Shown: one piece after another, positions 1 through 64,000 of the stretch | How the letters are laid out: the number at the start of each line of letters is the position of its first letter | Position numbering within the stretch: position 1 is the stretch's first letter | From: Rhodothermales bacterium | GTDB lineage: Bacteria; Bacteroidota; Rhodothermia; Rhodothermales; UBA10348 | DNA: 64,000 nt | Reading direction: 5' to 3' | Assembly: GCA_965247125.1 (NCBI GenBank) | Contig: CBDFGO010000002.1 | Coordinates: 1,062,379-1,126,378, forward strand | The notes under the pieces: generated by a model | The model's input: the letters and a program-made list of their open reading frames with translations, nothing else | What the model was told of the DNA's origin: nothing | The model's database searches: none | Program-made: the position numbers and the translations under genes

Positions 1-66
1 ACCCCCTACGGTGAACGCATACATAGCCTGCATGGCTCTTTCGCGTGCTTCTCTTCTGCTACTCAT
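1..66 (-). CDS. nusB: Transcription antitermination factor NusB, first 22 codons only (gene runs off the left edge)
   Basis: The reverse strand from ATG at 66-64 reads MSSRREARERAMQAMYAFTVGG and stays open to position 1. This matches the RRxARexAxQxLY N-terminal signature of NusB. The fragment is very short, so the call is tentative. Confidence 0.4.
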   Translation of the reverse strand, partial: MSSRREARERAMQAMYAFTVGG

Positions 67-279
67 CTATTCCCGACAGCGTGTCAAAAAACTTTGTTTC
101 GCTCTGTGTAATCCAGCGGAGACCGGGGGCTAGGATACCGCGTTGCCGGAATGATATCAACGGTTGTCACGGTTTTGTTCAAGCCTTAACACGGATTGGT
201 TAGGCCCGATCCCCGAATGGGTCAATACGGGGCATGTTTATTGGAGGAAAACATTGCGGGATAAAATTGGAGGATACCA

Positions 280-2448
280 TTGCGCCCCTCCCTGATAGTA
301 CCCGCCCCGTTCGTGGCAGGTCTCATCGCAGTTTCGAGCCCGTTGGTATTCCTGGCGGCTTTGGGGGCGATAGTGATTGTTGGAGTTGCCTCTCTTCGCC
401 CCGCAGCCATCCTTTTTCTGGCTTTTGTAGCAGGCTCCGCTTGTGGATTGAGGGGGCAGACGCTGTGGAATACCCGTCAGTTACCGGTATCCCATGCTTC
501 CAGCGGAATTGAAGAACCGGCCTATATGTCCGGTATCGTCCTTGAAGCCCATCCGTTTGCAGACATTCTGATTGCCTCGGATATCCGGCTTCGACTCAGC
601 CGGGCTACCAGCAGCCTCGCGAGGCATCCAGGTGATCTCATTGTGTTTCGAGGACAGGTCGCGGCGCCGGCTTTCCCTCGAAATCCCAGCGATTTCCATG
701 AAGCACACTTTTTGAGGAATCAGGGGATCGCCGGAACGGTCCAATCAATGAGTAGCGTCATTATTGATCACCGTTCCCACCACACCGTAAATTTCGGGCG
801 CTGGCGCCCCCAACAATGGATAGGAAGTCGTATCGACAGGTTGTTTCCCGAGCGGGCGCCGCGTGCTTTGGTCCACGCTATGATTCTTGGAGACCGTACC
901 CATCTCGATCTCGATCTGAAAGATTCTTTCCGACGAAGTGGCTTGGTTCATCTTCTCGCAATTTCCGGCCTGCATTTCGGATGCATCACTCTGATATTAG
1001 TCGGCCTTTTCGAATCGGTGGCCCATCGCTTACCCTCGAGTCCGTACGTCAGGAGGTGGGCATCGATCGTGCTCATTTCTATTTCGCTGACATCATTTGC
1101 ATGGCTTGTCGGATACTCTGCTTCGGTTCTTCGAGGCCTGATAATGAGTGTCTTTGGGCTCGTTGCGTGGGGCTTCCGCAGAAATCAGTCTCTTTTATCT
1201 GGCCTATCGATCGCATTTGTTGTCCTTCTTGTTTTCAATCCAGATCAAATCGAACAGGTGGGATTTCAATTATCCTTTCTCGCTGTTTCTGGTATTGCAA
1301 TCGGATTGAAGGCCGAAAAGCGTTTCTCCCCTACCTCTAAGGCTCGAAGGGCGATCCGCTCTGCATTCTGGATCTCGGGGTGTGCCACCGCTTTTATCGC
1401 GCCCATAGTTCTCAACTTCGCTGGATTCGTTCCCCTGATCACACTGGTGCTCAGCCCCTCTGCCATCACGGTCGCGTCGTTCGCTCTGAGTACGGCCGTC
1501 ATTGCTCTAGTCGCGCCCCTGGGTGCGTCTGGGCTTGCTCTGGTATCCTCGGTGGCGTTCAATCTGTTGGAGTGGATGGTCGAAGCCTCATCCGATACGG
1601 ACTTCTTTCCCGTCTGGCGTCAACATGCTCTTGGTGTAAAGTGGGTTGTGCTTATTCCTGTCCTGTTTCTGGCGCAATTGGGATTCCAAAAGGGGCGCAC
1701 GAGATCAACCCTTCTCATTATCACTCTGTTCGTATTGGTCTGGCTTCCCTTCTCTCGCTCAAAGTCTGAGATGAACATCCTATTTCTGGATGTCGGACAG
1801 GGAGATGCGGCCATCCTGCGTTTCGCCAATGAAAATCAACTGATCGTAGATACCGGGCCTGGATCTGGAGGCGCCAGGGCGATCAGTCAGCACTTGAAAA
1901 TGTCGCAACGGGGTGATGTATCGACCCTTCTCCTCACTCATGCGCACAGTGATCATATCGGGGGCCTTAAAATGTTGGTGAGCAGATCTGAGATCGACAC
2001 ACTTTATCACGCTGGATGGCTCGGCAGTTCAGGTCTCCATACTGCGAACATCGAGATTGCAATCCTCGGGATTGAAAACGATGAAGTGAAAACCTTACGC
2101 TGGGGCGATACCATCGACCTGGATCCAGACACTCGAATATATATCCTTCATCCTTCTGTTCCAGGAACCGAAAACGACGATTTCATCGTTTTCCTGGTGG
2201 TGTTTGGCGAGACCAGAATCCTGTTTATGGGAGATGCTGAGAAAAAGGCTGAGCAGTTGATCCTTCGCTATTTCTCACCACTGTTGCAGGCGAATGTCGT
2301 CAAAGTCGCCCATCACGGATCGGCGACCAGCAGTACGGAAAAGTTTATCGGCAAAACTGCTCCTGACTACGCTATCGTAAGTGCGGGCCGGAACAATAGA
2401 TTTTCGCATCCGGACCAAGCGATCGTTCAAAACTGGGAAAACTCCTGA
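280..2448 (+). CDS. comEC: DNA internalization competence protein ComEC/Rec2 (polytopic membrane domain plus C-terminal metallo-beta-lactamase domain)
   Basis: 722-aa ORF with many hydrophobic helices in the first ~480 aa. MBL-fold motifs follow: ILFLDVGQGDA, LLLTHAHSDHIGG, KVAHHGS. A conserved-looking tail continues in the same frame past the TGA to 2538 (see findings). Confidence 0.85.
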   Translation: MRPSLIVPAPFVAGLIAVSSPLVFLAALGAIVIVGVASLRPAAILFLAFVAGSACGLRGQTLWNTRQLPVSHASSGIEEPAYMSGIVLEAHPFADILIASDIRLRLSRATSSLARHPGDLIVFRGQVAAPAFPRNPSDFHEAHFLRNQGIAGTVQSMSSVIIDHRSHHTVNFGRWRPQQWIGSRIDRLFPERAPRALVHAMILGDRTHLDLDLKDSFRRSGLVHLLAISGLHFGCITLILVGLFESVAHRLPSSPYVRRWASIVLISISLTSFAWLVGYSASVLRGLIMSVFGLVAWGFRRNQSLLSGLSIAFVVLLVFNPDQIEQVGFQLSFLAVSGIAIGLKAEKRFSPTSKARRAIRSAFWISGCATAFIAPIVLNFAGFVPLITLVLSPSAITVASFALSTAVIALVAPLGASGLALVSSVAFNLLEWMVEASSDTDFFPVWRQHALGVKWVVLIPVLFLAQLGFQKGRTRSTLLIITLFVLVWLPFSRSKSEMNILFLDVGQGDAAILRFANENQLIVDTGPGSGGARAISQHLKMSQRGDVSTLLLTHAHSDHIGGLKMLVSRSEIDTLYHAGWLGSSGLHTANIEIAILGIENDEVKTLRWGDTIDLDPDTRIYILHPSVPGTENDDFIVFLVVFGETRILFMGDAEKKAEQLILRYFSPLLQANVVKVAHHGSATSSTEKFIGKTAPDYAIVSAGRNNRFSHPDQAIVQNWENS

Positions 2449-2531
2449 GCTCGGATAATGCAGACCGCTGTCGATGGGGGCCTGCTATTTAGCAGCGACG
2501 GTAAAAATATCATTCAGATCCGTTGGGCACC

Positions 2532-2837
2532 TCAGTGATCGATGAAGACTGGAATACGGTCATTTTCCGTGATCGCAACCGTCGTGGAACTAAGTTTATA
2601 GCCCATGATGCCCTTGCTGGTATGCGATCCGGCCACGATAAGATCGGAATTCCCATTTTTAGCCTGCTCAATGATGCAATTGGCGGGATCTGAATCAATC
2701 ATACTCACCACGCGCGACGCAAAGTTGTGAGACTCCAAATAAGCCCTGGTCAGTTCCATGTGTAACTCGGCGTCGACGTCATCTTTCGAGTGTACATGTA
2801 ATATCTCGATTTCAATATCGGAGCCAAACGGTGCCAT
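2532..2837 (-). CDS. Universal stress protein (UspA) domain, C-terminal half of a tandem-Usp gene split by a frameshift
   Basis: The ORF ends ...DLIVAGSHTSKGIMGYKLSSTTVAITENDRIPVFIDH, a typical Usp C-terminal ATP-binding region. The same frame read upstream of the Met gives KKVLYATDGENSSSRAIRRFIQ, a typical Usp domain start. Confidence 0.7.
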   Translation of the reverse strand: MAPFGSDIEIEILHVHSKDDVDAELHMELTRAYLESHNFASRVVSMIDSDPANCIIEQAKNGNSDLIVAGSHTSKGIMGYKLSSTTVAITENDRIPVFIDH

Positions 2838-3370
2838 CTGAATGAAGCGACGAATGGCCCTCGATGAAGAATTTTCTCCATCTGTGGCATAGAGAACCTT
2901 TTTTCCTCCCTGTACTGAGCAGGTACAATGAGGCTCGGACCGATCGTGTTATGAAAGACTCCCGCTAACGTGTTGGTTCGCTGTTTTGGATGACTGTAAA
3001 AGAAGTGAGGATCAGATCCCATGACCAACAGGTCGTGGTACTTCATGTCTTCCACAATTCGCTGAAAAGGGACTCCCTCTTCCATCATTTCAATGTGATC
3101 AACACCCGATCCTTCAACATTCATCTCAAAATCGTTAATCAGTTTGCGAGCATGCTCGCGGGTCTCCTGAGTGAGATTTTCTCTCAACTTTTCCGCGTAA
3201 TACATCGACCCAATTCCGCCACCCCGAGAACTTGATTCTATGTGCTCTGTGTCGACGACGGCCAATCCTGTAATTCTGGCGCCCGTGGCCCTAGCAATGT
3301 GTATAGCAAATTGTGTCCCTACCAGAGAATCCGTGCCTGGGTCGAGAGCTACGAGAATGCGTTTAATCAT
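2750..3370 (-). CDS. Universal stress protein (UspA) domain, N-terminal half of a tandem-Usp gene; the frame is lost after ~155 codons
   Basis: From ATG 3370 the protein reads MIKRILVALDPGTDS...HDLLVMGSDPH...GPSLIVPAQY, a complete Usp domain. The remainder of the ORF (RFSMPQMEKILHRGPF...) is out-of-frame read-through over the second domain. Confidence 0.7.
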   Translation of the reverse strand: MIKRILVALDPGTDSLVGTQFAIHIARATGARITGLAVVDTEHIESSSRGGGIGSMYYAEKLRENLTQETREHARKLINDFEMNVEGSGVDHIEMMEEGVPFQRIVEDMKYHDLLVMGSDPHFFYSHPKQRTNTLAGVFHNTIGPSLIVPAQYREEKRFSMPQMEKILHRGPFVASFRWHRLAPILKSRYYMYTRKMTSTPSYTWN

Positions 3371-3491
3371 GATAGAAATAGGAAAGATGGACCTGATTCT
3401 TGAAGAAAGGTAAACGATGTCTGGTAGTGCGACAACGTTTCTCAATGACTGCGAGCTGGATTACATGAAAATACACACTCATCAACAGCTT

Positions 3492-3805
3492 CTTATAGTT
3501 ATAAAAGAGAATATATATTTAGTAGTCATTCGTAGTAGGGGCTGTGGATTCGTTCAAAATCAAATTGTCAACGACACTTGATGGCTAACTGTGGGCAATA
3601 GTGTTAGATGTTTTCCCCACAATAGACCATTCAATATCGAAGGAGAGAGACCATTCATTTATCGTTCTTTGGTCTTCTGAACATATCCACAGGTATTAAC
3701 ACCAAATATGTTGAAAACCACAGAAAGAAAGTCAACCATCAGGGGCATGTGTGAGAGTTGTGGAGGATGGGTGTCCAACTGAATCGTTCTCCACACGACT
3801 CCACA
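3492..3805. other. AT-rich tract plus a cluster of DnaA-box-like 9-mers (candidate oriC or another multi-site protein-binding region)
   Basis: The AT-rich run 3492-3527 (cttatagttataaaagagaatatatatttagtag) is followed by xxxTCCACA-type 9-mers on both strands. They lie at 3543, 3590, 3613, 3683, 3714, 3759, 3787 and 3797, inside the largest non-coding gap of the window. Confidence 0.3.
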
Positions 3806-3882
3806 CCCGGTATTTTTCCTAACAGTCCGTGACGGTTTACAAACGGATTGTCAACAGGACTACATGGTCAACTTGAGTCACC

Positions 3883-5187
3883 CTATGAGTCACTCCGTGC
3901 TCCCAGGACGCTGAACATTTCAGATTTATAGGCCTCCACACCAGGCTGATCAAACGGATTAATACCAAGCAGGTATCCGCCAATGGAAACGGCGTGTTCA
4001 AAGAAATAGATCAATCTGCCTAGATTTTCTTCCGTGAGACCATCCATCGATATAACATGAACAGGTACGCCTCCTGATAAATGAGCTCTGATCGTGCCCA
4101 GGAAGGCCGCATGTGCAATGCTCTTCAATGATTTTCCGGCGACATAATCCAGACCGTCCAGCGAACTGTTTTCGTCTGGAACTTCAATGGAGGGGCGATC
4201 GGCGCCAATCATCAAAAAAGTCTCGATGATATTGCGCCGACCGGATTGCAGGTACTGGCCGAGAGAATGGAGATCACCGGAATACGTACAGGTCGTGGGG
4301 AAAAGCCCCTTCAAATTTTTGCCCTCACTTTCGGCAAAGAGCTGCTGCCACCAGGACCCGATTCCACCCAGTTTCGGCTCGAAGACGGATAATATTTCGG
4401 CAGTGTATCCCGATTCATGCAGCGCGTAGCGACTCATGGCGTAGGCTACGGCAGGGTTTTCTTCGGGTGAAGTGAGTTCCGCCATCATGGCTACGGATCC
4501 GTAGAAAAGCGACCGGACGTCGAACCCCGCCACAGCGATGGGAAAGAGTCCCGCGGGGGTGAGAACAGAGAAGCGACCGCCGATGTCTGCCGGAATGTCG
4601 AACGTCCTGTACTCTTTTTGCTGGGCCAGTTCTCTAAGCGAACCCCCATCCGGATCTGTCGTGACGATGATGCGGCGGTTGCAATCGACGAAGTGGTCCT
4701 CCATCCACTTCCTGATAATGCGAAAAGCTATGGCAGGCTCAAGGGTGGATCCGCTTTTCGAAATAACGTTTACGAAGACAGACTTGCCCTCCAGCGAGTC
4801 CAGAAGTTCTTGCAGATAAGACCCCGAAAGATGGTGCCCGGCGAAAACGATCCGAGGGGCCGTGTGTGCATCGTCGTCACCAACATGATCTAAAGAGAAA
4901 TACGGAGAAAGTGCACGGATGACGGCTTTCGCACCCAGATAAGATCCGCCGATCCCAATACAAATCAACACGTCTGCACGTTCGCGAATCTCACGACTTA
5001 CAGTGGTGATTTCTTCCAGCAAAGCGTCGTTTGGATCCTGCAAAATGCGTCGCCAACCGAGCCATTCACTTCCCGCACCGGTTCCCTCCAGGAGGGCCCG
5101 GTGAGCAGCATACGCGCGAAGAGTCAACCCGCTTCCTACATGAGAATCGATGAATGCATCTGAAGGGCTGAAGTCAAACTCTATCAT
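3883..5187 (-). CDS. pgi: Glucose-6-phosphate isomerase (short bacterial type)
   Basis: 434 aa. Motifs seen: ICIGIGGSYLGAKAV, GGRFSVLTPAGLFPIAVAG, QQLFAESEGK. Confidence 0.88.
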   Translation of the reverse strand: MIEFDFSPSDAFIDSHVGSGLTLRAYAAHRALLEGTGAGSEWLGWRRILQDPNDALLEEITTVSREIRERADVLICIGIGGSYLGAKAVIRALSPYFSLDHVGDDDAHTAPRIVFAGHHLSGSYLQELLDSLEGKSVFVNVISKSGSTLEPAIAFRIIRKWMEDHFVDCNRRIIVTTDPDGGSLRELAQQKEYRTFDIPADIGGRFSVLTPAGLFPIAVAGFDVRSLFYGSVAMMAELTSPEENPAVAYAMSRYALHESGYTAEILSVFEPKLGGIGSWWQQLFAESEGKNLKGLFPTTCTYSGDLHSLGQYLQSGRRNIIETFLMIGADRPSIEVPDENSSLDGLDYVAGKSLKSIAHAAFLGTIRAHLSGGVPVHVISMDGLTEENLGRLIYFFEHAVSIGGYLLGINPFDQPGVEAYKSEMFSVLGARSDS

Positions 5188-5267
5188 GGAACGGCCGGGT
5201 CTAAAAACGGCGAAAACGGTTGATGGCTATCTTGTCTGCCCAAACTTAATGACGCAGATGCTCTGAT

Positions 5268-6488
5268 ATGCGAACATTCATTTCATTTGAAGATGCGCTC
5301 AACATGGTTCTGGCGTCTGGAACCAAGGCAGAAACGGAGCACATTGCTCTTTCGATGGCATTGGGGCGAACGCTGTCCGAACCGATTGTGAGCCCACTGA
5401 ACCTTCCGCCTTTTAGGAGCTCCGCGATGGATGGATTCGCGGTCATTGCCTCAGATCTGGTCAATGAAGGAGCCGTGCTGAAGGTGATTGAACATATTAA
5501 GGCTGGAGACAATCCACAGCGTACAATCGAGTCGGGCACATGTGCAAAAATAATGACAGGGGCTCTCTTTCCCGATGGCGCCGACGCTGTTGCCCCTGTA
5601 GAGTGGGTCCTCAACGAGGAGGAAGCCGGTGTTTCGTTTTTGCGGGCGCCGCGGGCTGGCCAGCACGTGAGGCCAGCGGCAGAGGATGTGCGTGAGGGCG
5701 ACACCGTGTTTAAGGGCGGAGAGGTCATTACACCACCAATTACAGGGATGCTCGCTTCACTCGGCCTCGATCCGGTTCCGGTCGTGCGGCGCCCCAGAGT
5801 GGCCGTCATTTCAACCGGAGATGAAATAGTCCCTCCTGATATTCAACCAGGGCCAGCTCAGATACGAAATTCGAACGGCCCGGCATTAAGGAGTCAGGTT
5901 TTGGCGGCCGGGGGCGATTGCGATAGATACGAGCACGCTGCAGATGACCCGGCAGCAATCAGTTCGGTCATCGAATCCAACAGATCGGCGGATTTGCTGA
6001 TTTTTTCGGGCGGAGTCTCAATGGGCGACCACGACTATGTTAAAAAGGTCTTGATTGATCTGGGAGGTGAGATGCTGTTCTGGAAAGTTCGTCAACGCCC
6101 CGGAAAACCACTGGCTTTTGGAACCCTCGGAAACGCCGTGTTCTTAGGACTCCCCGGAAATCCAGTTTCATCGGCAATGTGTTTTGCCATCTATGCCCGC
6201 CCGCTGATTCACAAAATGCTTGGACGGGAACGGGTAGGCGGCCGGAAACTTTCAGCGATCTTGCAACATGATGTGATGAAGGTAGCGGACCTGCACCATT
6301 TTTCGAGGGGAGTTGCGGCCGTAGGAGCGGATTGCGGAGTTAGCGTTTCAGAAGCGGGTTCGCAGGGCTCAAATCTCTTCAGTTCAGTAGTCAGGGCGAA
6401 CTGTATCATTCACCTCCCAGACGGCGAGACCATGGTACGAGAAGGTTCACCGGTATCTATTGAGCTCCTTCCCTGGGCGAACCTGTAA
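5268..6488 (+). CDS. moeA: Molybdopterin molybdenumtransferase MoeA
   Basis: 406 aa. Motifs seen: PPFRSSAMDGFAV, central MoCF-binding region VAVISTGDEI...GGVSMGDHDYV, and GLPGNPVSS. Confidence 0.88.
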   Translation: MRTFISFEDALNMVLASGTKAETEHIALSMALGRTLSEPIVSPLNLPPFRSSAMDGFAVIASDLVNEGAVLKVIEHIKAGDNPQRTIESGTCAKIMTGALFPDGADAVAPVEWVLNEEEAGVSFLRAPRAGQHVRPAAEDVREGDTVFKGGEVITPPITGMLASLGLDPVPVVRRPRVAVISTGDEIVPPDIQPGPAQIRNSNGPALRSQVLAAGGDCDRYEHAADDPAAISSVIESNRSADLLIFSGGVSMGDHDYVKKVLIDLGGEMLFWKVRQRPGKPLAFGTLGNAVFLGLPGNPVSSAMCFAIYARPLIHKMLGRERVGGRKLSAILQHDVMKVADLHHFSRGVAAVGADCGVSVSEAGSQGSNLFSSVVRANCIIHLPDGETMVREGSPVSIELLPWANL

Positions 6489-7272
6489 GGTCACTGAATA
6501 TCGGCCCGAAACTTCTTGTGGGTGTAGCCTTCTCTCCAGAGCTGCATTTACCCAGATCAAGTTCTAGTTCATACTGGGTCCGATCTGATCTGCAGAACCG
6601 TTGCTGAAAACAGATCTGCTGTCCAGTTTCTGTGGAGGATGAATGCTCGATCAGCAGCAACGCTCTTCCCCACGGCACATCGAGATGCTGAGCAACATCG
6701 TTGGGAGCATTAACGGCTTCCAGACGAAAGCGGCCGCTGCAAACCGAAATGTCGTACGCATTCTCCATGATGGCATAAATAGAGGCCTTGCTCAAATCGT
6801 GCTTTTCCAACAGGTGAGCATAAAAAAGAGGAAGCCAGATTCGATCAAAAACGACCTCTTGTCCGTTTCCCCGCTGGAGTCTGTCAATCCGAAAGACCGT
6901 GGCGCCCTCGTGAGCCCCGAGGGCGGATGCAACCCGAGCGGCCGCTTCTTCAGATTGTTCGTGAAGGATCTCCGACTGCGGTAGCACCCCGGCGGCCTCC
7001 ATCTGCTCGATAAAACCCGAAAGCCTGCTTCTCCTGCCTGCAGCACATGAACTAGCCACAAATGAGCCGAGACCCTGGCGGCGATAAATAATTCCTTCAG
7101 ACTCGAGCGTCTGTAGAGCTCGGCGAATCGTTATTCGACTGACACTGAACTGAGCCCCCAACTGATTTTCGGAGGGAAGACGGTCATTTTCACTGAAACC
7201 ACCAGCTTCTATTTGATCACGTATCCAGGAGCTGACACGCTCGTGTCTGGATTGGGCTTGTGCTGTAGCCAT
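6457..7272 (-). CDS. GntR-family transcriptional regulator (HutC/UTRA subfamily)
   Basis: N-terminal winged HTH LPSENQLGAQFSVSRITIRRALQTLESEGIIYRRQGLGSFV. The C-terminal ~150 aa look UTRA-like. The 3' end overlaps the moeA 3' end by 32 nt (convergent). Confidence 0.8.
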   Translation of the reverse strand: MATAQAQSRHERVSSWIRDQIEAGGFSENDRLPSENQLGAQFSVSRITIRRALQTLESEGIIYRRQGLGSFVASSCAAGRRSRLSGFIEQMEAAGVLPQSEILHEQSEEAAARVASALGAHEGATVFRIDRLQRGNGQEVVFDRIWLPLFYAHLLEKHDLSKASIYAIMENAYDISVCSGRFRLEAVNAPNDVAQHLDVPWGRALLLIEHSSSTETGQQICFQQRFCRSDRTQYELELDLGKCSSGEKATPTRSFGPIFSDLTGSPREGAQ

Positions 7273-7439
7273 TGTTTGGGGGGTCTGGTGTGACGAGGCT
7301 GGATAACGGCAAATATCCGACTCCGTATGAAGAGAAACAGATTTGCTTGTAATACATGTTATGACATGTAGGCATCAGATGCCAGTCAGTCACCACCAAA
7401 AATCTCCACAAACGGACGACTCGAACCTCCTTTTATCGA

Positions 7440-8561
7440 TCACGCCAGGGGAAGAAGGACGCTCACGACGATTCCAGTGTCTGAATCGGACGTGACACCA
7501 ATCGAACCGCCATGGGCCAGGGTGACCAGGCGTGCGTAAGAGGTACCGAGGCCGGTTCCCTCTTGTCCTGATTTCGTAGAATTGAACTTGTCGAAGAAAG
7601 TGACCAGGCGCTCAGCTGTAAGAGGCACAACACCGTTCTGGACTCTGATGAGAACCGATTCACCAGCGGGTTCACAAACCACGTCGACCCGGCGTTCACT
7701 CTCACCCAGCCCCGCGACATGTTCTGCCGCGTTCTTGATCAGGTTCTTGAAAACACCCGGTAAAAAACGAACATCAGCCATGATACTCGAGCCGAGACCC
7801 TCGCCCGAGAGGGTGATTGTAACGAGGTCTTGATGGGAGACCGACACGTCCCGGACCACATCTTTCAGAAGATCCTGAAGGGTCACCTCTCTCACTTCCA
7901 GCTGATGGACCCCTCGCTCGATATCCTGCAGTTTTTTCATCTCATCCAGCATGGATTTCATCGAAGACGCTCCGGACTCGATGGCACCAAGCCAGCCAAG
8001 CTGTCGCTCGTCGAGTTGGTCAGCAAGCTGGGTGCGAAGCAGATCTGTGTAGCCGGCGATGGGGTTGATCACATTATTAAGTTCGTGTCTCAGGAAGGCA
8101 TCTTGTTCGCGATGAAGTCGCTCGATCTGGCCCAGAGCGCTAGAGAGCTCGTCCACACGGACGGCAAGTTCGCGCCGCAAGCGGTTCATAGTGACGTGAG
8201 TGCCAACCCGTTCCAACAACTCGGCTGAACGGAACGGCTTGGTGACGTAGTCGACCGCTCCCAGCTCAAATCCTCTCACAACATCTTCGGTCTCAACTTT
8301 GGCAGTCAGAAATATGACAGGTATTTCCGCAGTAGCGGCATTGGCCTTGAGGCGCTTGCAGACCTCAAAACCGTCCATGTCCGGCATAATAACGTCGAGC
8401 AGTACCAGATCCGGCGCGACACGGTCCAACGAATCGAGCGCCGCTTGTCCGCTGGACGCAGCGTTGACGTCGTAACCACCGTCACGAAGCATTCCGCCCA
8501 GTACCTGAATGTTTTCAGGTGTGTCGTCCACGATGAGGATGTGTCCACTTCGTTCGCTCAT
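7440..8561 (-). CDS. Receiver-first hybrid protein: REC domain, coiled coil, then HisKA-like/HATPase_c kinase core
   Basis: The REC domain reads ILIVDDTPEN...LLDVIMPDMDGFE...FLTAK...VDYVTKPF. H-box FLRHELNNVINPIAGY, N-box NLIKNAAEH, G-box GTGLGTSYA. Confidence 0.8.
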   Translation of the reverse strand: MSERSGHILIVDDTPENIQVLGGMLRDGGYDVNAASSGQAALDSLDRVAPDLVLLDVIMPDMDGFEVCKRLKANAATAEIPVIFLTAKVETEDVVRGFELGAVDYVTKPFRSAELLERVGTHVTMNRLRRELAVRVDELSSALGQIERLHREQDAFLRHELNNVINPIAGYTDLLRTQLADQLDERQLGWLGAIESGASSMKSMLDEMKKLQDIERGVHQLEVREVTLQDLLKDVVRDVSVSHQDLVTITLSGEGLGSSIMADVRFLPGVFKNLIKNAAEHVAGLGESERRVDVVCEPAGESVLIRVQNGVVPLTAERLVTFFDKFNSTKSGQEGTGLGTSYARLVTLAHGGSIGVTSDSDTGIVVSVLLPLA

Positions 8562-8564
8562 GAA

Positions 8565-11500
8565 TCATTCTGATAGGAATAGTGGAAATAGATCAAATAG
8601 AGGAAAGAGCTTATCCATCTCGAAATGATGCGCGGAGAGCCGAACTGATTTTCCCCACGAAACGAGAGGACCGAACTCATATTTGGCGCCGAGGGCCTCC
8701 ATCTCTGACGCAAAATTCTCAATTTCATTCACCGTCTGGCGGAAGGCCAGATCCTTCCACCGCTCCCGTTCAGAATCCAATAGCGCCAGGAGTTCCGAAT
8801 TTTCGGTTCGTCGAGGCCTTCCGGGCCTGGTGTCCGCGTCCAGTTCTTGCGAGGTGGTGACGGCGACAATTTCGTTGGGGAGATGCGCGACCAGCGCTTC
8901 GACGAGCTTGTTCTGAGTAAGTGGCTTGGCGATAAATGCATCGGTCATCTGTCTGAATTGTTCGGCTTCCTTTCCTAAAACCGACGCCGAAAATCCAACC
9001 ACGGGGAAAGGAGGGCGCTTGCCGGGAGATATCAACTCCTGGACGACGGCGATCCCGTTCATACCGGGCATGTGAAGATCGAGAAGCAGCAAATCAATTT
9101 TCTCCCTTTCAATAATCGCCATGGCCTCTTCTCCACTTGACGCACCAATGAACCGAAGCCCGACCATATCGAGCATCTCTTGGAGTAGCTCGTGACTTTC
9201 TTCCGCATCGTCTGCGAGGAGCACGGAGGAACCGAAAAACCGAATATTCTCGGCCGTGATGGATTCACCGGACCGATCCAACTCTGCCGACTGATATGAA
9301 ACGTGGGGGATAGTAGCCTTGAAGAGGGATCCTTTGTCGACTTCTGACTCAAGGGAGATCGATCCACCCATCAGTTCGATGAGCTTCGTGGTGATCGCCA
9401 GGCCAAGTCCAGTTCCTCCATATTCTGAATGCGACGGACTCTGTGCCTGATCGAACGCTCCGAATATGTGCGCCTGGTCTTCTGCTGATATGCCGATTCC
9501 GGAGTCTTCGACACTGAATGAAAGTGTTACGTGGCCATCGTCATCTCCCTCGAGCCGGTCGGCACGAACGTCCAGGATGACGCCCCCCTCTGAGGTAAAC
9601 TTGATGGCGTTTCCTACGAGATTAATGAGTATCTGGCGCACTCTGGCTTCATCGAGAAGGACCCGCTCAGGAATGGATTCATGTGCGAGAGAAGTGAAGA
9701 CAATTCCTTTCTTGTTTGCTCGCTCGGCGAAGATGAGTGGCATTTCGTTCACGAGCCGCCGAAGATCCAGGGTGCCCGCGACAATATCCAGTTTGCCGGC
9801 CTCCACTTTAGAAAGGTCGAGAATGTCATCGATCAGGGTGAGAAGCGACCGGCTCGATGTCTGGATGTGCTGGATGTATTTGAGGAAGCCCTTATCCTTT
9901 ATTTTTCTCGACAACAGATCGGTATAACCGATGATGGCGTTCATCGGAGTCCGAATTTCATGACTCATGTTTGCAAGAAAGCGGCTTTTTGCGCTCGTCG
10001 CGTCGTCAGCTTCCCTTGCAAAACTAGAGGCTCTCTCGCTGCTTTCTTCAAGCGCTTCATTGGAACGTGTCAAGAGGCGCCGCTGTCGCTCAACTTCTCG
10101 TCGCTGAATTTCCAGCTCACGATTCTGGGTAGCCATCTGCGTTGACTGTTCCTCGATTCGGGCCTTGCTCTTTCGAAGTTCTTCGTGACGTATTTCCAGC
10201 TGACGCTGCTGGAGTGTCATCTCCCGGTTCGTTGTTTCCAACTGTTGGTTGTGTGCCGCTAACAGGCGGCGTTGCTCTTCTACTTCGCCAGTCTGAGCTT
10301 TCAGACTTGCCCCCAGTCGCATGTTACTCTCCTCGAGCTGTCGGTTGTGAAACCGTGCTAAACTTTTTCCGGCGAAGAACACCGACACAACAAAAAGGAT
10401 AATGTAGATGCTGAAGGCCAGCAGCGATCGGAACCAGGGTGGACGAATAGTGACCACCGCCCTGGCGGTCGGTCCAATACGCCCGGTACCCGAAAGGGCG
10501 CGAACCTCAAAGGCGTAGGAGTTTTCGATCAGTCCTGAAAATCGAGCTGTACGGTCGAGGCTCCAGTCTGACCACTCATTTGTAAGACCCACCATTCTGA
10601 ACTGATACTCCACTTCGGAATAGGCATCGAAAAACGGTGAGGAGAAAGAAAAAAGAAGGTCGTTCTCGGAAAATGCCAGATCAAGATCAGGGGGGCGAAG
10701 GCCGCTCGGACCCATACCGCCAAACGGAGTCATCGAGGCGGATTCAATGGATCGGACATACGTGAGGGGTGATCGTGGCGGTCGCCGTTCTGCCTGATCC
10801 CCGAACCGAAAGAGTCCCTGATCGGTTGCAAACCAACATCCGGGACCCGGCCCAGACGGATCACAGATCATCTGATGGATATGTGCGCCGGAGAGCTGAT
10901 GCAGCCCTTCGATGACGTCGATCCGCCTTCCCAAGGCCTCTTCAGGAGGAATAACGCCGGCGAAATCGCGGGTAACGATCCAGATGGCACCATTTAGTGA
11001 CTGATGCAGATATCTGATATCGGTAAGCACTGACTCACCAGACAACCCAAGGCCGTTTCCTGGTGCAAATCTGGCGGACTCATTGTCGTAGGAGTAAAGT
11101 CCTGAGCGGGCGTAGGCGATGACGCGCTCCCCATCCGCGAGCGGCGATGAGCGTCCGACGGGCAATCCATGCCGCTCATCAAACAGTTGAATGGTTGTCT
11201 CCACCGAATCAGAAACGGCCCATTCGATTCGTGCGAGTCCTCCCGGTGACACACCGGCCCACAGTACACAACTGGATTCTTCAGAGAGAGCATGCACATG
11301 AACACGGCTATCCTCCAGCCGCCCCGTGATTTCCCATCGAGACAACACTGGATTGTAAGCGAGCCGCGTCAGGCTGCCGGCGTGTCCCAGATAGACCAGA
11401 CCTCGATCAGCATTGGAAGACAATACAGCCTGAATGGGCTGTTCCGCGTCAATTCGGTAGCTCAAGAACGAATTGTTTTGAGGGAGAACGACCACTTCGG

Positions 11501-12704
11501 GACCACTGACGAAGAGTAGATCGCCGCGCAGTGAAAGAAGGGAGGCTACGGGAATATCGTGATTGGCAACGGGCTCGAATCGCGCCGGAATGCGGTCTTC
11601 GCTGGCGCCCACCGTGAACAATCCGCTGTCGGTCCCGACGAACAATTGCTCGCCGCTGTAAACAACGGCCCGTGCAGGGCCAAAAATCCCAGCTGAAACG
11701 GGAGGCCTGGAGACCGTGCTTCCGAGGTCCACGCGGGCAATACCGTCCTCGGTTGCGAGCCAGAGCCTCCCTCGATCATCTTCAGCGATTCCGTTAATTG
11801 CGCCGAGCGGGAGGCCGTCACGGAAGTCCAGAAATCTGGTTTGATAGGTGGAGGTGTTCACCAGAGCCAGGCCGCCGCGATCGAGCCCCAGGGCCAGTGT
11901 GCCGCTTGAAAGCAGCGCAGAGGATACAATAGTTCTTCCCTGAAGCGCGGAGCGGGCCTCAGTATCCCACCTGGAAAGAGACCCTCTTGAGTAGGAATAA
12001 AATTCGCCGCTTGCAGAAACGAGAAGAGAGGTAGAATCCGATAGTGGCGAGGCGTGAATCAGCTCGTCTCTGGCGAACACCGCTCCCGCTTCCACGGCCG
12101 CAAACCCCCTGGCTTCGTAGCGGGTCAGACCCCTTCCCCAGAGACTGACAAAGAGGGTGTCCTGGTTGGTGAAGGCAGATTGTATGGGTGCGTTGGGCGT
12201 GAGAGCCCGGATGGAATCGCGTGTTTTAAGAAAAATGCGCCCAGGAGTGACGAAGAACACGGCGGATCGGACGGAGATGATCTGTTCGACACCATCAAAA
12301 CTTCCAGTTTCTTCTGTTGATGAGGCAAAAAGAGATTGAAAAGACGGGCGGAAGAGTGAGTCTGAGGCCAGTACGCCGATATCGCCGGTGGCGCCGATCA
12401 GGATAGTGCCGTCATCTGAGAGCGCTAGCCGAGTCGGAGTGCGCCCGCGTGGCAACGAGATGAATTTCCAGACACTGCCATCGTATTCGAGCAGTCCATC
12501 CTGGTTCGCGACATACAACAACCCTTCATCGGAGAGGGTCAGGTCGAGATTATTCGGATTGTGCCCGTACTCGAATGGTCTATATCGATGGACGACGGGG
12601 TAGCCCTGGGCTGATTGTGCGTGGACAGGCCCGCTCGGCCAGCCGCCGATCATCACAAAAAGGCAGGCGATAATCGTTATGTGGAGGCTCCTGGCCGTCG
12701 TCAA
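8565..12704 (-). CDS. Hybrid sensor histidine kinase with a large periplasmic propeller/Y_Y_Y-type sensor region, TM helix, long coiled coil, HisKA, HATPase_c and REC
   Basis: 1379 aa with signal peptide MTTARSLHITIIACLFVMIGGWPSGPVHAQ. About 750 aa of beta-propeller-like repeats end in a Y_Y_Y-like segment (YAFEVRAL). TM helix LLAFSIYIILFVVSVFFAG, then a Q/E/R-rich coiled coil. H-box MSHEIRTPMNAIIGY, then NLVGNAIKFT, GGTGLGLAI, and REC LLLDLHMPGMNG. Confidence 0.85.
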   Translation of the reverse strand: MTTARSLHITIIACLFVMIGGWPSGPVHAQSAQGYPVVHRYRPFEYGHNPNNLDLTLSDEGLLYVANQDGLLEYDGSVWKFISLPRGRTPTRLALSDDGTILIGATGDIGVLASDSLFRPSFQSLFASSTEETGSFDGVEQIISVRSAVFFVTPGRIFLKTRDSIRALTPNAPIQSAFTNQDTLFVSLWGRGLTRYEARGFAAVEAGAVFARDELIHASPLSDSTSLLVSASGEFYSYSRGSLSRWDTEARSALQGRTIVSSALLSSGTLALGLDRGGLALVNTSTYQTRFLDFRDGLPLGAINGIAEDDRGRLWLATEDGIARVDLGSTVSRPPVSAGIFGPARAVVYSGEQLFVGTDSGLFTVGASEDRIPARFEPVANHDIPVASLLSLRGDLLFVSGPEVVVLPQNNSFLSYRIDAEQPIQAVLSSNADRGLVYLGHAGSLTRLAYNPVLSRWEITGRLEDSRVHVHALSEESSCVLWAGVSPGGLARIEWAVSDSVETTIQLFDERHGLPVGRSSPLADGERVIAYARSGLYSYDNESARFAPGNGLGLSGESVLTDIRYLHQSLNGAIWIVTRDFAGVIPPEEALGRRIDVIEGLHQLSGAHIHQMICDPSGPGPGCWFATDQGLFRFGDQAERRPPRSPLTYVRSIESASMTPFGGMGPSGLRPPDLDLAFSENDLLFSFSSPFFDAYSEVEYQFRMVGLTNEWSDWSLDRTARFSGLIENSYAFEVRALSGTGRIGPTARAVVTIRPPWFRSLLAFSIYIILFVVSVFFAGKSLARFHNRQLEESNMRLGASLKAQTGEVEEQRRLLAAHNQQLETTNREMTLQQRQLEIRHEELRKSKARIEEQSTQMATQNRELEIQRREVERQRRLLTRSNEALEESSERASSFAREADDATSAKSRFLANMSHEIRTPMNAIIGYTDLLSRKIKDKGFLKYIQHIQTSSRSLLTLIDDILDLSKVEAGKLDIVAGTLDLRRLVNEMPLIFAERANKKGIVFTSLAHESIPERVLLDEARVRQILINLVGNAIKFTSEGGVILDVRADRLEGDDDGHVTLSFSVEDSGIGISAEDQAHIFGAFDQAQSPSHSEYGGTGLGLAITTKLIELMGGSISLESEVDKGSLFKATIPHVSYQSAELDRSGESITAENIRFFGSSVLLADDAEESHELLQEMLDMVGLRFIGASSGEEAMAIIEREKIDLLLLDLHMPGMNGIAVVQELISPGKRPPFPVVGFSASVLGKEAEQFRQMTDAFIAKPLTQNKLVEALVAHLPNEIVAVTTSQELDADTRPGRPRRTENSELLALLDSERERWKDLAFRQTVNEIENFASEMEALGAKYEFGPLVSWGKSVRLSAHHFEMDKLFPLFDLFPLFLSE

Positions 12705-12768
12705 GATGTTGTCTGCCGAGTGTCTGGGTACCAGGGGATATTATACGGAGAAATCATTCCTGCTCCGG

Positions 12769-12793
12769 GTAGAAAACTGGGTGTAGAAAACTG
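12769..12793. promoter_or_regulatory. Direct repeat GTAGAAAACTG x2 (14-bp period) in the divergent kinase / NtrC-like promoter region
   Basis: Perfect 11-mers at 12769-12779 and 12783-12793. They lie between start codons 12704 (minus) and 12875 (plus). Confidence 0.25.
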
Positions 12794-12874
12794 CGTCTCG
12801 CCGGCGGCCCGCCCTTACCCTCATCGGGTGCGGACGCTATATTCTCCATAGGAATCAATCAACATTGTGCCTTC

Positions 12875-14245
12875 ATGCCACGCCTTTTGATCGTCGATGA
12901 CGAGCCTGGAATCAGGCGGACCCTCAAAGACCTGATGAGTATGCAGGGATATGAGGTGGAAGACGCTGAAAATGGGGCAGTGGCCCTCGAGAAACTCGAG
13001 TCTGGCCATTTTGATCTGGTCCTGTCTGACATTCAGATGCCCAAAACGGATGGAATGGAACTGCTGAAGGCTTCGAAGGCATCCAATCCAGACCTTCCGT
13101 TCATCATGTTGACTGCACACGCGAGCATCGAACGTGCGGTCGAGGCGATAAAGATCGGTGCGTACGATTTCGTCCCCAAACCTCCCAATCTGCAGCATTT
13201 ACTGGTGACGGTCAGCAACGCACTCGCCACAAAGAAGCTCAAGAAGGAGCACACGCGCATGAAGGCGCGGCTAGAAAAGATCGATGGAGATATCGAGCCA
13301 CTTCTGGGCGAGAGTTCGGCGATGGCGCGAATAAACAAGATGCTGGCAAAAGCCGCGCCGAGCCAGGCTCGCATCCTGGTAACGGGAGAAGCGGGATCAG
13401 GAAAGGAGCTCATTGCCCAATGGGTTCACCAACTGTCAAACCGGAAGGATGGGCCGTTCGTCGCTGTGAATTGCGCTGCAATCCCGTCCGAGTTGATCGA
13501 GAGCGAGCTGTTTGGCCACGAAAAAGGCGCGTTTACCGGAGCGCACAAACAGCACATTGGTTGCTTTGAACAGGCCGACAGCGGGACTCTTTTCCTGGAC
13601 GAAGTGGGCGACATGAGCACTTCGGCGCAGGCGAAAGTCCTTCGCGTCCTCCAGGAAAACCGGGTTCGTCGAGTTGGTGCAGACCGAGATGTAGAGATCG
13701 ATGTTCGCGTCATGTGTGCGACCAACAAAGATCTAGAGGCGGCCATCCTGAATGGGGAGTTCCGAGATGACCTGTTCCACAGACTGGCAGTAATAGAAAT
13801 AAAGTCTCCTTCCCTGAGAGAACGACCGGAAAATATTCCGACTCTCGCCAATTATTTCTGCGAAAAGCTGAGTCGGCGCAACGCGGTCCCCGACAAGCAT
13901 TTTTCGAAGAGTGCGCTGAAGCTGCTGAGCACCTATCCCTGGCGGGGAAATGTCCGCGAACTACGCAATGCAGTAGAACGATTGATTGTGCTTAGTGAAG
14001 AGAACGAAATTTCCGAAATGGATGTGGATTTGTTTACCAATCCAGGCTCCGCACCCCAGGACTCGATAAGCTATCTGGTCGATCAGCACCCCATGATCAG
14101 CTCATTCAGAGATGCAGCTGAAGAGGCCTTTCTGCGCAAAAAGCTGGTGGAGTTCGATGGAAATATCAGCAAGATGAGCGAATCCATTGAGTTGCAGCGA
14201 TCCAATATCTACGCGAAACTCAAAAAATTCGGGATCAAGGACTGA
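12875..14245 (+). CDS. Sigma-54-dependent response regulator (NtrC family: REC, AAA+ sigma-54 interaction domain, Fis-type HTH)
   Basis: REC domain MPRLLIVDDEPG...DLVLSDIQMPKTDG. Walker A GEAGSGKE, sigma-54 contact loop GAFTGA (EKGAFTGA), RELRN motif, and C-terminal HTH NISKMSESIELQRSNIYAKLKKFGI. Confidence 0.9.
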   Translation: MPRLLIVDDEPGIRRTLKDLMSMQGYEVEDAENGAVALEKLESGHFDLVLSDIQMPKTDGMELLKASKASNPDLPFIMLTAHASIERAVEAIKIGAYDFVPKPPNLQHLLVTVSNALATKKLKKEHTRMKARLEKIDGDIEPLLGESSAMARINKMLAKAAPSQARILVTGEAGSGKELIAQWVHQLSNRKDGPFVAVNCAAIPSELIESELFGHEKGAFTGAHKQHIGCFEQADSGTLFLDEVGDMSTSAQAKVLRVLQENRVRRVGADRDVEIDVRVMCATNKDLEAAILNGEFRDDLFHRLAVIEIKSPSLRERPENIPTLANYFCEKLSRRNAVPDKHFSKSALKLLSTYPWRGNVRELRNAVERLIVLSEENEISEMDVDLFTNPGSAPQDSISYLVDQHPMISSFRDAAEEAFLRKKLVEFDGNISKMSESIELQRSNIYAKLKKFGIKD

Positions 14246-14363
14246 TCGAACGCCGAGCTTGAGAAGTGCGGGTATCGGGAGGATTGAGAGGTCCCGGTTA
14301 CTGTGCTGGTAATGTCAGAATAAAACGACTTCCTTCGCGGAAGGCGGCATCGACGCAAATAGA

Positions 14364-15260
14364 TCACCCCAATATCTCAGCGGCCATCTTGCAGAATGCC
14401 AGGCCGAGCCCGACACCAGCCCTCACCCCGGTTTCTCTCGATTCCACCTGATAAAACGTGTCAAAAATACGCTCGTGCAGAGCGGTCGGAATACCTTCGC
14501 CATTGTCTTCTACTACGAAGATGATGGAGTCACTCGTCGCGGATACGTCAAGGAGAACACGATCGGCAGAATGAGCATATTTGAATGCGTTTGACAGCAG
14601 ATTCGCAAGCATTCTTTCCAACAGAGAGAGATCCACCCGTATCGATTGAGCGGCTTCTGCCACCGCACTTGTCATCTCAAAACCGTTCTCGGCGGCTGTT
14701 TCCTGATACTGCGCAGACAGCGTAGCGACAAGCGAGGGGATATCGACAAGTTCCGGCTTCTGGGTCATCTCACCAGACTCCATTCGGGATAGGTCCAGTA
14801 TGCTTCGAATCATTGATTCCATCGAGGCCGCGGCTGCGCTGATATGCTTCAGTCGGTCGCGAAGGGCTTCCTCATCGCCTTCTGAATGTGCACCCATCTG
14901 AAGCATCTGCGTGTTCGTCATCACGACGGAGAGCGGATTTCCCAGATCATGAACAATCATGTGTGTCAGGGCATCACGGCTGGATTCTGCCTTTTTCAGA
15001 TCCTCGTAATTCATCTCGATCGTTTTGAGAAGCTCTCGCTCTCGATCCCGAAGGGCGTTTTTCTCAAGACTGGAGCTAAGCCTGGCTTGAAGAATGGTTT
15101 GGTTGAAGGGCTTCGCCAGATAATCAGTTGCTCCTAGCTCAATCGATCGAACAACACTCTCCATATCATCCCTGCCCGATATCATGATGATGGGAATGTG
15201 ACGGAGTTCATCGTCATCGGAAAGGCGCTCGAGCATATCGAGGCCCGTCATCACCGGCAT
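14364..15260 (-). CDS. Receiver-first histidine kinase (REC-HisKA-HATPase_c). The listed ORF starts inside the REC domain; the coding frame really extends to ~15440.
   Basis: H-box MIVHDLGNPLS, N-box NLLSNAFKYA, DNGEGI, GVGLGLAFC. Upstream of the Met at 15260 the same frame encodes KHYILVVDDNDLNRELL...AILLDID, the missing first half of REC. That stretch has no ATG, GTG or TTG. Confidence 0.8.
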   Translation of the reverse strand: MPVMTGLDMLERLSDDDELRHIPIIMISGRDDMESVVRSIELGATDYLAKPFNQTILQARLSSSLEKNALRDRERELLKTIEMNYEDLKKAESSRDALTHMIVHDLGNPLSVVMTNTQMLQMGAHSEGDEEALRDRLKHISAAAASMESMIRSILDLSRMESGEMTQKPELVDIPSLVATLSAQYQETAAENGFEMTSAVAEAAQSIRVDLSLLERMLANLLSNAFKYAHSADRVLLDVSATSDSIIFVVEDNGEGIPTALHERIFDTFYQVESRETGVRAGVGLGLAFCKMAAEILG

Positions 15261-15493
15261 ATCGATATCGAGGAGAATCGCGTCCCGTCTTCTTGTCTGA
15301 GCGCTTTCGAGCCCAGCCCGCCCATCGCGCTCAGAGGAAACTTCGTGGCCCAGAATGTCCAGAAATTCGACCAGCAGCTCCCGATTCAGGTCGTTGTCAT
15401 CAACGACAAGGATGTAGTGTTTTGATGCCGCAGTTTCGATGGTTGTTCGGGATAGGTGGAAGATCCTCGGTGTGCCGACATAATAGCAAAATC

Positions 15494-15511
15494 ATCTTCA
15501 GGTCTGAAGAT
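15494..15511. promoter_or_regulatory. Perfect 8-bp inverted repeat ATCTTCAG-GT-CTGAAGAT (candidate activator or operator site)
   Basis: Read directly at 15494-15511. It lies ~170 bp upstream of the sigma-54-like promoter at 15678 and immediately upstream of the kinase reading frame. Confidence 0.25.
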
Positions 15512-15677
15512 CGGCACGTCGCGCGAAAGGGTCGGCTCTGTTCTGGTACCGAAACAGCCCGGATGATTGAACGGGGGTTGTAGCCGCGAACCAAGATCGA
15601 GCGAAAAGCCGCCAGCTGGCTTCAGTGCAGCGACTTCTCGCTTGATAAGCCATGTTGAAACGGACAGAAACATTGGC

Positions 15678-15693
15678 TGGCACGGCAATTGAC
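15678..15693 (+). promoter_or_regulatory. Sigma-54-type (-24/-12) promoter candidate, TGGCACGGCAATTGAC
   Basis: TGGCAC-N5-TTGA at correct spacing against the consensus TGGCAC-N5-TTGC, with one mismatch in the -12 GC. It sits 46 nt upstream of ATG 15739, and an NtrC-type activator is encoded nearby. Confidence 0.4.
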
Positions 15694-15738
15694 ACCTATG
15701 GATGGCGTGAAGAATATCAGCAATGAAGAGGCAGCGAC

Positions 15739-15954
15739 ATGCATCCTATCCTAAAAAGACTAACCATCGCCGATTGGGCTGAGCCCGACGAGCGGTTCAA
15801 TTTTGTCACCGATCTCAGGGACCTGGGCCTCCGGGACGCTTACCGGGCTTTTGAAATCCATAGGGCAAGCGCGTGCGCGGTCTATCAGTTGGCAGGGCCG
15901 GTGTTTGAGACCAATAAAATGAACAAACGAGAGCAAGCCGCCTGGATTCTATAG
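15739..15954 (+). CDS. Hypothetical small protein (71 aa)
   Basis: An ATG preceded by the SD-like GAAGAGG (15725-15731). The ORF is bracketed by a sigma-54-like promoter and a strong intrinsic terminator. I recognise no family. Confidence 0.5.
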   Translation: MHPILKRLTIADWAEPDERFNFVTDLRDLGLRDAYRAFEIHRASACAVYQLAGPVFETNKMNKREQAAWIL

Positions 15955-16015
15955 GTACAGTGTTCTGCTGCCGAGTGCGAAGTGTTTCGTTGGCGCAACA
16001 ATCGGAAGGATTTTG

Positions 16016-16050
16016 GAGGCCGACCCCAAGGGGTCGGCCTCTTTCATTTT
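16016..16050 (+). terminator. Rho-independent terminator
   Basis: 12-bp GC-rich perfect stem GAGGCCGACCCC / GGGGTCGGCCTC (16016-16041) followed by TTTCATTTT. Confidence 0.8.
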
Positions 16051-16128
16051 GGCCAAAAAGCCCAATTATGACCCCATATCGCTGATCTAGGTCGGTAATG
16101 TCGAACACCCGCCCAAACCGGTTCGAGC

Positions 16129-16144
16129 TGGCATCAAGATTGAT
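16129..16144 (+). promoter_or_regulatory. Second sigma-54-type promoter candidate, TGGCATCAAGATTGAT
   Basis: TGGCAT-N5-TTGA at the same spacing and with the same -12 variant as the site at 15678. It sits 63 nt upstream of the sigma-factor start at 16207. Confidence 0.35.
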
Positions 16145-16206
16145 ATCGAAGGGGTGAAGCCTGGGGACACTACGCCCGAGGACGCTCTAACCAGATACTC
16201 ACCTTC

Positions 16207-16974
16207 ATGTCCGATCAACGAAACAGCGACAACTGCGCACGTGCCTACAAAAAGAACCCGACTCAACAGAACAGGGACCGGGTGGTCTTCGCGACTGAAC
16301 CGGTCATCAGGTCAATCATTTCGCGCGTTACCCGCCCTGCCGACGATCTTGCTCGGCCGCATGAACTATTCAACGTGGGTGTGATCGCGGTCCTGCAGGC
16401 GCTCGATCTTTTCGAGCCTGGGGGTGGCGCCCGTTTTGTGACGTTCGCGTTCCCACGAATTCGGGGCGAGATCATCGATTTCCTCCGCCGTCTCGATCCC
16501 TTACCCCGGCGACGCAGGGCAAAAGTGGCGCGAGCATGGAAAACACAGGATCGGCTTGCTCAAGTTCGCGGACGCGAACCGGACGAGTTTCAGGTTGCCG
16601 AAGCACTGAATGTAGAAATCGGGGAATACCGCATGACACGCGTTGATACGTTTCGTCGCCATCAAGCGTACCTGTTCGCTCAATTCAACGACGATGAACG
16701 AACGAGCCTGATCGATATTCTCGCAGACACCGACGCAAGAGAGAGATTCGACACGAGGGAATGGGAAGACGTCAGAGAACACCTTTCCGATCTTTCGAAG
16801 GAATTGACAGACCGAGACCGAACCATCCTGGACCTTTGCTTCGGCGAGGATCTGACGCTTAGAGAAATCGGTCTCTTTGTCGGACTGTCTGAGGCTCGGG
16901 TTTCACAACTCAGGATGAGTGCACTGAAAAAACTGTCAGTCCGAGTGGATCAAGGTTTGCGACGTGTCGCTTGA
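16207..16974 (+). CDS. Sigma-70-family alternative sigma factor, group 3 (FliA/WhiG/SigB-like)
   Basis: 255 aa. Region 2 reads LFNVGVIAVLQALDLFEPGGGARFVTFAFPRIRGEIIDFLR. Region 3 is present. Region 4 HTH reads LTLREIGLFVGLSEARVSQLRMSALKKL. Confidence 0.75.
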   Translation: MSDQRNSDNCARAYKKNPTQQNRDRVVFATEPVIRSIISRVTRPADDLARPHELFNVGVIAVLQALDLFEPGGGARFVTFAFPRIRGEIIDFLRRLDPLPRRRRAKVARAWKTQDRLAQVRGREPDEFQVAEALNVEIGEYRMTRVDTFRRHQAYLFAQFNDDERTSLIDILADTDARERFDTREWEDVREHLSDLSKELTDRDRTILDLCFGEDLTLREIGLFVGLSEARVSQLRMSALKKLSVRVDQGLRRVA

Positions 16975-16978
16975 GGAC

Positions 16979-17554
16979 TCAGTTGGTCGCTTCTAGGTAC
17001 GATCCAGAAGAGACACTGAAGAACACAGTCTGTACAACCTTGTGTTCTTTCCCGGTCTGTGAATCGAGTAGAGAAATCGTCACCTGGCGACTTTGAAAAG
17101 GAACTGCGACCGCACTTTCACCGGCTACAAATTCATACGTGAGTACACGACCATTTTCTAGACCCCGAGAAATCTGGGTGACCATGCTGCTGTTGCCACC
17201 AGTACCAGTCAACCTGATGCGCCCGTGGCTCTGGCCAAGACTGGTATCGCCCGTAATCCACAACTCGGTTCCTTCGGGCATTTCGAAGTCGAGCTCAGCC
17301 GTGAGTATCACATTCTCAATATTGGTCGTGAGATTGTAGAATGTCGATCCATCGGTCAGGGAGATGCTTTCGCGATCGCTCGTCTTGTCGACGATTAGAG
17401 GCGCGGGATTTCCAGAGACGGCTAAAACGGCGATCCGGCCAATAGAGATGGTGACGGTGTGGGATGCTGTTTCCTGAAATTCCTGAGCGTGAACACACGC
17501 GGGTCTGATCAACAGGACCAATAAGGGACAGATAAAAAAGCGAGAAACACTCAT
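16979..17554 (-). CDS. Hypothetical secreted protein (~191 aa, beta-rich)
   Basis: The likely start ATG 17554 gives the signal peptide MSVSRFFICPLLVLLIRPACVHAQE. I recognise no family. The longer ORF to 17623 is probably an upstream extension. Confidence 0.55.
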   Translation of the reverse strand: MSVSRFFICPLLVLLIRPACVHAQEFQETASHTVTISIGRIAVLAVSGNPAPLIVDKTSDRESISLTDGSTFYNLTTNIENVILTAELDFEMPEGTELWITGDTSLGQSHGRIRLTGTGGNSSMVTQISRGLENGRVLTYEFVAGESAVAVPFQSRQVTISLLDSQTGKEHKVVQTVFFSVSSGSYLEATN

Positions 17555-17756
17555 GAGGCTAAAACTCGTCAGGCGGCAAGGGATAAGCGAGCCACACTTA
17601 GTGTATACGACGAAAAACTCCAATTTAGTATTCGGTTTTGGTTTCGGGTGATTAAATTCGGGATCCGCCGGAGATAGCTACGCTGTTTCTCGTAGTTGCA
17701 AGGGTAGAAAAACGCAATTTTCTTAAGTGTGGGGGGAGGTCGAAAGGCCAAAAGGG

Positions 17757-19601
17757 CTATTTCTGCAGGATAACGGCCTGTGTTTGTATTCTACCGCTGG
17801 AAGGGAGGAGTCGCACGAAATACATGCCGGAGGGAAGATTTGAACCGTCTATTTGAAGACTATTGGCAGTATTCGTCGTGGCATAACCATCGAAAAGAGT
17901 TTGCCGCAATCTGCCAAGCGAATCCCATAGCTCGACGCGCACCGGTTGCGCCTGAGTGACGTCGAAATTAATTCGGGACTGGGGATTGAACGGATTCGGA
18001 TAGGCTGGGTGAAGCGTGGTGGTTTCAACGGGTAAATAATCAACTTCGTCTTCAACACCCACCGACGCAGTTTTCTGGAAGATGCAGATATCTCCGGCGA
18101 AATTGCAACCTATGGGTTCCCCGAAGTTTCCGTCGTGGTTACCCTGGATGTTGATGCGGATCGTCTCACCGGGCTTGATACAGTCGTTGTCCGCGACCGG
18201 GGTCACGCGGTAATTCCCGCCGACCAGCACCCAGTTCGAGGGCCAAATATTGTTGACCGTCATTCCGTTGACCAATTTGAACTCAAGCGCCCAGCCACGG
18301 ATGATGCTTTCACCAGTATTGGTGATGTCGATGAAGCCGACATAAGTCGACGGTTGAACGCTGATGAGTCGAAAATCGATCTCAGGAAGCCGTGCGGCTC
18401 CGGGTACCGGATTGTCGCATGAAACGGTCGGATCTCCACCGGTCCCTCCCCCAGTATCGGGAGGATCGACAGGTGTGCCGGTTCCAGTTCCGTCCGAGTC
18501 CTGTACGTCTTGCTGGATCTCGAATTTCAGGAGACAGGGGATGGAGTTTATCGTGCACCCTTCAGGAGCTTCAATCTTACCGCCCCATGTACCCTTGATC
18601 ACAAAGGTGTACTCACTCTGGGGCATGATGCGTCCCCTTCCGAAAGCGGGACGAATCGTGTAAAGACCACTCGAGCGATCAACAATCACTCCCTCGGCTT
18701 CTGTGATGGTGTTACCCATGTTGAATCGAAGGGTCCAGGAAGACAGTTCGTTCATGGTCGGATTTTCAATCCGGATGTATCCTTCCCAGGTAGTACCCGT
18801 GACCTCTCCCATCTTCAGATACACGTTCAATCCGGGAGTTTCGACCAGGCGGTCGGGAGGCTGAAACGAGCAGGAGCTGCCATTCAGCTTACAGTTGGTG
18901 GGAAGGGACGGAATTCCCGTGTGTACGCCGCTAAATGGGATAAGCACAAAATCGTGGGGGCGAACGATGTCGGTGTGAGCATTTCCGTAGAGCTGATAGT
19001 CGGTCCCGGACCGGCTCCAGACCACGTTCTCGATGTCAACGATCTGCGACGGTGTCGAAAACTGCAGGCCCCACGGTGCCGAGAACACTCGATCAGTGGG
19101 ATTCTGGACTACGAAAAAGCCATTGTACGTGGTGAAATCATACTCCTCAATCCAGGCTGATACGATCATCTCTGATGACTGGGCGACGAGCGGCACATGA
19201 TCGGGATGGGGCTCAACCGTGCAGGCTCCGCCATTGAAAAAACAGTTTCTGGGGGGTTCAGGAATGCCGTCATAGGCGATTCCGGTGATCGTGAACCACA
19301 CGACTTCTCCAGGCTCAATGCGATGGGTCCAGCCCTGTCCGGTCACTGTGAACACGTCCTGAAACTCACTCCAGTTGACGTGTTCAATATTGGTGACGTG
19401 CTGATCGACCCGAAAAGTCATCGTCCAGTTCGACAGGGGCACACTCGTCATGTTCGTGAGCATGACATGGGCCGTGTATTGCCCCTCGTGGACGGTATCG
19501 ACGAGATATACGACGCGAACTTCCTGTGCGAGAGACACTCTCGGCACAAGAATCATAAAAAGAAAAAGCGTAAAAACGGCCCAACTACGGCGCATACTCA
19601 A
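17757..19601 (-). CDS. Secreted protein with four CBM2-like beta-sandwich repeats and a T9SS C-terminal sorting domain
   Basis: Signal peptide MSMRRSWAVFTLFLFMILVPRVSLAQE. Four ~100-aa repeats each show the pattern x-N-x-T...(S/N)W(T/A)L-x-F...W...(P)GE...C-x-(F/L/I)N(G/S)xxC. A Gly/Thr/Pro linker follows. The tail AYPNPFNPQSRINFDV...GMYFVRL is a Por_Secre_tail signature. Confidence 0.65.
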   Translation of the reverse strand: MSMRRSWAVFTLFLFMILVPRVSLAQEVRVVYLVDTVHEGQYTAHVMLTNMTSVPLSNWTMTFRVDQHVTNIEHVNWSEFQDVFTVTGQGWTHRIEPGEVVWFTITGIAYDGIPEPPRNCFFNGGACTVEPHPDHVPLVAQSSEMIVSAWIEEYDFTTYNGFFVVQNPTDRVFSAPWGLQFSTPSQIVDIENVVWSRSGTDYQLYGNAHTDIVRPHDFVLIPFSGVHTGIPSLPTNCKLNGSSCSFQPPDRLVETPGLNVYLKMGEVTGTTWEGYIRIENPTMNELSSWTLRFNMGNTITEAEGVIVDRSSGLYTIRPAFGRGRIMPQSEYTFVIKGTWGGKIEAPEGCTINSIPCLLKFEIQQDVQDSDGTGTGTPVDPPDTGGGTGGDPTVSCDNPVPGAARLPEIDFRLISVQPSTYVGFIDITNTGESIIRGWALEFKLVNGMTVNNIWPSNWVLVGGNYRVTPVADNDCIKPGETIRINIQGNHDGNFGEPIGCNFAGDICIFQKTASVGVEDEVDYLPVETTTLHPAYPNPFNPQSRINFDVTQAQPVRVELWDSLGRLRQTLFDGYATTNTANSLQIDGSNLPSGMYFVRLLPSSGRIQTQAVILQK

Positions 19602-19699
19602 CCCGGAAGCGTTAAAACTCCCTGTCAGAATGAGGAGGACGGTGAAGAAAGGCGGTGTATCGTCCGCAGTTGAGAACGGAATTAAACTCGTTTTTTGCG

Positions 19700-19779
19700 C
19701 TAATGGAGCCTGATCCTAGTGGAGCCTGATCCTAGTGAAGCCTGATCCTAGTGAAGCCTGATCCTAGTGAAGCCTGATC
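19700..19779. repeat. Tandem repeat, 5 x 16 bp (CTAGTGAAGCCTGATC on the plus strand; GATCAGGCTTCACTAG on the minus strand)
   Basis: Copies at 19700, 19716, 19732, 19748 and 19764. The three copies nearest the gene are identical, and the outer two differ by 1-2 nt. The first 3 nt of the copy at 19764 are the stop codon of the gene at 19764-22907. Confidence 0.95.
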
Positions 19780-22700
19780 ATGGTGCGGGTTTTGGTACCG
19801 GCGACCGTTTCGATCTGAACGAAGTAGGCGCCCGCTGACGCGCCAGCGCCGTTCCAGGAGTGCTCGTGCGAACCTGGTAGGACCTGTCCATCGAACAAGG
19901 TGGCGATGAGGCGTCCTTGAATGTTGAATATTCGAACCCCCGCGTGGCCTGCGATGTTGGCTGACCAGCGAACGGTGACCGCGGAGCCGAAAGGATTCGG
20001 ATAAACGCTTTCCAGCTCGAATTCTACCGGAATTTCCGCCACAGCATCCTCAACATCCGTTGGAACCTCCGACAGTGGTAGCGACCATACGCCGCGCCCG
20101 TGGGTGGCCAGGACGACCTGATCTTCGATGAGTCGCATCTGCCAGATTGAGACCGCCGGAAGCCCGTTGTCGGCGATATTCCAGCTCAATCCGTCGTCGA
20201 GAGACTCCACGATCCCGATTTCCGTCGCAGCCCACAGAACGGGTGAGTCGGGAAAATCCAGCATATCGAACGTAGCTACGTCCGGGAAACCGTTCTGACT
20301 CGGCGCGCCGGGCGGGCCATTGTGAAACCCTGAGATATCTACCCAGGTCTGGCCCATGTCGGTGGTTCGAAGAACTTTTGCGGTGTCGAAGAAAGAAAAC
20401 GTAGCGTACGCTACCGAATCCTCATCGTGGCTCGTTGAAAGACCAGCTAGGCTTCCCGGGGCGAAGTCGGGAGTAATGGTAGACACGAATGTGTCACCCC
20501 CATCGGTTGATACCTGAAGCTTTCCAAGCTCATCGTTTCCGCCGTTGAGGACGGGGTCCATTTCGTAACCGGCCCACACGATCTCGGGATTGGCGTTGGA
20601 GACACGGACCTTTCCGGAAGAGCCATAGCCCCAATCTTCTTCCGGAATGGCTGTAAGCGTCCACGAGGCCGCAAAGTCCACGCTCTTCCAGACGCCCGAT
20701 TTACCGATCGTGTAGACGATATCAGAATTTAGATGATTGTAGGCCAGGGTCGTGAGGAACTGCGCGCAGTCGCAGCTACTGCCCGTGTCCGCGAGACCGG
20801 TCGTTGCCCCGTCCCAGTTGATCCCGCCGTCGACTGATCGTCGGAAATTGGTCCACTGCGAGGAAACAATCAGACGCCTGTCATCTTGCTTATGCCAGAT
20901 GGCGTCAAATCCGTCTCCGCCCGCTGCGGGCTGCCAGGCGGACGCGGCGCTGGGATTTCCGAGTGAGCGCCAGGAGCCGTTGTCTTGTGTCCCACCGATG
21001 TACAGGTCGCCTCCGGGCTTTTTGTCCACTCCATAGAACTGAGAGGTGTTGTATCCTCGAGAGCGATCGTTCCAGTTCGACCCGGCATCTCCGGAATAGA
21101 AAACGCCGCCGTCATTGCCGGCGACGAGTTCAAATGCCTCGCCCTCCGTGCCCGTCTCGAATATCGCCAGGGTGTGCTGATCTACATGGATCGCAGATCC
21201 AACTGTTGTTGTCGTTCTGGTCGGCGTACTCACATTCAGGTAGTTGAATCGCAGGATAGATTCGGGCAGGTCGGATGCATCCCATGTCGCACCCGGCGAC
21301 AATATGGGCCAGAAAAAATAGGCCAGATCGTTCACGACCCCACCGTTCTGGGCGATGTCCGGATCGGGGATTGCGCCGGTATAAGGCCGGGATGAAATCA
21401 GCACGTACTCTCTCCCCAGATCGTTCTGGTCCCGCTCGATCAGATCAAAGACGCCATCGTCGGATCGATCCCTGAATGAAACATGCAGTTGTCGATTGTT
21501 GGTTATATCCCAGACTTCAAATGGTACTGTTACGTAATCCACGTATGGGTAGTCGGCAAAATCGACACCCGACATGTCTGGTGGCACGAATCGGTGGGCA
21601 AACTGGGAGCGGTCAGATCCGAACCGAACTTCGACGGAAACCATTTGAGACGTGCTGATCGTGCTTTCCGGTTCCTCCGTTCCGAGTCTCAGCGCGCCGC
21701 CGAGATGATCCGCCCCAAAACTGATGAATGATAGAAAGCTCGAGGTTGCCTCCTCCTGCGAACCCACAAAGTAACTTATTTCTCTTTCGCCGGTCTCGGT
21801 GAGTCTATGGATCCGAAGTCCTCCCATGAAGACGACATCGGCATCGAAGGGATGGGGGGTCACCATCAGGTCGTACCATCCCTGATCAAGCGCAATGTCG
21901 ATCACTGGAGTAAGAGTGGCCTGCTGGAAGGGAAGCCATAGTGCGCCCCTGTCTTTGGACACATATACGGGGTCTGGGCCGTCGCGAGATTCTATGAGCG
22001 CGTAAAGCCGGGCGGGGTCTGCCGGGGAGACGCCGAATTCAATGCGGTTATTAGTGCCGGCTTCACTGATTCCTTCGCTGGACAGCGCCCACGACACGCC
22101 CCCATCCGTAGATTTCCAGATTCCAGAGCCTTCATCTACGGCGTACTGGATGTTGAAATTCCCCGGCTCGTCCACGATCTGGGTGAACCCTCGGAAACCG
22201 TCGGGCTCTTTCACTTCAATCCAGGATCCTCCACCGTCGGTCGATCGCATAATTCCACCCTGGGTGGCTGCCACCACAAGATTCGGGTCGGAGGGTGAGA
22301 CGATGAGACGGTTCACAAAACGGAAACCGGTTACTCCTACCGTGGAGGTAAGCGGGATCCAGGTCGTTCCACCATCGGTGGACTTCAGAACTCCGTCACC
22401 GATGACCGCGTCTACGTTATCGTATCCTTCCCCTGTTCCCGCGTAGAAGATCGACGGATTCGAGGGCGCCTGGACCATTGTTGAGACGGCAAGTCTCGGA
22501 AGGTCGTCGGTCAATGCCGTCCAATTGAATCCTTTGTCGGTTGTCTTCCAGATTCCGCCACCCACAGATCCGGCAAACCAGGTTTGGCCGGTCGGGTCAT
22601 TTGCATCGATTACGATGGTGCGAGTTCGCCCTCCGAAGTTTCCAGGGCCGCGCTCGACCCAGGCCAGGGCAGGACCAGAAGATTTGCGCGTTGTCCTCAG

Positions 22701-22907
22701 TTCATTAATCGCAGCGCGGCGGTATCCGGTCTTGTAGCCCGAAACATCCTGACCCTCCTTGACGGTGATGTTGTGAAAATATTTGGCAAACTCATCTGGA
22801 AAACCCTGAATACCCGCATCAGAATTGAGGTCGAAAGGCCTTGCAGAGTCAATTGCCAGGGTGACTAGGAAGATGGCGAGGAGAAAGATGGTGAGCAGAT
22901 TGCGCAT
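19764..22907 (-). CDS. BNR/Asp-box repeat protein (sortilin/VPS10- or GH74-like beta-propellers) with a T9SS C-terminal sorting domain
   Basis: The likely start ATG 22907 gives MRNLLTIFLLAIFLVTLAIDSA. There are ~10 SxDxGxxW Asp-boxes (STDGGTTW, STDGGGSW, STDGGVSW, SVDGGINW, TTDMGQTW...). The tail reads VYPNPFGSAVTVRW...GAYFVQI. Confidence 0.75.
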   Translation of the reverse strand: MRNLLTIFLLAIFLVTLAIDSARPFDLNSDAGIQGFPDEFAKYFHNITVKEGQDVSGYKTGYRRAAINELRTTRKSSGPALAWVERGPGNFGGRTRTIVIDANDPTGQTWFAGSVGGGIWKTTDKGFNWTALTDDLPRLAVSTMVQAPSNPSIFYAGTGEGYDNVDAVIGDGVLKSTDGGTTWIPLTSTVGVTGFRFVNRLIVSPSDPNLVVAATQGGIMRSTDGGGSWIEVKEPDGFRGFTQIVDEPGNFNIQYAVDEGSGIWKSTDGGVSWALSSEGISEAGTNNRIEFGVSPADPARLYALIESRDGPDPVYVSKDRGALWLPFQQATLTPVIDIALDQGWYDLMVTPHPFDADVVFMGGLRIHRLTETGEREISYFVGSQEEATSSFLSFISFGADHLGGALRLGTEEPESTISTSQMVSVEVRFGSDRSQFAHRFVPPDMSGVDFADYPYVDYVTVPFEVWDITNNRQLHVSFRDRSDDGVFDLIERDQNDLGREYVLISSRPYTGAIPDPDIAQNGGVVNDLAYFFWPILSPGATWDASDLPESILRFNYLNVSTPTRTTTTVGSAIHVDQHTLAIFETGTEGEAFELVAGNDGGVFYSGDAGSNWNDRSRGYNTSQFYGVDKKPGGDLYIGGTQDNGSWRSLGNPSAASAWQPAAGGDGFDAIWHKQDDRRLIVSSQWTNFRRSVDGGINWDGATTGLADTGSSCDCAQFLTTLAYNHLNSDIVYTIGKSGVWKSVDFAASWTLTAIPEEDWGYGSSGKVRVSNANPEIVWAGYEMDPVLNGGNDELGKLQVSTDGGDTFVSTITPDFAPGSLAGLSTSHDEDSVAYATFSFFDTAKVLRTTDMGQTWVDISGFHNGPPGAPSQNGFPDVATFDMLDFPDSPVLWAATEIGIVESLDDGLSWNIADNGLPAVSIWQMRLIEDQVVLATHGRGVWSLPLSEVPTDVEDAVAEIPVEFELESVYPNPFGSAVTVRWSANIAGHAGVRIFNIQGRLIATLFDGQVLPGSHEHSWNGAGASAGAYFVQIETVAGTKTRTMIRLH

Positions 22908-23049
22908 GGATGTCCGATCAACGTCTGCGATTGCGAAAAGTGTACGCGCGGAAGTACCTTCTCGCGCGACCAAGCATTGCTGTACCGATAGCCAATATAC
23001 CACTTTGACTTCTTGTAAGCCCACCCTTTTCAATTCATCATCCTACGTC

Positions 23050-25578
23050 ATGCGTTCTCGTATTCTGACCACACTCCTTTCGTCTTTTATGCTGCTTCCC
23101 GCGATCGCCCAGGAAAGCCTGCAATCGCCGAGTTCGTTTCTTGGCTACGAGCTGGGGTCGACGTTTTCCCGCCATCACCAGGTAGTGGATTACTTCAATC
23201 ACGTGGCCCGGGCGTCCAACCGCGTGACAACGGTGCGATACGGCACGACGAACGAGGGTCGACCGCTGATGGTAGCGATAGTCTCATCACCGTCGAATAT
23301 GGCTCGCCTGGAGGAGATTCAGAAAGACAACCTCAGACTGGCCAATATTGAAACCGGTGACGTGACGGGAGAGACGCTCGCCATCGTCTGGCTGAGCTAC
23401 AACGTCCATGGAGACGAGTCAAACAGCACCGAAGCGTCCCTTTCCACACTCTACGCGCTGGCCGATCCGGGAAATGCCAGATCTACCGACTGGTTGGAAA
23501 ACACAGTGGTCATTCTGGATCCCGCCATTAATCCCGACGGGCGCGATCGATACGCGAACTGGTTCAACATGGTAGTTGGCGATGAGATGAACGTCAGCCC
23601 AGCTGCGGCCGAGCACGCTCAGCCCTGGCCGGGAGGCAGAACGAACCATTACTACTTCGACCTGAACCGCGACTGGTCTTGGCAGACGCAGATCGAGACG
23701 GTGAGCCGCATGAAACTCTACAAAAAGTGGATGCCCCACATTCACGTCGATTTTCACGAACAGGGATACAACTCGCCTTACTATTTCGCTCCTGCCGCCG
23801 AACCCATCCACGAAGAGGTAACGGACTGGCAACGGGAATTTGAGACCATCATCGGACGCAATCACGCCAATTATTTTGACCGCGAGGGCTGGCTGTATTT
23901 CACGAAACAGAGCTTCGACATCCTGTATCCAGGCTATGGGGATTCCTTTCCCATGTTCAACGGAGCGATAGGAATGACCTATGAGCAGGCGGGTGGCGGC
24001 GGAGCCGGCCTGGGGATCAAGACGGCCATCGGCGACACGCTGACCCTTCTTGATCGGCTGACCCATCACACCACGACCGGTCTCTCAACGGTCGAAATGG
24101 CGGCCACACATCGGGACAGGGCCCTCACAGAATTCTCGAGCTATTTCGATAGAGCTCTATCGGACCCACCGGGAGCCTACAAAGCCTACGTCGTACGTGC
24201 ATCTTCAAATGGAAATCGACTCCAGGAGATGGCAGATAACCTGGACATGTTGGGTATATCTTACGGCAAAGCGTTGTCTGACACCAGAGTGCGCGGACTT
24301 GACTATCGCAGTAGCACGATTGGAAGGCAAACAATCACATCTGGGGATCTCGTCATCCCCGCTTCTCAGCCTCGCGCGGTTCTAACCAAGGTCTTGTTCG
24401 ATCCGAATACGGTGATGAGTGATTCACTGACGTACGATATCACCGCCTGGGCATTGCCCTACGCGTACGATGTGGAAGCTGTTGCGTCGAATGATGAGGT
24501 CGATTTCGGACCGTGGGAGAGATCAACCGCCACATCGATTGATCATGCTGAGAGGCCCTACGCGTATGTCATTCGATGGGATGACGCCGGAGACGCGGCC
24601 TTCCTGGCAGCGCTCCTCAAGCAAAAGTTTGTCGTGCGATACAATCTTCGTCCCTTTACCATTCACGGTGAGCGATTAGCCGAAGGCTCGCTCATCGTCA
24701 CGCGTCGCAATAATGAACGTTTCGGAGAGGAGTTCGAATCACAACTCGCCGCTTTGGCCCGCGCGCATTCTCAATCTGTTATGGGAATAGCAACTGGATT
24801 TGTGGACAGCGGTGCGGATTTGGGCTCCTCTGATGTCCGGTATGTAAAGGCTCCGCGCGTAGCCATGCCGTTTGGTCGCCCTGTAAGTTCGACTGGCGTG
24901 GGAGAAGTGTGGTATCTGTTCGACAAAGTGCTCGACTATCCGATCACCCGGTTCCCCGCAGATAGGTTCTCAACGCTCGAACTGGATGACTATGATGTGC
25001 TCGTGCTCCCCTCCTCCTCGTTTTCGACCATGTTGCCTGAGGCCCAGCTGGAACGCCTCTCATCCTGGATTCGAGGCGGGGGTCGCCTGATCGCCATCGA
25101 TCGTGCGGCTTCGTGGTTGGCGGGTAAAAAAGGCTTCTCTCTCAAAATGAAAGAAGCCGAAAAGGCCGCCGACAGTACAGCTACCGAGATTGCGCGCGCC
25201 AAGCGATATGTCGACAGAGGCCGCGACCGGGCCCCAACGTCGAACCCCGGGGCGATCTACCGGGTGAGCGTGGATACCTCTCACCCCCTGGGGTTCGGAT
25301 TCTCGAAAAACTCCTTCGTTCTTCGAAGCCGGGGGGATCACCCATCCGTGATGACGGGCACTGGAGACTGGAATGTCGGAATCGTCGAGGAGGATGGACG
25401 CGTGAGTGGTCACACAGGGTATAAGGCTGAGGAGCGAACGGAGGGGTCGCTTGCCTTCGGTGTGCAGTCGATGGGACGCGGAAGCGTGGTCTATTTGATG
25501 GACAATCCGCTCTACCGGGGATTCTGGAGATCGGGACGCATGCTTTTCGCGAACGCCTTGTTCATGGTCGGTCAGTAG
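23050..25578 (+). CDS. Secreted M14-family zinc carboxypeptidase-like protein with a long C-terminal extension
   Basis: The likely start ATG 23050 gives the signal peptide MRSRILTTLLSSFMLLPAIAQE. M14 features: GTTNEGRPL, HxxE zinc motif in NVHGDESN, NPDGRD and DFHE. Confidence 0.75.
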   Translation: MRSRILTTLLSSFMLLPAIAQESLQSPSSFLGYELGSTFSRHHQVVDYFNHVARASNRVTTVRYGTTNEGRPLMVAIVSSPSNMARLEEIQKDNLRLANIETGDVTGETLAIVWLSYNVHGDESNSTEASLSTLYALADPGNARSTDWLENTVVILDPAINPDGRDRYANWFNMVVGDEMNVSPAAAEHAQPWPGGRTNHYYFDLNRDWSWQTQIETVSRMKLYKKWMPHIHVDFHEQGYNSPYYFAPAAEPIHEEVTDWQREFETIIGRNHANYFDREGWLYFTKQSFDILYPGYGDSFPMFNGAIGMTYEQAGGGGAGLGIKTAIGDTLTLLDRLTHHTTTGLSTVEMAATHRDRALTEFSSYFDRALSDPPGAYKAYVVRASSNGNRLQEMADNLDMLGISYGKALSDTRVRGLDYRSSTIGRQTITSGDLVIPASQPRAVLTKVLFDPNTVMSDSLTYDITAWALPYAYDVEAVASNDEVDFGPWERSTATSIDHAERPYAYVIRWDDAGDAAFLAALLKQKFVVRYNLRPFTIHGERLAEGSLIVTRRNNERFGEEFESQLAALARAHSQSVMGIATGFVDSGADLGSSDVRYVKAPRVAMPFGRPVSSTGVGEVWYLFDKVLDYPITRFPADRFSTLELDDYDVLVLPSSSFSTMLPEAQLERLSSWIRGGGRLIAIDRAASWLAGKKGFSLKMKEAEKAADSTATEIARAKRYVDRGRDRAPTSNPGAIYRVSVDTSHPLGFGFSKNSFVLRSRGDHPSVMTGTGDWNVGIVEEDGRVSGHTGYKAEERTEGSLAFGVQSMGRGSVVYLMDNPLYRGFWRSGRMLFANALFMVGQ

Positions 25579-25599
25579 ATCGATCCAGAACGGCAGAAA

Positions 25600-25974
25600 T
25601 CACGGTGCGGCCGCCATCAAAAGTGAATAGGCAGCAGCCAGCATATCTGCCATGATGAGGAGGAAGAGGATGATGGTCTCGAGAATCGAAAAGTGGCGTC
25701 GCGCTTCGTACGCTCGTCTCATTTCCCGGGACCGGATGAATCCCTTTCGGTCGTTCATCAGAAGAATCAAGATCTGAAGAACGATCGCGAATCCGGTGAG
25801 TGCGACCCAGTTTACGTCCAGAATAACGGGAGTGATCACGCCCGCCACACCGAACGGTGCCACCAGCCAGAACACAGCCCACGCCGGAAGCCCGCGTTTT
25901 TTTTGGGACCTCTTCGTGCGTTGTTTGCGCTCAGCGCGCCGCGCCAGTTTTGTATCCAGGTCTACTTCTGCCAT
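25600..25974 (-). CDS. Hypothetical small membrane protein (basic N-terminus, 3 predicted TM helices)
   Basis: 124 aa with a K/R-rich N-terminus followed by hydrophobic helices AWAVFWLVAPFGVAGVITPVIL, ALTGFAIVLQILILL and ILETIILFLLIMADMLAAAY. Confidence 0.5.
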   Translation of the reverse strand: MAEVDLDTKLARRAERKQRTKRSQKKRGLPAWAVFWLVAPFGVAGVITPVILDVNWVALTGFAIVLQILILLMNDRKGFIRSREMRRAYEARRHFSILETIILFLLIMADMLAAAYSLLMAAAP

Positions 25975-26041
25975 TCGAACAATGCGTTAGTCACGTTTCT
26001 GAGGGGCGAATATATGAACCTGACGGGTATCTGCGGGTATC

Positions 26042-26671
26042 TTAGAAAAGTTTGTGTTCAACGCGGCCCAGGAGTCGAATAAGCGTCTCGTGCCCGAGCC
26101 TGCGCTTTGCCTCGCTTAGGGGAAACCACCGGACCTGGTTAATTTTTTCTTCACGTTGAGGGACAAAGCGGGTCTCATTGGTCTTCATGTGGTACCAATG
26201 GGTTGTTTTGACAGCGAAAAAATCCCCGTCCAGATATCCGTGGGTGGTCGTGTCAAGAAAATCCAGCACTTTCACCGAGCTGATTCCGAGCTCTTCTTTA
26301 ACCTCTCTCTTCGCGCATTTCTTTATCGACTCTCCAGGATCCTGTTTTCCCTTGGGAATATCCCAGCGGCCTCGACGATAGATGAGCAGAATCTCAACGC
26401 CCGATTTTCCTTTGCGGGTAAGAATTCCTCCACCAGCTCGAATCTCCTTCGGTTTCAGGTAGGGCCCAACGTTGAGAAGCGCCTTTTTCGGTATTTTTTG
26501 GACATCCCCCGAGAGTGTGGCTGGAATCTCGCGAGAATCCAGAACGAATACTTTCCCTCGACCGTCCGCTTTGGCTTGTTTCAGGCTCCGGTAGAGTCTC
26601 GATTCATCATACTCAGACGGAAGAATTCCGGCTTTCGCGTTCTTGGGTGATTCCACATAAAAATAGAGCAT
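26042..26671 (-). CDS. NUDIX hydrolase with a ~75-aa N-terminal extension
   Basis: Complete Nudix box GKQDPGESIKKCAKREVKEELGI (GX5EX7REUXEEXGU). Confidence 0.8.
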   Translation of the reverse strand: MLYFYVESPKNAKAGILPSEYDESRLYRSLKQAKADGRGKVFVLDSREIPATLSGDVQKIPKKALLNVGPYLKPKEIRAGGGILTRKGKSGVEILLIYRRGRWDIPKGKQDPGESIKKCAKREVKEELGISSVKVLDFLDTTTHGYLDGDFFAVKTTHWYHMKTNETRFVPQREEKINQVRWFPLSEAKRRLGHETLIRLLGRVEHKLF

Positions 26672-26738
26672 GTCAAATCTGGGAAGAAAAAGCTTAAAGT
26701 TGCCGGCCAGACGGGGTGGATGATTCAGCCACGCTGCA

Positions 26739-27383
26739 TTGTATGTTGTCTCCGTTCCAAAAGATAGACGGAGTCTCGATATTTCGAGCAGAAATATTCA
26801 GAAATACGACGTGAAAAAGGCCGCGAATCTTACCGGAGTACTTTTACTCGGCGGACGAAGTCGTCGATTCGGATCTGACAAAACTCGAGCTTCACTCGGT
26901 GGCACGCCGCTCGCCGGGCACGCGCACCGTGCGCTTTCCGAAGTGTGCTCGCGGGTGCTCCTCTCCGTCTCGAAGCACTCTTCGCAGTCTTCACTTGGCG
27001 AATTGAGCGGCCGTCTTCTGTTCGATGATGTGCCCGACCGGGGGCCTCTGGGGGGCATCTTGACGGCTTTCTCCGTTTCGACGGAGCCCTACCTGGTGAT
27101 TCTGGCGGGAGATCTTCCCCGAATCAGGTCCGCTACATTATCCCGCATGGTCATGCGGTTCGAATCTGGCGTTCTTTTTGCTCGAAATGAGCAATCTGGT
27201 CGTGTCCAACCGTTGTGCGGGATCTGGAGCCACGAAGTCACCGGGCAACTTGCAAAGTACCTGGAATCCGGACACCGATCGGTTCTGGGATTTCTGGATG
27301 AGGTCGAGACACAGGCGTTTGACCTGTCCCCGGAGGAGTTGATAAATATAAATCGTCCTGGCGACCTGGAAGATGTTCGATAA
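26739..27383 (+). CDS. mobA: Molybdenum cofactor guanylyltransferase MobA
   Basis: Motifs GVLLLGGRSRRFGSDK, DDVPDRGPLGGILTA and VILAGDLPRI. The real start may be the GTG near 26811 (VKKAANLTGV...). Confidence 0.75.
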   Translation: MYVVSVPKDRRSLDISSRNIQKYDVKKAANLTGVLLLGGRSRRFGSDKTRASLGGTPLAGHAHRALSEVCSRVLLSVSKHSSQSSLGELSGRLLFDDVPDRGPLGGILTAFSVSTEPYLVILAGDLPRIRSATLSRMVMRFESGVLFARNEQSGRVQPLCGIWSHEVTGQLAKYLESGHRSVLGFLDEVETQAFDLSPEELININRPGDLEDVR

Positions 27384-27476
27384 AGCTTCCGGACCTCTAT
27401 TATACGTTGTTGATTGTTCTGAGAATGGAGCCACAAGAATTCCTCACGCCAAGCCAGCAGTTTCCCCCATCATTCG

Positions 27477-29126
27477 ATGAATTACGGATTCCTGATCAAC
27501 AATGACACCTGCATCGGCTGCCATGCGTGCTCCACAGCGTGTAAGAGTGAGAACGAGGTGCCACTTGGCGTCAATCGGACGTGGGTCAAGACGGTTGAGA
27601 CGGGCGTTTTCCCTGACGTTACCCGCAATTTTCAGGTCACGCGATGTAATCACTGTTCAAATCCGCCATGTGTCCGCATCTGCCCCGTGACGGCGATGTA
27701 CCAGAGGGATGATGGAATTGTAGAGTTCGACCCGGACAGCTGCATCGGATGCAAGGCGTGTATGCAGGCCTGTCCGTACGACGCCATTTACATCGATCCC
27801 GAATCGGGAACGGCTGCGAAATGTCACTATTGTGCGCACCGTGTTGATATCGGTCTCGAACCCGCCTGTGTGGTGGTGTGTCCGGAACACGCGATTCTGG
27901 CGGGCGATTTGGATGATCCCCTGACTGAAATTTCCCAGATGATCGCGCGCAATAAGGTCACGGTGCGAAGACCCGAACAGGGCACGGTGCCGAATCTATT
28001 CTATATCGGAGGGGATGACATGGCAATGCACCCGACATCCGTACAGGGTGCCCAAGAGACCTTTGCCTGGTCTGATCCCATGCCAGAAGCCGGAACCGGC
28101 GGTGTTCGCGAGAAGGATCATCGGCCCAATTCAGGGCCTGTGAAGACATCCCCTTCGGGTCAGCCTTTACGAACACCCCAACCACAGGGGATTGCTACCG
28201 GTGGCCCCATTCAGATTGGAAAGGGCCGTATGGCGGAGCAGATGACTCAGGTGGTGTGGAACGCGCAGCATCGCGTACCGTGGCACTGGCCTGTGCCTGC
28301 GTATCTGGTCACCAAAGGCGTTGCCGCTGGTATGTTCTTAATCGTGTCGCTGATGTCCATTCTCAAGATCGGTGAGATCGGCAACTTCAGTGGACTTGTA
28401 ACGGCTTCCTCCTGTCTGTTTTTCCTCGTAGTCACGACTGCGCTGTTGGTCTATGATCTAGAACGCCCCGAGCGTTTTTTGCGCATCATCACGCGTCCTC
28501 AGTGGAAAAGTTGGCTGGTTCGAGGGGCCTATCTGCTCATCGCATTCAGTATTCTGGTCACAATCTGGACAGCCGGTGAACTGGCTCTGTGGATGTCCTG
28601 GATTGAAGAGGCTGACTACCTCCTAGGGCGAACCGTCCTCAACTGGGTCGGTGTACCGCTGGCGGTTGGCGCCGCCGTCTATACGGCATTCCTGTTCGGT
28701 CAGGCAGAGGGCCGGGATCTGTGGCAGAGTACTCTCCTACCGCTGCATTTGATTGTGCAGTCGTTTGTTGCAGGTGCTGCGTTCTTCATGATTGTCGGAA
28801 GCTTCGTCGAACTGGATGCGGACGTGATCGCGTTGGTCCGACTCACATTCACCACGAGTCTGGTTCTGGACCTTCTGGTGACGATGTTCGGCGAGTTCGG
28901 CATGCCGCACGCATCTGAGGCTGCTGCGCGAGCTGCGCATATGATTGTGAGAGGACGATACGCCCGCTCATTCTGGATCGGTAGCGTTCTTTTCGGTCAC
29001 ATCGTTCCACTAGGATTGGACTTCGCCAACTTCCCAGGAGCTATTGCCGGAATACTGGCGATCGTGGGTCTGTTCTTATACGAGCGCGCCTTCGTCAACG
29101 CCCCACAGGAAATCCCCAACAGCTGA
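27477..29126 (+). CDS. Fusion protein: four-cluster 4Fe-4S ferredoxin subunit (PsrB/SoeB/DmsB type) plus NrfD/PsrC-type 8-TM quinone-interacting membrane subunit
   Basis: Cys motifs CIGCHACSTACK, CNHCSNPPCVRICP, CIGCKACMQACP and CHYCAHRVDIGLEPACVVVCP lie in the first ~170 aa. A ~90-aa P/G-rich linker follows, then eight hydrophobic helices. There is no signal peptide. Confidence 0.8.
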   Translation: MNYGFLINNDTCIGCHACSTACKSENEVPLGVNRTWVKTVETGVFPDVTRNFQVTRCNHCSNPPCVRICPVTAMYQRDDGIVEFDPDSCIGCKACMQACPYDAIYIDPESGTAAKCHYCAHRVDIGLEPACVVVCPEHAILAGDLDDPLTEISQMIARNKVTVRRPEQGTVPNLFYIGGDDMAMHPTSVQGAQETFAWSDPMPEAGTGGVREKDHRPNSGPVKTSPSGQPLRTPQPQGIATGGPIQIGKGRMAEQMTQVVWNAQHRVPWHWPVPAYLVTKGVAAGMFLIVSLMSILKIGEIGNFSGLVTASSCLFFLVVTTALLVYDLERPERFLRIITRPQWKSWLVRGAYLLIAFSILVTIWTAGELALWMSWIEEADYLLGRTVLNWVGVPLAVGAAVYTAFLFGQAEGRDLWQSTLLPLHLIVQSFVAGAAFFMIVGSFVELDADVIALVRLTFTTSLVLDLLVTMFGEFGMPHASEAAARAAHMIVRGRYARSFWIGSVLFGHIVPLGLDFANFPGAIAGILAIVGLFLYERAFVNAPQEIPNS

Positions 29127-29130
29127 CTCG

Positions 29131-32118
29131 ATGAGTACTAAGAAAGTGAGCAGCACCGACAGTAGTCCATCCGAGTCCGGATTCGGGCTTCCGGAATTTT
29201 CGACAGCTTCTAGGCAGCCTGAAAAGATCGAAATGACGACCGTCCGACATCCAGACGGCCGAATGAGCCAATATCCACCCTCAGAGATGTGGGATGATTG
29301 GGTCGAGTGGGATGGAAAGCAGTGGCCTCGGCGTGTCGCTCGTCACTACACGTTGGTTCCAACGGTCTGCTTTAACTGCGAGAGTGCGTGTGGACTGCTA
29401 GCCTACGTGGATCGGAAAACGCTGGACATTAAAAAATTTGAAGGGAATCCGAAACACCCGGGTAGCCGCGGTCGAAATTGCGCCAGGGGGCCTGCTACAA
29501 TCAATCAGGTGTATGATCCGGAGCGTATTCTGTACCCCCTGAAGCGAGTTGGTGAGCGGGGTGAGGGGAAATGGAAGCGCATCACCTGGGACGAAGCGCT
29601 GACGGAAATCGGCGATAAAATGAATGCTTCCCGTCAGAAAAGGCGCGATGGCATTATGTACCACGTCGGTAGACCAGGTGAGGATGGCTACACCAATCGA
29701 TGTATCCAGGCCTGGGGTGTGGACGCGCACAATTCACATACGAACATCTGTTCGGGCGGGGCTCGGGCGGGCTATTTCCTCTGGTCCGGCTTCGACCGCC
29801 CGAGCCCGGACTACGCCAATGCAAATGTTATTGTGCTCATCTCGAGCCACCTCGAGACGGGCCACTATTTCAATCCACACGCGCAACGGATAATGGAGGC
29901 GAAGGTGAACGGCGCAAAACTGATCACCTTCGATCCACGTCTTTCAAACACGGCTTCGAAATCAGACACCTGGCTGCCCACCTGGCCGGGGTCCGAGCAA
30001 ACAGTTCTCCTGGCGATAGCCAATTACCTCATCCAGAATGACCTTTACGACAAAGACTTCATGCGTCGATGGGTAAACTGGCGTGAGACGCTGAAATTTT
30101 TCAAAGATCGTCCTTACGAGGAGGTCGATTTTGAACTCCCCGGGGAAAAGATCTGGGAACGATTTCGCGCCCTTCTCGCGGGCGGGCGCTTCAATCTCGA
30201 GGAAGATGAAGCTGACTTTGATGTGTTCGATCGATTGCTCAAGGCGCTTTATGCGGAGTATACCTTCGAGCGTGCTGCAGAAGAGTCACAGGTCTCCATA
30301 GAAAAGATCAAGGAGGCGGCATTCTGTATCGCTGATTGTCAGGGTCGTCTTGCCGCGCACACGTGGCGCAGCGCCTCTATCGGAAACAAGGGAGGATGGC
30401 AGGTGGCGCGGTGTCTGCTCTTCTTGAACGTGTTGACGGGCAGCATTGGGACCGAGGGTGGTACTTCAGGAAACAGCTGGAATAAATTTGTCCCCAAGCC
30501 CTTCGATCAACCACCACCCCTGGAATCCTGGAACGAACTCCACCTCCCCCATGAGTGGCCCCTCGCCTTCTATGAAATGAGCTTCCTGCTTCCGCACTTC
30601 CTGGAAGAAGGGCGCGGTGAGGTCGACGTTTACATATCCCGCGTTTACAATCCACTCTGGATTAATCCGGACGGATTCATGTGGATGCGGGCGCTGAAAG
30701 ATGAGAGCAAGATCAAGTGTCACGTCGCCCTGACCCCAACCTGGAATGAATCAGCCTGGTTCGCCGACTACGTCCTTCCGATGGGCCACGCGAGTGAGCG
30801 TCATGACCTGATGAGCCAAGAAACCCATGCAGGGCAATGGATTGCGTTCCGGCAACCTGTTCAGCGAGTCGCGGCAGAACGCCTGGGGCGAAAGGTGAAA
30901 TACACCTGGGAGACGAATCCAGGGGAGGTCTGGGAAGAAAACGAATTCTGGATTGAGCTATCGGTGCGCATGGACCCCAATGGCTCTCTGGGTATCCGAA
31001 AACATTTCCAAAGCCCGTATCGCGAGGGCGAGATTGTAACCGTAGAGGAATATTATCGGTGGATCTTTGAGAACAGCGTGCCGGGACTTCCTGAGGCGGC
31101 GGAAAAAGAGGGCGTCTCTCCTCTGGAGTACATGAGAAAGTACGCCGCCTTTGAAATCAATAATGATCACTACGTACCGTATGAAGAGCGGATCGATAAG
31201 AAAACCACGAAAATGGATGACCAAAGTCGACTGGTCCGTGATGGCTCCGTCGTTGGAATCATGATCGATGGCGTCCCGCGAGCAGGATTCTCGACGCCGA
31301 GCCGCAAGATGGAATTCTTCAGTCCGACCATGCATGAGTGGGGCTGGCCGGAAAAGGAGCACACCATTCCCTGGACACTTAAAAGTCACGTTCACCCGGA
31401 CAGCATTGATCGGGAAAAAGGCGAGATGCTTCTACTGCCCAATTTTCGTCTACCGACGCTCATTCATACGAGAAGCGCCAACGCCAAATGGCTCTACGAA
31501 TTAAGCCACAAAAATCCTGTGTGGATGCATCCTTCTGATGCCGGACGTCTCGGGGTGGATTCGGGTGATCTGATTCGCATTACGACCCGGATTGGATACT
31601 TCGTCGACAAGGTGTGGGTGACCGAGGGGATCAAGCCTGGAATAATTGCGATGAGTCACCACCTGGGTCGATGGCGGTTGAAGGAGGCCGAGGGCGTGAG
31701 CCGTGGGGCGTCAAATCTGGTGTCGATTTCCGAAGAAAACGAGACCGAAGGTCGGCTACGGGTAGAACACGGTGCCGGTGCCTGGAAATCATTCGATCCG
31801 GATACTTCTCGAATCTGGTGGGAGGATGTTGGGGTGCACCAGAATCTTACACATGCTGTGCAGCCCGACCCGGTATCCGGTCACCACTGTTGGCTTCAGA
31901 AAGCGTTCAATGTCGAAAAAGCGCGTGCGGAAGATCGGCACGGGGACGTTTATGTCGATACGAAGGCCTCTATGGAAAACTACCACGAGTGGGTAAAGCT
32001 CTCCAGATCGGCGGTAGATCACTCTCCGGACGGACTGCGACGGCCGTACTGGTTCAAGCGGCCACTGAAGCCCGTAAAAGCCGCTTATGCTCTTCCTGAC
32101 AAGCCGTTTGGTCGCTAG
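29131..32118 (+). CDS. Molybdopterin (bis-MGD) oxidoreductase catalytic subunit, Psr/Phs/Ttr/Soe-like, without a Tat signal
   Basis: ATG 29131 lies 4 nt after the preceding stop. FS0 cluster motif CFNCESACGLLAYV...GRNCARG. A candidate Cys Mo ligand sits in HTNICSGGARAG. The protein is ~995 aa and has no RR motif in the first ~90 aa. Confidence 0.8.
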   Translation: MSTKKVSSTDSSPSESGFGLPEFSTASRQPEKIEMTTVRHPDGRMSQYPPSEMWDDWVEWDGKQWPRRVARHYTLVPTVCFNCESACGLLAYVDRKTLDIKKFEGNPKHPGSRGRNCARGPATINQVYDPERILYPLKRVGERGEGKWKRITWDEALTEIGDKMNASRQKRRDGIMYHVGRPGEDGYTNRCIQAWGVDAHNSHTNICSGGARAGYFLWSGFDRPSPDYANANVIVLISSHLETGHYFNPHAQRIMEAKVNGAKLITFDPRLSNTASKSDTWLPTWPGSEQTVLLAIANYLIQNDLYDKDFMRRWVNWRETLKFFKDRPYEEVDFELPGEKIWERFRALLAGGRFNLEEDEADFDVFDRLLKALYAEYTFERAAEESQVSIEKIKEAAFCIADCQGRLAAHTWRSASIGNKGGWQVARCLLFLNVLTGSIGTEGGTSGNSWNKFVPKPFDQPPPLESWNELHLPHEWPLAFYEMSFLLPHFLEEGRGEVDVYISRVYNPLWINPDGFMWMRALKDESKIKCHVALTPTWNESAWFADYVLPMGHASERHDLMSQETHAGQWIAFRQPVQRVAAERLGRKVKYTWETNPGEVWEENEFWIELSVRMDPNGSLGIRKHFQSPYREGEIVTVEEYYRWIFENSVPGLPEAAEKEGVSPLEYMRKYAAFEINNDHYVPYEERIDKKTTKMDDQSRLVRDGSVVGIMIDGVPRAGFSTPSRKMEFFSPTMHEWGWPEKEHTIPWTLKSHVHPDSIDREKGEMLLLPNFRLPTLIHTRSANAKWLYELSHKNPVWMHPSDAGRLGVDSGDLIRITTRIGYFVDKVWVTEGIKPGIIAMSHHLGRWRLKEAEGVSRGASNLVSISEENETEGRLRVEHGAGAWKSFDPDTSRIWWEDVGVHQNLTHAVQPDPVSGHHCWLQKAFNVEKARAEDRHGDVYVDTKASMENYHEWVKLSRSAVDHSPDGLRRPYWFKRPLKPVKAAYALPDKPFGR

Positions 32119-32195
32119 GAAGATCGTGATTAAGGGTTCCACAGATCGATTCTCCTGGAGATGTCCAAAGATGTAATGACAAGTACTGACAAGCA

Positions 32196-33131
32196 TTGTT
32201 ACCCGATTACTACATTCCCATCCACGACACCTTGAGCGCAACAATCCCATCAGATCAAATACAGAGATTGGCTGATCTTCTGCAGCGTCCACCGTCGCAG
32301 GATGGCGATCTGTCCTGGTTGAGTGATGCGGCTCATGATCTGCAGTTGTCTTCCGACGAACTGGCCGCGGAACACTACCGGGTTCTGGTTCACGAACTCA
32401 TGCCAGCTGCATCAGTGTTTCTTGCTCAGGATGCCATGCTGGGGGGCGGTATTGGCCAATCAGTGCAGGAGTTCATGAGTGCGCACGATCACCAGCCTAC
32501 CTCGCCTACGGACCCTCCGGATCACCTTGCGGAAGAGGTACGTTTCTTGGAGTATTTACTGGCAGCAGATCAGAGAGAAGCAGCTTCCAATTTTTTCACA
32601 CATCTGGGCGGATGGGCTCCGTTGTGCCTGAATGTGATTTCGACCTCAGGGAGCGTTCTGTTCGAATCCGTGGCGGAAGCGCTTAGAGACGCTCTGATTG
32701 AAGTTGGGCACAACCTGCCTCAATCCGCCGGTTTGGATCTGTTTCACCCCTCACTCACTCCGGGACCGGTGACTTTTCAACTGGAACACAGCAGAACAGG
32801 TCTGGCCCAGATCGGGAGTTTTTTTTCCAGCCCGGCTCAGTGCGGCATCTATCTCTCGAAAAGAAAAATCAGTATGCTGGCCCGCCAAACCAATCTTCCG
32901 ACCGGCTTTGGATCGCGGGCACGTACCATCGAAGGCCTCTTCCGTTCAGCCGGACAGTACGGAGGGATGGACACGGTGTGCCACTTTCTGGCGAAGGAGA
33001 TTGAATCTACCCAACGGGTCTGGCAGTCCTGGAAAGATGAGGAGTTACCGGGATCCCGTCACTGGGCCGCCTTCTGGTCGTCACGACTGGATTCAACCCG
33101 TTCCATCGTGAGGCGCCTGGGCGATTCCTGA
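32196..33131 (+). CDS. TorD/DmsD/NarJ-family redox-enzyme maturation chaperone with a ~120-aa C-terminal extension
   Basis: YRVLVHELMPAASVFL...DPPDHLAEEVRFLEYLL...FFTHLGGWAPLCL matches the Nitrate_red_del family pattern (Y..LF...P..S.y...PDHl..EL.Fl..L). The last ~120 aa are unassigned. Confidence 0.6.
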   Translation: MLPDYYIPIHDTLSATIPSDQIQRLADLLQRPPSQDGDLSWLSDAAHDLQLSSDELAAEHYRVLVHELMPAASVFLAQDAMLGGGIGQSVQEFMSAHDHQPTSPTDPPDHLAEEVRFLEYLLAADQREAASNFFTHLGGWAPLCLNVISTSGSVLFESVAEALRDALIEVGHNLPQSAGLDLFHPSLTPGPVTFQLEHSRTGLAQIGSFFSSPAQCGIYLSKRKISMLARQTNLPTGFGSRARTIEGLFRSAGQYGGMDTVCHFLAKEIESTQRVWQSWKDEELPGSRHWAAFWSSRLDSTRSIVRRLGDS

Positions 33132-33140
33132 CATTCTCCA

Positions 33141-34880
33141 TCAAGGGAGGCGGCCGACATATTCGTCGAGACGATTCCACCCGGTCAAAACGTGTACCAG
33201 GGCGCGGTGAACGCTCAGGAAAAAATGATCTACCCCAATGGTATCATGCACTCCAGAGGATCGAAGCACCTTTACGACCGCCATTTTGGCCCCGCTCATG
33301 TAAAAATCGATCTCTCTCTTTGACAGGGCCTCATGGGTGTCCGAAAGAATAGCGAGAGCTGTCGTATCCAGATCATTGATACTCGAAGCGTCGAGGATGA
33401 TGGCCCGAATATCCTGTCCGGACGCCTGTTTCATGATCACCTCGCGCAGTCGGTCGGCGTTCGCGAAGGAGAAAGAAGCATCTATTCGGAGGATGAGGAC
33501 CCCATCGAATTGTTTGGCATCTCCATGATCTCGCATCCCGCGGAAGGTGCGTGTTTGATCCAAATGACCCAAAATGGCCACATTTGGGCGACTGATTCTA
33601 TAGAGCACGGCGATGACCGACAGCGCAACGCCCGTCAGTACCCCCTGATGGATACCGAACAGTAGCGTGGCCAGGAAGGTGAGTGAAGCGATCACCCCAT
33701 CTCTCGCCTTCGTATTCCAGAGAAACCGAATCTCTGAGATGTCGATCAGGCCCAGGGCAGAGACGACAATGATCGATGCGAACACAGGAATCGGGAGGAA
33801 ATAGAAGATTGGCGTGAAAAACAGTAACGCCAGACCGACAAAAAGCGCCGCAATGGCGCTCGACATGGGAGTTGTGGCACCGGCTTCGACATTCACCGCC
33901 GTGCGAGAAAAACTTCCCGATACAGGCAATCCCCCCATCACAGAGCTGGATAGGTTCATAGATCCCAGCGCCAGCAATTCCGCATTGGGCCTGACCTGAT
34001 CACCACTTCGCGCGGCAAATACCTTTCCAAGGGAGATGACGTTCATGAACTGAACGAGCGCAAGCATTATCGCGGTCGGAAAGAGAGCCTGTATAGACTC
34101 GAGCCCAAATTCAGGTAGTTTAAATGATGGTAGACCACCGGCAATACTCCCGACAATGGCCACGCCGTCTGACTCGAGATCCATGAAAACGACGGCGAGG
34201 GCAGTGACAACGACAGCCACGAGCGCCGAAGGAAATTTCCTGGCAACTTTTCGTCCCACGAGTAAAATTAGAATCCCTGAAACCGAGATCGCAAACGACG
34301 CAGGGTGCAGCTCGCCAATCCGCTCCACAACCACCATCACCTGCGAAACCGCATTCAAGCTCTGCGCGGTTGATATTCCCAACAGGGTACCGAGCTGACT
34401 GAATCCGATAATCAGAGCGGCCGCAGCGGTAAATCCAGCGATCAGAGGTCGGGAAAGCAGATTCACCACAAAGCCAAATCGCAGAAAGCCCATGACCAGC
34501 TGGATCACGCCGACCATCATCGCCAGCGTGAAGATGTGAACCATATAGGCATCTGACGAAGCAGGGGCAAGAGCCGCCAACCCGGCGGCGACCAGCAGAC
34601 CGTCGATGGCGGTAATGCCCACTGAGAGATGTCGGGAAGTACCCAGGATCGCGTAGACAAGCAGCGGAACGAGCGAAGCGTAGAGTCCGTGAATCGGAGG
34701 GGCACCGGCCAGAATGGCGTAAGCGATACTCTGTGGGATGAGAACCACTCCGACGGTCGCGCCTGCCATCAGGTCACCCGAAAACTGGCTCCGGTTGTAT
34801 CCGCGGATCCAGCTTAAAGCCGACGGTTTGTCAATGTGGTCGATGTTCATCGAACGCGAAAGTCCTGTTTTGGAGGTCAA
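33141..34880 (-). CDS. SulP-family anion (sulfate) transporter with a C-terminal STAS domain
   Basis: DLMAGATVGVVLIPQSIAYAILAGAPPIHGLYASLVPLLVYAILGTSRHLSVG is the SulP signature region. A STAS-like tail follows (ILRIDASFSFANADRL...ILDASSINDLDTTA). The ATG at 34850 (MNIDHID...) is the more likely start. Confidence 0.88.
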   Translation of the reverse strand: MTSKTGLSRSMNIDHIDKPSALSWIRGYNRSQFSGDLMAGATVGVVLIPQSIAYAILAGAPPIHGLYASLVPLLVYAILGTSRHLSVGITAIDGLLVAAGLAALAPASSDAYMVHIFTLAMMVGVIQLVMGFLRFGFVVNLLSRPLIAGFTAAAALIIGFSQLGTLLGISTAQSLNAVSQVMVVVERIGELHPASFAISVSGILILLVGRKVARKFPSALVAVVVTALAVVFMDLESDGVAIVGSIAGGLPSFKLPEFGLESIQALFPTAIMLALVQFMNVISLGKVFAARSGDQVRPNAELLALGSMNLSSSVMGGLPVSGSFSRTAVNVEAGATTPMSSAIAALFVGLALLFFTPIFYFLPIPVFASIIVVSALGLIDISEIRFLWNTKARDGVIASLTFLATLLFGIHQGVLTGVALSVIAVLYRISRPNVAILGHLDQTRTFRGMRDHGDAKQFDGVLILRIDASFSFANADRLREVIMKQASGQDIRAIILDASSINDLDTTALAILSDTHEALSKREIDFYMSGAKMAVVKVLRSSGVHDTIGVDHFFLSVHRALVHVLTGWNRLDEYVGRLP

Positions 34881-34903
34881 AAGCCTGCATTGGAGGTCAA
34901 AAG
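34870..34903. promoter_or_regulatory. Direct repeat TTGGAGGTCAAAAG x2 (20-bp period) upstream of, or overlapping, the SulP start
   Basis: Perfect 14-mers at 34870-34883 and 34890-34903. They lie 20-53 nt upstream of ATG 34850 on the minus strand. Confidence 0.3.
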
Positions 34904-34970
34904 ATAGTCATTCGGGTAGCGCCAGCCCGATCCTGTCCCCTTCAGCTACAGATCGCGTGGATTTCGATAC

Positions 34971-36422
34971 TCAGGAATCGATCAATTCACCATTGACGAC
35001 GACGCGCGCAGACTGGGCAGTCCACGCAGCAAAAGAGCCACTGACGAAAATCACGTCGTGCCCCAGTCTGGCAAGTAGAGAGCTCGCAATCGCTGCGCGA
35101 CCACCGCCCGCACAGTGGACCAGCTTAGTTCCTGGGGGAATTTCGCCCTGACGGACATAGAGGCGGGTGTGCGCGATATTTTTCGAGTTCAGCATGTGAG
35201 CCGCTTGATATTCGGCCTGGTTTCGAACGTCGAGTACCACGACATCATTTTGAGTCTCGATAATTTTATCGACCTGCTCAAAGCCGATTTCCGTAATACC
35301 AGCCATTTCGGCCCCGTTGGCCGCGTATGATTCCAACACGTCAGGCGAAGCAAAGCCCTCGATGCTGTCGAGTCCGATGCGAATCAGGTCTCGGACAGCC
35401 TCTTCCACGTGCTCTTCCTCGATAATAATATAGATGGGCACATTCTCTTCGACGATCGACCCGGCAGTGGTATTGAAGGATTTGTTGAAGGGAGCATACA
35501 GAGAGCCCGGAAGGTGAGAAGCCATGTAAGCCGAGCGATCGAGTCGCGTATCAAGAACAACCACGTCAGTTTTTCCCGCAAGATTCGCCAGGTCCTGTTC
35601 AGTCAGGGATCGCGGTTCAGGGAGATTGCCCAGAACTCTTGGTCCACTTCTGTTTTCGCGTTTCATTCGGGCGAAATACATGGGAGGTTCCGGCTGACCA
35701 TCGAGAATGGCGGAAATAAATTCGGCCTCTCCCCGGATAGCAGACCCGATGGCTCCGTTGAACGCTCGTTCGTATCCGACGGTGGACTGAGGAATGGCAC
35801 CGAGGGCCTTGCCGCACGAACTTCCGGCACCGTGCGCCGGCCAGACTTGAAGAAAGTCATCCAACCGCAGGAAGTCCTGAACGGATTGATAGAGCGCACG
35901 TGCTGACACGTCCGCTGCGCCTTCGATTCCTGCGGCCGACTCCAGCAGGTCGGGTCGACCAAGATCGCCGACGAACACAAAATCACCGGTCAAGATTCCC
36001 ATGGGTTGGTCGGCTCCACCCCCAAGATCAGTAACCAGGAAGGAAACATGTTCGGGCGTGTGACCCGGGGAATGGATCGTCGTAAACTTGATGTTGCCGA
36101 CATTGAAAGAGTCTCCATGGGTCAGCAATGTGTACGAGTACGAAGAATCGAGGAGCCAATCATATTTCCAGTCAGCGTCTCCTTCGTCAGAGGCATAAAC
36201 ATGAACGCTGGTTTCTGCAAATTCCCGTAGTCCTGTCAGGTAATCTGCATGAATGTGCGTATCCGCCGTGGCGACAATTTTCAAGCCTTCCTGTTTTGCA
36301 ATCGCGACGTATCTATCGATATCTCGTTCAGGATCTATAATGATCGCATCACCGGTGGCCTGGCAGCCAATCAGGTAGGCATATTGCGCGAGCTTTTGAT
36401 CCCAGATCTGTCTGAAGAGCAT
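34971..36422 (-). CDS. MBL-fold persulfide-dioxygenase-like protein fused to two rhodanese domains (CstB-like architecture)
   Basis: MBL motif ATADTHIHADYLTG and HSPGHTPEH. The first rhodanese-like domain lacks an active-site Cys. The second has the CxGGxR loop VHCAGGGRAAIAS. Confidence 0.75.
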   Translation of the reverse strand: MLFRQIWDQKLAQYAYLIGCQATGDAIIIDPERDIDRYVAIAKQEGLKIVATADTHIHADYLTGLREFAETSVHVYASDEGDADWKYDWLLDSSYSYTLLTHGDSFNVGNIKFTTIHSPGHTPEHVSFLVTDLGGGADQPMGILTGDFVFVGDLGRPDLLESAAGIEGAADVSARALYQSVQDFLRLDDFLQVWPAHGAGSSCGKALGAIPQSTVGYERAFNGAIGSAIRGEAEFISAILDGQPEPPMYFARMKRENRSGPRVLGNLPEPRSLTEQDLANLAGKTDVVVLDTRLDRSAYMASHLPGSLYAPFNKSFNTTAGSIVEENVPIYIIIEEEHVEEAVRDLIRIGLDSIEGFASPDVLESYAANGAEMAGITEIGFEQVDKIIETQNDVVVLDVRNQAEYQAAHMLNSKNIAHTRLYVRQGEIPPGTKLVHCAGGGRAAIASSLLARLGHDVIFVSGSFAAWTAQSARVVVNGELIDS

Positions 36423-36468
36423 TTTCGGTGGGCCTGTTTACTTACGAATAATTCTGGTGGTTTTCCGG

Positions 36469-36909
36469 TCAGTGGGGCAGGCGGGGTCGCAAAACGCCAT
36501 AGGCAAATGTGCCTGCAACGGCGGCAGTAATCGTCACCAGCATCACCGAGACGCCGTTGCCTACTAACGCGAACAGGGGTCCGGGGCACGCTCCTGTCAG
36601 TGCCCATCCGAGGCCAAAAACCGTACCACCGGCCCAGTAACGCGTTCCGGAACCCATCTCCTTGGGTGGTATAACGATTTCAGAACCGCCCGGTGCCCGT
36701 ATCTTCCATTTCTTGATGATCTGTATGGAAATCGCTCCCACCGCTACGGCACTGCCGATGATTCCAAACATGTGAAATGCCTGAAATCGAAACATTTCCT
36801 GTATGCGATACCAGGAAATAACCTCTGACTTCGAGAACACAATACCGAGGTAAATCCCGATCAGCAGATAGGGGATGAGCCGCGAAACGCCTGTGTTGGA
36901 TGTTGACAT
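36469..36909 (-). CDS. YeeE/YedE-family sulfur-compound transport protein (half-size, second of a pair)
   Basis: ATG 36909 (MSTSNTGVSRLIPYLLIGIYLG...) lies 8 nt after the stop of the upstream half. The protein has 4 hydrophobic helices and the motif GWALTGACPGP. The ORF extension to 37128 overlaps the neighbouring gene and is rejected. Confidence 0.7.
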   Translation of the reverse strand: MSTSNTGVSRLIPYLLIGIYLGIVFSKSEVISWYRIQEMFRFQAFHMFGIIGSAVAVGAISIQIIKKWKIRAPGGSEIVIPPKEMGSGTRYWAGGTVFGLGWALTGACPGPLFALVGNGVSVMLVTITAAVAGTFAYGVLRPRLPH

Positions 36910-36917
36910 TGTAACTC

Positions 36918-37529
36918 CTACAGGACGAGTGGAAGGATGACGAATGAGGCTATGAGGCCTCCGGCGAAAAAGCCGAGCACTGCGATGAGTGACGGGAGCT
37001 GAAGGTCTGCGAGGCCGCTGATCGCGTGTCCAGACGTGCAGCCCCCCGCCCAACGGGATCCGAATCCAACAAGAAAACCACCGACTACGATCAGAATCAT
37101 TCCCGGTCCGCTTAACAATCCCTCCCACGAGAAGTACTGGAAGGGCACGAGTCCCGCGAACTCAGTGATTCCAAGCAAGGCCAGGTCTGACCGGGTGGCT
37201 TCCGATATGCCGATCGGATCGGGATTGTAGAGAAACGTAACACTGATCCACCCCCCAATCAGTACACCCGTTATCAGGACGAGATTCCACACCCCTGATT
37301 TCCAGTCGTATCGGAAAAACTCTACTTTCGTATCGAAAATCGAGCAAATGTGTCGCAGGTTGGCCGAAACACCAAACTGTTTTCCTCCAATGAGAAGCAG
37401 CATCGGGACGATGAGGCCAATCAGCGGATCGGCAACATACCAGGGCCAGGGTTGGGACAAGAAATCAATCATATGCGTGTATCTGTCTGGTGCGACCGGC
37501 GGCGTCATGTCCGCCGGAAGGAACGCCAA
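36918..37529 (-). CDS. YeeE/YedE-family sulfur-compound transport protein (half-size, first of a pair)
   Basis: Motif GSRWAGGCTSGHAISG with multiple TM helices. An alternative start at ATG 37472 (MIDFLSQPWPWY) is plausible. Confidence 0.75.
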   Translation of the reverse strand: MAFLPADMTPPVAPDRYTHMIDFLSQPWPWYVADPLIGLIVPMLLLIGGKQFGVSANLRHICSIFDTKVEFFRYDWKSGVWNLVLITGVLIGGWISVTFLYNPDPIGISEATRSDLALLGITEFAGLVPFQYFSWEGLLSGPGMILIVVGGFLVGFGSRWAGGCTSGHAISGLADLQLPSLIAVLGFFAGGLIASFVILPLVL

Positions 37530-37576
37530 GAAGGATAGAACTTAAATTTGGGATAACCGGGACATCCTTATCCAGG

Positions 37577-39325
37577 TCATCCGGTTGTCATTTTTGATGG
37601 TCGAATATCCTTTGCCTGGAGTTGCAGGCTTGTCCGACCATTCCAGGTATTTTCCTCAATGGAATACAAAAGGTCAAGCGGCGTGCCCGATTCTTGGCTG
37701 TCTGCGACAATCTCCAGATGTTTGCCCATTCCAAATCCTATTACGTTTCGGACAGGGTGAGACCCGGAACCGGATCTGACGGCAAACTTCAGGTGGTTTC
37801 GATCCCTTCCGACTGTCGCGACCGGCCCTATCACTTCAAGATTTGTGGACAGGAAAATCGGAGCCTCGTTATCCACTCCGAAGGGTTCAAATTGCTTCAG
37901 AACGGCCCAGAATCGTTTATCCAGATCCTGGAGATTCATTTCTGCGTCGACTTCGACCACAGGCTCGAGAATATCCGGCGTCACCGCAGCGGCCACTGCT
38001 TCGTCGAATTTGATTGAAAAGGCCTCCACGTCTTCGGATCGGAGTGAAAGTCCAGCGGCAAAGTTATGTCCCCCGAATTCGATGAGCAGATCTGCGCAGC
38101 TTTCCAGTGCTTCATACACATTGATTCCGTTGATTGATCGCGCACTGCCCTTGACCACATCTCCACTTTTGGTCAACATGATGGCCGGACGAAAATGCCG
38201 TTCCACAAGGCGGCTGGCAACGATGCCAATGACGCCCAGGTGCCAGGTGGGGTGGTACAGCACGACGGTATGCCGTTGCGGCCCAGAAAGGAGTCTGTCA
38301 GCCATTAAGAACGCTTCTTCCTGGGTTGCGCGGTCAAGGGCGCGCCGTTCGTCGTTCAGGCGTTCGAGCTGCCGAGCTCGCGCGACCGCTTCCAGTTCGT
38401 CATTGGCCAGCATCAAAGTCACGGCGCGCCCTGCATCACCCAGTCTTCCCGCCGCGTTGATCCTGGGACCCAGGGCGAAGGAAATGGATCGCGGAGAGCA
38501 CTCGCTCATTCTCACGCCCGCCTGCTCCGCCAACATTTTCAGGCCAATTCGAGGATTTTCGCGCAACGACTGGAGGCCTGCCCGGAGTAGGATTCGATTC
38601 TCGCCCGTGAGCGAAACCATGTCGCTGGCGGTGGCTATGGCGACGAGGTCCAGGTATTCGTACAACTCTTCAGGATCGTGACCAAGTCGTTGGTGGATCG
38701 CCTGGGCGAGTTTCATGGTTACGCCACATCCGCACAATTCCTTGAACGGGTAACAGCAATCAGAACGCTTGGAATCCAGAACCGCGACCACATCGGGTAG
38801 TGACTTCTGTGGCGTATGATGGTCACAAATTACCAGGTCAATGCCCAGTGATCCGGCATATTTGGACTCGTCAATGGCGGTGACTCCGCAGTCAAGGGCG
38901 ACCACAACGGTGGCTCCCTCGGCTTGAGCAAGGGTAAGACCCTCCCTACTCAGTCCGTATCCGTGCTTGAATCGATCTGGGACGAAGAAACACACATTCG
39001 CGCCTTGTCCTTCGAGATAATGAGTCAATAGTGCAGTAGATGTTGTGCCATCAACGTCATAATCACCGTAAACGAGGATCTTCTCGCCATCTTTGATGGC
39101 GCGCACGATTCGATCGACGGCAAGCTCCATATCCGCCATCATAAAGGGATCGTGAAGCTGATCAGTTCCCGACCGGAAAAACACCCTGGCAGCTTCAAAC
39201 GAGTCGATTCCACGCAAGATGAGCGCTCGCACGAGCGGTTCTGGCAAATCGTTCAGAACGCCCTGCAATTCATCGACGAGTCCTTCGTTGTCAAGACTTT
39301 TTATTCGCCAGAGCTTTTTAGTCAC
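37577..39325 (-). CDS. recJ: Single-stranded-DNA-specific exonuclease RecJ
   Basis: 582 aa. DHH-family motifs ILVYGDYDVDGTTS, VVALDCG and ICDHHTP, plus a DHHA1 region GGHNFAAG. Confidence 0.9.
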   Translation of the reverse strand: MTKKLWRIKSLDNEGLVDELQGVLNDLPEPLVRALILRGIDSFEAARVFFRSGTDQLHDPFMMADMELAVDRIVRAIKDGEKILVYGDYDVDGTTSTALLTHYLEGQGANVCFFVPDRFKHGYGLSREGLTLAQAEGATVVVALDCGVTAIDESKYAGSLGIDLVICDHHTPQKSLPDVVAVLDSKRSDCCYPFKELCGCGVTMKLAQAIHQRLGHDPEELYEYLDLVAIATASDMVSLTGENRILLRAGLQSLRENPRIGLKMLAEQAGVRMSECSPRSISFALGPRINAAGRLGDAGRAVTLMLANDELEAVARARQLERLNDERRALDRATQEEAFLMADRLLSGPQRHTVVLYHPTWHLGVIGIVASRLVERHFRPAIMLTKSGDVVKGSARSINGINVYEALESCADLLIEFGGHNFAAGLSLRSEDVEAFSIKFDEAVAAAVTPDILEPVVEVDAEMNLQDLDKRFWAVLKQFEPFGVDNEAPIFLSTNLEVIGPVATVGRDRNHLKFAVRSGSGSHPVRNVIGFGMGKHLEIVADSQESGTPLDLLYSIEENTWNGRTSLQLQAKDIRPSKMTTG

Positions 39326-39411
39326 AAACCAATCTCCGTTTCGAGCAAATATACATCCAATAAAAACGGTGGTGAGACATTACGCGATCAGATAATTGAC
39401 CGATACCAGAC

Positions 39412-41553
39412 TTGGCGAATCAAGGATATGGTGTAAACCAGAGAATGCGTTATAAACCGACCATCTATAGAAACTCGTGGGCGATGGTAGTGATAGCACT
39501 CGTGCTTGTCGCTACGTCTTACGTAATGATGTTCGCCTCGCCTCGCCACCTGGTTTCCAGCAAAGTAGAGATCATTGAGCGCCGCGCAGAAAGTCTGGTG
39601 GTTGCCCTGAGCAGAGAGCTTCAAGATGCCCAGATGGATTCGACGAGCCTGGTAAACACCCTTTCCGCCGCCAGAATGATCGATGACCTGGCATATCTCC
39701 TCATCACGGACGAAGAAGGGCGGGTCCTAAGTGCTCTCAATGAGGTCGGTGCGAGAAGGATCGGATATTATACTTTCGAGAACTATACACCAAAAGGTGG
39801 TGAGGCCTGGGTTGTCAAAACATCGCGTCAGATCGACGATGATGACCCTTCCAGAGGCACATTATACATCGGGATTTCGCCATCTGGTCTACAGGAAGGA
39901 ATCCGGCTCGACAAGCAATATTTCTTGATGATGGGCTTCATTCTTTTTCTGATCGCCGCAGCCCTTCTCGCTTCCATTAATAGTGTCAAAGCGGTCGAAC
40001 AGACATCCGAAAAGATGCGTGAGGATCAGTTCGCCATGGCCATTCAAAAGGGATCGTTGGAAGACGAAGTCTTTTTGCACAGGAAGGCGGAAGAGACGCT
40101 CAAGCAGAGTGAGCAACGCTACAAAGATGTGCTGGAAAAAACCATGAAGTCCTCGTTCAAAGACCTGGAGAAACAGAAAGGAGCACTCGAAGTCGAGATA
40201 GAACAAAAAACAAACGCACAGCAAATTCTGAAGCGATACGCAGATAGATTGAGTTCGCTGAATGTGATAGAACGAGCCATCGTGGACGAACTATCGATCG
40301 AGCAGATTGCCCAATGTGCAATCGAGCAGATCGAAACACTCCTCGACGTGGATAGGGTATCTGTCGTCCAGATCGATGAGAATGGAGAGCAGGCCACAAT
40401 ACTTTACCAGTTGGGTTCGAACGGGGACAGTCCAGCTTCGGGATCTGCCGCTCCCATTTCAAACTTTCGATCCTTCGACAAGGGAATGTTTTCCATTTCA
40501 AATTTGAGCAAACAAAAAGACAGATCTCCCATCGAAGACGCATGGATGAGCTCGGGAATCAGAAGCTATTGTCAGGTGACGTTGACTGCCGGCGAAAGGG
40601 TAGCTGGCGCTTTGAATGTCGGCGGTCAGTCCTCTTTGGAGCTAAGTGAGGACGATCTTACAACCATTCAGGAAGTTGCAGACCTTCTGTCCATAGCTTT
40701 GAGACAACATCGCCACAAACTCGACCAAACCCGACACGAAAAAGAGTTGGTTGCGGAGCGGGACCGAGCCGAGGAAATGGCACGGCTAAAAACCGCGTTT
40801 CTGACCAACATGAGTCACGAAATTCGAACTCCATTGTCTGGTATCATCGGAATCGCTCAGGTGCTCCACGAGGAACTCCCATCTGAAAAACGCGAATTCA
40901 CCGGGTTGATACAGGATGCCGCTCAACGACTGTTGCTGACGATCAATTCGGTTCTGGATCTGTCCAAACTGGAAGCTAACAAAGAGTCCTTTTACTCGCA
41001 GAAACTGGACATATCCGAGGTGGTCCATGAGACCGTGAAGACCCTGCTTCCTCTTGCCGACAAGAAAGGACTGGAATTGAGTGTTCGGGCACCGGCTGAG
41101 ATTACTGCCATGCTGGACCGTAATGGTCTGGAGGCAATAATCAACAATCTGGTTGGAAACGCGATCAAATTTACCGACGCGGGGACTGTGTCCGTCTCGG
41201 TCAGCGCAAAAAAAGGAAAGGCGATCATTGAAGTGAAGGATTCTGGAGTTGGGATATCCGAAGAGTTTCTGCCGTTTATCTTCGACGAATTCAGACAGGA
41301 ACACGAGGGTCTTGATCATCGTCCGCATCAAGGGTCCGGTTCGGGGTTGGCCATCACTGCCCGCCTTGTCGAACGAATGGACGGAACGATAAAAGTGCAG
41401 AGCAAGCAGGGCGAGGGTTCCCCGTTTCGGGTTACGTTCGAAAGCCCGTCTTCATCTAGAGCGAGCGATCGAAGCAGTCGCGACGTGAACGGCACGGCTT
41501 CAAACAAATCTGCAGCCAGGAAGTCACGTTCAAAAGGCGCGACTTCTAGTTAA
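39412..41553 (+). CDS. Membrane sensor histidine kinase (extracytoplasmic region between 2 TM helices, coiled coil, GAF-like domain, HisKA, HATPase_c)
   Basis: TM helices WAMVVIALVLVATSYVMMF and YFLMMGFILFLIAAALLASI. H-box MSHEIRTPLSGIIG, then NLVGNAIKFT, DSGVGI and GSGSGLAI. The start may be the internal Met at ~39445. Confidence 0.85.
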   Translation: MANQGYGVNQRMRYKPTIYRNSWAMVVIALVLVATSYVMMFASPRHLVSSKVEIIERRAESLVVALSRELQDAQMDSTSLVNTLSAARMIDDLAYLLITDEEGRVLSALNEVGARRIGYYTFENYTPKGGEAWVVKTSRQIDDDDPSRGTLYIGISPSGLQEGIRLDKQYFLMMGFILFLIAAALLASINSVKAVEQTSEKMREDQFAMAIQKGSLEDEVFLHRKAEETLKQSEQRYKDVLEKTMKSSFKDLEKQKGALEVEIEQKTNAQQILKRYADRLSSLNVIERAIVDELSIEQIAQCAIEQIETLLDVDRVSVVQIDENGEQATILYQLGSNGDSPASGSAAPISNFRSFDKGMFSISNLSKQKDRSPIEDAWMSSGIRSYCQVTLTAGERVAGALNVGGQSSLELSEDDLTTIQEVADLLSIALRQHRHKLDQTRHEKELVAERDRAEEMARLKTAFLTNMSHEIRTPLSGIIGIAQVLHEELPSEKREFTGLIQDAAQRLLLTINSVLDLSKLEANKESFYSQKLDISEVVHETVKTLLPLADKKGLELSVRAPAEITAMLDRNGLEAIINNLVGNAIKFTDAGTVSVSVSAKKGKAIIEVKDSGVGISEEFLPFIFDEFRQEHEGLDHRPHQGSGSGLAITARLVERMDGTIKVQSKQGEGSPFRVTFESPSSSRASDRSSRDVNGTASNKSAARKSRSKGATSS

Positions 41554-41586
41554 ACACGGTGCCGCGTCTCTCGATAGCCATCTAAA

Positions 41587-41618
41587 CGCCCGATTTCTAC
41601 TTTCGAAGTAGCCGGGCG
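41587..41618. terminator. Two-part hairpin between convergent genes (candidate bidirectional terminator)
   Basis: CGCCCG-attt-CTACTT-tcg-AAGTAG-c-CGGGCG. It lies 5 nt after the minus-strand stop and 34 nt after the plus-strand stop. The U-tract is weak. Confidence 0.3.
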
Positions 41619-41622
41619 ATGA

Positions 41623-44535
41623 TCAATCGAGCTCTCGAATCCTGATATTTCTCCACCGCACCATTTTTCCAGCAAGACTCGCATCACGAATCGAGTGAAC
41701 CTGTAGCGCAATAAAGCCCTCGGAGGTCATGGAATCGAGTATATCTGTCGCGAGCACTCCGTTGAGCCATGTTCGAATATGATCGCCACGTGCTTCGATC
41801 CGAAAATGATTCCACTCATTCTGTTTGAACGCAGCCCGTGCCTTCGGATTTCTGGTTAGATCGAATAACCACCCCCGTCTGCTCTCGTCGTAAAGCCCGG
41901 CAGTCCATGCTCGGTCCGTTGGATCAATCTCAATCTGATAGCCATGAACCCGGCCATTTCGGTAGTCTGGGAGGCTGTTACTGCGTATCTGTACGCCTGA
42001 ATTCAGCTCGGGATCGACGTTGAATTCCAGTTCCAGGATGAAATCGGCATACGTGCGGTCTGTCGCGAGGAACGAATTGGGCGAATTTATGACCGTCACT
42101 CCAGTTATCTCACCTTGCTCGACACTATAGCTGGCGGATCCATTTATCAACGTCCATCCTTCCAGGGAATTCGGCTGAACCAGAGGAGTCCAATCCGTCT
42201 CGGTCGCCCGAAGTGCGTCGGTGGAATAGGCTCCCACGGCGCCCTGATTTCGTACCTCGGCAACCTGACTCAAGGTGATCGCTCCAGCCTGATTGCCCCA
42301 CTCATTTCGCGCGAAGGTCAGCGCATCTGCAATATCCTGATTAGAGTACGGCGCGTCGCGCACGCCTGGCATATGATCGATGACGTCTGGCGCGGCGTAG
42401 GTTTTCCCATCTACCTCGACGGGACCTTCGATTCCATCCATAACCAGACGAATCAGTCGATTAGCATCCTGAAGAACCCATTGAGATCTGATCATGGGCG
42501 GGGCAGTTGCCGTCATCCCCCTGCCGTCCCTTCCATGGCAGGTTCCGCAAAACGTTGTATACACCTCGCGGCCCCGCTCGAAGGACGGTACAAATTCGGC
42601 CGGCAGAAGGCGAACTCCGTCCATGGCCTGCACCAGAGCCATGCCGGCTGCTTGCTCGGTTGTCGCGAGGAAACGATTTGAAGAGGTGCCTGCAACGCGG
42701 GCGAATGTAAGAAAGTCATCTTCCCTGTCTTCGAGCGTTCCGAGAATCGCATCGATGACTCGTGGCGAATCGGCATGCCGATTCGCCAACGACACTTGCA
42801 GGCCCCAGGCCCCGCCTCGATCAGTGCCGTAGTAGGCCGCGACGGCGGAGGCGATGTAGGCGGCATCCTCCGCAGAAGAAGTGCGACTCATTGATCGCAG
42901 CAGGCTCATTCCTCGCGCGGTATGGGTTTGTGCTGCAAGGGTTACTACGGCTCCGCGCACTTTGGGATGATCGCTTCGGGAAGCCAGTTCGAGAGTTGAG
43001 GTCGACAGTCTATCGAGACCCTCGAGCGTGTAGAGAGCATGGATCCGGGTGCGTGGATCACTCGCGCCGGTGGCCAACACTTCCAAAGCGGTCTGCATTT
43101 GGGTGGCGTTCCGTTCGATCAGCAAACGCTGCGCCGTGTCACGCCACCACCCATTTGGATGCGTGAGGTGGCTAACCAGATCTGTATTGCTCGCTCCGCT
43201 GAGCGACGGTTGCTCACCCAGGGGTGTGGCCTTCCATTTAACCCGGTAAATGCGTCCCAGCCCGAGCGGCGTAGCAAGGCCTCGACTTTCAATCTGATTC
43301 TTGAGGTAGTCCGTTAGATAGGTTGAATGCTGGACAACACCTCGATACATGTCCAGCAGGTAAAGGCTGCCATCCGGAGCGGTATAGCCGTTGACCGGTC
43401 TGAATCGTTCGTCAGTCGCCGTCAGAAACTCACGGTTTTCGTATGGCTCGGCTCCTCGAACCGTTCCTTCCTCGTCCGACAACACCACTCGCTTTACCAG
43501 ATTCGCCACAGTTTCCTGGACGAATGCATTTCCCCGATACGCTTCCGGGAAATTATCTCCCCGGTATATCACAGGACCCGTCGCTGAAGTAACGTTTACC
43601 AGCCGGCCCGAGTCGTCCAGTGTCGCCGGGCGATACGCCCGATTGGCGCCTGGCGTGACCCGCCTCGGATAGGTTCGATTGGACGCTCGGCTGGGGCCGT
43701 ATACTCTTCGATCCCCGACCTCATGATGCGGATTCATCGCGACAACATTGGGTGGAGTGTCATCTCCGAGCAAGGTCTGGCTGTTGTTGTTGTAAAAAAG
43801 GCGCCCCCAATCGTCCTGGGTGATTCCCCACTGACCCCGGTATTGGGTGAGTTCTTTAAGCCACTTACCGTCCTGGTATCGATACCGCTGATCAGATTTA
43901 GCGTTGTAGATCCAGTTATCCATCGACACCAGTAGTCCGTTCGGTTGGTGTTCAGGATTTCCGCCGACCGCGTAAACGGAGTCGACGACGGTCATTTTGC
44001 CCGCTTCGTAGCCATTGCGCTCAACGAAAAACAGGTTCGGTGGAATGGCGACCAGGACCCCACCATTGTAGATGGAGATGGCGCGCGGAAGATAAATGTG
44101 GTCCAGAAACACAGACGAAGATTCGTAATGACCGTCATTGTCCTCATCGGTCAACACGACGATTCGGCCTGCGGGCTCGCCCGTCTTGTCTCCCTCAGTC
44201 GTCCACATGTAGTCGCGCATTTCCACGACCCACATGGCTCCATCTTCGTCAAAAACCAGGGCGACCGGATCGACAATTTGGGGCTCACTGGCTACCAACT
44301 GGACCTCGAATCCATCCTCCACCTCAAAATCCAGGAGAGCCTCCTGCGCGGATATTACCGGAGCCGCGGGGATGCTGTCCGGGTGGACGACATCTACATC
44401 CATGGGTGCATCTCCTGATGCTTCCGCCTCAGGCTGGGTGGTATCGGATTGGCATCCCGAGGCGATGGGTAACAGGAAAAGGAAAACCAGCAGGTAAAAT
44501 CTGGGCATTGATCGGGTGGATTGTGTGGCGTCCAA
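41623..44535 (-). CDS. PVC-type membrane-bound-dehydrogenase-like lipoprotein with HEAT-like repeats, a heme-binding CxxCH domain and a C-terminal DUF1080 (3-keto-disaccharide-hydrolase-like) domain
   Basis: Lipobox LLPIASGC. The segment DFEVEDGFEVQLVASEPQIVDPVALVFDEDGAMWVVEMRDY is the putative membrane-bound dehydrogenase domain signature. Heme motif FCGTCHGRDG. The C-terminus WNHFRIEARGDHIRTWLNGV is DUF1080-like. Confidence 0.75.
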   Translation of the reverse strand: MDATQSTRSMPRFYLLVFLFLLPIASGCQSDTTQPEAEASGDAPMDVDVVHPDSIPAAPVISAQEALLDFEVEDGFEVQLVASEPQIVDPVALVFDEDGAMWVVEMRDYMWTTEGDKTGEPAGRIVVLTDEDNDGHYESSSVFLDHIYLPRAISIYNGGVLVAIPPNLFFVERNGYEAGKMTVVDSVYAVGGNPEHQPNGLLVSMDNWIYNAKSDQRYRYQDGKWLKELTQYRGQWGITQDDWGRLFYNNNSQTLLGDDTPPNVVAMNPHHEVGDRRVYGPSRASNRTYPRRVTPGANRAYRPATLDDSGRLVNVTSATGPVIYRGDNFPEAYRGNAFVQETVANLVKRVVLSDEEGTVRGAEPYENREFLTATDERFRPVNGYTAPDGSLYLLDMYRGVVQHSTYLTDYLKNQIESRGLATPLGLGRIYRVKWKATPLGEQPSLSGASNTDLVSHLTHPNGWWRDTAQRLLIERNATQMQTALEVLATGASDPRTRIHALYTLEGLDRLSTSTLELASRSDHPKVRGAVVTLAAQTHTARGMSLLRSMSRTSSAEDAAYIASAVAAYYGTDRGGAWGLQVSLANRHADSPRVIDAILGTLEDREDDFLTFARVAGTSSNRFLATTEQAAGMALVQAMDGVRLLPAEFVPSFERGREVYTTFCGTCHGRDGRGMTATAPPMIRSQWVLQDANRLIRLVMDGIEGPVEVDGKTYAAPDVIDHMPGVRDAPYSNQDIADALTFARNEWGNQAGAITLSQVAEVRNQGAVGAYSTDALRATETDWTPLVQPNSLEGWTLINGSASYSVEQGEITGVTVINSPNSFLATDRTYADFILELEFNVDPELNSGVQIRSNSLPDYRNGRVHGYQIEIDPTDRAWTAGLYDESRRGWLFDLTRNPKARAAFKQNEWNHFRIEARGDHIRTWLNGVLATDILDSMTSEGFIALQVHSIRDASLAGKMVRWRNIRIRELD

Positions 44536-44575
44536 ACCTACGATCGAGCCCCCGGAACCTCAACGAAAGGTAGGT

Positions 44576-45031
44576 CTATCGCCGGCGTACACGCTTAAGG
44601 TAGATCTCGTCCGATTTTTTCAACCGACCGCGCTTCTTTTTGTACGCGGATATCCGGTTCCCATCCCTCATCCAGATGGTATCGTCCGACGAATAGCTGT
44701 CGGAATCGCCCATGATAAGCTGGCCACGTCCATTGACGAACCAATCAGAATCCTCTTCTTCGTCCTCGACTCCGAACGCATCGACCCATACGATCATGCG
44801 ATTGTCTTCCAGGAACTCGAAATAGACGTGGATTTCATCCATCAAGCCATCCACAGCGCTGAGGATAATCCGCTCGAATGCTGTATCCGCGTCGTTTTTC
44901 GCTTCGTGATCGAGGTCGAATACCATTTTCCACGTGGTGCCTTCGAGATCGCCTTCACGAAGGCGAGACTGGGCCAGGAGTACTCCCGTTGTTACGATCG
45001 AGAGGAAAAGGAATACAAAAATCTTTTTCAT
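44576..45031 (-). CDS. Hypothetical secreted protein (151 aa)
   Basis: Signal peptide MKKIFVFLFLSIVTTGVLLAQS. I recognise no family. Confidence 0.55.
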   Translation of the reverse strand: MKKIFVFLFLSIVTTGVLLAQSRLREGDLEGTTWKMVFDLDHEAKNDADTAFERIILSAVDGLMDEIHVYFEFLEDNRMIVWVDAFGVEDEEEDSDWFVNGRGQLIMGDSDSYSSDDTIWMRDGNRISAYKKKRGRLKKSDEIYLKRVRRR

Positions 45032-45148
45032 GGATCCGAGTACCGCTATGTCTGTGAATTCGTCAGCCGGAACTGACTGTTAAAATTTTAGCAGTATTCG
45101 AGAGTTTAGTGGGAAAGTTACCGTTGGTGCTAAAAAAATGCACGATGC

Positions 45149-45961
45149 CTATTTTGCCCAGATAATGGGATTGAGAGGGGTATCGATGACGTCTCCGACC
45201 GTTGCGCCCGGACACCAGGTGTCCCGATCGAGTTGTTGATTTGCGTTTTCCGGCTTTTTCAACCGCATCATTGAATCCATATAGATGATGCACATCACTC
45301 GGCGCGGAGTGTCGGTAGTGTTTGGAGCAGCTCGGTGAAAACACCATCCCGCGTGGAAGCTCACTTCGCCCAGTTCAAACGGCTCGATAATCTGCTCGCA
45401 CCTTGAATCAGCCAACGCTCTGTCGATCAAGGCCTCGCTTTCGTCGCCGATGGGCTGGTCCCTTCCAATCTCGAGATGATGACTTCGGGCGGAAAATTCC
45501 AGCGCTCCCATTTCCAGCGGTGTCTCCTGAAGCGGAATCCAGGCCGTAATGCATTTCGCCGATTTGAGTGGCCAGTAGTACTGGTCCGCGTGCCACGGGG
45601 TATACCCACCCCCGGCTTCTTTATAAAGCGCCTGATCGTGATAGAGCCTAGTGCCACCTACCTCCATCAACTCTGCGGCGATTTGTCCAAGCCGAGGGCT
45701 CAATACCAACTCACGTACGGCCTCATCTTGAGTCCAAAGATTCATGACCTGAAGGAAGGCCTTACCATAGGTCGTTCGCTCTTCCATCGGAACGTCTTGT
45801 GAGCTGCGCAGAAGGACTTGCTCAGTTATTAGACGGTCAAAATGATCGAGGACGCCCTCGTCGAAAACGTTTTTCAATTTGATGAATCCGTTCTCGAGAT
45901 AAAGCCGCGCAGCATCCGGCGCCAGCAAATAGGGTTCTTTGAGTAGCTCAGTCGTATTCAT
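45149..45961 (-). CDS. Phytanoyl-CoA dioxygenase (PhyH) family Fe(II)/2-oxoglutarate oxygenase
   Basis: From ATG 45961 (MNTTELLKEPYL...). HxD motif in YTPWHADQYYW. The distal His lies in SFHAGWCFHRAAPN. The 89-codon ORF extension to 46228 overlaps the divergent kinase gene and is rejected. Confidence 0.7.
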   Translation of the reverse strand: MNTTELLKEPYLLAPDAARLYLENGFIKLKNVFDEGVLDHFDRLITEQVLLRSSQDVPMEERTTYGKAFLQVMNLWTQDEAVRELVLSPRLGQIAAELMEVGGTRLYHDQALYKEAGGGYTPWHADQYYWPLKSAKCITAWIPLQETPLEMGALEFSARSHHLEIGRDQPIGDESEALIDRALADSRCEQIIEPFELGEVSFHAGWCFHRAAPNTTDTPRRVMCIIYMDSMMRLKKPENANQQLDRDTWCPGATVGDVIDTPLNPIIWAK

Positions 45962-46051
45962 CACCCTTAAAAATAGATCTGTCCGAGCCAATACGCACCT
46001 TGTGGTTGGCGGGATTATCCCATTTATTGAGGCCCCTCCACCCCAGATACC

Positions 46052-48943
46052 ATGATTGGCCAGACAATAGCTCAGTATCACATTATTTCCGAGCTCGGAA
46101 GAGGCGGAATGGGCGTCGTTTATCGCGCGATGGATACAGAACTCAAGCGCGACGTGGCCCTCAAAGTTATGTCTGCTCTTGAGCTGGCATCTGACGAAGC
46201 AAAAGCAAGATTTCGACAGGAGGCTCAAGCCGCCACTCAGCTCAATAATCCCAACGTCGCCACCATCTATCAGATCGGCGAGGATGCAGGTAAGCTTTTC
46301 ATCGCGATGGAGTATATCGAAGGAAAAACACTCGAAGAACTGATTGGAAGCGATCTATCACCAGACAACGCCCTGAGATTGGGCGCTCAACTGGCCGACG
46401 GTCTTGCTGCCGCCCACGCCCGCAACATCGTGCACCGGGATATCAAGCCTGCCAACGTGATGGTGGATTCGAGCGGGCGCCTGAAGATTCTTGATTTCGG
46501 GCTCGCAAAAATGGATGCCAGTCCCAACCTGACGGTTGAAGGGGTTACCGTGGGGACTTACGCATACATGAGCCCCGAGCAGATTCGGGGTGAAGAAGCA
46601 GGCGTGGCTTCTGATATGTGGTCCTTCGGAGTACTGTTGCACGAAATGCTGGCCGGAGAACGTCCATTCAGCGCGGCCTACGACGCGGCACTGTCGTTCC
46701 AGATTCTGAATGAAGACCCAGCAGAGCTCGACGATTTGGTTCCTAAGGAAGTACGCGCGGGCGTTTCGGCCCTTTTGACGAAAGATGCTTCGCTCCGACT
46801 GCTGGATGCGAGAGAGTTTTTGGCTGAACATGCTCCCTCGGGCTCGTTTTCAACGGTTTCGAGACCCGCCGCGCCCTCTTCAGGGACTCCTGCGTGGCAG
46901 AAGCCCGCTATGATTGGTATTGGAGTAGTAATCGTCGCGCTTCTGGCGTGGGTGCTCCTGCCGGGAGGCTCCGACACCCCCCCACAACAGGACGGAATCG
47001 CCGTTTTTCCGTTCAACGTGTCAGGCAGTGAAGAGCTTGTCGATTTTGGTGATGGGTTCGCCCGCCTGCTTACGGACCGACTCGACGAATCTGGAGCGGT
47101 TCGAACGGTTGAATACAATGGGTTGAAAGGTCTGGTCGATCGTCGCGGGGGTCTCGTGGCAACACCCGAAGACGCACGAGCGCTGGCCTCAGAATTCAAT
47201 TCGGAGGGATACGTGTTTGGAAATGTGTTGGAGGTGCCGGGTTCCATCGTTATCAGCGCCTCGCTTTTTGGTGCAGGAGGGAACGAGGATGCGACGGCTC
47301 AGATAACCATTTCCGAGGAATCCGAAATCTTGCAAGCCGTGGATGATCTGGGGCGACAGCTTCTGGCAAGCAAGTATGGCGAGTCGGGAGATGAACTAAC
47401 TCGCGCCGCGGTTCTAACCACCAAATCCTATCCTGCGCTGAAGCTGTACCTGCGCGGCATGGATCATCTACGGTCGACCGATTTTCACGAGGCCTATACG
47501 AGCTTTCAGGAAGCTACCGAGATTGACTCAACGTTTGCGATGGCCTGGTACGGCATGGGTCGCACCTCTGAGTGGGGTAACAATCCACGTGATCCAGAAC
47601 ACAAATCGTATAATCGTGCTCTTACTTTCAGCGACAGACTACCCCTGCGTCTTCGAGATCGCATCGATGCCCTAAAAGCATTTAGAGATGCCGATGCAGA
47701 AGAGGCGTTGCGTTTATTCGGGCGAGCCACAACGGCCTATCCCGATGACGCGGACGCGTGGGCCTTACGGGGTGATGTGGCCTACCACTTTAACAGGCTG
47801 CTGGGAAGGCCAATGAGCGAGGCCGTTGAGTACATGCAGCGGGCCATCGAGATCGATCCTGGAAATCAGGAAATGAACAGCCATCTTAGAGGAATTCTGC
47901 TGGACATGGGAGATGTGGAAGGATTCGCCCTTCTGTCTCAAAAACCCTTTGATGCACCAGCATGGACCGAGTGGATTCCCGCATTGTTAACGGATTCTCT
48001 CGGCATGCAGAGTCCAGCGTTTGATTCGCTCAGCAATTCCGATCAGTGGTTTTTTATGCCATTATTTGCACATCTATTTTTTTTAGAGGACCCCTGGTTG
48101 GCAGAGTCATCCATTGAAGCGCTATCTCCAGATAAACGTGCTCTTATGGGTCCGGCCTCTTCGCTGATTCAGGTAACCACAGGACGAGTACGAAGGGCGT
48201 GGGAAGGATGGGGTCCTGTGCTGCAGGATAATCCAGAGATCCCACTGCTAACTCTTGCGTTGTCCCCTTCGCTCTATGAGCCCCATCAGGACGTTCTGGA
48301 CGAGGCCTGGAAAGACTATTTGGCTCCTGCGCTAGCGAGAGGAATTGAAGCCGAGACTGAAGAACGAAAACAAGGATTGTTATATCACACCGGTGTGCTC
48401 GCCTTGATGCGCCAAGATGATGACGCGGTCGATGATGTGATTAGCCGGCTACAGTCCGATACGACAGTTGTGGCCACCACCCTGGTGAATCTTCTTCAGT
48501 CTCGGCGGAGCCTCTATGAAGGCCGTTTTCAGGAAGCTTTGCGTCTTGCTGACTCCGCTTTTTTTAATGCTGCCATGCGCTTTCGGGATCAGGCGGCGGG
48601 CTTCTCGTGGCCGTTCCAGGCCCGTTGGCTACGAACGGAGGCACTTTTTCGACTTGGTGAGTATAGCCGAGTTATCCGGTGGATTGACGCACTGGGGGAC
48701 GGAGGTTTGTCAGGTGATGACGGTACAGATGGCCAACTGATGTCCATGAAATGGGCCGCCTCAGCGTTTATGCGGGGAAAATCCAACATGGCCCTTCAGC
48801 GCTACGACGAAGCCGAAAAAGACTTCGCGCGGTTCATCTATCTGTTCCGCGAGGCCGACGAAGAGTATCAGCACCTGGTCGGAGATGCGCGCGAAGAATT
48901 GGACCGTATAGCAGAGATAAGAACGCGGGAGCCATCTTCCTGA
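46052..48943 (+). CDS. Ser/Thr protein kinase with one TM helix and a large TPR-like C-terminal region
   Basis: Kinase motifs GRGGMGVVYRA, ALKV, HRDIKPANVMV, DFGLAK and GTYAYMSPE. TM helix AMIGIGVVIVALLAWVLL. About 650 aa of helical-repeat sequence follow. Confidence 0.88.
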   Translation: MIGQTIAQYHIISELGRGGMGVVYRAMDTELKRDVALKVMSALELASDEAKARFRQEAQAATQLNNPNVATIYQIGEDAGKLFIAMEYIEGKTLEELIGSDLSPDNALRLGAQLADGLAAAHARNIVHRDIKPANVMVDSSGRLKILDFGLAKMDASPNLTVEGVTVGTYAYMSPEQIRGEEAGVASDMWSFGVLLHEMLAGERPFSAAYDAALSFQILNEDPAELDDLVPKEVRAGVSALLTKDASLRLLDAREFLAEHAPSGSFSTVSRPAAPSSGTPAWQKPAMIGIGVVIVALLAWVLLPGGSDTPPQQDGIAVFPFNVSGSEELVDFGDGFARLLTDRLDESGAVRTVEYNGLKGLVDRRGGLVATPEDARALASEFNSEGYVFGNVLEVPGSIVISASLFGAGGNEDATAQITISEESEILQAVDDLGRQLLASKYGESGDELTRAAVLTTKSYPALKLYLRGMDHLRSTDFHEAYTSFQEATEIDSTFAMAWYGMGRTSEWGNNPRDPEHKSYNRALTFSDRLPLRLRDRIDALKAFRDADAEEALRLFGRATTAYPDDADAWALRGDVAYHFNRLLGRPMSEAVEYMQRAIEIDPGNQEMNSHLRGILLDMGDVEGFALLSQKPFDAPAWTEWIPALLTDSLGMQSPAFDSLSNSDQWFFMPLFAHLFFLEDPWLAESSIEALSPDKRALMGPASSLIQVTTGRVRRAWEGWGPVLQDNPEIPLLTLALSPSLYEPHQDVLDEAWKDYLAPALARGIEAETEERKQGLLYHTGVLALMRQDDDAVDDVISRLQSDTTVVATTLVNLLQSRRSLYEGRFQEALRLADSAFFNAAMRFRDQAAGFSWPFQARWLRTEALFRLGEYSRVIRWIDALGDGGLSGDDGTDGQLMSMKWAASAFMRGKSNMALQRYDEAEKDFARFIYLFREADEEYQHLVGDAREELDRIAEIRTREPSS

Positions 48944-48964
48944 CGACTCCCCGCCGACTATTCG

Positions 48965-50140
48965 TTATTTCAGCAACGTCATGATCCTGCTCTCGACGTG
49001 TGTGCCAAGGCTGAGCCGGTAAAGGTATGCACCACCAGGAAGATTGTCGGCTTCGAACTGCACACTGTGCTCGCCTGCGGGCATCACGCCGTCAACCAAC
49101 ATGGCAACTTCACGTCCCATCATATCGAATACCGAGAGCCGAACCTGCTGCGAGGTATCGATATCGAATTGAATATTCGTGCTCGGATTGAAAGGGTTCG
49201 GATAGTTCTGATCCAATGTCATGGATGAAGGAAGTTCATCGCTCCCTTCGGAGTCGGTGGCCTGGCCAAGCGTAATGACGCGCAGAAAGTTTTTCGCTCC
49301 AATCGAGTGTATGTAGAGTTTCGTGCCGTCGGGAGAAACGGTAATTCCGTTTGGCTGAGTGAACTGTGCCGAAGAAGCGTCCCCATCGACATCTCCCTGA
49401 TCCCCCGTTCCGCTGAAGACGGAGATCGCCCCGGTCAGCGATATCCGCATGATCTGATGGTGGCCGATATCAGTCGCATAGAGCGCCCCCCCTGCAAACA
49501 CCATGTGCCCGATGGTGAACGTGTTTACCTGGGCAGGCACATTAGCCAGGAAAGTCACTTCTCCCGCAGGAGTGATTTTATTGATGCGCGTGTCGTACAG
49601 ATTGGCGGAGTAGAGATTCCCCTCGTCGTCGAACGCGATGCCCACCGGCCGATCAACACCCCGACCAATCACGAAATTTGTGGCGACTCCCGCCGGGGTG
49701 ACCCTGCTGATTCCGCCCGTACCGCTTGGAGGTGCGTGGCCCACATACAAGTTTCCGTCTGGTCCAAAAGCCAGGCCCGTCGGATAGGGATCGACACCGG
49801 CAAATAGCTCTAAGCCTCCTTCCTCATCCAGGCGAAAGATCTTTCGGTCGTTCCAGGTAGAGACGTACAGATTTTCATCCGCATCCATGGCCATGTGAAT
49901 GGGGCCGTCAAGACCGGTAGCAAAACTCGAGACGTTTCCCTCGGGCGAAATTTCATATATATCGGTCTTATTCCAGCCCCCGGCGGCATAAATGGTACCG
50001 TCTGGTGCGGCAAAGAGGCCGTCTGCGGTCAGAAACTGCGAGAGAGGAAGGGAGGAGACGGTCTGTGCGGTTGCGGCGGGTCCAACAAGTCCAGAAAGTC
50101 CCAAAAGTCCGACCAGAAGAAGCGGTAACGTCTGTTTCAT
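48965..50140 (-). CDS. NHL/SMP-30-like beta-propeller protein with a T9SS C-terminal sorting domain
   Basis: Signal peptide MKQTLPLLLVGLLGLSGLVGPAATAQ. Repeats of the P-x-G-(I/L)-A-(F/M)-D-xx-G-N-L-Y-V type. The tail reads NYPNPFNPSTNIQFDI...GAYLYRL. Confidence 0.75.
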   Translation of the reverse strand: MKQTLPLLLVGLLGLSGLVGPAATAQTVSSLPLSQFLTADGLFAAPDGTIYAAGGWNKTDIYEISPEGNVSSFATGLDGPIHMAMDADENLYVSTWNDRKIFRLDEEGGLELFAGVDPYPTGLAFGPDGNLYVGHAPPSGTGGISRVTPAGVATNFVIGRGVDRPVGIAFDDEGNLYSANLYDTRINKITPAGEVTFLANVPAQVNTFTIGHMVFAGGALYATDIGHHQIMRISLTGAISVFSGTGDQGDVDGDASSAQFTQPNGITVSPDGTKLYIHSIGAKNFLRVITLGQATDSEGSDELPSSMTLDQNYPNPFNPSTNIQFDIDTSQQVRLSVFDMMGREVAMLVDGVMPAGEHSVQFEADNLPGGAYLYRLSLGTHVESRIMTLLK

Positions 50141-50265
50141 TATTTGCGCTGGGTTGCGATGATTTAAGCAGCGCCGAATGTAGATCGAACCTAATTTACC
50201 GCCCGCTTTTTGTCAGTGAACGGCTCTCAGTCAAGTGGGAACGGCGTGATTGGCCGTCAGAACCG

Positions 50266-51660
50266 CTACAGATGATCCGGCGGTGGGATCGGCTCCATCT
50301 CGCCTTTTGCCAACCGATCCTGATACTGGCTCCAGTTCATCGACGGAATGGATGATTCTCTCTCGACCATCGTGATGCATTCGTCGGCGGGACAGACCAG
50401 GGAGCAGAGATTGCAACCGACGCAGGTGTCTTCTTTGATCTCGTATCTGTTGAGATATCCATCCCCGGCGCCGGCAATAAACGTTTTCCCAGCGCTGAGG
50501 GTCACTGCAGCGGCAGAACCCTTCGAGGGGTAGTCATCTTCGGCAATTTGGGTCTGGGATATCGACTGATGGGCCCCGTCTTCGCACGCGATGAAGCACA
50601 GGCCGCAGTGGATGCACTTCGACTGATCGATTTCGGCGACGACTTTGTAGCCCAGGTCAAGCTCATTCCAGTCCCCTACTGAAGAAACGGTGTGCCCGAT
50701 AAAGTCATCCAGTTGGGAGAAATTCTTGCTCATCATCCAATTTTCGAGACCCGATATGAGGTGTTCGACGATCCGGAATCCGTAGTGCATCACCGCCGTG
50801 CAAACCTGCACATTGCCGGCGCCCAGAAGCATGAATTCGATCGTATCCTGCCAGGCCTGAATACCTCCAATTCCAGAGATCGGGATTCCGAATTTCGGGT
50901 CGGAGGCGAGCTTTTGGACCATATTCAAGGCGATCGGTTTTACCGCCGGTCCGCAATATCCCCCATGTGATCCTTTTCCTGCCACGTTTGGAAGTGGGTT
51001 CAGGGTCTCCAGGTCCACACCGATGATCGAATTGATGGTGTTGATCAGCGAAACGCCGTCTGCTCCACCGGCCACTGCGGCACGCCCAACGTGCGTAATG
51101 TCCGTGACATTGGGCGTAAGCTTTACCAGAACGGGCGTCTGGGCGACCTCTTTTACCCATGCGGTGACCATTTCGGTGTATTCGGGTACCTGACCGACGG
51201 CCGCGCCCATTCCGCGTTCGCTCATTCCGTGGGGACAGCCGAAATTGAGTTCCAGGCCGTCGCAACCCGTGTCTTCTGTGCGCTTTACAATATCGTGCCA
51301 GGCTTCTCGGGTTGATTCAACCATGAGCGAGACGATGACCGCATGATTTGGAAAATCGCGTTTAACCTGCCGGATTTCCTTGAGATTGGTCTCCAAGGTA
51401 CGATCGGTGATGAGCTCTATATTGTTGAGGCCCACTAATTTACGGCCATCATGATTCAATCCTCCATATCGGGACGACACGTTGACGATGGGTTCGTGTC
51501 CAAGCGTTTTCCACACCGCCCCGCCCCAACCTGCTTCAAAAGCACGGGCAACCTGATACGCCGAGTTTGTCGGCGGAGCACTGGCCAACCAGAACGGATT
51601 GGGGCTGCGAATGTCAGCGAGATTTGACCTCAGATCAGGCTTTTTCGAGTTGTTTGTCAT
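50266..51660 (-). CDS. preA: Dihydropyrimidine dehydrogenase, PreA-type subunit (DHOD-like FMN barrel plus 2x[4Fe-4S])
   Basis: 464 aa. N-terminus DIRSPNPFWLASAPPTN, then LNFGCPHGM, and C-terminal CIHCGLCFIACED and CVGCNLCSLVCP. Its start overlaps the preT stop by 4 nt. Confidence 0.85.
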   Translation of the reverse strand: MTNNSKKPDLRSNLADIRSPNPFWLASAPPTNSAYQVARAFEAGWGGAVWKTLGHEPIVNVSSRYGGLNHDGRKLVGLNNIELITDRTLETNLKEIRQVKRDFPNHAVIVSLMVESTREAWHDIVKRTEDTGCDGLELNFGCPHGMSERGMGAAVGQVPEYTEMVTAWVKEVAQTPVLVKLTPNVTDITHVGRAAVAGGADGVSLINTINSIIGVDLETLNPLPNVAGKGSHGGYCGPAVKPIALNMVQKLASDPKFGIPISGIGGIQAWQDTIEFMLLGAGNVQVCTAVMHYGFRIVEHLISGLENWMMSKNFSQLDDFIGHTVSSVGDWNELDLGYKVVAEIDQSKCIHCGLCFIACEDGAHQSISQTQIAEDDYPSKGSAAAVTLSAGKTFIAGAGDGYLNRYEIKEDTCVGCNLCSLVCPADECITMVERESSIPSMNWSQYQDRLAKGEMEPIPPPDHL

Positions 51661-52994
51661 GAGTCTTTCCTCAGGAACGCGTCGATTCCGTGCGCTGCTA
51701 CCTTTCCATCCTGAACGGCATCAACTATTTCTGCTCCTTTGTGCGTGCAGTCGCCGCCCAGGAAAAGGCCAGGAATGCCCGACTCACGCGTGTCCGGGTC
51801 GATGATCAACTGGCCATCCTCAGAACGCATGCCTTGGGCGGCGCCCATGAAGTCGAGCACCGGCGTCTGTCCCAACGCCTTGATGGCCATGTCGCATGGA
51901 ATGATGAAGTCTGATCGTTCTACCCGCTCAAGGCGGGCGCCTCTTCCCTCTCCGACCGCGTGAACCCGGCACATTTTTACCCCCGTAAGCGCACCGTTTT
52001 CTTCGAGAAACTCAACGGGCTGAACCAGCCAGCGAAACTCCACACCATCAGCCTTCGCGAGTTCATATTCGTAGGCGAAGGCCGACATTTCTTTGTCGGT
52101 CCTGCGGTATGCGATCGTGACTTTATCCGCTCCCAGTCGGGCCGCCTGCGTAGCCACGTCGATAGCCGTATTGCCGGCGCCGAGTACGATCACGTTTTGC
52201 CCGACCTGGCATTCACTGAGGGGCCCAGTGTGAGACTGAAAAATGAAATCCAGCGACTCGACGACGCCCTCGATATCCTCTCCCGGAATGCCGAGACGAG
52301 CGGTGGCTCCGAGTCCGACCGCCAGAAACACTGCATCATAATCACTTCGCAGCCTCGCGAGCCCCTCTCCATCGATGCGCTCGCCAAGCCGTACTTCGAC
52401 ACCCATATCCAGAATGGGCTGAATTTCGCTCAGCGAAAACTCGGTCGTGATCTTGTAGGCCGCGATGCCCAGAGTATTCAGACCGCCAAGAATATCGCGA
52501 GCCTCGAAGACGGTCACTGCGTGGCCCAGCCGTCGAAGTGAGTTGGCGCACGAGAGCCCAGCCGGACCTGCTCCAATGACGGCGACAGATTTTCCGGTGT
52601 CGGCGCCCGGCTCGAAAAAACGCAATCCCTTGTCAGCAGCGAAGTCTGTGCCGTAGCGCTGTAGCCGTCCAATCTGGACGGGGCTTTTCAAGAGCGTGCG
52701 GTCCACGCACGCCCCCTCACACAGTACTTCGGTGGGACACGCACGCGCGCAGGATCCACCGAAAATGTTCTCATCGAGAATGGTTTCGGCCGCGCCTCCT
52801 GGATTGTCGTGCAGGATCTGCCGGATAAATCGCGGCACGTCGATGCCTGTCGGGCAGGCACGTGTACACGGAGCATCATAGCAGAAAAGACATCGGGACG
52901 CATCCGTCACCGCTTCGTCCCGCGAAAAAGCAGGATGAAGATCTGCAAAGTTTTCGGCCAACAGTTCGGCCGACAAATGTGTCTTATCAATCAT
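51657..52994 (-). CDS. preT: Dihydropyrimidine dehydrogenase, PreT-type subunit (GltD-like NAD(P)H/FAD oxidoreductase)
   Basis: Motifs CLFCYDAPCTRACPTGIDV, VAVIGAGPAGLSCA and VLGAGNTAIDVA. Confidence 0.85.
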   Translation of the reverse strand: MIDKTHLSAELLAENFADLHPAFSRDEAVTDASRCLFCYDAPCTRACPTGIDVPRFIRQILHDNPGGAAETILDENIFGGSCARACPTEVLCEGACVDRTLLKSPVQIGRLQRYGTDFAADKGLRFFEPGADTGKSVAVIGAGPAGLSCANSLRRLGHAVTVFEARDILGGLNTLGIAAYKITTEFSLSEIQPILDMGVEVRLGERIDGEGLARLRSDYDAVFLAVGLGATARLGIPGEDIEGVVESLDFIFQSHTGPLSECQVGQNVIVLGAGNTAIDVATQAARLGADKVTIAYRRTDKEMSAFAYEYELAKADGVEFRWLVQPVEFLEENGALTGVKMCRVHAVGEGRGARLERVERSDFIIPCDMAIKALGQTPVLDFMGAAQGMRSEDGQLIIDPDTRESGIPGLFLGGDCTHKGAEIVDAVQDGKVAAHGIDAFLRKDS

Positions 52995-53027
52995 ATGCTC
53001 ATTTCAAGCAAGGCGGGAGGCCAATAG

Positions 53028-54500
53028 TCAACTCATCCAGTTGCTGCGGTGCTGATACGACCATTTGGTCGTGATTTTCTTGGTTTTCGTCCAGAAATCA
53101 ATCGCGGTTGGACCTGTAATGTCACCGCCTCCGAAAGCGCTGTCATTCCATCCACCAAAAGCGAAGGGCTCACGCGGGACAGGAACTCCGATATTGACCC
53201 CGACCATCCCTGCGCTGGCGTGATCGGCGAAGTACTGAGCCGTTCCGCCCGAGGACGTGTATACCGCCGCCGCATTGCCGTACGGATTCGCATTTTCAAT
53301 CTCGAGGGCTTCAGCCAATGTCTTGCATCGAATTACTGTTAACGTCGGGCCGAAAATTTCTTCGCACGAAGCTTCGTGATCTGGCGAGGCGTGGTCGATA
53401 ATACTGGCACCCAGATAATGACCACCCGCCGGAGCATGCTCAAGGGATGCTTTTCTTCCGTCGAGCGCCAGCACCGCTCCCCCTGCTTCCGCACGCTCAA
53501 GGTATCCGGTTATTCGGCTATGGGCGACTTCGCTGATGATGGCTCCCATATCGCGCCCGACGACTATAGCCTCCATCTTCTGTTTGATCAAATCCAAGAT
53601 GTGGTCGCAATCCCCAACAGCCAGAAGGACGCTAGCTGCCATGCACCGCTGGCCGGCGCACCCTGCCACGGAGGCAACTACGTTAGTGGCCGTCATTTCG
53701 GGATTGGCATCCGGGACAACCACGAGATGATTTTTCGCGCCTCCGAGCGCCCGAACTCTTTTCCCGAGGGCTGTGCTGCGTTCATAAACGAGGCGGGCTA
53801 CCCGCGTCGAGCCGACAAATCCGATGGCGGAGATTCCGGGATGATCACACATCGCCTCGACGATTTCCCGATCGCCGTTGACGACAGAAAACAGTCCGGC
53901 CGGCAAACCCGATTCCTCCAGAAGGCGCGCGATTTCGAGCGCACTCAAGGGCGTCTGCTCCGATGGCTTCAGTACGACAGCATTCCCGAGGCCAAGCGAC
54001 ATCGGAATCATCCAGAGCGGCACCATGAACGGAAAATTGAAGGGCGTGATCGCTGCGGTCACGCCTACTGGGACACGTACCGTCCGGCATTCTACCCCCC
54101 GACTCACTTCCATGATTTCTCCTGTCGCAATCTGTGGGAGACTCACCGCGAATTCGAGACACTCTACCGCTCTCATCACGCTTCCGAGAGATTCCGCGTG
54201 TGTTTTACCGTTTTCCTTCGTAACCACATCGGCCAGATGATCCTTTTCGGCTTCTACCAGGGTTTTCATCTGATAGAGGATCTGCACGCGATCTTTCATG
54301 GGCATCTTCGCCCATTCGATCTGTGCTTTGCTCGCCGCGTCGACCGCGGCATCGAGCTCGGAGGCTCCAGAAAGAGGTACATCCGCAATAAGTTCTCCCG
54401 TGTTCGGTTCCAGCACGGGAAGGGTCCTCGAGGTCGGGCTCTGAACCCGCTCACCGCCGATAAAATTCGGTAGCAAGGTAGTCGTCAGTATTTCGCTCAT
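53028..54500 (-). CDS. mmsA: CoA-acylating malonate/methylmalonate-semialdehyde dehydrogenase
   Basis: ALDH family. NFIGGERV, FNFPFMVPLWMIPMSLGLGNAVVLKPSEQTP (MmsA-type), and catalytic Cys in AGQRCMA. Confidence 0.85.
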   Translation of the reverse strand: MSEILTTTLLPNFIGGERVQSPTSRTLPVLEPNTGELIADVPLSGASELDAAVDAASKAQIEWAKMPMKDRVQILYQMKTLVEAEKDHLADVVTKENGKTHAESLGSVMRAVECLEFAVSLPQIATGEIMEVSRGVECRTVRVPVGVTAAITPFNFPFMVPLWMIPMSLGLGNAVVLKPSEQTPLSALEIARLLEESGLPAGLFSVVNGDREIVEAMCDHPGISAIGFVGSTRVARLVYERSTALGKRVRALGGAKNHLVVVPDANPEMTATNVVASVAGCAGQRCMAASVLLAVGDCDHILDLIKQKMEAIVVGRDMGAIISEVAHSRITGYLERAEAGGAVLALDGRKASLEHAPAGGHYLGASIIDHASPDHEASCEEIFGPTLTVIRCKTLAEALEIENANPYGNAAAVYTSSGGTAQYFADHASAGMVGVNIGVPVPREPFAFGGWNDSAFGGGDITGPTAIDFWTKTKKITTKWSYQHRSNWMS

Positions 54501-55945
54501 TATGCTATCTCTACAGATTCAAGTTCTGAATGTTGAGGTGCGGAATTATCAGCCGCCAACCCGGCAGTTCTTCGCGAGAGCCATTTCCCCCGGCCCGCCT
54601 CGCCCACAACCGTGTAATCATCTACGATCACGTCGCCACGAGACAATGTTGTTCTGGAAAATCCGGCAAGGGACCAGCCTTCGTAAGGCGACCAGTCGGC
54701 ATTGGTCTCCATCGAAGTCGGATCTACCCGGATCTCATTCGTTGGATGGATAATCGCCATGTCGGCATCTGTACCCACCTGAATAGCACCCTTGCGTGGT
54801 GCCAGACCCATGATGCGCGCGGGATTGGTCGACAGCTTGCGGCACATCTCTTCGATCGAGATTCGACCGGCGCGGACGCCATGCGTATAGACGAGCGGCA
54901 ACAGCGTTTCGAGTCCCGGAAGACCCATGGGGATCTTGGTAAAGTCGCCCTCCCACATGGCCTTCTGTTCCCGAGAAAAGGTACAGGTGTCGGTCGAGAC
55001 AACAGAGACTTCACCGTCATTCATGCCCTTCCAGAGACGCTCGATGTCCTTCGGTTTCTTGATCTGTGGACAGCAGGCAAAAAGGTGTCCGTCTTTTCTA
55101 GCGAAGACGGAATCTTCCAGAACGAGGTACTGGACGCACGTTTCCGCCAGAACGGGAACCCCACGCGACTTCGCACGGCGTACAATATCTGCACCCTCAG
55201 AGGTGGACATGTGCACGATGTAGAGCTGCCCACCCGTCATTTCGCTCCACATGATGGCACGTTGGATGGCTTCGGCCTCGACAAAGTTGGGTCGCGACAT
55301 GTGATGGAGCTGCGCACCGTACTTGGCCATCAGCTCGGGTGTGTGATGCCGCTCGATAAGCTCATCCAAAACGCGCGAAGATTCTGCGTGCACCAGAAGC
55401 ATGGTGCCGAGCTCTTTCATCTTTTCGAGTGTACCAAACATCGCGCGATCATCCGACTGCCAGCCTTCCGACTCGTAGATCATGAACTCCTTGAAGGTGG
55501 AGAAACCTCGCTCGACCATTCCTTCGATCTGGTCCTTGTGCTCATCCCAACGTGTAATGCAGATATGGAACGTGTAGTCGATGAGGGCCTTCCCTTCTGC
55601 TTTCTGATGCCACTTGTCGGCTGCGTCATTGAGCGAATCGCCCTCGTAGGGGATCGCAAAATCGATCAGCGTGGTGACGCCGCCGCGGGCTCCGGCACGG
55701 GTGCCCGTATAGTAGTCGTCTGCGGAGGTTGTGCCGCAGAAAGGAAGGGCCAGGTGAACGTGGACATCCAGGACGCCAGGGATCACATAGTGTCCCGAAG
55801 CGTCAATTATCTGCGCGCCATTTGAACTGGAGGCCAGACCGGTCCCGATGGCCGCGATCTTCTCCCCAGATATGGCTATATCCGCGTCAAGTACGCCACC
55901 CGGCGTTACGGCATTTCCACCCGTTATGATTTTGTCATAATTCAT
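54500..55945 (-). CDS. Dihydropyrimidinase / D-hydantoinase
   Basis: Cyclic amidohydrolase motifs PGVLDVHVHL, GGVTTLIDFA and MLLVHAES. The protein is 481 aa. Confidence 0.88.
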   Translation of the reverse strand: MNYDKIITGGNAVTPGGVLDADIAISGEKIAAIGTGLASSSNGAQIIDASGHYVIPGVLDVHVHLALPFCGTTSADDYYTGTRAGARGGVTTLIDFAIPYEGDSLNDAADKWHQKAEGKALIDYTFHICITRWDEHKDQIEGMVERGFSTFKEFMIYESEGWQSDDRAMFGTLEKMKELGTMLLVHAESSRVLDELIERHHTPELMAKYGAQLHHMSRPNFVEAEAIQRAIMWSEMTGGQLYIVHMSTSEGADIVRRAKSRGVPVLAETCVQYLVLEDSVFARKDGHLFACCPQIKKPKDIERLWKGMNDGEVSVVSTDTCTFSREQKAMWEGDFTKIPMGLPGLETLLPLVYTHGVRAGRISIEEMCRKLSTNPARIMGLAPRKGAIQVGTDADMAIIHPTNEIRVDPTSMETNADWSPYEGWSLAGFSRTTLSRGDVIVDDYTVVGEAGRGKWLSRRTAGLAADNSAPQHSELESVEIA

Positions 55946-55957
55946 CGCGACCCCCTC

Positions 55958-57364
55958 CTAATTTGCCACTGTAGACGCCATCGCAGACGCTACTGCAGCA
56001 GTCAACGCCTCATCCATAGCGCTGACCGTGTAGTCTGCGTCTTCTGCCGTGATACACATGGGCGGCTTGATGCGCAGTACGTTTCCATAAATACCACCCT
56101 TTCCAATCAACACGCCTCTTTCTCTTATTTTTTCCAGTACGATGCCCGTCGCAGCCGGATTGGGCTCTTTGGAGGCGCGGTCCGTGACGAGTTCCAGACC
56201 CAACATGAGTCCCATACCCCGAACGTCGCCGACAATTTCGTGTCGCGCCATGAGGCCTTCGAGACCAGCTTTCAGACGGGCGCCTACGACGCGGCAATTT
56301 TCCTGGAGGCCGTCTTCTTCGATGACCTCAAGCACGGCGAGACCCGCGGCCATGCTGACAGGGTTTCCACCGTAGGTATTGAAGTGGAGCCGCGACGTGT
56401 AGGCATCGGCAATCTCTCGGCGGGTTGTCACCGCGGCCAGAGGAATTCCGTTTCCAATTCCCTTTGCGAGCACCACCATATCCGGGACGACGCCGGACGT
56501 TTCGAAGCCCCAGTAGTGGGTACCCGTGCGACCGAATCCCGTCTGGACTTCATCGGCGATGCAGAGCCCGCCGTGCTCCCGGATAATATCATACGTCTCC
56601 GGCAAATAGTTCGAGGCGCCGTACGTGACTCCGCCGACTCCCTGGATCGGTTCAGCGATAAACGCTGCAACTTGACCGGGGGTCGAAAAACGAATCAGGT
56701 CGCGGATGTCGGCTGCGCTTTTACTGGCGATCTCCTTGGGCGTGCCTTCGAACGGATTCCGATAGGGATCGGGGCAGATTGCGTGGTGAATTCGCGCTCC
56801 GAGCGGGATGTCGCGCTTCCAGGTGTGGTGCGAAGTGAGGGCGGCTGAGGTCGAGGACATTCCGTGATAGGCGTTTCTCAGGGCGATGACATCCGTGTTT
56901 CCGGTGTAGGCGCGAGCCATGTTGATGGCGAGTTCGATGGCTTCGCTCCCGCTGTTCACGAAATACGTCACATCCAGTCCCGGGGGCATCTTCTCGGCCA
57001 GCCTTTCTGAAAGAAGCGGTAGATGCGGGTGGAGATAAATCGTGGTCGCGTGTTGAAGCGTGGCGACCTGTTCCTGGATGCGTTTGACGATTTTCGGGTG
57101 GCAGTGACCGCAGGACACGGTCACGATGCCTGCAAGCATGTCAAGATACCGCCGGCCTGTTTCGTCGAACAGCCACTGCATGTGCCCATCCACGATCATG
57201 ATGGGGTCCTTGTACATCGCGAATACAGACGGATGCACGTGCTCCGCGCGCATTCGAAGCGTCTCATCTCGTGAGGGTCCGTCGTAAGGGGGCGGCGTGT
57301 AGTCGGTGGCAGGCATTGCCAGTTGATCTGCCATCTGTATTTCAGTCATGGATTCATTTATCAA
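55958..57364 (-). CDS. Class-III PLP aminotransferase, AGXT2-like (beta-alanine / 3-aminoisobutyrate:pyruvate transaminase)
   Basis: Motifs AGIVTVSCGHCHPKIV, FVNSGSEAIELA, ADEVQTGFGRTG and VLAKGIGNG. Its operon context is pyrimidine catabolism genes. Confidence 0.8.
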   Translation of the reverse strand: MINESMTEIQMADQLAMPATDYTPPPYDGPSRDETLRMRAEHVHPSVFAMYKDPIMIVDGHMQWLFDETGRRYLDMLAGIVTVSCGHCHPKIVKRIQEQVATLQHATTIYLHPHLPLLSERLAEKMPPGLDVTYFVNSGSEAIELAINMARAYTGNTDVIALRNAYHGMSSTSAALTSHHTWKRDIPLGARIHHAICPDPYRNPFEGTPKEIASKSAADIRDLIRFSTPGQVAAFIAEPIQGVGGVTYGASNYLPETYDIIREHGGLCIADEVQTGFGRTGTHYWGFETSGVVPDMVVLAKGIGNGIPLAAVTTRREIADAYTSRLHFNTYGGNPVSMAAGLAVLEVIEEDGLQENCRVVGARLKAGLEGLMARHEIVGDVRGMGLMLGLELVTDRASKEPNPAATGIVLEKIRERGVLIGKGGIYGNVLRIKPPMCITAEDADYTVSAMDEALTAAVASAMASTVAN

Positions 57365-58869
57365 TTATTCGATTCTCCCGCGGCATCCGGAGCGGTGTCA
57401 GCCGGAAATAATCTACTCAATGCGAAATAACATCCTCCGGCCAGAAAAAAGCTCACGAACCAGGCGTAGGTATAGATGGAGTTGAACAGGTCTGGAACCA
57501 CGATGCTCCCATTACTCGCTTGCTGCAAGAATCCTGGAATATTCATCACGATTCCGACAGAGATTGCGACCAGTGCGCGCCAGTTTACACCGCTCGGTCC
57601 ATAAGAGTATTCACCGACACGGCGATAGAGTTCCTCCACTTTCAGGCGCATCTTTCGCAATACGAAATAATCGACGATCATCACGCCACCAATGGAGCCA
57701 AGCAGCGCACTGTAGCCAATCAGCCATGTAAAGATGTAGTTGGAAAGGTCGGAATAGAGCTTCCAGGGAAAGATCAGAATTCCTATGAAGCCTGCGATCA
57801 GGCCTCCTCGTTTAAAACTTATTAGCCGAGGCGCAAGATTCGAAAAATCGTTGGCTGGCGAGACCACGTTTGCGGCGATGTTCGTCGAAAGGGTCGCGAT
57901 CGTGAGACCAAACAACGCGAAGCCGATCACCACGGGGTTCTCAAATCGTCCCAACAGTAGAACTGGATCCCAGATGACTTCGCCAAAGATGAGAACCGTG
58001 GCCGACGTTACCGTGATGCCGATGAAGGCGAAAAGGGTCATGGTCGTAGGAAGACCGATGAGCTGGCCCAGCATCTGATGCCGTTGATTGAACGCGTATC
58101 GGGTAAAATCTGGAATGTTCAGCGATAGTGTAGCCCAGAACCCGACCATTGCAGTCAAATTGGGCCAGAACGACGCCCAGAAGTTGAAATCCTGTGCGAG
58201 CCCTCCGCGGACCATGGCTACGGTATCGTCAGAGAGTACTCGGGCAAATCCGCCGCCCGCATCCACGGCCCACCAGAGGAGTCCAAGTCCCGCGACGATC
58301 AGGAAGGGCGCGGCGAGCGTTTCGAGCCATTTAATGGTATCAATACCGGCCAGGATGATGCCAATATTGATCGCCCAGAAAAACAGGAAGCTCACCAACT
58401 GTCCTGCCGAGAGCCCGAGAATCGGCAGCATGTCCGCCGCACCCGCGGGCTCGAATTCGAAGATCACGGAGAATAGCGTGTAGATGGCCGATCCTCCGAT
58501 CCAGGTCTGTATTCCAAACCAGCCACAGGCCACCAGCGCCCGCATGATCGCGGGGATGTTCGCTCCGATGGTTCCAAATGACGCACGCAGTATCACAGGA
58601 AACGGGATTCCATAGCGCGTTCCAGCGTGGGCGTTCAACACCATGGGGATGAGCACAATCAGGTTGCCCAGGGCGATCACCACCAGTGCCTGGCTCCAGT
58701 TCATTCCCTGCGAAATCATACCCGAAGCCAACGTATACGTCGGGATGTTGACGGCCATTCCGACCCACAGGGCCGCAATGGCCCACATGCTCCACGATCG
58801 CTTATCGAAGAGGACCGGTGCGAGATCCTCGTTGTACAGAGAAGACTGTGTAATATCCGAATTCGGCAT
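57361..58869 (-). CDS. NCS1-family nucleobase:cation symporter (uracil / dihydropyrimidine / hydantoin-type permease)
   Basis: 502 aa with ~12 TM helices. The N-terminus LYNEDLAPVLFDKRSWSMWAIAALWVGMAVNIPTY is typical of NCS1. Its stop overlaps the aminotransferase start by 4 nt. Confidence 0.85.
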   Translation of the reverse strand: MPNSDITQSSLYNEDLAPVLFDKRSWSMWAIAALWVGMAVNIPTYTLASGMISQGMNWSQALVVIALGNLIVLIPMVLNAHAGTRYGIPFPVILRASFGTIGANIPAIMRALVACGWFGIQTWIGGSAIYTLFSVIFEFEPAGAADMLPILGLSAGQLVSFLFFWAINIGIILAGIDTIKWLETLAAPFLIVAGLGLLWWAVDAGGGFARVLSDDTVAMVRGGLAQDFNFWASFWPNLTAMVGFWATLSLNIPDFTRYAFNQRHQMLGQLIGLPTTMTLFAFIGITVTSATVLIFGEVIWDPVLLLGRFENPVVIGFALFGLTIATLSTNIAANVVSPANDFSNLAPRLISFKRGGLIAGFIGILIFPWKLYSDLSNYIFTWLIGYSALLGSIGGVMIVDYFVLRKMRLKVEELYRRVGEYSYGPSGVNWRALVAISVGIVMNIPGFLQQASNGSIVVPDLFNSIYTYAWFVSFFLAGGCYFALSRLFPADTAPDAAGESNN

Positions 58870-58899
58870 ATTGCAGGTCGTCGGGCAACACGCGGCGTG

Positions 58900-59772
58900 T
58901 TACGGTTTGGTGATGGCTTCGTAGGTATCTGGACGACGATCACGGTAGAACGGCCATACGTTTCTCACTTCTCTTATGAGGTTCAAGTCAAGGTCCGCGA
59001 CGACGACTGCGTCCTCGCTTCTCGGACCCTCCGCCATGATCTGTCCGCGAGGATTAGCGAAATACGACTGACCGTAGAATTCTCCGATATTCCAGGGCGC
59101 TTCCGTTCCTGGCCGGTTTATAGCACCGACGTAATACATGTTCGCGCACGCTGCGGCCGGTTGCTCGAGCTTCCACAGATATTCGCTGAGCCCGGCGACA
59201 GTGGCTGAAGGATTGAATACAATCTCGGCGCCGTTCAGTCCCAGCTCTCTCCACCCTTCCGGAAAATGTCTATCGTAGCAGATGTAGACCCCTACTTTTC
59301 CGACCGAAGTGTCAAAAATGGGATAGCCCAGATTGCCGGGACGGAAATAGAATTTTTCCCAGAATCCGGGGTGGCAATGCGGAATGTGGATCTTCCTGAA
59401 CTTACCCAGATAGGTCCCATCGGCCTCAATTACAGCGGCCGTATTGTAGTACACACCCGTCAGATCCTCTTCGTACATAGGTACGATAATTACCATATTG
59501 TGCTTTTTGGCCAAATCCTGCATGAGACGGGTGGTGTCTCCATCCGGAATCTGCTCAACCATGGAGAACCACTTCGGATTTTGCTCAGCGCCGAAATAAG
59601 GGCCATTAAACAACTCCTGCATGCAGACAACTTGCGCCCCCTTTTCCGCCGCCTCTTCGATCAGCGCGACGTGTTTGTCGATCATGGATGCTTTGATTTT
59701 CTCAACCGGCGCGTCGGTGCTCTCGCTCAATGTGGCCTGGATCAAAGCGGCTCGTACAATGCGGTCGTTCAA
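58900..59772 (-). CDS. Beta-ureidopropionase (N-carbamoyl-beta-alanine amidohydrolase), nitrilase superfamily
   Basis: CN-hydrolase E-K-C triad context: CMQELF, YLGKFRKIHIP and VYICYDRHFPE. The protein is 290 aa. Confidence 0.85.
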   Translation of the reverse strand: MNDRIVRAALIQATLSESTDAPVEKIKASMIDKHVALIEEAAEKGAQVVCMQELFNGPYFGAEQNPKWFSMVEQIPDGDTTRLMQDLAKKHNMVIIVPMYEEDLTGVYYNTAAVIEADGTYLGKFRKIHIPHCHPGFWEKFYFRPGNLGYPIFDTSVGKVGVYICYDRHFPEGWRELGLNGAEIVFNPSATVAGLSEYLWKLEQPAAACANMYYVGAINRPGTEAPWNIGEFYGQSYFANPRGQIMAEGPRSEDAVVVADLDLNLIREVRNVWPFYRDRRPDTYEAITKP

Positions 59773-60016
59773 AGCAGATCTCGATTAGTTTGCGTGCAAA
59801 TGTCCGCGAAGCCAGCCCAACGCACCCGAATGAGGCAAAAAACGCCTTAAACGGCCCTGAAAAGAGCCAAAATGCTTCTGCGAACCGCCAATTTACCCGC
59901 CGCGAAGTAAATAGCAAGCCGATTTCGGCCGTTGCCGGTCCAGACAAATGAGTGAATGGCGGCTTAGCTTCGACTTCCGGAGGGTGATTCACGAAATCGA
60001 ACGAGAATCACAGTTC

Positions 60017-60694
60017 TCATTGAACGGAGTCTTCCTTCGATTCCGGCGCTTCAGTTACCTCGAATCGTCTTCCCGCCCTGTCCTCGTACAGAGCGTCCCC
60101 GATCTGCGTCAGAACGAGGCGTTTTGTCCCCCCGTCAACTCCCTTCCGCAACTTCATCAACAGTGGAACCACCAGGGTCAGAAGTCCAACCACGATGGAT
60201 AAGACCGCCAGAATTCTGAAGAAGAGTTCGCTTCTAAAATCTCCCCATATGAGGGAGACGAGCATGATGGCCAGTACGGAGATGGAGATGGAAGAGGCGG
60301 GCTGCGTCCAGCGTCCCTTCTCGTCCAGAGCAGGTAGAGACAGGAGGAATCCGTGAGCAAAAGCGACGGAGATTATCCAGAGTGACATTATGGTCCGAAC
60401 GGTGTTTCGGCCATCTAATTCCCCCCACATCGCGACGACGGTCATCAGGGCGGCGGCAATGGAGAAAACCACGCCGGTCAGTCCGAGTGCAGGAAGCTGT
60501 TTTCGCTCGATAAACGAGACACAGGACATTGAGCAGATGCTGGCAACGGAGATGGTAGCGCTTGTCACCAGGATTTTTACCTGAAACTCGCCGAACTCAT
60601 CTCGGAGGACGGCGATGATCGCGATGAGCGCGGTCAGGACCAAGAAACCGAGAAACACCCGTAGAGATAACTTCCTGATTCCTGTGTAGTCCAT
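60017..60694 (-). CDS. Hypothetical integral membrane protein (~6 TM helices)
   Basis: 225 aa, mostly hydrophobic helices, with a short soluble C-terminal tail. I recognise no family. Confidence 0.55.
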   Translation of the reverse strand: MDYTGIRKLSLRVFLGFLVLTALIAIIAVLRDEFGEFQVKILVTSATISVASICSMSCVSFIERKQLPALGLTGVVFSIAAALMTVVAMWGELDGRNTVRTIMSLWIISVAFAHGFLLSLPALDEKGRWTQPASSISISVLAIMLVSLIWGDFRSELFFRILAVLSIVVGLLTLVVPLLMKLRKGVDGGTKRLVLTQIGDALYEDRAGRRFEVTEAPESKEDSVQ

Positions 60695-60798
60695 GATCTA
60701 TACCAGACTGGATCTGCTAGGGCAGAAGGGTTGTGAAGCGGTTTCTACGTCATGTTAAGGCCTGCAATCGCAATCCGAAAGTACGTTGTAGCCAATCG

Positions 60799-61436
60799 TC
60801 AGACCCCAGAAAGCGACCAGATTTCACCCGACTCTATCACGGTCGTTCCGGGTTGAGAATTCTGAGCCTGTTTGGCCATGGCCCGGGCAATCCGTTCGGC
60901 GGAGATGGTACGCCATTTTTTTGGCAAAATTGTCATGGCCCATTGGCCGATTCGTTCCGCGCTCCGAGTGTCGCCAGGACGATGTCCACCGATGACCGAC
61001 GGTCTGAAAACAGCGACGGACTGAAAACCCAGCTCCGAGATCATGTTTTCCAGTTCACCTTTGATGCGACTGTAGAATATTCGAGACGAAGCGTTCGCCC
61101 CGAGAGAAGAAACGAGCGAAAAATGGGTAGCTCCCAGCCCGAGCGAGCGCCGTGCCACGGCGAAGGGGATTTCCACATCGATCTCAAGCATCCGCTCCTG
61201 GCTGCCTGCTTTCTTTATCGTGGTTCCGAAGGCGCAATAAACATGATCCACAGACTCCGCCGGCAAGAGCGTGTCAACCGTCGCAAGATCGAAGGGTACT
61301 TCTCTCAGTTTTTCCGACTCAACACCTGTCGATCGTCTTACCAGCGCGAAACCTGGTCGTACCGCGGATCTTCAATGAGCAATCGCAGGCAATGAGATCC
61401 CACAAGCCCGGTAGCTCCTAGTATCAAAGCGTTCAT
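60799..61436 (-). pseudogene. NAD(P)H-binding Rossmann protein (atypical SDR, HTATIP2/YbjT-like) interrupted by a 1-nt frameshift
   Basis: ATG 61436 gives MNALILGATGLVGSHCLRLLIEDPRYDQVSRW then a stop at 61340-61338. The -1 frame continues ALVRRSTGVESEKLREVPFDL...VYCAFGTTIKKAGSQE... to 60799. Confidence 0.7.
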
Positions 61437-61467
61437 GTCTGCCAGGTCCTCCGTGTGATGGAAACCC

Positions 61468-64000
61468 TTATTTCACGACTCTCATCACTGCTTTCATGGT
61501 TACTCGATGTCCCGGGAAAGTGCAGAGCACATCGTAGTCGCCGGGCTCCATTGGGGCTGTGAACTCCAGAATTTCGTATTTCTGGTAGCTGAGGAGATCG
61601 GACGCTGCGATAATCTTGTCAGTCTCGGGGATAAACGCTGCCGCAAATCCGTCTGCGCCAAGCGCGTCTGCCGCCGAGCCGATTTCATCCAGAGATCCAG
61701 GTTCACCGACTACAATGTTGTGTGGTGTCCAGTCTTCGTTCTCAAACCACACCTTGACCGCTTGGCCGGCCTGGACGGTGAATGTGGGCACATCATAGCG
61801 CATTTCATCGGGAACGGTTCTGATCACGATGGCATCTTCATCCGGCTCGGGATTGTCAGATCCTGCTTCATCGTCCGGCATCTGGCCCACACCAGTTTGG
61901 GAGGCGGCGCCGTGATCCCACATTTGTGCGACCGTTCTGGCCGCGATTCGGGCGTGATCCACCGGCGAGCTGAGCAATACATCGAGCAGATCCCGATTGA
62001 TGACATTGTGCTGCTGGTGGAGCCAGAGAGCTTCCAGTAGATGGTGTGCATCGGACGCATCAGTCGGGTCGAACTGTTCCAACCATTTCTCAAGAGCGGC
62101 CATCACCTCACCCGTGTTTCGCTCAGAAAGCTCGACTCGTGCGCGTTGCCTGATCCCGTTGATCGGATGTTCGAGCACGGCCAACAGATCAGAAATGGAC
62201 TGTCCGTCGATGCTGACATGTTCCGATAACGGGCGCCCGGTGGCAGTGATCCGGTAGATCCGGCCGTGTTCATGATCGCGGGCGGGATCGCGGATGTTAT
62301 GCTGCATGTGGCCAATGATGGCGTTCGCCCAATCCGACACATACAACGCGCCATCGTCGCCAATCTCAAAGTCAGAAGGCCGGAAATTCAGATCGTCGGA
62401 TACAAGAAGATCAGTTGTCTCCGTACCGTTCACATCGCCGGTCAGCGTATCGAAGGAAAGCGTGTATTGCTTGATGCCCAGAAAGGCGATTACGTTCAAC
62501 AGGATGAAGTTTCCCTCGAGGCTCGGCGGTAGATGTGCGCTGGATAGAATTCCGCTGGATGTAACCGGTCTTACCGTGTTCTCAAGCAGTTTTCGCATGC
62601 TGAACGAGCCGTCGGCGTTCGGCTTTACCTGAAAAGCGCGGCCACCGGTCGCGTCGGTCGCGTAGTGATATCCCCAATAGTCGAAGGCGGTACCATGTGC
62701 GTTTGGAGGGTTCGTCGCGTGAAAGCTGAATTCAGACGTGCGCGGATTGAACCGGTACATTCCTGAGGTGTCGGACTCCTGATTCGTAGTCCAGGGCGTC
62801 TCGACATTTGAGACGTTAAAGACGCCTCTCTGATAATAAATGAAACCGTCGGGTCCGTAAAAGAAGTTGTTTGCCGAATGATGGGTGTCCGCAGAGCCCA
62901 GGGCTCCCATGATTCGGATGCGAACATCTGCCACGTCATCGCCGTCCGTGTCCTTGAGAAAAATCAGGTCAGGCACCGAGGCTACGATGACACCGCCATT
63001 CCAGAACTCAAAACCGGTTGGATTGTGAACGTATGCGAACGTGATCGCCGTGTCTGCCACGCCGTCACGGTTTTCGTCGGGCAGGATCAACAGTCGATCA
63101 TCCATCTCTCGGGTTGGCTCCCATTTGGGATAGGTTGCCCACGTTGCCGCCCACATCCGGCCCCGAGTATCGATCCCTAGCTGCACTGGGTTTACGAGCT
63201 CGGGAAACATGTCCTCCGAGGCGAAGAGATTGGCCTGGAGTCCTTCCTGGAGTCGCATCTTCGATATCGCTTCCTCGGCATCCGTGTATTGAAGGGTACC
63301 CGTTTTACTTACTCCGTCCTGAAGTTGCTCTTCATCCAGGTTCGAGATTACTTCGATGGGTTCTGGCACATCAGAATCGTCTGCCTGAGCGGATTCTCCG
63401 CGGGCGGCAGCCCAAATTACAGGATCGCGATTGGCTGTCATGTAGTCGAGCTGCACGAGCTCTCTTTGCAAGACCACAAAGTTGGTTTGATCGTCGGTGA
63501 ATTCAAGCGTAGAGCGGCCGCCCCAGACGTCGTTCCCATCGGTGGCGCGGTAGCGATTGAACCAGTGCCGGTTTTTGTCGAGAACGGCGGTACGAACCTC
63601 TTCAAGCCTCGAGGTTCGCGTCCGGGAGCGTCGGCCCAACAAAGAGTTGACAATTACTTTTGCGATCTCTCGGTTACCCTCACTTCCCAGGTGAACGCCG
63701 TTGATGGTGAGCGGCGCTTTCCGTCTCTTGTAAAGCCGTTGCGAGGCGTCGAACAGGTTGATGAAGGGGACACCCTTCGCCGTGGCGACCGCCTCCATTT
63801 CGGCCGTGTAAGCGGCAAGACGCGTGTTGCTTTCGGTCCCGTCCGGTAGATTTGGATCGTTCAGATCTTCGTGCGCAATCGGAGAGAAAAGCACAATTCG
63901 GGGTGCGCCGTCTCCAGAATAATTCTTCGTACGCGTGCTGTCGATCCACTGGGTCAGTTCTTCGCCGAATCCGGAAGGATCCTCGTCAAACGATTCGTTG
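61468..64000 (-). CDS. PVC-type membrane-bound-dehydrogenase-like protein with an N-terminal SGNH/GDSL-like region, HEAT-like repeats and a C-terminal azurin-like blue-copper domain (5' end beyond the window)
   Basis: The frame is open from 61468 to the right edge. The dehydrogenase-domain signature reads LQANLFASEDMFPELVNPVQLGIDTRGRMWAATWATYP. The C-terminus WTPHNIVV...DYDVLCTFPGHRVTMKAVM matches the azurin ligand pattern H...C-T-F-P-G-H-x4-M. Confidence 0.75.
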   Translation of the reverse strand, partial: NESFDEDPSGFGEELTQWIDSTRTKNYSGDGAPRIVLFSPIAHEDLNDPNLPDGTESNTRLAAYTAEMEAVATAKGVPFINLFDASQRLYKRRKAPLTINGVHLGSEGNREIAKVIVNSLLGRRSRTRTSRLEEVRTAVLDKNRHWFNRYRATDGNDVWGGRSTLEFTDDQTNFVVLQRELVQLDYMTANRDPVIWAAARGESAQADDSDVPEPIEVISNLDEEQLQDGVSKTGTLQYTDAEEAISKMRLQEGLQANLFASEDMFPELVNPVQLGIDTRGRMWAATWATYPKWEPTREMDDRLLILPDENRDGVADTAITFAYVHNPTGFEFWNGGVIVASVPDLIFLKDTDGDDVADVRIRIMGALGSADTHHSANNFFYGPDGFIYYQRGVFNVSNVETPWTTNQESDTSGMYRFNPRTSEFSFHATNPPNAHGTAFDYWGYHYATDATGGRAFQVKPNADGSFSMRKLLENTVRPVTSSGILSSAHLPPSLEGNFILLNVIAFLGIKQYTLSFDTLTGDVNGTETTDLLVSDDLNFRPSDFEIGDDGALYVSDWANAIIGHMQHNIRDPARDHEHGRIYRITATGRPLSEHVSIDGQSISDLLAVLEHPINGIRQRARVELSERNTGEVMAALEKWLEQFDPTDASDAHHLLEALWLHQQHNVINRDLLDVLLSSPVDHARIAARTVAQMWDHGAASQTGVGQMPDDEAGSDNPEPDEDAIVIRTVPDEMRYDVPTFTVQAGQAVKVWFENEDWTPHNIVVGEPGSLDEIGSAADALGADGFAAAFIPETDKIIAASDLLSYQKYEILEFTAPMEPGDYDVLCTFPGHRVTMKAVMRVVK

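Follow-up and report, generated by a model that had tools for sequence, protein, structure and literature searches.

Regulatory genes of the locus

The question raised by this locus was whether its kinases, NtrC-type activator and alternative sigma factor form a transcription cascade leading from sigma-54 to a second sigma factor, and whether such a cascade is flagellar. The window (the whole 64-kb stretch of Rhodothermales DNA analysed) was compared with about 15 related uncultured Rhodothermales genomes, whose sigma factors were 45–91% identical to the one encoded here. An initial annotation had reported five regulatory genes within ~9.5 kb, and all five were found in the 64-kb window with the same coordinates:

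7440..8561, minus strand: HK1, REC-HisKA-HATPase_c kinase, 373 aa (Pfam)
8565..12704, minus strand: hybrid sensor kinase, 1379 aa (Pfam, NCBIfam and sequence)
12875..14245, plus strand: NtrC-family enhancer-binding protein, 456 aa (domain profiles and sequence)
14364..15440, minus strand: HK2, REC-HisKA-HATPase_c kinase, 358 codons, with an ATC first codon and a premature TGA end
16207..16974, plus strand: sigma factor of 255 aa resembling FliA/WhiG (sigma-28 family), comprising regions 2, 3 and 4 and assigned to a distinct Rhodothermales clade

The order hybrid kinase, activator, HK2 and sigma factor was kept in relatives down to 45% sigma identity; in two of them (L013 and L015) the activator, HK2 and sigma genes adjoined with nothing in between. 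No rpoN gene was seen within the 64-kb window.

The hybrid kinase consisted of a signal peptide, a ~730-aa periplasmic propeller-type sensor, a TM segment, a coiled coil, HisKA, HATPase_c and REC domains, and a final 108-aa tail whose fold was not recognised. Of its earlier description as a propeller/Y_Y_Y sensor, the propeller part stood, with Reg_prop barely above the Pfam cut-off (21.9 vs. 20.4 bits), and the Y_Y_Y part did not: this domain gave no match at E<1e-3 in the window protein and only weak precomputed matches in the orthologues (1376–1392 aa), which were present in all relatives. HK1 starts 3 nt past the hybrid kinase stop and is probably co-transcribed with it; HK1 orthologues with 57–66% identity lay directly 3' of the hybrid kinase orthologues in L028 and L029. 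Since no Hpt domain was found, the 108-aa tail included, a classical His-Asp-His-Asp relay was not supported. Judging from the domains, the periplasmic propeller-type hybrid kinase would perceive a signal from the envelope or the cell exterior, which might be a glycan by analogy with the hybrid two-component sensors (HTCS) of Bacteroides, and would set the phosphorylation of the activator at Asp52 jointly with HK1 and HK2.

The Bacteroides HTCS resemble the hybrid kinase in joining a large periplasmic sensor of the Reg_prop/Y_Y_Y type with HisKA, HATPase_c and REC domains in a single polypeptide, in their occurrence within the same superphylum and in adjoining genes for carbohydrate-binding secreted proteins. 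They differ in that the window protein gives no Y_Y_Y match at the usual cut-off and lacks the C-terminal AraC-type HTH, so that its output would pass through separate proteins, namely the two REC-first kinases and the NtrC-type activator.

Activator and sigma-54-type promoters

Domain profiles (REC, Sigma54_activat with 233 bits, and AAA_lid_14) and sequence bore out the assignment of the activator to the NtrC family with an intact GAFTGA loop; the Walker A motif and Asp52 of the REC domain were intact as well, and the C-terminal Fis-type HTH was a weak Pfam match (18.6 bits). Its orthologues were 74–87% identical and of the same 456-aa length, and an intact GAFTGA activator was encoded nearby in every genome compared. 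Between HK2 and the sigma gene, the following elements were located:

15539..15556, no strand: UAS1 palindrome TGTTCTGGTACCGAAACA, 139 nt upstream of P1
15678..15692, plus strand: P1, sigma-54-type promoter TGGCACGGCAATTGA, upstream of the mini-gene
15739..15954, plus strand: mini-gene for a conserved 71-aa protein, fold not recognised (conservation, dN/dS)
15983..16000, no strand: UAS3 palindrome TGTTTCGTTGGCGCAACA, 146 nt upstream of P3 and crossover point of a deletion
16015..16042, plus strand: intrinsic terminator between UAS3 and P3, with a 12-bp stem and a T run
16129..16143, plus strand: P3, sigma-54-type promoter TGGCATCAAGATTGA, upstream of the sigma gene

The pattern TGGCAY-N5-TTGM had exactly two matches in 64 kb, both on the plus strand: P1, 47 nt ahead of the 71-aa ORF, and P3, 64 nt ahead of the sigma gene. 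The ideal palindrome was TGTTTCG-N4-CGAAACA (18 bp), and within the window TGTTY-N8-RAACA was matched exactly by UAS1 alone. The promoter count by itself was weak, as at least two matches occurred in 14 of 100 shuffles; the composite of palindrome and promoter 60–170 nt apart was present exactly twice, against a mean of 0.05 and a P(≥2) of about 0.003 in Markov simulations, and because both patterns were built partly from sites in the window these values are not fully independent, the independent test being the relatives. There, exact palindrome matches were confined to the corresponding intergenic regions. In every relative whose DNA ahead of the sigma start was covered, L013 and L015 included, the palindrome lay upstream of the sigma gene, 81–156 nt ahead of (T/C/A)GGCA(C/T)-N5-TTGA, itself 51–132 nt before the sigma start; P1 occupied the same position in L108 and L110. 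With both palindrome-promoter pairs orthologously placed in about 15 relatives whose intergenic DNA has otherwise diverged, support was gained for the proposal that the activator acts on sigma-54-type promoters, one ahead of the mini-gene and one ahead of the sigma gene.

The -12 element was TTGA rather than the canonical TTGC at P1, at P3, and at P3 of every relative. Its missing C, the frequency of the promoter pattern in shuffled sequence and the weak HTH match of the activator would fit a palindrome that is the operator of another dimeric regulator, with the genes read from sigma-70-type promoters and no sigma-54/enhancer pair. We consider this highly improbable, given that, across about 15 diverged genomes, GG-N10-TTG kept a fixed distance to the start codon and invariably followed the palindrome, that the intact activator gene adjoined in each of them, and that no sigma-70-like promoter was called on the plus strand ahead of either the mini-gene or the sigma gene. 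In the favoured sigma-54 reading, the activator would bind the putative TGTTTCG-N4-CGAAACA sites 60–155 nt upstream of promoters of the form (T/C)GGCA(C/T)-N5-TTGN, and would thereby activate three units: the 71-aa gene (P1), a 3-gene operon (P2) and the FliA/WhiG-like sigma gene (P3).

The second of these units was seen in the relatives: a third palindrome-linked sigma-54-type promoter (P2) and its 3-gene operon, encoding exported or cell-wall-binding proteins (Ig-like, LysM-containing), were present in all close relatives. The terminator was kept in L001, L009 and L011, where the stems differed yet stayed complementary, and is predicted to end the 3-gene operon in relatives and the mini-gene transcript here; lying between UAS3 and P3, it implies that the sigma gene has its own promoter. 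As for the mini-gene, its dN/dS of 0.13, the fixed C-terminus of the protein and eight invariant residues (D25, L29, G30, C46, G53, P54, W69 and L71) mark the 71-aa ORF as a genuine gene restricted to the lineage. AF2 models of the protein were of low confidence, and no similarity to FlgM was detectable.

Sigma factor and its candidate targets

FliA/WhiG models and structures matched the sigma factor best (top PDB match WhiG, 6pfv), which bore out the earlier suggestion of a FliA-like factor. The score against TIGR02479 was below the family cut-off (153.8 vs. 189.6 bits), and identities were at least 45% inside the clade and at most 33% to other FliA/WhiG proteins. By these comparisons the protein is a member of the FliA/WhiG family, yet of a separate clade; the dN/dS of its gene was 0.17. 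Downstream of it, the following features were found:

16979..17554 (ORF listed to 17623), minus strand: 191-aa secreted protein, family not recognised, candidate sigma target
17600..17628, minus strand: candidate sigma-28-like promoter CTAAA-N14-CGTATAC, upstream of the 191-aa gene
17757..19601, minus strand: cargo protein of the T9SS, containing four stretches of CBM2 and a Por_Secre_tail, with 19595 as the likely ATG; candidate sigma target
19669..19697, minus strand: second candidate promoter copy CAAAA-N14-CCGTTC, upstream of the CBM2 gene

The genes next to the sigma gene had been taken for T9SS cargo genes; two such genes do follow, but the first gene past sigma encodes the 191-aa secreted protein. 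A second, separate promoter motif, CTAAA-N14-CGTAC, which the initial annotation had not included, was conserved ahead of only the 191-aa gene and the 4xCBM2 T9SS cargo gene. With a PWM trained on the 191-aa-upstream sites alone, the CBM2-upstream site was the best non-training match in five loci, and the refined motif had no further match of at least 13 bits in the 64-kb window. From their adjacency, the FliA/WhiG-like sigma factor is a candidate reader of this motif, and as suggested by the shared motif it would transcribe the 191-aa and 4xCBM2 T9SS cargo genes from it. L013 and L015 retain the sigma gene and have neither candidate target gene, so other sigma targets must exist.

This last observation, together with the family and structure matches, would also suit an ordinary flagellar FliA whose regulon of flagellin and chemotaxis genes lies elsewhere, the T9SS adjacency being incidental and CTAAA-N14-CGTAC serving another sigma factor or regulator. 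Flagella are also known from cultured Rhodothermales such as Salinibacter, which counts in the same direction. Sigma-54 control of fliA is, moreover, well known in polar flagellates (PMC5655016, PMC6504787). We nevertheless judge this reading unlikely, in view of the identity gap around the clade and the score below the TIGR02479 cut-off. The GTDB scan placed the clade solely in uncultured Rhodothermales/Bacteroidota MAGs and not in cultured flagellated genera. No flagellar domain was present in any large ORF of the 64-kb window and no flagellar gene within 10 kb on either side of the locus in about 15 genomes, which upheld the earlier description of a non-flagellar neighbourhood.

Loss of the P2 operon and state of HK2

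In this genome, ~4.5 kb comprising P2 and its three genes are missing compared to L110 (90–92% nt identity). The sequence at the site reads as follows:

15956..15982, no strand: deletion scar, its left part resembling the sequence before UAS2 in relatives

The crossover was mapped at TGTTTCG, inside the UAS2/UAS3 palindromes, which points to deletion of the P2 operon between these two palindromes. UAS3, the terminator and P3 were intact after it. The third promoter, the operon and its loss had not been part of the initial annotation.

The same was true of the ends of HK2. No ATG, GTG or TTG precedes the REC domain in its frame, the first codon being ATC; as this codon was common to three genomes (also L108 and L110, 85–92% nt identity) with the gene under purifying selection (dN/dS 0.18), it is not a fresh lesion. 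At the other end, a TGA specific to the window replaces a conserved Gly (GGx in L110) 22 codons short of the ancestral stop and cuts off the last 22 residues of the ATP-binding domain, the remainder being still legible:

14298..14363, minus strand: remnant of the ancestral HK2 C-terminus, in frame past the premature TGA, SICVDAAFREGSRFILTLPAQ then stop

By its sequence, HK2 is damaged or atypical in this genome.

The 4.5-kb loss, the window-specific GGx-to-TGA change and the lack of a canonical HK2 start could mean that the cascade is a decaying relic, idle since these events, with its remaining parts undegraded as yet. This seems quite improbable to us. The activator, hybrid kinase, HK1, mini-gene, sigma, 191-aa and CBM2 genes were all full length, and dN/dS ranged from 0.13 to 0.24 for the mini-gene, sigma gene and 191-aa gene vs. 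their nearest relatives. The elements flanking the deletion had come through it, in two other species the activator, HK2 and sigma genes occur naturally with no such operon, and the ATC start is the shared one described above. What this genome would retain of a functioning cascade is P1 with the mini-gene, P3 with the sigma gene, and the candidate targets, intact and under purifying selection, with the P2 operon lost and HK2 cut short.

Comparison with known cascades

Flagellar hierarchies (Vibrio FlrA/FlrBC, Pseudomonas/Legionella FleQ/FleSR, Campylobacter/Helicobacter FlgSR) likewise combine a kinase and an NtrC-type activator with sigma-54 on early genes and, in Vibrio, Pseudomonas and Legionella, also on a gene encoding a sigma factor of the sigma-28 family. 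Late genes, which encode exported proteins, are in turn transcribed by this factor, and a small co-regulated protein belongs to the early tier (FlgM there, the 71-aa protein here, without detectable FlgM similarity). Unlike them, the present locus was free of flagellar, chemotaxis and flgM genes in about 15 genomes, and its sigma factor forms a separate clade below the FliA/WhiG family cut-off. The early operon is for Ig-like and LysM proteins, and the late candidates are a CBM2 T9SS cargo protein and a secreted protein of no recognised family. Their candidate promoters, CTAAA-N14-CGTAC, differ from TAAA-N15-GCCGATAA in the -10 element and in a spacer that is shorter by ~3 nt.

FliA/WhiG-family sigma factors acting outside motility include Streptomyces WhiG and Chlamydia sigma-28 (PMC12871210, PMC10597470). 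WhiG shares its family with the sigma factor of the window, whose top PDB match it is, but is under post-translational control by the anti-sigma factor RsiG and c-di-GMP, whereas control here is apparently transcriptional, through activator and sigma-54; the locus has no RsiG-like gene and belongs to another phylum. In Porphyromonas gingivalis, the PorXY-SigP system links a two-component system and a dedicated alternative sigma factor to T9SS-linked genes, as proposed here. [quoted passage not shown]

Taken as proposed above, the steps would make up a conserved, lineage-specific two-tier transcription cascade in this uncultured Rhodothermales group, a reading that we hold to be fairly probable. 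From its gene content, it appears to be a new variant of the sigma-54 to sigma-28 cascade, and a non-flagellar-looking one.

Regulatory genes of the locus

The five regulatory genes claimed in the initial annotation were all recovered by ORF listing and by Pfam and NCBIfam scans:

7440–8561, minus strand: HK1, a REC-first kinase (REC-HisKA-HATPase_c; ORF listing, Pfam/NCBIfam)
8565–12704, minus strand: hybrid kinase of 1379 aa, with signal peptide, ~730-aa periplasmic part, TM segment, HisKA, HATPase_c, REC and a 108-aa tail
12875–14245, plus strand: activator, with REC (Asp52), AAA+ domain (Walker A and GAFTGA) and a weak Fis-type HTH
14364–15440, minus strand: HK2, a second REC-first kinase (REC-HisKA-HATPase_c)
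16207–16974, plus strand: sigma factor with regions 2, 3 and 4

The activator carried a receiver domain (Response_reg, 104.8 bits, residues 5–112), with the phospho-acceptor Asp52 within DLVLSDIQMP. Its GAFTGA loop, earlier described as intact, was found together with the Walker A motif GEAGSGKE in a domain matching Sigma54_activat at 233 bits. The C-terminal Fis-type HTH (HTH_8) was weak, at 18.6 bits (E = 0.0015) under a 22-bit cut-off. The three best-scoring named equivalogs were AtoC (423.8, cut-off 714), NtrX (420, cut-off 600) and NtrC (418, cut-off 558.6). Judged by these scores, the protein is an NtrC-family member with no named orthologue, falling under the cut-off of every named equivalog.

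The hybrid kinase shared Reg_prop (21.9 bits, barely over its Pfam cut-off), HisKA, HATPase_c and REC with Bacteroides-type HTCS but lacked their AraC-type HTH. HK1 started 3 nt past the hybrid kinase stop. In two metagenome contigs an HK1 orthologue likewise came after one of the hybrid kinase, and in one of these contigs the GntR, MoeA, PGI and Usp genes that came next matched those of the window. The multi-kinase phosphorelay originally proposed was not borne out as a His-Asp-His-Asp series: no Hpt domain was matched in the three kinases, and the hybrid kinase tail matched neither Hpt nor any other family, although an Hpt protein may be encoded elsewhere. The kinases would feed the activator.

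The sigma factor showed a group-3 architecture, with Sigma70_r2, r3 and r4 in 255 aa and no region 1.1. The question of whether it is FliA-like or SigB-like was answered in favour of the former: TIGR02479 FliA_WhiG matched best, at 153.8 bits (under its cut-off of 189.6), followed by SigB/F/G at 102.9 bits. The closest solved structures were WhiG (6pfv), E. coli FliA (6pmi) and Aquifex sigma-28 (1rp3). Its relatives comprised ~48 cluster representatives at 45–91% identity, the next proteins being canonical FliA/WhiG at ≤33%, and these values mark it as part of a clade separate from canonical FliA/WhiG. With one genome scanned for each GTDB species, the clade turned up in ten MAGs of uncultured Rhodothermales/Bacteroidota and in no cultured genus. 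As first stated, no flagellar gene lay in any large ORF of the 64-kb window; flagellar and chemotaxis genes were also absent there and within 10 kb on either side of the sigma gene in ~15 genomes. The sigma gene, the mini-gene encoding a 71-aa protein and the gene for a 191-aa secreted protein adjoining the sigma gene were under purifying selection (dN/dS 0.13–0.24).

Sigma-54-type promoters and palindromes

The pattern TGGCAY-N5-TTGM occurred only twice in the window, at 15678–15692 (P1) and 16129–16143 (P3), both on the plus strand, preceding the 71-aa ORF by 47 nt and the sigma gene by 64 nt. The elements at 15678 and 16129 read TGGCAC/TGGCAT-N5-TTGA. This count alone is weak, as at least two matches were present in 14 of 100 shuffles. 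Each element was preceded by an 18-bp palindrome:

15539–15556: UAS1, TGTTCTGGTACCGAAACA, 139 nt upstream of P1
15983–16000: UAS3, TGTTTCGTTGGCGCAACA, 146 nt upstream of P3

Within the window, only UAS1 matched TGTTY-N8-RAACA exactly. Exactly two cases of a palindrome and a promoter 60–170 nt apart were found there, against a mean of 0.05 in Markov simulations (P(≥2) ~0.003), but these patterns were partly taken from the window sites themselves, so that the relatives constitute the real test.

Genomic contexts were compared for ~15 members of the sigma clade. Exact palindrome matches in the relatives were confined to the intergenic regions upstream of P1, P3 and P2, the last being a promoter of the same type before the 150-aa gene of a three-gene operon, and palindrome-to-promoter distances were 59–156 nt. 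The GG and TTG were kept in ~15 genomes, and the −12 element of P3 was TTGA rather than the canonical TTGC in all of them. In every locus whose sequence extended upstream of the sigma gene, a palindrome lay 81–156 nt before (T/C/A)GGCA(C/T)-N5-TTGA, which was itself 51–132 nt ahead of the sigma start codon. Between UAS3 and P3 stood a terminator whose stem sequence varied among genomes with its complementarity kept, so that the operon would not be read through into the sigma gene. No rpoN gene or Sigma54 domain was detected in the large ORFs of the 64-kb window. The palindrome is the probable binding site of the activator.

Locus layout in relatives

The order shared among relatives was hybrid kinase (minus), activator (plus), HK2 (minus), mini-gene (plus), then the plus-strand genes for a ~150-aa secreted protein, a ~270-aa protein and a ~1000-aa protein. 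It continued with the sigma gene (plus), the genes for the ~190-aa secreted protein, a CBM2 T9SS cargo and a sortilin-like T9SS cargo (all minus), and an M14 peptidase gene (plus). Two Rhodothermales MAGs had a minimal layout of activator, HK2, sigma gene, sortilin-like gene and M14 peptidase (L013, 1–7100; L015, 4100–11200), with the first three immediately adjacent. The main idea of the initial annotation, that an NtrC-type activator acts on the sigma gene through a sigma-54-type promoter, was supported by these two loci, which retained the palindrome and P3. Their layout indicates a conserved core of kinase(s), activator, sigma-54 promoter and sigma gene. Both were devoid of the mini-gene, the 150/270/1000-aa operon, the 190-aa gene and the CBM2 gene, and the joint absence of these six genes suggests that they form one functional module.

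In the Mb-scale 'ctg' assemblies of the close relative (L109/L110, 4712–9798 and 10740–14624), genes intact in the window were broken into two or three pieces; these were the sortilin-like, CBM2, sigma and 1000-aa genes, and in L110 also the activator gene. These splits are likely assembly indel errors and not real pseudogenes.

Deletion of the three-gene operon

The window was without the 150-aa, 270-aa and 1000-aa genes and without P2. Its segments 12001–15955 and 15980–18000 matched segments 4503 bp apart in L110, a close relative (90–92% nucleotide identity, 3.8-Mb contig), and the 150-aa and 1000-aa genes were also kept in the close relatives L108 and L009. The junction fell on TGTTTCG, the first half-site common to UAS3 and to UAS2, the palindrome belonging to P2. 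To its left, the window DNA resembled the sequence preceding UAS2, and from 15983 onwards it comprised UAS3, the terminator and P3. The alignments identify this as a recent, lineage-specific deletion between two putative enhancer palindromes, by which one predicted output was lost and the others were left intact. The window would record a clean natural rewiring, in which one output of the regulon was taken and the others were spared.

The lost operon products were exported or cell-envelope proteins: a secreted protein of ~130 aa in mature form, an Fn3/Ig-like protein, and a multi-Ig/CarboxypepD_reg protein with a C-terminal LysM. None belonged to a named family, the 150-aa and 270-aa proteins of relatives remaining below threshold in Pfam and NCBIfam. 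Profile–profile comparison of the 150-aa with the 191-aa protein gave a probability of common origin of 8.9%.

The mini-gene

Its conservation shows the 71-aa ORF to be a genuine gene. Its homologues, 32–90% identical, ended alike (W-I/L-L) and had eight residues that never varied, and dN/dS against the close relative L108 was 0.13. Searched in full with HMMER, 1.84 billion representatives yielded only ~10 small homologues, and nothing exceeded threshold in Pfam or NCBIfam. Three matches to large proteins (P0126, P0127, P0129) were discarded as spurious; their sequences are repetitive and carry scattered domain hits below threshold. The mean AlphaFold pLDDT was 66.7 when one sequence was supplied and 54.4 when ten aligned sequences were used, neither of which is high enough to base a fold search on. 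That the 71-aa protein might regulate the co-induced sigma factor is offered purely as a hypothesis.

Around the end of this gene and its stop codon, L110 (reverse complement, 4474–4540) contained ~3 tandem copies of a ~18-nt CTGGATTCTGTAGG-like unit; the window had a single copy.

Lesions in HK2

The HK2 reading frame contained no ATG, GTG or TTG ahead of the REC domain, its first codon being ATC (15438–15440, minus strand). This codon aligned with a Met in the relative L005, and more distant relatives had ATG. A pseudogene for want of a start codon was rejected as the sole reading, because the ATC was common to three genomes (the window, L108 and L110; 85–92% nucleotide identity) and the first 49 codons had a dN/dS of 0.18. 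From this pattern, the ATC looks like a rare non-canonical start that is tolerated, not like a recent lesion. At the other end, HK2 of the window terminated at a TGA in place of a Gly conserved in all relatives, L110 included, beyond which the ancestral final 21 codons and stop were still legible in frame. A recoding of TGA as Gly was dismissed, since TGA serves as a normal stop elsewhere in this genome, the activator gene being one case. HK2 of the window is consequently predicted to be without the end of its ATP-binding domain.

A sigma-70-like promoter match for HK2 (TTCAGA-17-TATTAT with an upstream TG) was located at 15480–15508 on the minus strand, ~30 nt from UAS1. An activator bound near UAS1 could also affect transcription of HK2, and thereby provide feedback.

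Candidate targets of the sigma factor

The initial annotation had suggested looking for a promoter motif shared with the T9SS cargo genes. Within the 64-kb window one was found, CTAAA-N14-CGTAC, which preceded both the 191-aa gene and the CBM2 cargo gene. Upstream of the ~190-aa gene, C(T/A)AAA-N14-CGTA(C/T) was present in nine relatives amid diverged surrounding DNA. With a matrix built from these sites alone, the best match outside the training set preceded the CBM2 cargo gene in the window, L012, L006, L007 and L019; matches in other loci were weaker. At ≥13 bits, the refined matrix matched the 64-kb window only at two minus-strand sites, 17600–17628 and 19669–19697. The real sites scored 28.6 and 27.7 bits; maxima in shuffled windows averaged 13.1 and never exceeded 19.1. 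Compared with the sigma-28 promoter TAAA-N15-GCCGATAA, the TAAA and CG core were alike, whereas the spacer was ~3 nt shorter and the −10 differed. From the adjacency of the genes, we infer that the sigma factor reads these promoters. It must have other targets too, since L013 and L015 keep the sigma gene and have neither candidate. The 191-aa protein had no Pfam or NCBIfam match over threshold, and a PDB profile search with its family was empty.

Several further elements were seen around these genes. Ahead of the 190-aa gene's candidate promoter, in the window (~17678–17695, minus strand) and at the corresponding place in L001, L003, L005, L012 and L016, were boxes of the form (C/T)TACG(T/C)A, repeated and often in inverted pairs (CTACGAGAAACAGCGTAG in the window). 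An additional regulator may use them as its operator. A tandem repeat at 19707–19779 (16-nt period, 4.6 copies of AGCCTGATCCTAGTGA; one copy in the closest relative, L009) covered the stop of the sortilin-like T9SS gene and ended shortly before the candidate promoter that serves the CBM2 gene. Between that promoter and the CBM2 cargo start lay a conserved element, GGACGA(A)CCGCCGC...TCGTCC (19637–19665, minus strand), with hairpin arms GGACGA/TCGTCC, which all relatives shared, as far as a sigma identity of 45%. Its stems were nearly invariant, and an Rfam scan of the window, this element included, gave no family at gathering score.

Other gene clusters in the window

At 26739–37128, a molybdoenzyme and sulfur-related cluster encoded a MobA-like transferase, a fused 4Fe-4S/NrfD protein, a 1024-aa molybdopterin oxidoreductase, a NarJ-like chaperone, a SulP/STAS transporter, a metallo-beta-lactamase-rhodanese protein and a sulfur-transport protein. 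Seven minus-strand genes at 50266–59772 resembled reductive pyrimidine catabolism, with two dihydropyrimidine-dehydrogenase-like subunits, an aldehyde dehydrogenase, a dihydropyrimidinase-like amidohydrolase, a class-III aminotransferase, a cytosine/uracil-type permease and a carbon-nitrogen hydrolase.

Comparison with known systems and significance

A cascade from sigma-54 to sigma-28 is textbook logic of flagellar assembly. The wiring of the flagellar hierarchies (PMC5655016, PMC6504787) is the same as that proposed here, but the present locus is non-flagellar. Relatives of sigma-28 outside flagella include WhiG (PMC12871210) and Chlamydia sigma-28 (PMC10597470). Sigma-54 has been proposed to be mainly a controller of the cell exterior (PMC3162934), with which the exported products of the locus agree. 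Literature searches brought up no account of the sigma clade and no connection of sigma-54 with type IX secretion.

A more far-reaching interpretation, which we regard as improbable, is that the locus reuses a flagellum-like checkpoint hierarchy for a non-flagellar surface structure. The activator and sigma-54 would then jointly turn on an early assembly operon, the sigma-28-like factor and the 71-aa protein. The early operon would supply a 150-aa secreted subunit, the 270-aa Ig-like protein and the 1000-aa Ig/LysM protein, and the 71-aa protein would be a FlgM-like anti-sigma or checkpoint factor. Its release would free the sigma factor to direct late cargo, namely the cellulose- or chitin-binding 4xCBM2 T9SS protein and the 191-aa secreted protein. 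The genome of the window, having lost the early operon, would be a natural 'early-gene deletion' mutant.

The locus makes specific predictions: an 18-bp enhancer, three sigma-54 promoters, a second promoter motif and a 71-aa protein. Such wiring around genes for secreted and type-IX-secreted proteins, if true, would show the two-tier sigma-54/sigma-28 design, enhancer sites included, to be reusable outside motility. We know of no genetic model for T9SS cargo expression in Rhodothermales, and the locus would, if these predictions are true, provide the first regulatory handle on it in this order.

What the first reader, a model, noticed from the sequence alone, without database searches (positions are those of the whole stretch)
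26739..37529. Candidate cytoplasmic sulfur-oxidation module: a Tat-less Psr/Soe-type molybdoenzyme operon convergent with SulP, a CstB-like dioxygenase-rhodanese and YeeE/YedE genes
A plus-strand operon runs head-on into a minus-strand sulfur gene set. The operon is mobA (26739), a fused 4Fe-4S/NrfD protein (27477), a ~995-aa bis-MGD catalytic subunit (29131, ATG 4 nt after the previous stop) and a TorD-family chaperone (32196). The minus-strand set is two half-size YeeE/YedE sulfur-transport proteins (37529-36469), an MBL persulfide-dioxygenase-like protein with two rhodanese domains (36422-34971) and a SulP/STAS anion transporter (34880-33141). The catalytic subunit has no RR motif in its first ~90 residues. 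The FeS protein has its first Cys cluster at residue 11. So neither carries a Tat or Sec signal. That is the situation described for the cytoplasm-facing SoeABC sulfite:quinone oxidoreductase, not for periplasmic Psr/Phs/Ttr enzymes. The candidate Mo ligand is Cys (HTNICSGG), as in the sulfur-compound clade. My inference is a pathway with four steps. Thiosulfate or persulfide enters through YeeE. Rhodanese plus dioxygenase convert it to sulfite. The Soe-like enzyme oxidises sulfite to sulfate and passes electrons to quinone. SulP exports the sulfate. A Sox-independent locus with fused B and C subunits and its own chaperone and mobA is not a textbook arrangement.
Basis: partly seen in the sequence, partly recalled or inferred. 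Interest (0 to 1): 0.75.

Follow-up and report, generated by a model that had tools for sequence, protein, structure and literature searches.

The report
Cytoplasm-facing Soe-like sulfur-oxidation gene cluster
A marine Rhodothermales-type bacterium carries a membrane-bound molybdenum enzyme that faces the cell interior and sits next to genes that oxidise persulfide, and the same pairing recurs in several phyla, which suggests that many ordinary heterotrophs oxidise toxic sulfite to sulfate with an enzyme family nobody has characterised.

Summary
All eight genes are present at the stated coordinates with the stated domains. The plus-strand operon is MobA, a fused four-cluster FeS/NrfD protein, a 995-aa bis-MGD subunit (FS0 Cys80/83/87/117, Mo ligand Cys207 aligned to PsrA Cys173) and a NarJ/TorD-like chaperone. 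No Tat motif occurs here or in 87 related loci. The positive-inside rule puts the FeS domain in the cytoplasm.

The minus-strand set is SulP-STAS, a full-length CstB-like persulfide dioxygenase with two rhodanese domains, and two half-size YeeE/YedE proteins.

The Mo enzyme belongs to a large, highly conserved family (8000 or more proteins, at least 591 species genomes). Its order is always FeS-NrfD-MopB, fused in 70 of 74 loci. In 48 of 87 loci it lies next to sulfur genes: persulfide dioxygenase, SulP, YeeE, TusA, DsrE, SQR-like, or sHdr-LbpA genes.

A cytoplasmic sulfite:quinone oxidoreductase is therefore the best reading. The substrate is untested. I could not retrieve a reference SoeA, so SoeABC membership is unproven. 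Indirect evidence places the family outside canonical SoeABC. The fusion is the family norm, not a local oddity.

The parts
26739..27383 (+). MobA-like molybdenum cofactor guanylyltransferase; start codon uncertain
   Evidence: PF12804 at 7.7e-29. The best NCBIfam hit is TIGR02665 MobA, 107.6 bits, below its cut-off. It sits next to the operon only in Rhodothermales loci.
27477..29126 (+). Fused electron-transfer and membrane-anchor subunit: N-terminal four-[4Fe-4S] ferredoxin domain (about residues 1-180), Pro/Gly-rich linker, C-terminal 8-helix NrfD/PsrC domain (about residues 278-539)
   Evidence: PF13247 plus PF03916. 16 Cys in four motifs. No signal peptide; the first cluster starts at Cys12. 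Family-averaged Lys+Arg is 4.6 in the TM2-3 loop and 3.2 in the TM6-7 loop, against 0-1.1 in the opposite loops, which gives an N-terminus-in topology. All 120 best homologues are fused, as are 70 of 74 scorable loci.
29131..32118 (+). Catalytic bis-MGD (MopB) subunit, 995 aa, Tat-less; FS0 Cys80/83/87/117; predicted Mo ligand Cys207
   Evidence: PF04879, PF00384 and PF01568. No NCBIfam equivalog reaches its cut-off; the best is PhsA at 214 bits against 694. The best solved relative is PsrA 2vpw at 3e-41, and Cys207 aligns with PsrA Cys173. Foldseek gives ArrA and PsrA as best matches at 18-21% identity. Homologues are 70-96% identical across Rhodothermales and Chloroflexota.
32196..33131 (+). 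NarJ/TorD/DmsD-family maturation chaperone; start uncertain
   Evidence: PF02613 at 31.8 bits, above the gathering score. A homologous gene lies downstream of the MopB gene in about 25 of 87 loci.
33141..34880 (-). SulP-family anion transporter with C-terminal STAS domain
   Evidence: PF00916 plus PF01740. TIGR00815 scores 451 bits, above its cut-off. It is a neighbour of the Mo enzyme in 18-19 of 87 loci, and in L002 it carries an added rhodanese domain.
34971..36422 (-). CstB-like persulfide dioxygenase (MBL fold) with a middle rhodanese domain and a C-terminal catalytic rhodanese domain
   Evidence: Full-length matches to 3tp9 (1.8e-112) and 3r2u (3.9e-94). HIHADY metal motif at residue 56 and rhodanese loop CAGGGR at Cys437. 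An MBL/PDO gene lies next to the Mo enzyme in 26-27 of 87 loci.
36469..36909 (-). Half-size YeeE/YedE-family membrane protein (DUF6691 type)
   Evidence: PF20398 plus PF04143. Called as 146 aa in 96%-identical contigs. It co-occurs with the family in 8-9 loci.
36918..37529 (-). Half-size YeeE/YedE-family membrane protein (Sulf_transp type, GGCTSGH motif)
   Evidence: PF04143 at 9.5e-17. The NCBIfam TsuA match is only 27 bits against a 400-bit cut-off. It co-occurs with the family in 10 loci.

Best explanation
The plus-strand operon encodes a quinone-linked complex iron-sulfur molybdoenzyme whose catalytic and FeS parts face the cytoplasm. Its most likely role is to oxidise sulfite made in the cytoplasm to sulfate. 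Electrons would pass from Mo-bisMGD (Cys207) through FS0 and four [4Fe-4S] clusters to a quinone site in the fused NrfD domain.

The sulfite would come from the convergent gene set. The CstB-like enzyme oxidises persulfide sulfur with O2. Its rhodanese domains shuttle sulfane sulfur to or from thiosulfate or thiols. The two YeeE/YedE halves and SulP move thiosulfate, sulfite or sulfate across the membrane. MobA and the NarJ-like protein build and insert the cofactor.

Shown: gene content, domain architecture, absence of export signals, N-in topology, the Cys ligand, and recurrent neighbourhood with sulfane-sulfur-oxidising genes. Inferred: the substrate (sulfite), the direction (oxidation), the electron acceptor (quinone) and the transport directions.
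For: Architecture and orientation:
- Domains and cluster motifs.
- No Tat motif in the window, in homologues or in 87 loci.
- Positive-inside pattern with the FeS domain on the Lys/Arg-rich side.
- Cys207 aligns with PsrA Cys173.

The sulfite source:
- The dioxygenase-rhodanese protein matches 3tp9 and 3r2u over its full length and keeps the catalytic Cys.

Neighbourhood:
- In an Ardenticatenaceae contig, TusA, the FeS-NrfD fusion, MopB, MBL, rhodanese, two YeeE halves, a NarJ-like gene and SulP-STAS-rhodanese lie on one strand.
- The same convergent layout occurs in an 8.1-Mb contig and in another Rhodothermales genome, which adds an SQR-like flavoprotein and a HiPIP.
- On Rhodococcus jostii pRHL3 the genes are DsrE, TusA, the fusion and MopB, next to three MBL genes, ArsR regulators and thioredoxin.
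- Thermomicrobium roseum has a CsoR-type regulator directly upstream.
- Unbiased clustering of neighbours in 87 loci ranks MBL/PDO (26 loci), NarJ-like (25), SulP (18), YeeE halves (10 and 8), TusA (6), SQR-like (6) and DUF1641 (6) at the top. Smaller clusters are HdrB/C-like CCG protein, LbpA-like GcvH and LplA-like ligase, 5 loci each; counted per locus, they mark 9 loci, mostly Chloroflexota.
- 48 of 87 loci carry at least one such gene: 4 of 5 Rhodothermales, 21 of 32 Chloroflexota, 7 of 12 Myxococcota, 10 of 12 other Bacteroidota.

Both PDO and sHdr-LbpA are described as cytoplasmic producers of sulfite (PMC11094781; PMC11507549, listed and known to me only from its title and abstract opening). 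A cytoplasm-facing NrfD-anchored Mo enzyme that oxidises sulfite to sulfate with quinone is the described function of SoeABC (PMC8076601).
Against: - No biochemical or genetic data exist for any member of this family that I could find.
- I could not compare it with a characterised SoeA.
- Gene order (FeS-NrfD-MopB) and the fusion differ from soeABC.
- About 45% of related loci, including 9 of 10 Acidobacteriota, show no sulfur gene within the fetched flanks.
- As I recall it, CstB of S. aureus releases mainly thiosulfate rather than free sulfite, so sulfite need not be the metabolite handed over.
- No SQR and no persulfide-sensing regulator is present in this window.
- Older annotations, one NCBI name and a published tentative assignment call relatives formate dehydrogenases.
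Confidence: 0.6

Rival explanations
1. The enzyme handles a different sulfur species, or runs as a quinol-oxidising reductase. It would be a cytoplasmic thiosulfate, polysulfide/persulfide or tetrathionate reductase (Phs/Psr/Sre/Ttr-like) that recycles the thiosulfate or sulfane sulfur produced by the CstB-like enzyme and delivered by TusA/DsrE.
For: The best NCBIfam and solved-structure matches are PhsA and PsrA, and TtrB is the best match for the FeS domain. As I recall it, CstB's end product is thiosulfate. The TusA, DsrE and rhodanese neighbours carry sulfane sulfur, not sulfite. The Aquifex enzyme now called SoeABC was first described as a sulfur reductase (PMC10100899).
Against: All scores are far below the family cut-offs: PhsA 214 bits against 694, TtrA 110 against 1750. 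The carriers are mostly aerobic heterotrophs with an O2-dependent dioxygenase beside the enzyme, so reduction back to sulfide would be a futile cycle. Association with sHdr-LbpA, whose product is sulfite, fits an oxidase better.
Confidence: 0.15
2. The neighbourhood is only partly meaningful. The enzyme oxidises or reduces an unrelated oxyanion or small molecule (arsenite or thioarsenate, selenate, an S- or N-oxide), and the sulfur genes are a separate detoxification module that often travels with it.
For: About 45% of related loci have no sulfur genes nearby. A Tat-less Soe-like paralogue in Thioalkalivibrio was induced by arsenite and proposed as an arsenite or thioarsenate oxidiser (PMC6620896). 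Substrate cannot be read from MopB sequence.
Against: Sulfur genes are the top-ranked neighbours in an unbiased clustering. They occur on the same strand within tens of bases in several phyla. No ars, aio or arx genes, or other alternative-substrate genes, recur among the neighbours.
Confidence: 0.1
3. It is a formate:quinone oxidoreductase. This would match the 'FqoABC' proposed for an uncharacterised NrfD-containing complex of Actinobacteria, Chlorobi, Chloroflexi and Deltaproteobacteria, and the 'formate dehydrogenase' label given to some members.
For: One homologue is named formate dehydrogenase by NCBI (P0045). The T. roseum gene that maps to this locus by gene order is labelled formate dehydrogenase in a transcriptome table. 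PMC8076601 tentatively assigns a taxonomically overlapping group as FqoABC. A formate dehydrogenase (9vap) is the second-best solved match by sequence.
Against: The residue after the ligand is Ser (ICSGG), whereas the aligned formate dehydrogenase has Cys-His. From my own knowledge, the His next to the Sec/Cys ligand is conserved in formate dehydrogenases. FDH models score 84-145 bits against cut-offs of 666-1400. No formate-related neighbours recur, while sulfur genes do.
Confidence: 0.05

Closest known systems
SoeABC sulfite:quinone oxidoreductase (Allochromatium vinosum Alvin_2491-2489; Aquifex aeolicus aq_1234/1232/1231)
   Same: It has a Mo-bisPGD subunit with an N-terminal [4Fe-4S] cluster and a Cys ligand, a four-cluster FeS protein and a haem-less NrfD/PsrC anchor. 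Neither peripheral subunit has a Tat signal, so the active site faces the cytoplasm and the NrfD subunit is inverted (PMC8076601). It works downstream of cytoplasmic sulfite producers. The size is similar: the catalytic subunit here is 114.5 kDa, against about 109 kDa as I recall for A. vinosum SoeA.
   Different: Here the FeS and NrfD subunits are one polypeptide, the gene order is (BC)-A rather than A-B-C, and a NarJ-like chaperone is part of the operon. The carriers are heterotrophs of Rhodothermales, Chloroflexota, Myxococcota, Actinomycetota and others. A survey found SoeC only in Proteobacteria, Clostridia and Aquificae. No source names these proteins SoeA, SoeB or SoeC. I could not measure sequence relatedness to a characterised SoeA.
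PSRLC3 / 'FqoABC' group (Chlorobaculum tepidum CT0494-0496 and relatives)
   Same: It is an uncharacterised NrfD-anchored three-component molybdoenzyme. Its reported distribution (Actinobacteria, Chlorobi, Crenarchaeota, Chloroflexi, Deltaproteobacteria) overlaps the phyla found here. As I recall, sulfur researchers regard the green-sulfur-bacterial complex as cytoplasm-facing and SoeABC-like. A review paraphrasing Dahl 2013 says SoeABC genes are universal in purple and green sulfur bacteria.
   Different: That group is described as three separate subunits. Its tentative formate:quinone assignment conflicts with the sulfur context and with the missing Cys-His dyad seen here.
Polysulfide/thiosulfate reductase PsrABC/PhsABC (Thermus thermophilus 2VPZ)
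   Same: It is the closest solved structure and the closest NCBIfam model. The three-module architecture is the same, and Cys207 aligns with the Cys ligand Cys173.
   Different: Psr/Phs are Tat-exported and face the periplasm. Their catalytic subunit is about 230 residues shorter. Identity is only about 21% in the structural alignment, and the PhsA score is one third of the cut-off.
CstB of the Staphylococcus aureus cst operon, and related PDO-rhodanese fusions (3R2U, 3TP9, BpPRF 5VE3-5)
   Same: The minus-strand 483-aa protein has the same three-domain layout, matches over its full length, and keeps the metal motif and the C-terminal catalytic Cys.
   Different: As I recall it, the cst operon pairs CstB with CstA, SQR, a TauE exporter and the CstR repressor. 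Here the partners are two YeeE/YedE halves, SulP and a convergent molybdoenzyme operon, with no regulator in view.
NarGHI with NarJ
   Same: It is a cytoplasm-facing complex iron-sulfur molybdoenzyme that keeps a TorD/NarJ-family chaperone although it is not exported.
   Different: NarI is a dihaem cytochrome b, not an NrfD protein. The NarG ligand is Asp. NarG scores only 21.7 bits here.

Membership tests
SoeABC (sulfite:quinone oxidoreductase) | Mo-bisPGD catalytic subunit with an N-terminal FS0 [4Fe-4S] motif and a Cys ligand | tested here: met
   PF04879, PF00384 and PF01568. C80-x2-C83-x3-C87-x29-C117. Cys207 aligns with PsrA Cys173.
SoeABC (sulfite:quinone oxidoreductase) | No Tat or Sec signal on the catalytic and FeS subunits, so the active site is on the cytoplasmic side | tested here: met
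   No twin-arginine motif in the window, including the extended ORF, in homologues or in 87 loci. The FeS domain starts at Cys12. I applied no dedicated predictor such as SignalP or TatP.
SoeABC (sulfite:quinone oxidoreductase) | Haem-less 8-helix NrfD/PsrC anchor in inverted orientation (termini on the N-side) | tested here: met
   PF03916. Eight hydrophobic segments, with family-averaged Lys+Arg concentrated in loops 2-3 and 6-7, on the same side as the N-terminal FeS domain. This rests on hydropathy and the positive-inside rule only.
SoeABC (sulfite:quinone oxidoreductase) | Three separate subunits encoded in the order soeA-soeB-soeC | tested here: not met
   FeS and NrfD are one 549-aa protein. 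The order is FeS-NrfD-MopB here and in 74-79 of 87 loci. The two are fused in 70 of 74 scorable loci.
SoeABC (sulfite:quinone oxidoreductase) | Clusters in sequence with characterised SoeA/SoeC (A. vinosum, A. aeolicus) | not testable with these tools
   I could not retrieve a reference sequence. The key papers are not held, afdb50 is unavailable, there are no plasmid copies and the best 80 genome hits contain no classic sulfur oxidiser. Indirect evidence is negative: SoeC is reported only from Proteobacteria, Clostridia and Aquificae, and the JGI names are generic COG names.
SoeABC (sulfite:quinone oxidoreductase) | Sulfite-dependent quinone reduction | not testable with these tools
   This needs an enzyme assay.
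PsrABC/PhsABC | Tat-exported catalytic subunit, and a score above the PhsA equivalog cut-off | tested here: not met
   No Tat motif. NF012032 scores 214 bits against a 694-bit cut-off, and only the N-terminal third aligns well.
Formate dehydrogenase (FdnG/FdhF type; 'FqoA') | Sec/Cys ligand followed by the catalytic His, and a score above the FDH model cut-offs | tested here: not met
   Ser208 follows Cys207, whereas the aligned formate dehydrogenase 9vap has C-H. TIGR01591 scores 144.7 against 666, TIGR01553 scores 105 against 814, and NF041513 scores 83.7 against 1400.
CstB-type persulfide dioxygenase-sulfurtransferase | MBL-fold PDO domain with a metal motif, a middle rhodanese domain and a C-terminal rhodanese domain with catalytic Cys | tested here: met
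   Full-length alignment to 3tp9 (1.8e-112) and 3r2u (3.9e-94). HIHADY at residue 56 and CAGGGR at Cys437. Two rhodanese stretches. That 3r2u is CstB is from my memory.
YeeE/TsuA thiosulfate transporter | Single polypeptide of about 330 aa scoring above the TsuA equivalog cut-off | tested here: not met
   There are two separate half-size genes. NF052577 scores 27.3 and 17.7 bits against a 400-bit cut-off. Superfamily membership holds (PF04143, PF20398).
SulP sulfate permease family | Sulfate_transp plus STAS domains, and a score above TIGR00815 | tested here: met
   PF00916 at 1.3e-100 and PF01740 at 1.8e-18. TIGR00815 scores 451.2 against 380.45. Substrate and direction were not tested.
NarJ/TorD/DmsD maturation chaperones | PF02613 above the gathering score | tested here: met
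   31.8 bits against 22.2. A family relative, L021:14476-15447, scores 55.4 bits.
MobA | Score above the MobA equivalog cut-off | tested here: inconclusive
   PF12804 is clear at 101 bits. TIGR02665 scores 107.6 against 151.85, and it is the best of ten MobA-type models, all below their cut-offs.

The most novel reading that the evidence does not exclude
This is a member of a distinct and very widespread lineage of cytoplasm-facing sulfite:quinone oxidoreductases that has not been characterised. Its marks are a fused FeS-NrfD subunit, the gene order BC-A, and often a NarJ-like or Mrp/NBP35 maturation partner. It is separate from canonical SoeABC, and gene names and KEGG-style surveys miss it. 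It would supply the missing energy-conserving sulfite-to-sulfate step for heterotrophs that oxidise sulfane sulfur with persulfide dioxygenases or type II sHdr-LbpA systems. These include Rhodothermales, Saprospiraceae, Chloroflexota, Myxococcota and Actinomycetota; haloarchaea also carry the enzyme, but no sulfur-oxidation genes were seen beside it in the one archaeal locus examined.
Probability: 0.4. Interest if true: 0.7.

Novelty: new variant of a known kind. Interest (0 to 1): 0.55.

Why it matters
Heterotrophs with SQR and persulfide dioxygenase are now thought to carry out much of the sulfide oxidation in sediments and the ocean. What they do with the sulfite is unclear. One survey of Bohai Sea sediments, for example, did not detect soeABC at all (PMC12345210).

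Suppose this family is the sulfite:quinone oxidoreductase of such organisms. Then a step that is currently missing or attributed to chemistry becomes enzymatic and energy-conserving. Thousands of genes now labelled 'molybdopterin-dependent oxidoreductase', 'polysulfide reductase NrfD' or 'formate dehydrogenase' would gain a function. Sulfur-cycle gene surveys would need an extra marker.

The natural B-C fusion also fixes the orientation of an NrfD subunit. That is useful for the open question of how inverted NrfD modules couple quinone chemistry to the membrane potential.

Several carriers are cultured and some are genetically tractable (Rhodococcus jostii RHA1, Thermomicrobium roseum, Enhygromyxa salina), so the hypothesis can be tested directly.

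Tried and rejected
1. I tried five routes to a characterised SoeA for a direct comparison or phylogeny.
- The Dahl 2013 and Boughanemi 2020 papers are not held.
- The supplement of the MopB phylogeny paper has no sequences.
- Cluster look-ups of ten representative relatives returned almost no names.
- The plasmid search found no classic sulfur oxidiser.
- The afdb50 fold library, which would have carried UniProt names, was unavailable.

It kept only the best 80 of at least 591 relatives, all at 55% identity or more. More distant members such as Chlorobi or Proteobacteria stayed out of sight.

3. The sigma-70 promoter scan gave counts at the shuffled expectation, and the terminator-like sites, though above it, gave no usable signal at the gene boundaries. 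I did not use either; from my own knowledge, Bacteroidota promoters differ from the sigma-70 consensus.

4. I looked for an SQR or a persulfide-sensing regulator elsewhere in the window and found none.

5. I rejected the formate dehydrogenase reading (see rivals).

6. I rejected the idea that the B-C fusion is a local gene-calling or assembly artefact. It is conserved in 70 of 74 loci and in all 120 best homologues.

7. A first neighbour clustering was swamped by shadow ORFs inside the conserved MopB gene. I repeated it after masking the core genes. The 'NarJ' label is still inflated by such ORFs, so I use only the counts for it.

Full report
**Observation**

Plus strand:
- A MobA-like nucleotidyltransferase, 26739-27383.
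- A 549-aa protein, 27477-29126, that joins a four-cluster ferredoxin domain (Fer4_11) to an NrfD/PsrC membrane domain.
- A 995-aa MopB protein, 29131-32118, with Molybdop_Fe4S4, Molybdopterin and Molydop_binding domains.
- A NarJ/TorD-family protein, 32196-33131.

Minus strand:
- A SulP-STAS transporter, 34880-33141.
- A 483-aa MBL protein with two rhodanese stretches, 36422-34971.
- Two half-size Sulf_transp/DUF6691 proteins, 37529-36918 and 36909-36469.

A script confirmed the fine detail:
- The FeS domain has 16 Cys in four cluster motifs.
- The FS0 motif is C80/C83/C87/C117.
- The catalytic gene's ATG lies 4 nt after the preceding stop.
- The convergent stop codons are 9 nt apart.
- The dioxygenase has the metal motif HIHADY and the rhodanese loop CAGGGR.

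Corrections are minor. The first FeS Cys is residue 12. The second YeeE-half gene most likely starts at 36909, as called in 96%-identical contigs.

**Orientation**

Nothing resembling S/T-R-R-x-F-L-K precedes the FS0 cluster in the catalytic subunit. This also holds for the longer TTG-initiated ORF. The only RR, at residues 67-68, abuts the cluster and has no hydrophobic stretch after it.

The family behaves the same way. I found no strict Tat motif in any in-frame upstream extension of 87 related loci.

The fusion makes topology testable. I averaged over 121 aligned fused proteins. The eight hydrophobic segments leave Lys+Arg-rich loops between TM2-3 (4.6) and TM6-7 (3.2), and nearly uncharged loops on the other side (0-1.1). 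The signal-less N-terminal FeS domain therefore lies on the positive-inside, cytoplasmic face.

This matches the inverted arrangement postulated for SoeC (PMC8076601). I regard cytoplasmic orientation as well supported, though I used simple methods and no dedicated predictors.

**Catalytic subunit**

No NCBIfam equivalog reaches its cut-off. PhsA is best at 214 bits against 694, followed by DmsA/YnfE, type II DMSO reductases and formate dehydrogenases.

The best solved relative by sequence is Thermus PsrA at 3e-41. By fold, the best are ArrA and PsrA at 18-21% identity. No solved structure is close.

In the HMMER alignments, Cys207 of HTNICSGG lines up with PsrA Cys173 and with the ArrA ligand position. 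In the aligned formate dehydrogenase the ligand Cys is followed by His, but here by Ser.

The AlphaFold model is of moderate confidence (pLDDT 71.7, pTM 0.75).

**The family**

The protein search saturated at 8000 hits.
- The best 120 are 70-96% identical. They come from Rhodothermales and 'Bacteroidetes Order II' MAGs, and at 70-75% identity also from Caldilineae and Ardenticatenaceae.
- In the 50%-identity representative library the family collapses into essentially one full-length cluster (P0121, 65%).
- The next full-length relatives carry Tat signals (P0125 at 47%, P0153, P0148).
- Others have lost the ligand motif (P0122, P0129).

Plasmid-borne copies occur in Thermomicrobium roseum (56%), Rhodococcus jostii RHA1 (55%) and haloarchaea (48-52%).

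The best 80 span Rhodothermales, Chloroflexota, Myxococcota (including three Enhygromyxa salina genomes), Acidobacteriota, Saprospiraceae and Cyclobacteriaceae (including Flavilitoribacter nigricans), Planctomycetota, Gemmatimonadota and Binatia.

The FeS-NrfD fusion is the rule. All 120 best homologues of the fused protein are fused, and 70 of 74 scorable loci are fused. Rhodocaloribacter litoris is one of the few with separate genes. Gene order is always FeS, NrfD, MopB.

**Neighbourhood**

- Contigs 96% identical to the window repeat the whole layout.
- A second Rhodothermales genome has the same convergent sets, plus an SQR-like flavoprotein and a HiPIP.
- An 8.1-Mb contig of unknown phylum has the same layout plus a thioredoxin.
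- In an Ardenticatenaceae (Chloroflexota) contig everything is on one strand: TusA, the fusion, MopB, MBL, rhodanese, two YeeE halves, a NarJ-like gene and SulP-STAS-rhodanese.
- On Rhodococcus pRHL3 the operon is DsrE-TusA-fusion-MopB-Mrp/NBP35, with three MBL genes, two ArsR-type regulators and thioredoxin nearby.
- T. roseum has a CsoR-type 'metal-sensitive' regulator directly upstream.

An unbiased all-against-all clustering of ORFs from 87 loci, after masking the core genes, ranks the recurrent neighbours as follows:

| Neighbour | Loci (of 87) |
|---|---|
| MBL/PDO | 26 |
| NarJ-like | 25 |
| SulP | 18 |
| YeeE half a | 10 |
| YeeE half b | 8 |
| TusA | 6 |
| SQR-like Pyr_redox_2 | 6 |
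| DUF1641 | 6 |
| HdrB/C-like CCG protein (sHdr-type) | 5 |
| LbpA-like GcvH protein (sHdr-type) | 5 |
| LplA-like ligase (sHdr-type) | 5 |

Counted per locus, the three sHdr-type clusters mark 9 loci, mostly Chloroflexota.

These come, with tblastn counts. Overall 48 of 87 loci carry at least one such gene, and 29 of the 49 loci of 18 kb or longer do. The fractions are high in Rhodothermales, other Bacteroidota, Chloroflexota and Myxococcota, and low in Acidobacteriota.

Persulfide dioxygenases and sHdr-LbpA are two unrelated systems, and both are described as releasing sulfite in the cytoplasm (PMC11094781; PMC11507549, listed and known to me only from its title and abstract opening). A cytoplasm-facing molybdoenzyme that sits beside either one is most simply a sulfite oxidiser.

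**The minus-strand set**

The 483-aa protein aligns end to end with 3tp9 (1.8e-112) and 3r2u (3.9e-94). By my recollection 3r2u is S. aureus CstB. The protein keeps the C-terminal catalytic Cys.

SulP scores above the sulfate-permease subfamily cut-off. The YeeE halves reach only superfamily level.

I have no evidence on transport directions. CstB is reported, as I recall, to release thiosulfate, so the intermediate actually handed to the Mo enzyme is an open point.

The window holds no SQR or persulfide sensor.

**Comparison with known systems**

In function and architecture the closest described system is SoeABC. That complex is cytoplasm-facing, NrfD-anchored and quinone-reducing, and it has been characterised in A. 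vinosum and A. aeolicus.

I could not test membership in that family, because no reference sequence could be retrieved. The indirect evidence points away from canonical SoeABC:
- The gene order and the fusion differ.
- JGI names are COG fall-backs. A more distant PsrA-like hit, by contrast, carries what I recognise as the KEGG-style name 'thiosulfate reductase/polysulfide reductase chain A'.
- A KEGG-based survey finds SoeC only in Proteobacteria, Clostridia and Aquificae.

The same survey defines an uncharacterised 'FqoABC' group, with C. tepidum CT0494 as template, in Actinobacteria, Chlorobi, Crenarchaeota, Chloroflexi and Deltaproteobacteria. It tentatively calls it a formate:quinone oxidoreductase. 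The taxonomic overlap suggests that the present family belongs with, or next to, that group.

From memory, the green-sulfur-bacterial complex is the 'PSRLC3' that sulfur researchers treat as SoeABC-like. A review paraphrasing Dahl 2013 states that SoeABC genes are universal in purple and green sulfur bacteria. Metallosphaera 'SoeABC' is mentioned. Thioalkalivibrio carries a second, uncharacterised Tat-less Soe-like cluster.

So Soe-like diversity is recognised in the literature. I found no description of this fused family, or of its link to CstB-type dioxygenases, in the papers searched.

**Expression**

A T. roseum transcriptome table lists trd_A0630 (regulator, 2.3-fold up in stationary phase), trd_A0629 (4Fe-4S protein, 1.6-fold up) and trd_A0628 ('formate dehydrogenase', unchanged). 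All three have substantial read counts.

By gene order these match the regulator, fusion and MopB genes of the plasmid locus. I did not verify the mapping by sequence.

**Verdict**

I rate it a new variant of a known kind, a Soe-like complex iron-sulfur molybdoenzyme.

Interest is moderate (0.55). The substrate and the relation to canonical SoeABC both remain open.

Noticed in passing
window 50266-59772 (-): A run of seven genes looks like a reductive pyrimidine (uracil/thymine) catabolism cluster: a DHO_dh plus 4Fe-4S PydA/PreA-like protein, a Fer4_20 plus Pyr_redox_2 PreT-like protein, an aldehyde dehydrogenase, a hydantoinase-like amidohydrolase, a class III aminotransferase, a cytosine/uracil-family permease and a CN-hydrolase (beta-ureidopropionase-like).
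   Followed up: no
window 5268-6488 (+) and 3883-5187 (-): MoeA (molybdopterin molybdenumtransferase) lies next to a PGI-family gene about 20 kb upstream of the Mo operon. The same PGI-MoeA-GntR-...-M14 peptidase-NUDIX-MobA synteny is seen in another Rhodothermales genome, L007.
   Followed up: partly
P0125, P0153, P0148 (representative library); L012:5087-10998 (Sulfurovum mangrovi plasmid): The nearest full-length relatives outside the family carry clear twin-arginine signals (for example MAMHRRTFLKAAALTS), are about 1115-1123 aa long and share the HTNICS ligand motif and the YPP..W N-terminal motif. A frameshifted Sulfurovum copy with the same insertions has separate FeS, NrfD and TorD genes. 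A periplasm-facing sister clade of unknown function therefore seems to exist.
   Followed up: partly
P0122, P0129 (representative library): These Tat-less relatives are 41-43% identical, but the HTNICS Mo-ligand motif is not conserved. They may be cofactor-less paralogues.
   Followed up: no
L010:11802-12971 (Rhodococcus jostii pRHL3) and L011:11897-13057 (Natrinema halophilum plasmid): In the actinobacterial and haloarchaeal copies, the gene after the catalytic subunit is an Mrp/NBP35 FeS-cluster-delivery ATPase instead of a NarJ-like chaperone.
   Followed up: no
L020, L022, L023, L027, L028, L047 (Chloroflexota), L039 (Myxococcota) and L055 (unclassified): In these loci the Mo enzyme lies beside heterodisulfide-reductase-like (CCG plus Fer4), LbpA-like GcvH and LplA-like ligase genes. 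That is an sHdr-LbpA sulfur-oxidation cluster rather than a persulfide dioxygenase.
   Followed up: partly
window 19764-23033 (-), 17757-19601 (-), 48965-50140 (-): Three large secreted proteins carry Por_Secre_tail (type IX secretion) C-terminal domains: a Sortilin/BNR-like protein, a CBM2 protein and an NHL/SGL beta-propeller protein. This fits a Bacteroidota/Rhodothermota origin for the window.
   Followed up: no
window 41623-44535 (-) and 61468-63894 (-): Two large DUF7133 proteins. By its relative in L004, the first also has a 3-keto-disaccharide-hydrolase-like domain and contains a CxxCH motif. The second ends in a plastocyanin/azurin-type copper domain.
   Followed up: no
window 37577-39325 (-) and 39412-41553 (+): recJ ends 47 nt upstream of the first YeeE-half gene on the same strand, so the sulfur set may be co-transcribed with it. 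A GAF-HisKA histidine kinase diverges from recJ. Both are conserved in this position in Rhodothermales relatives.
   Followed up: no
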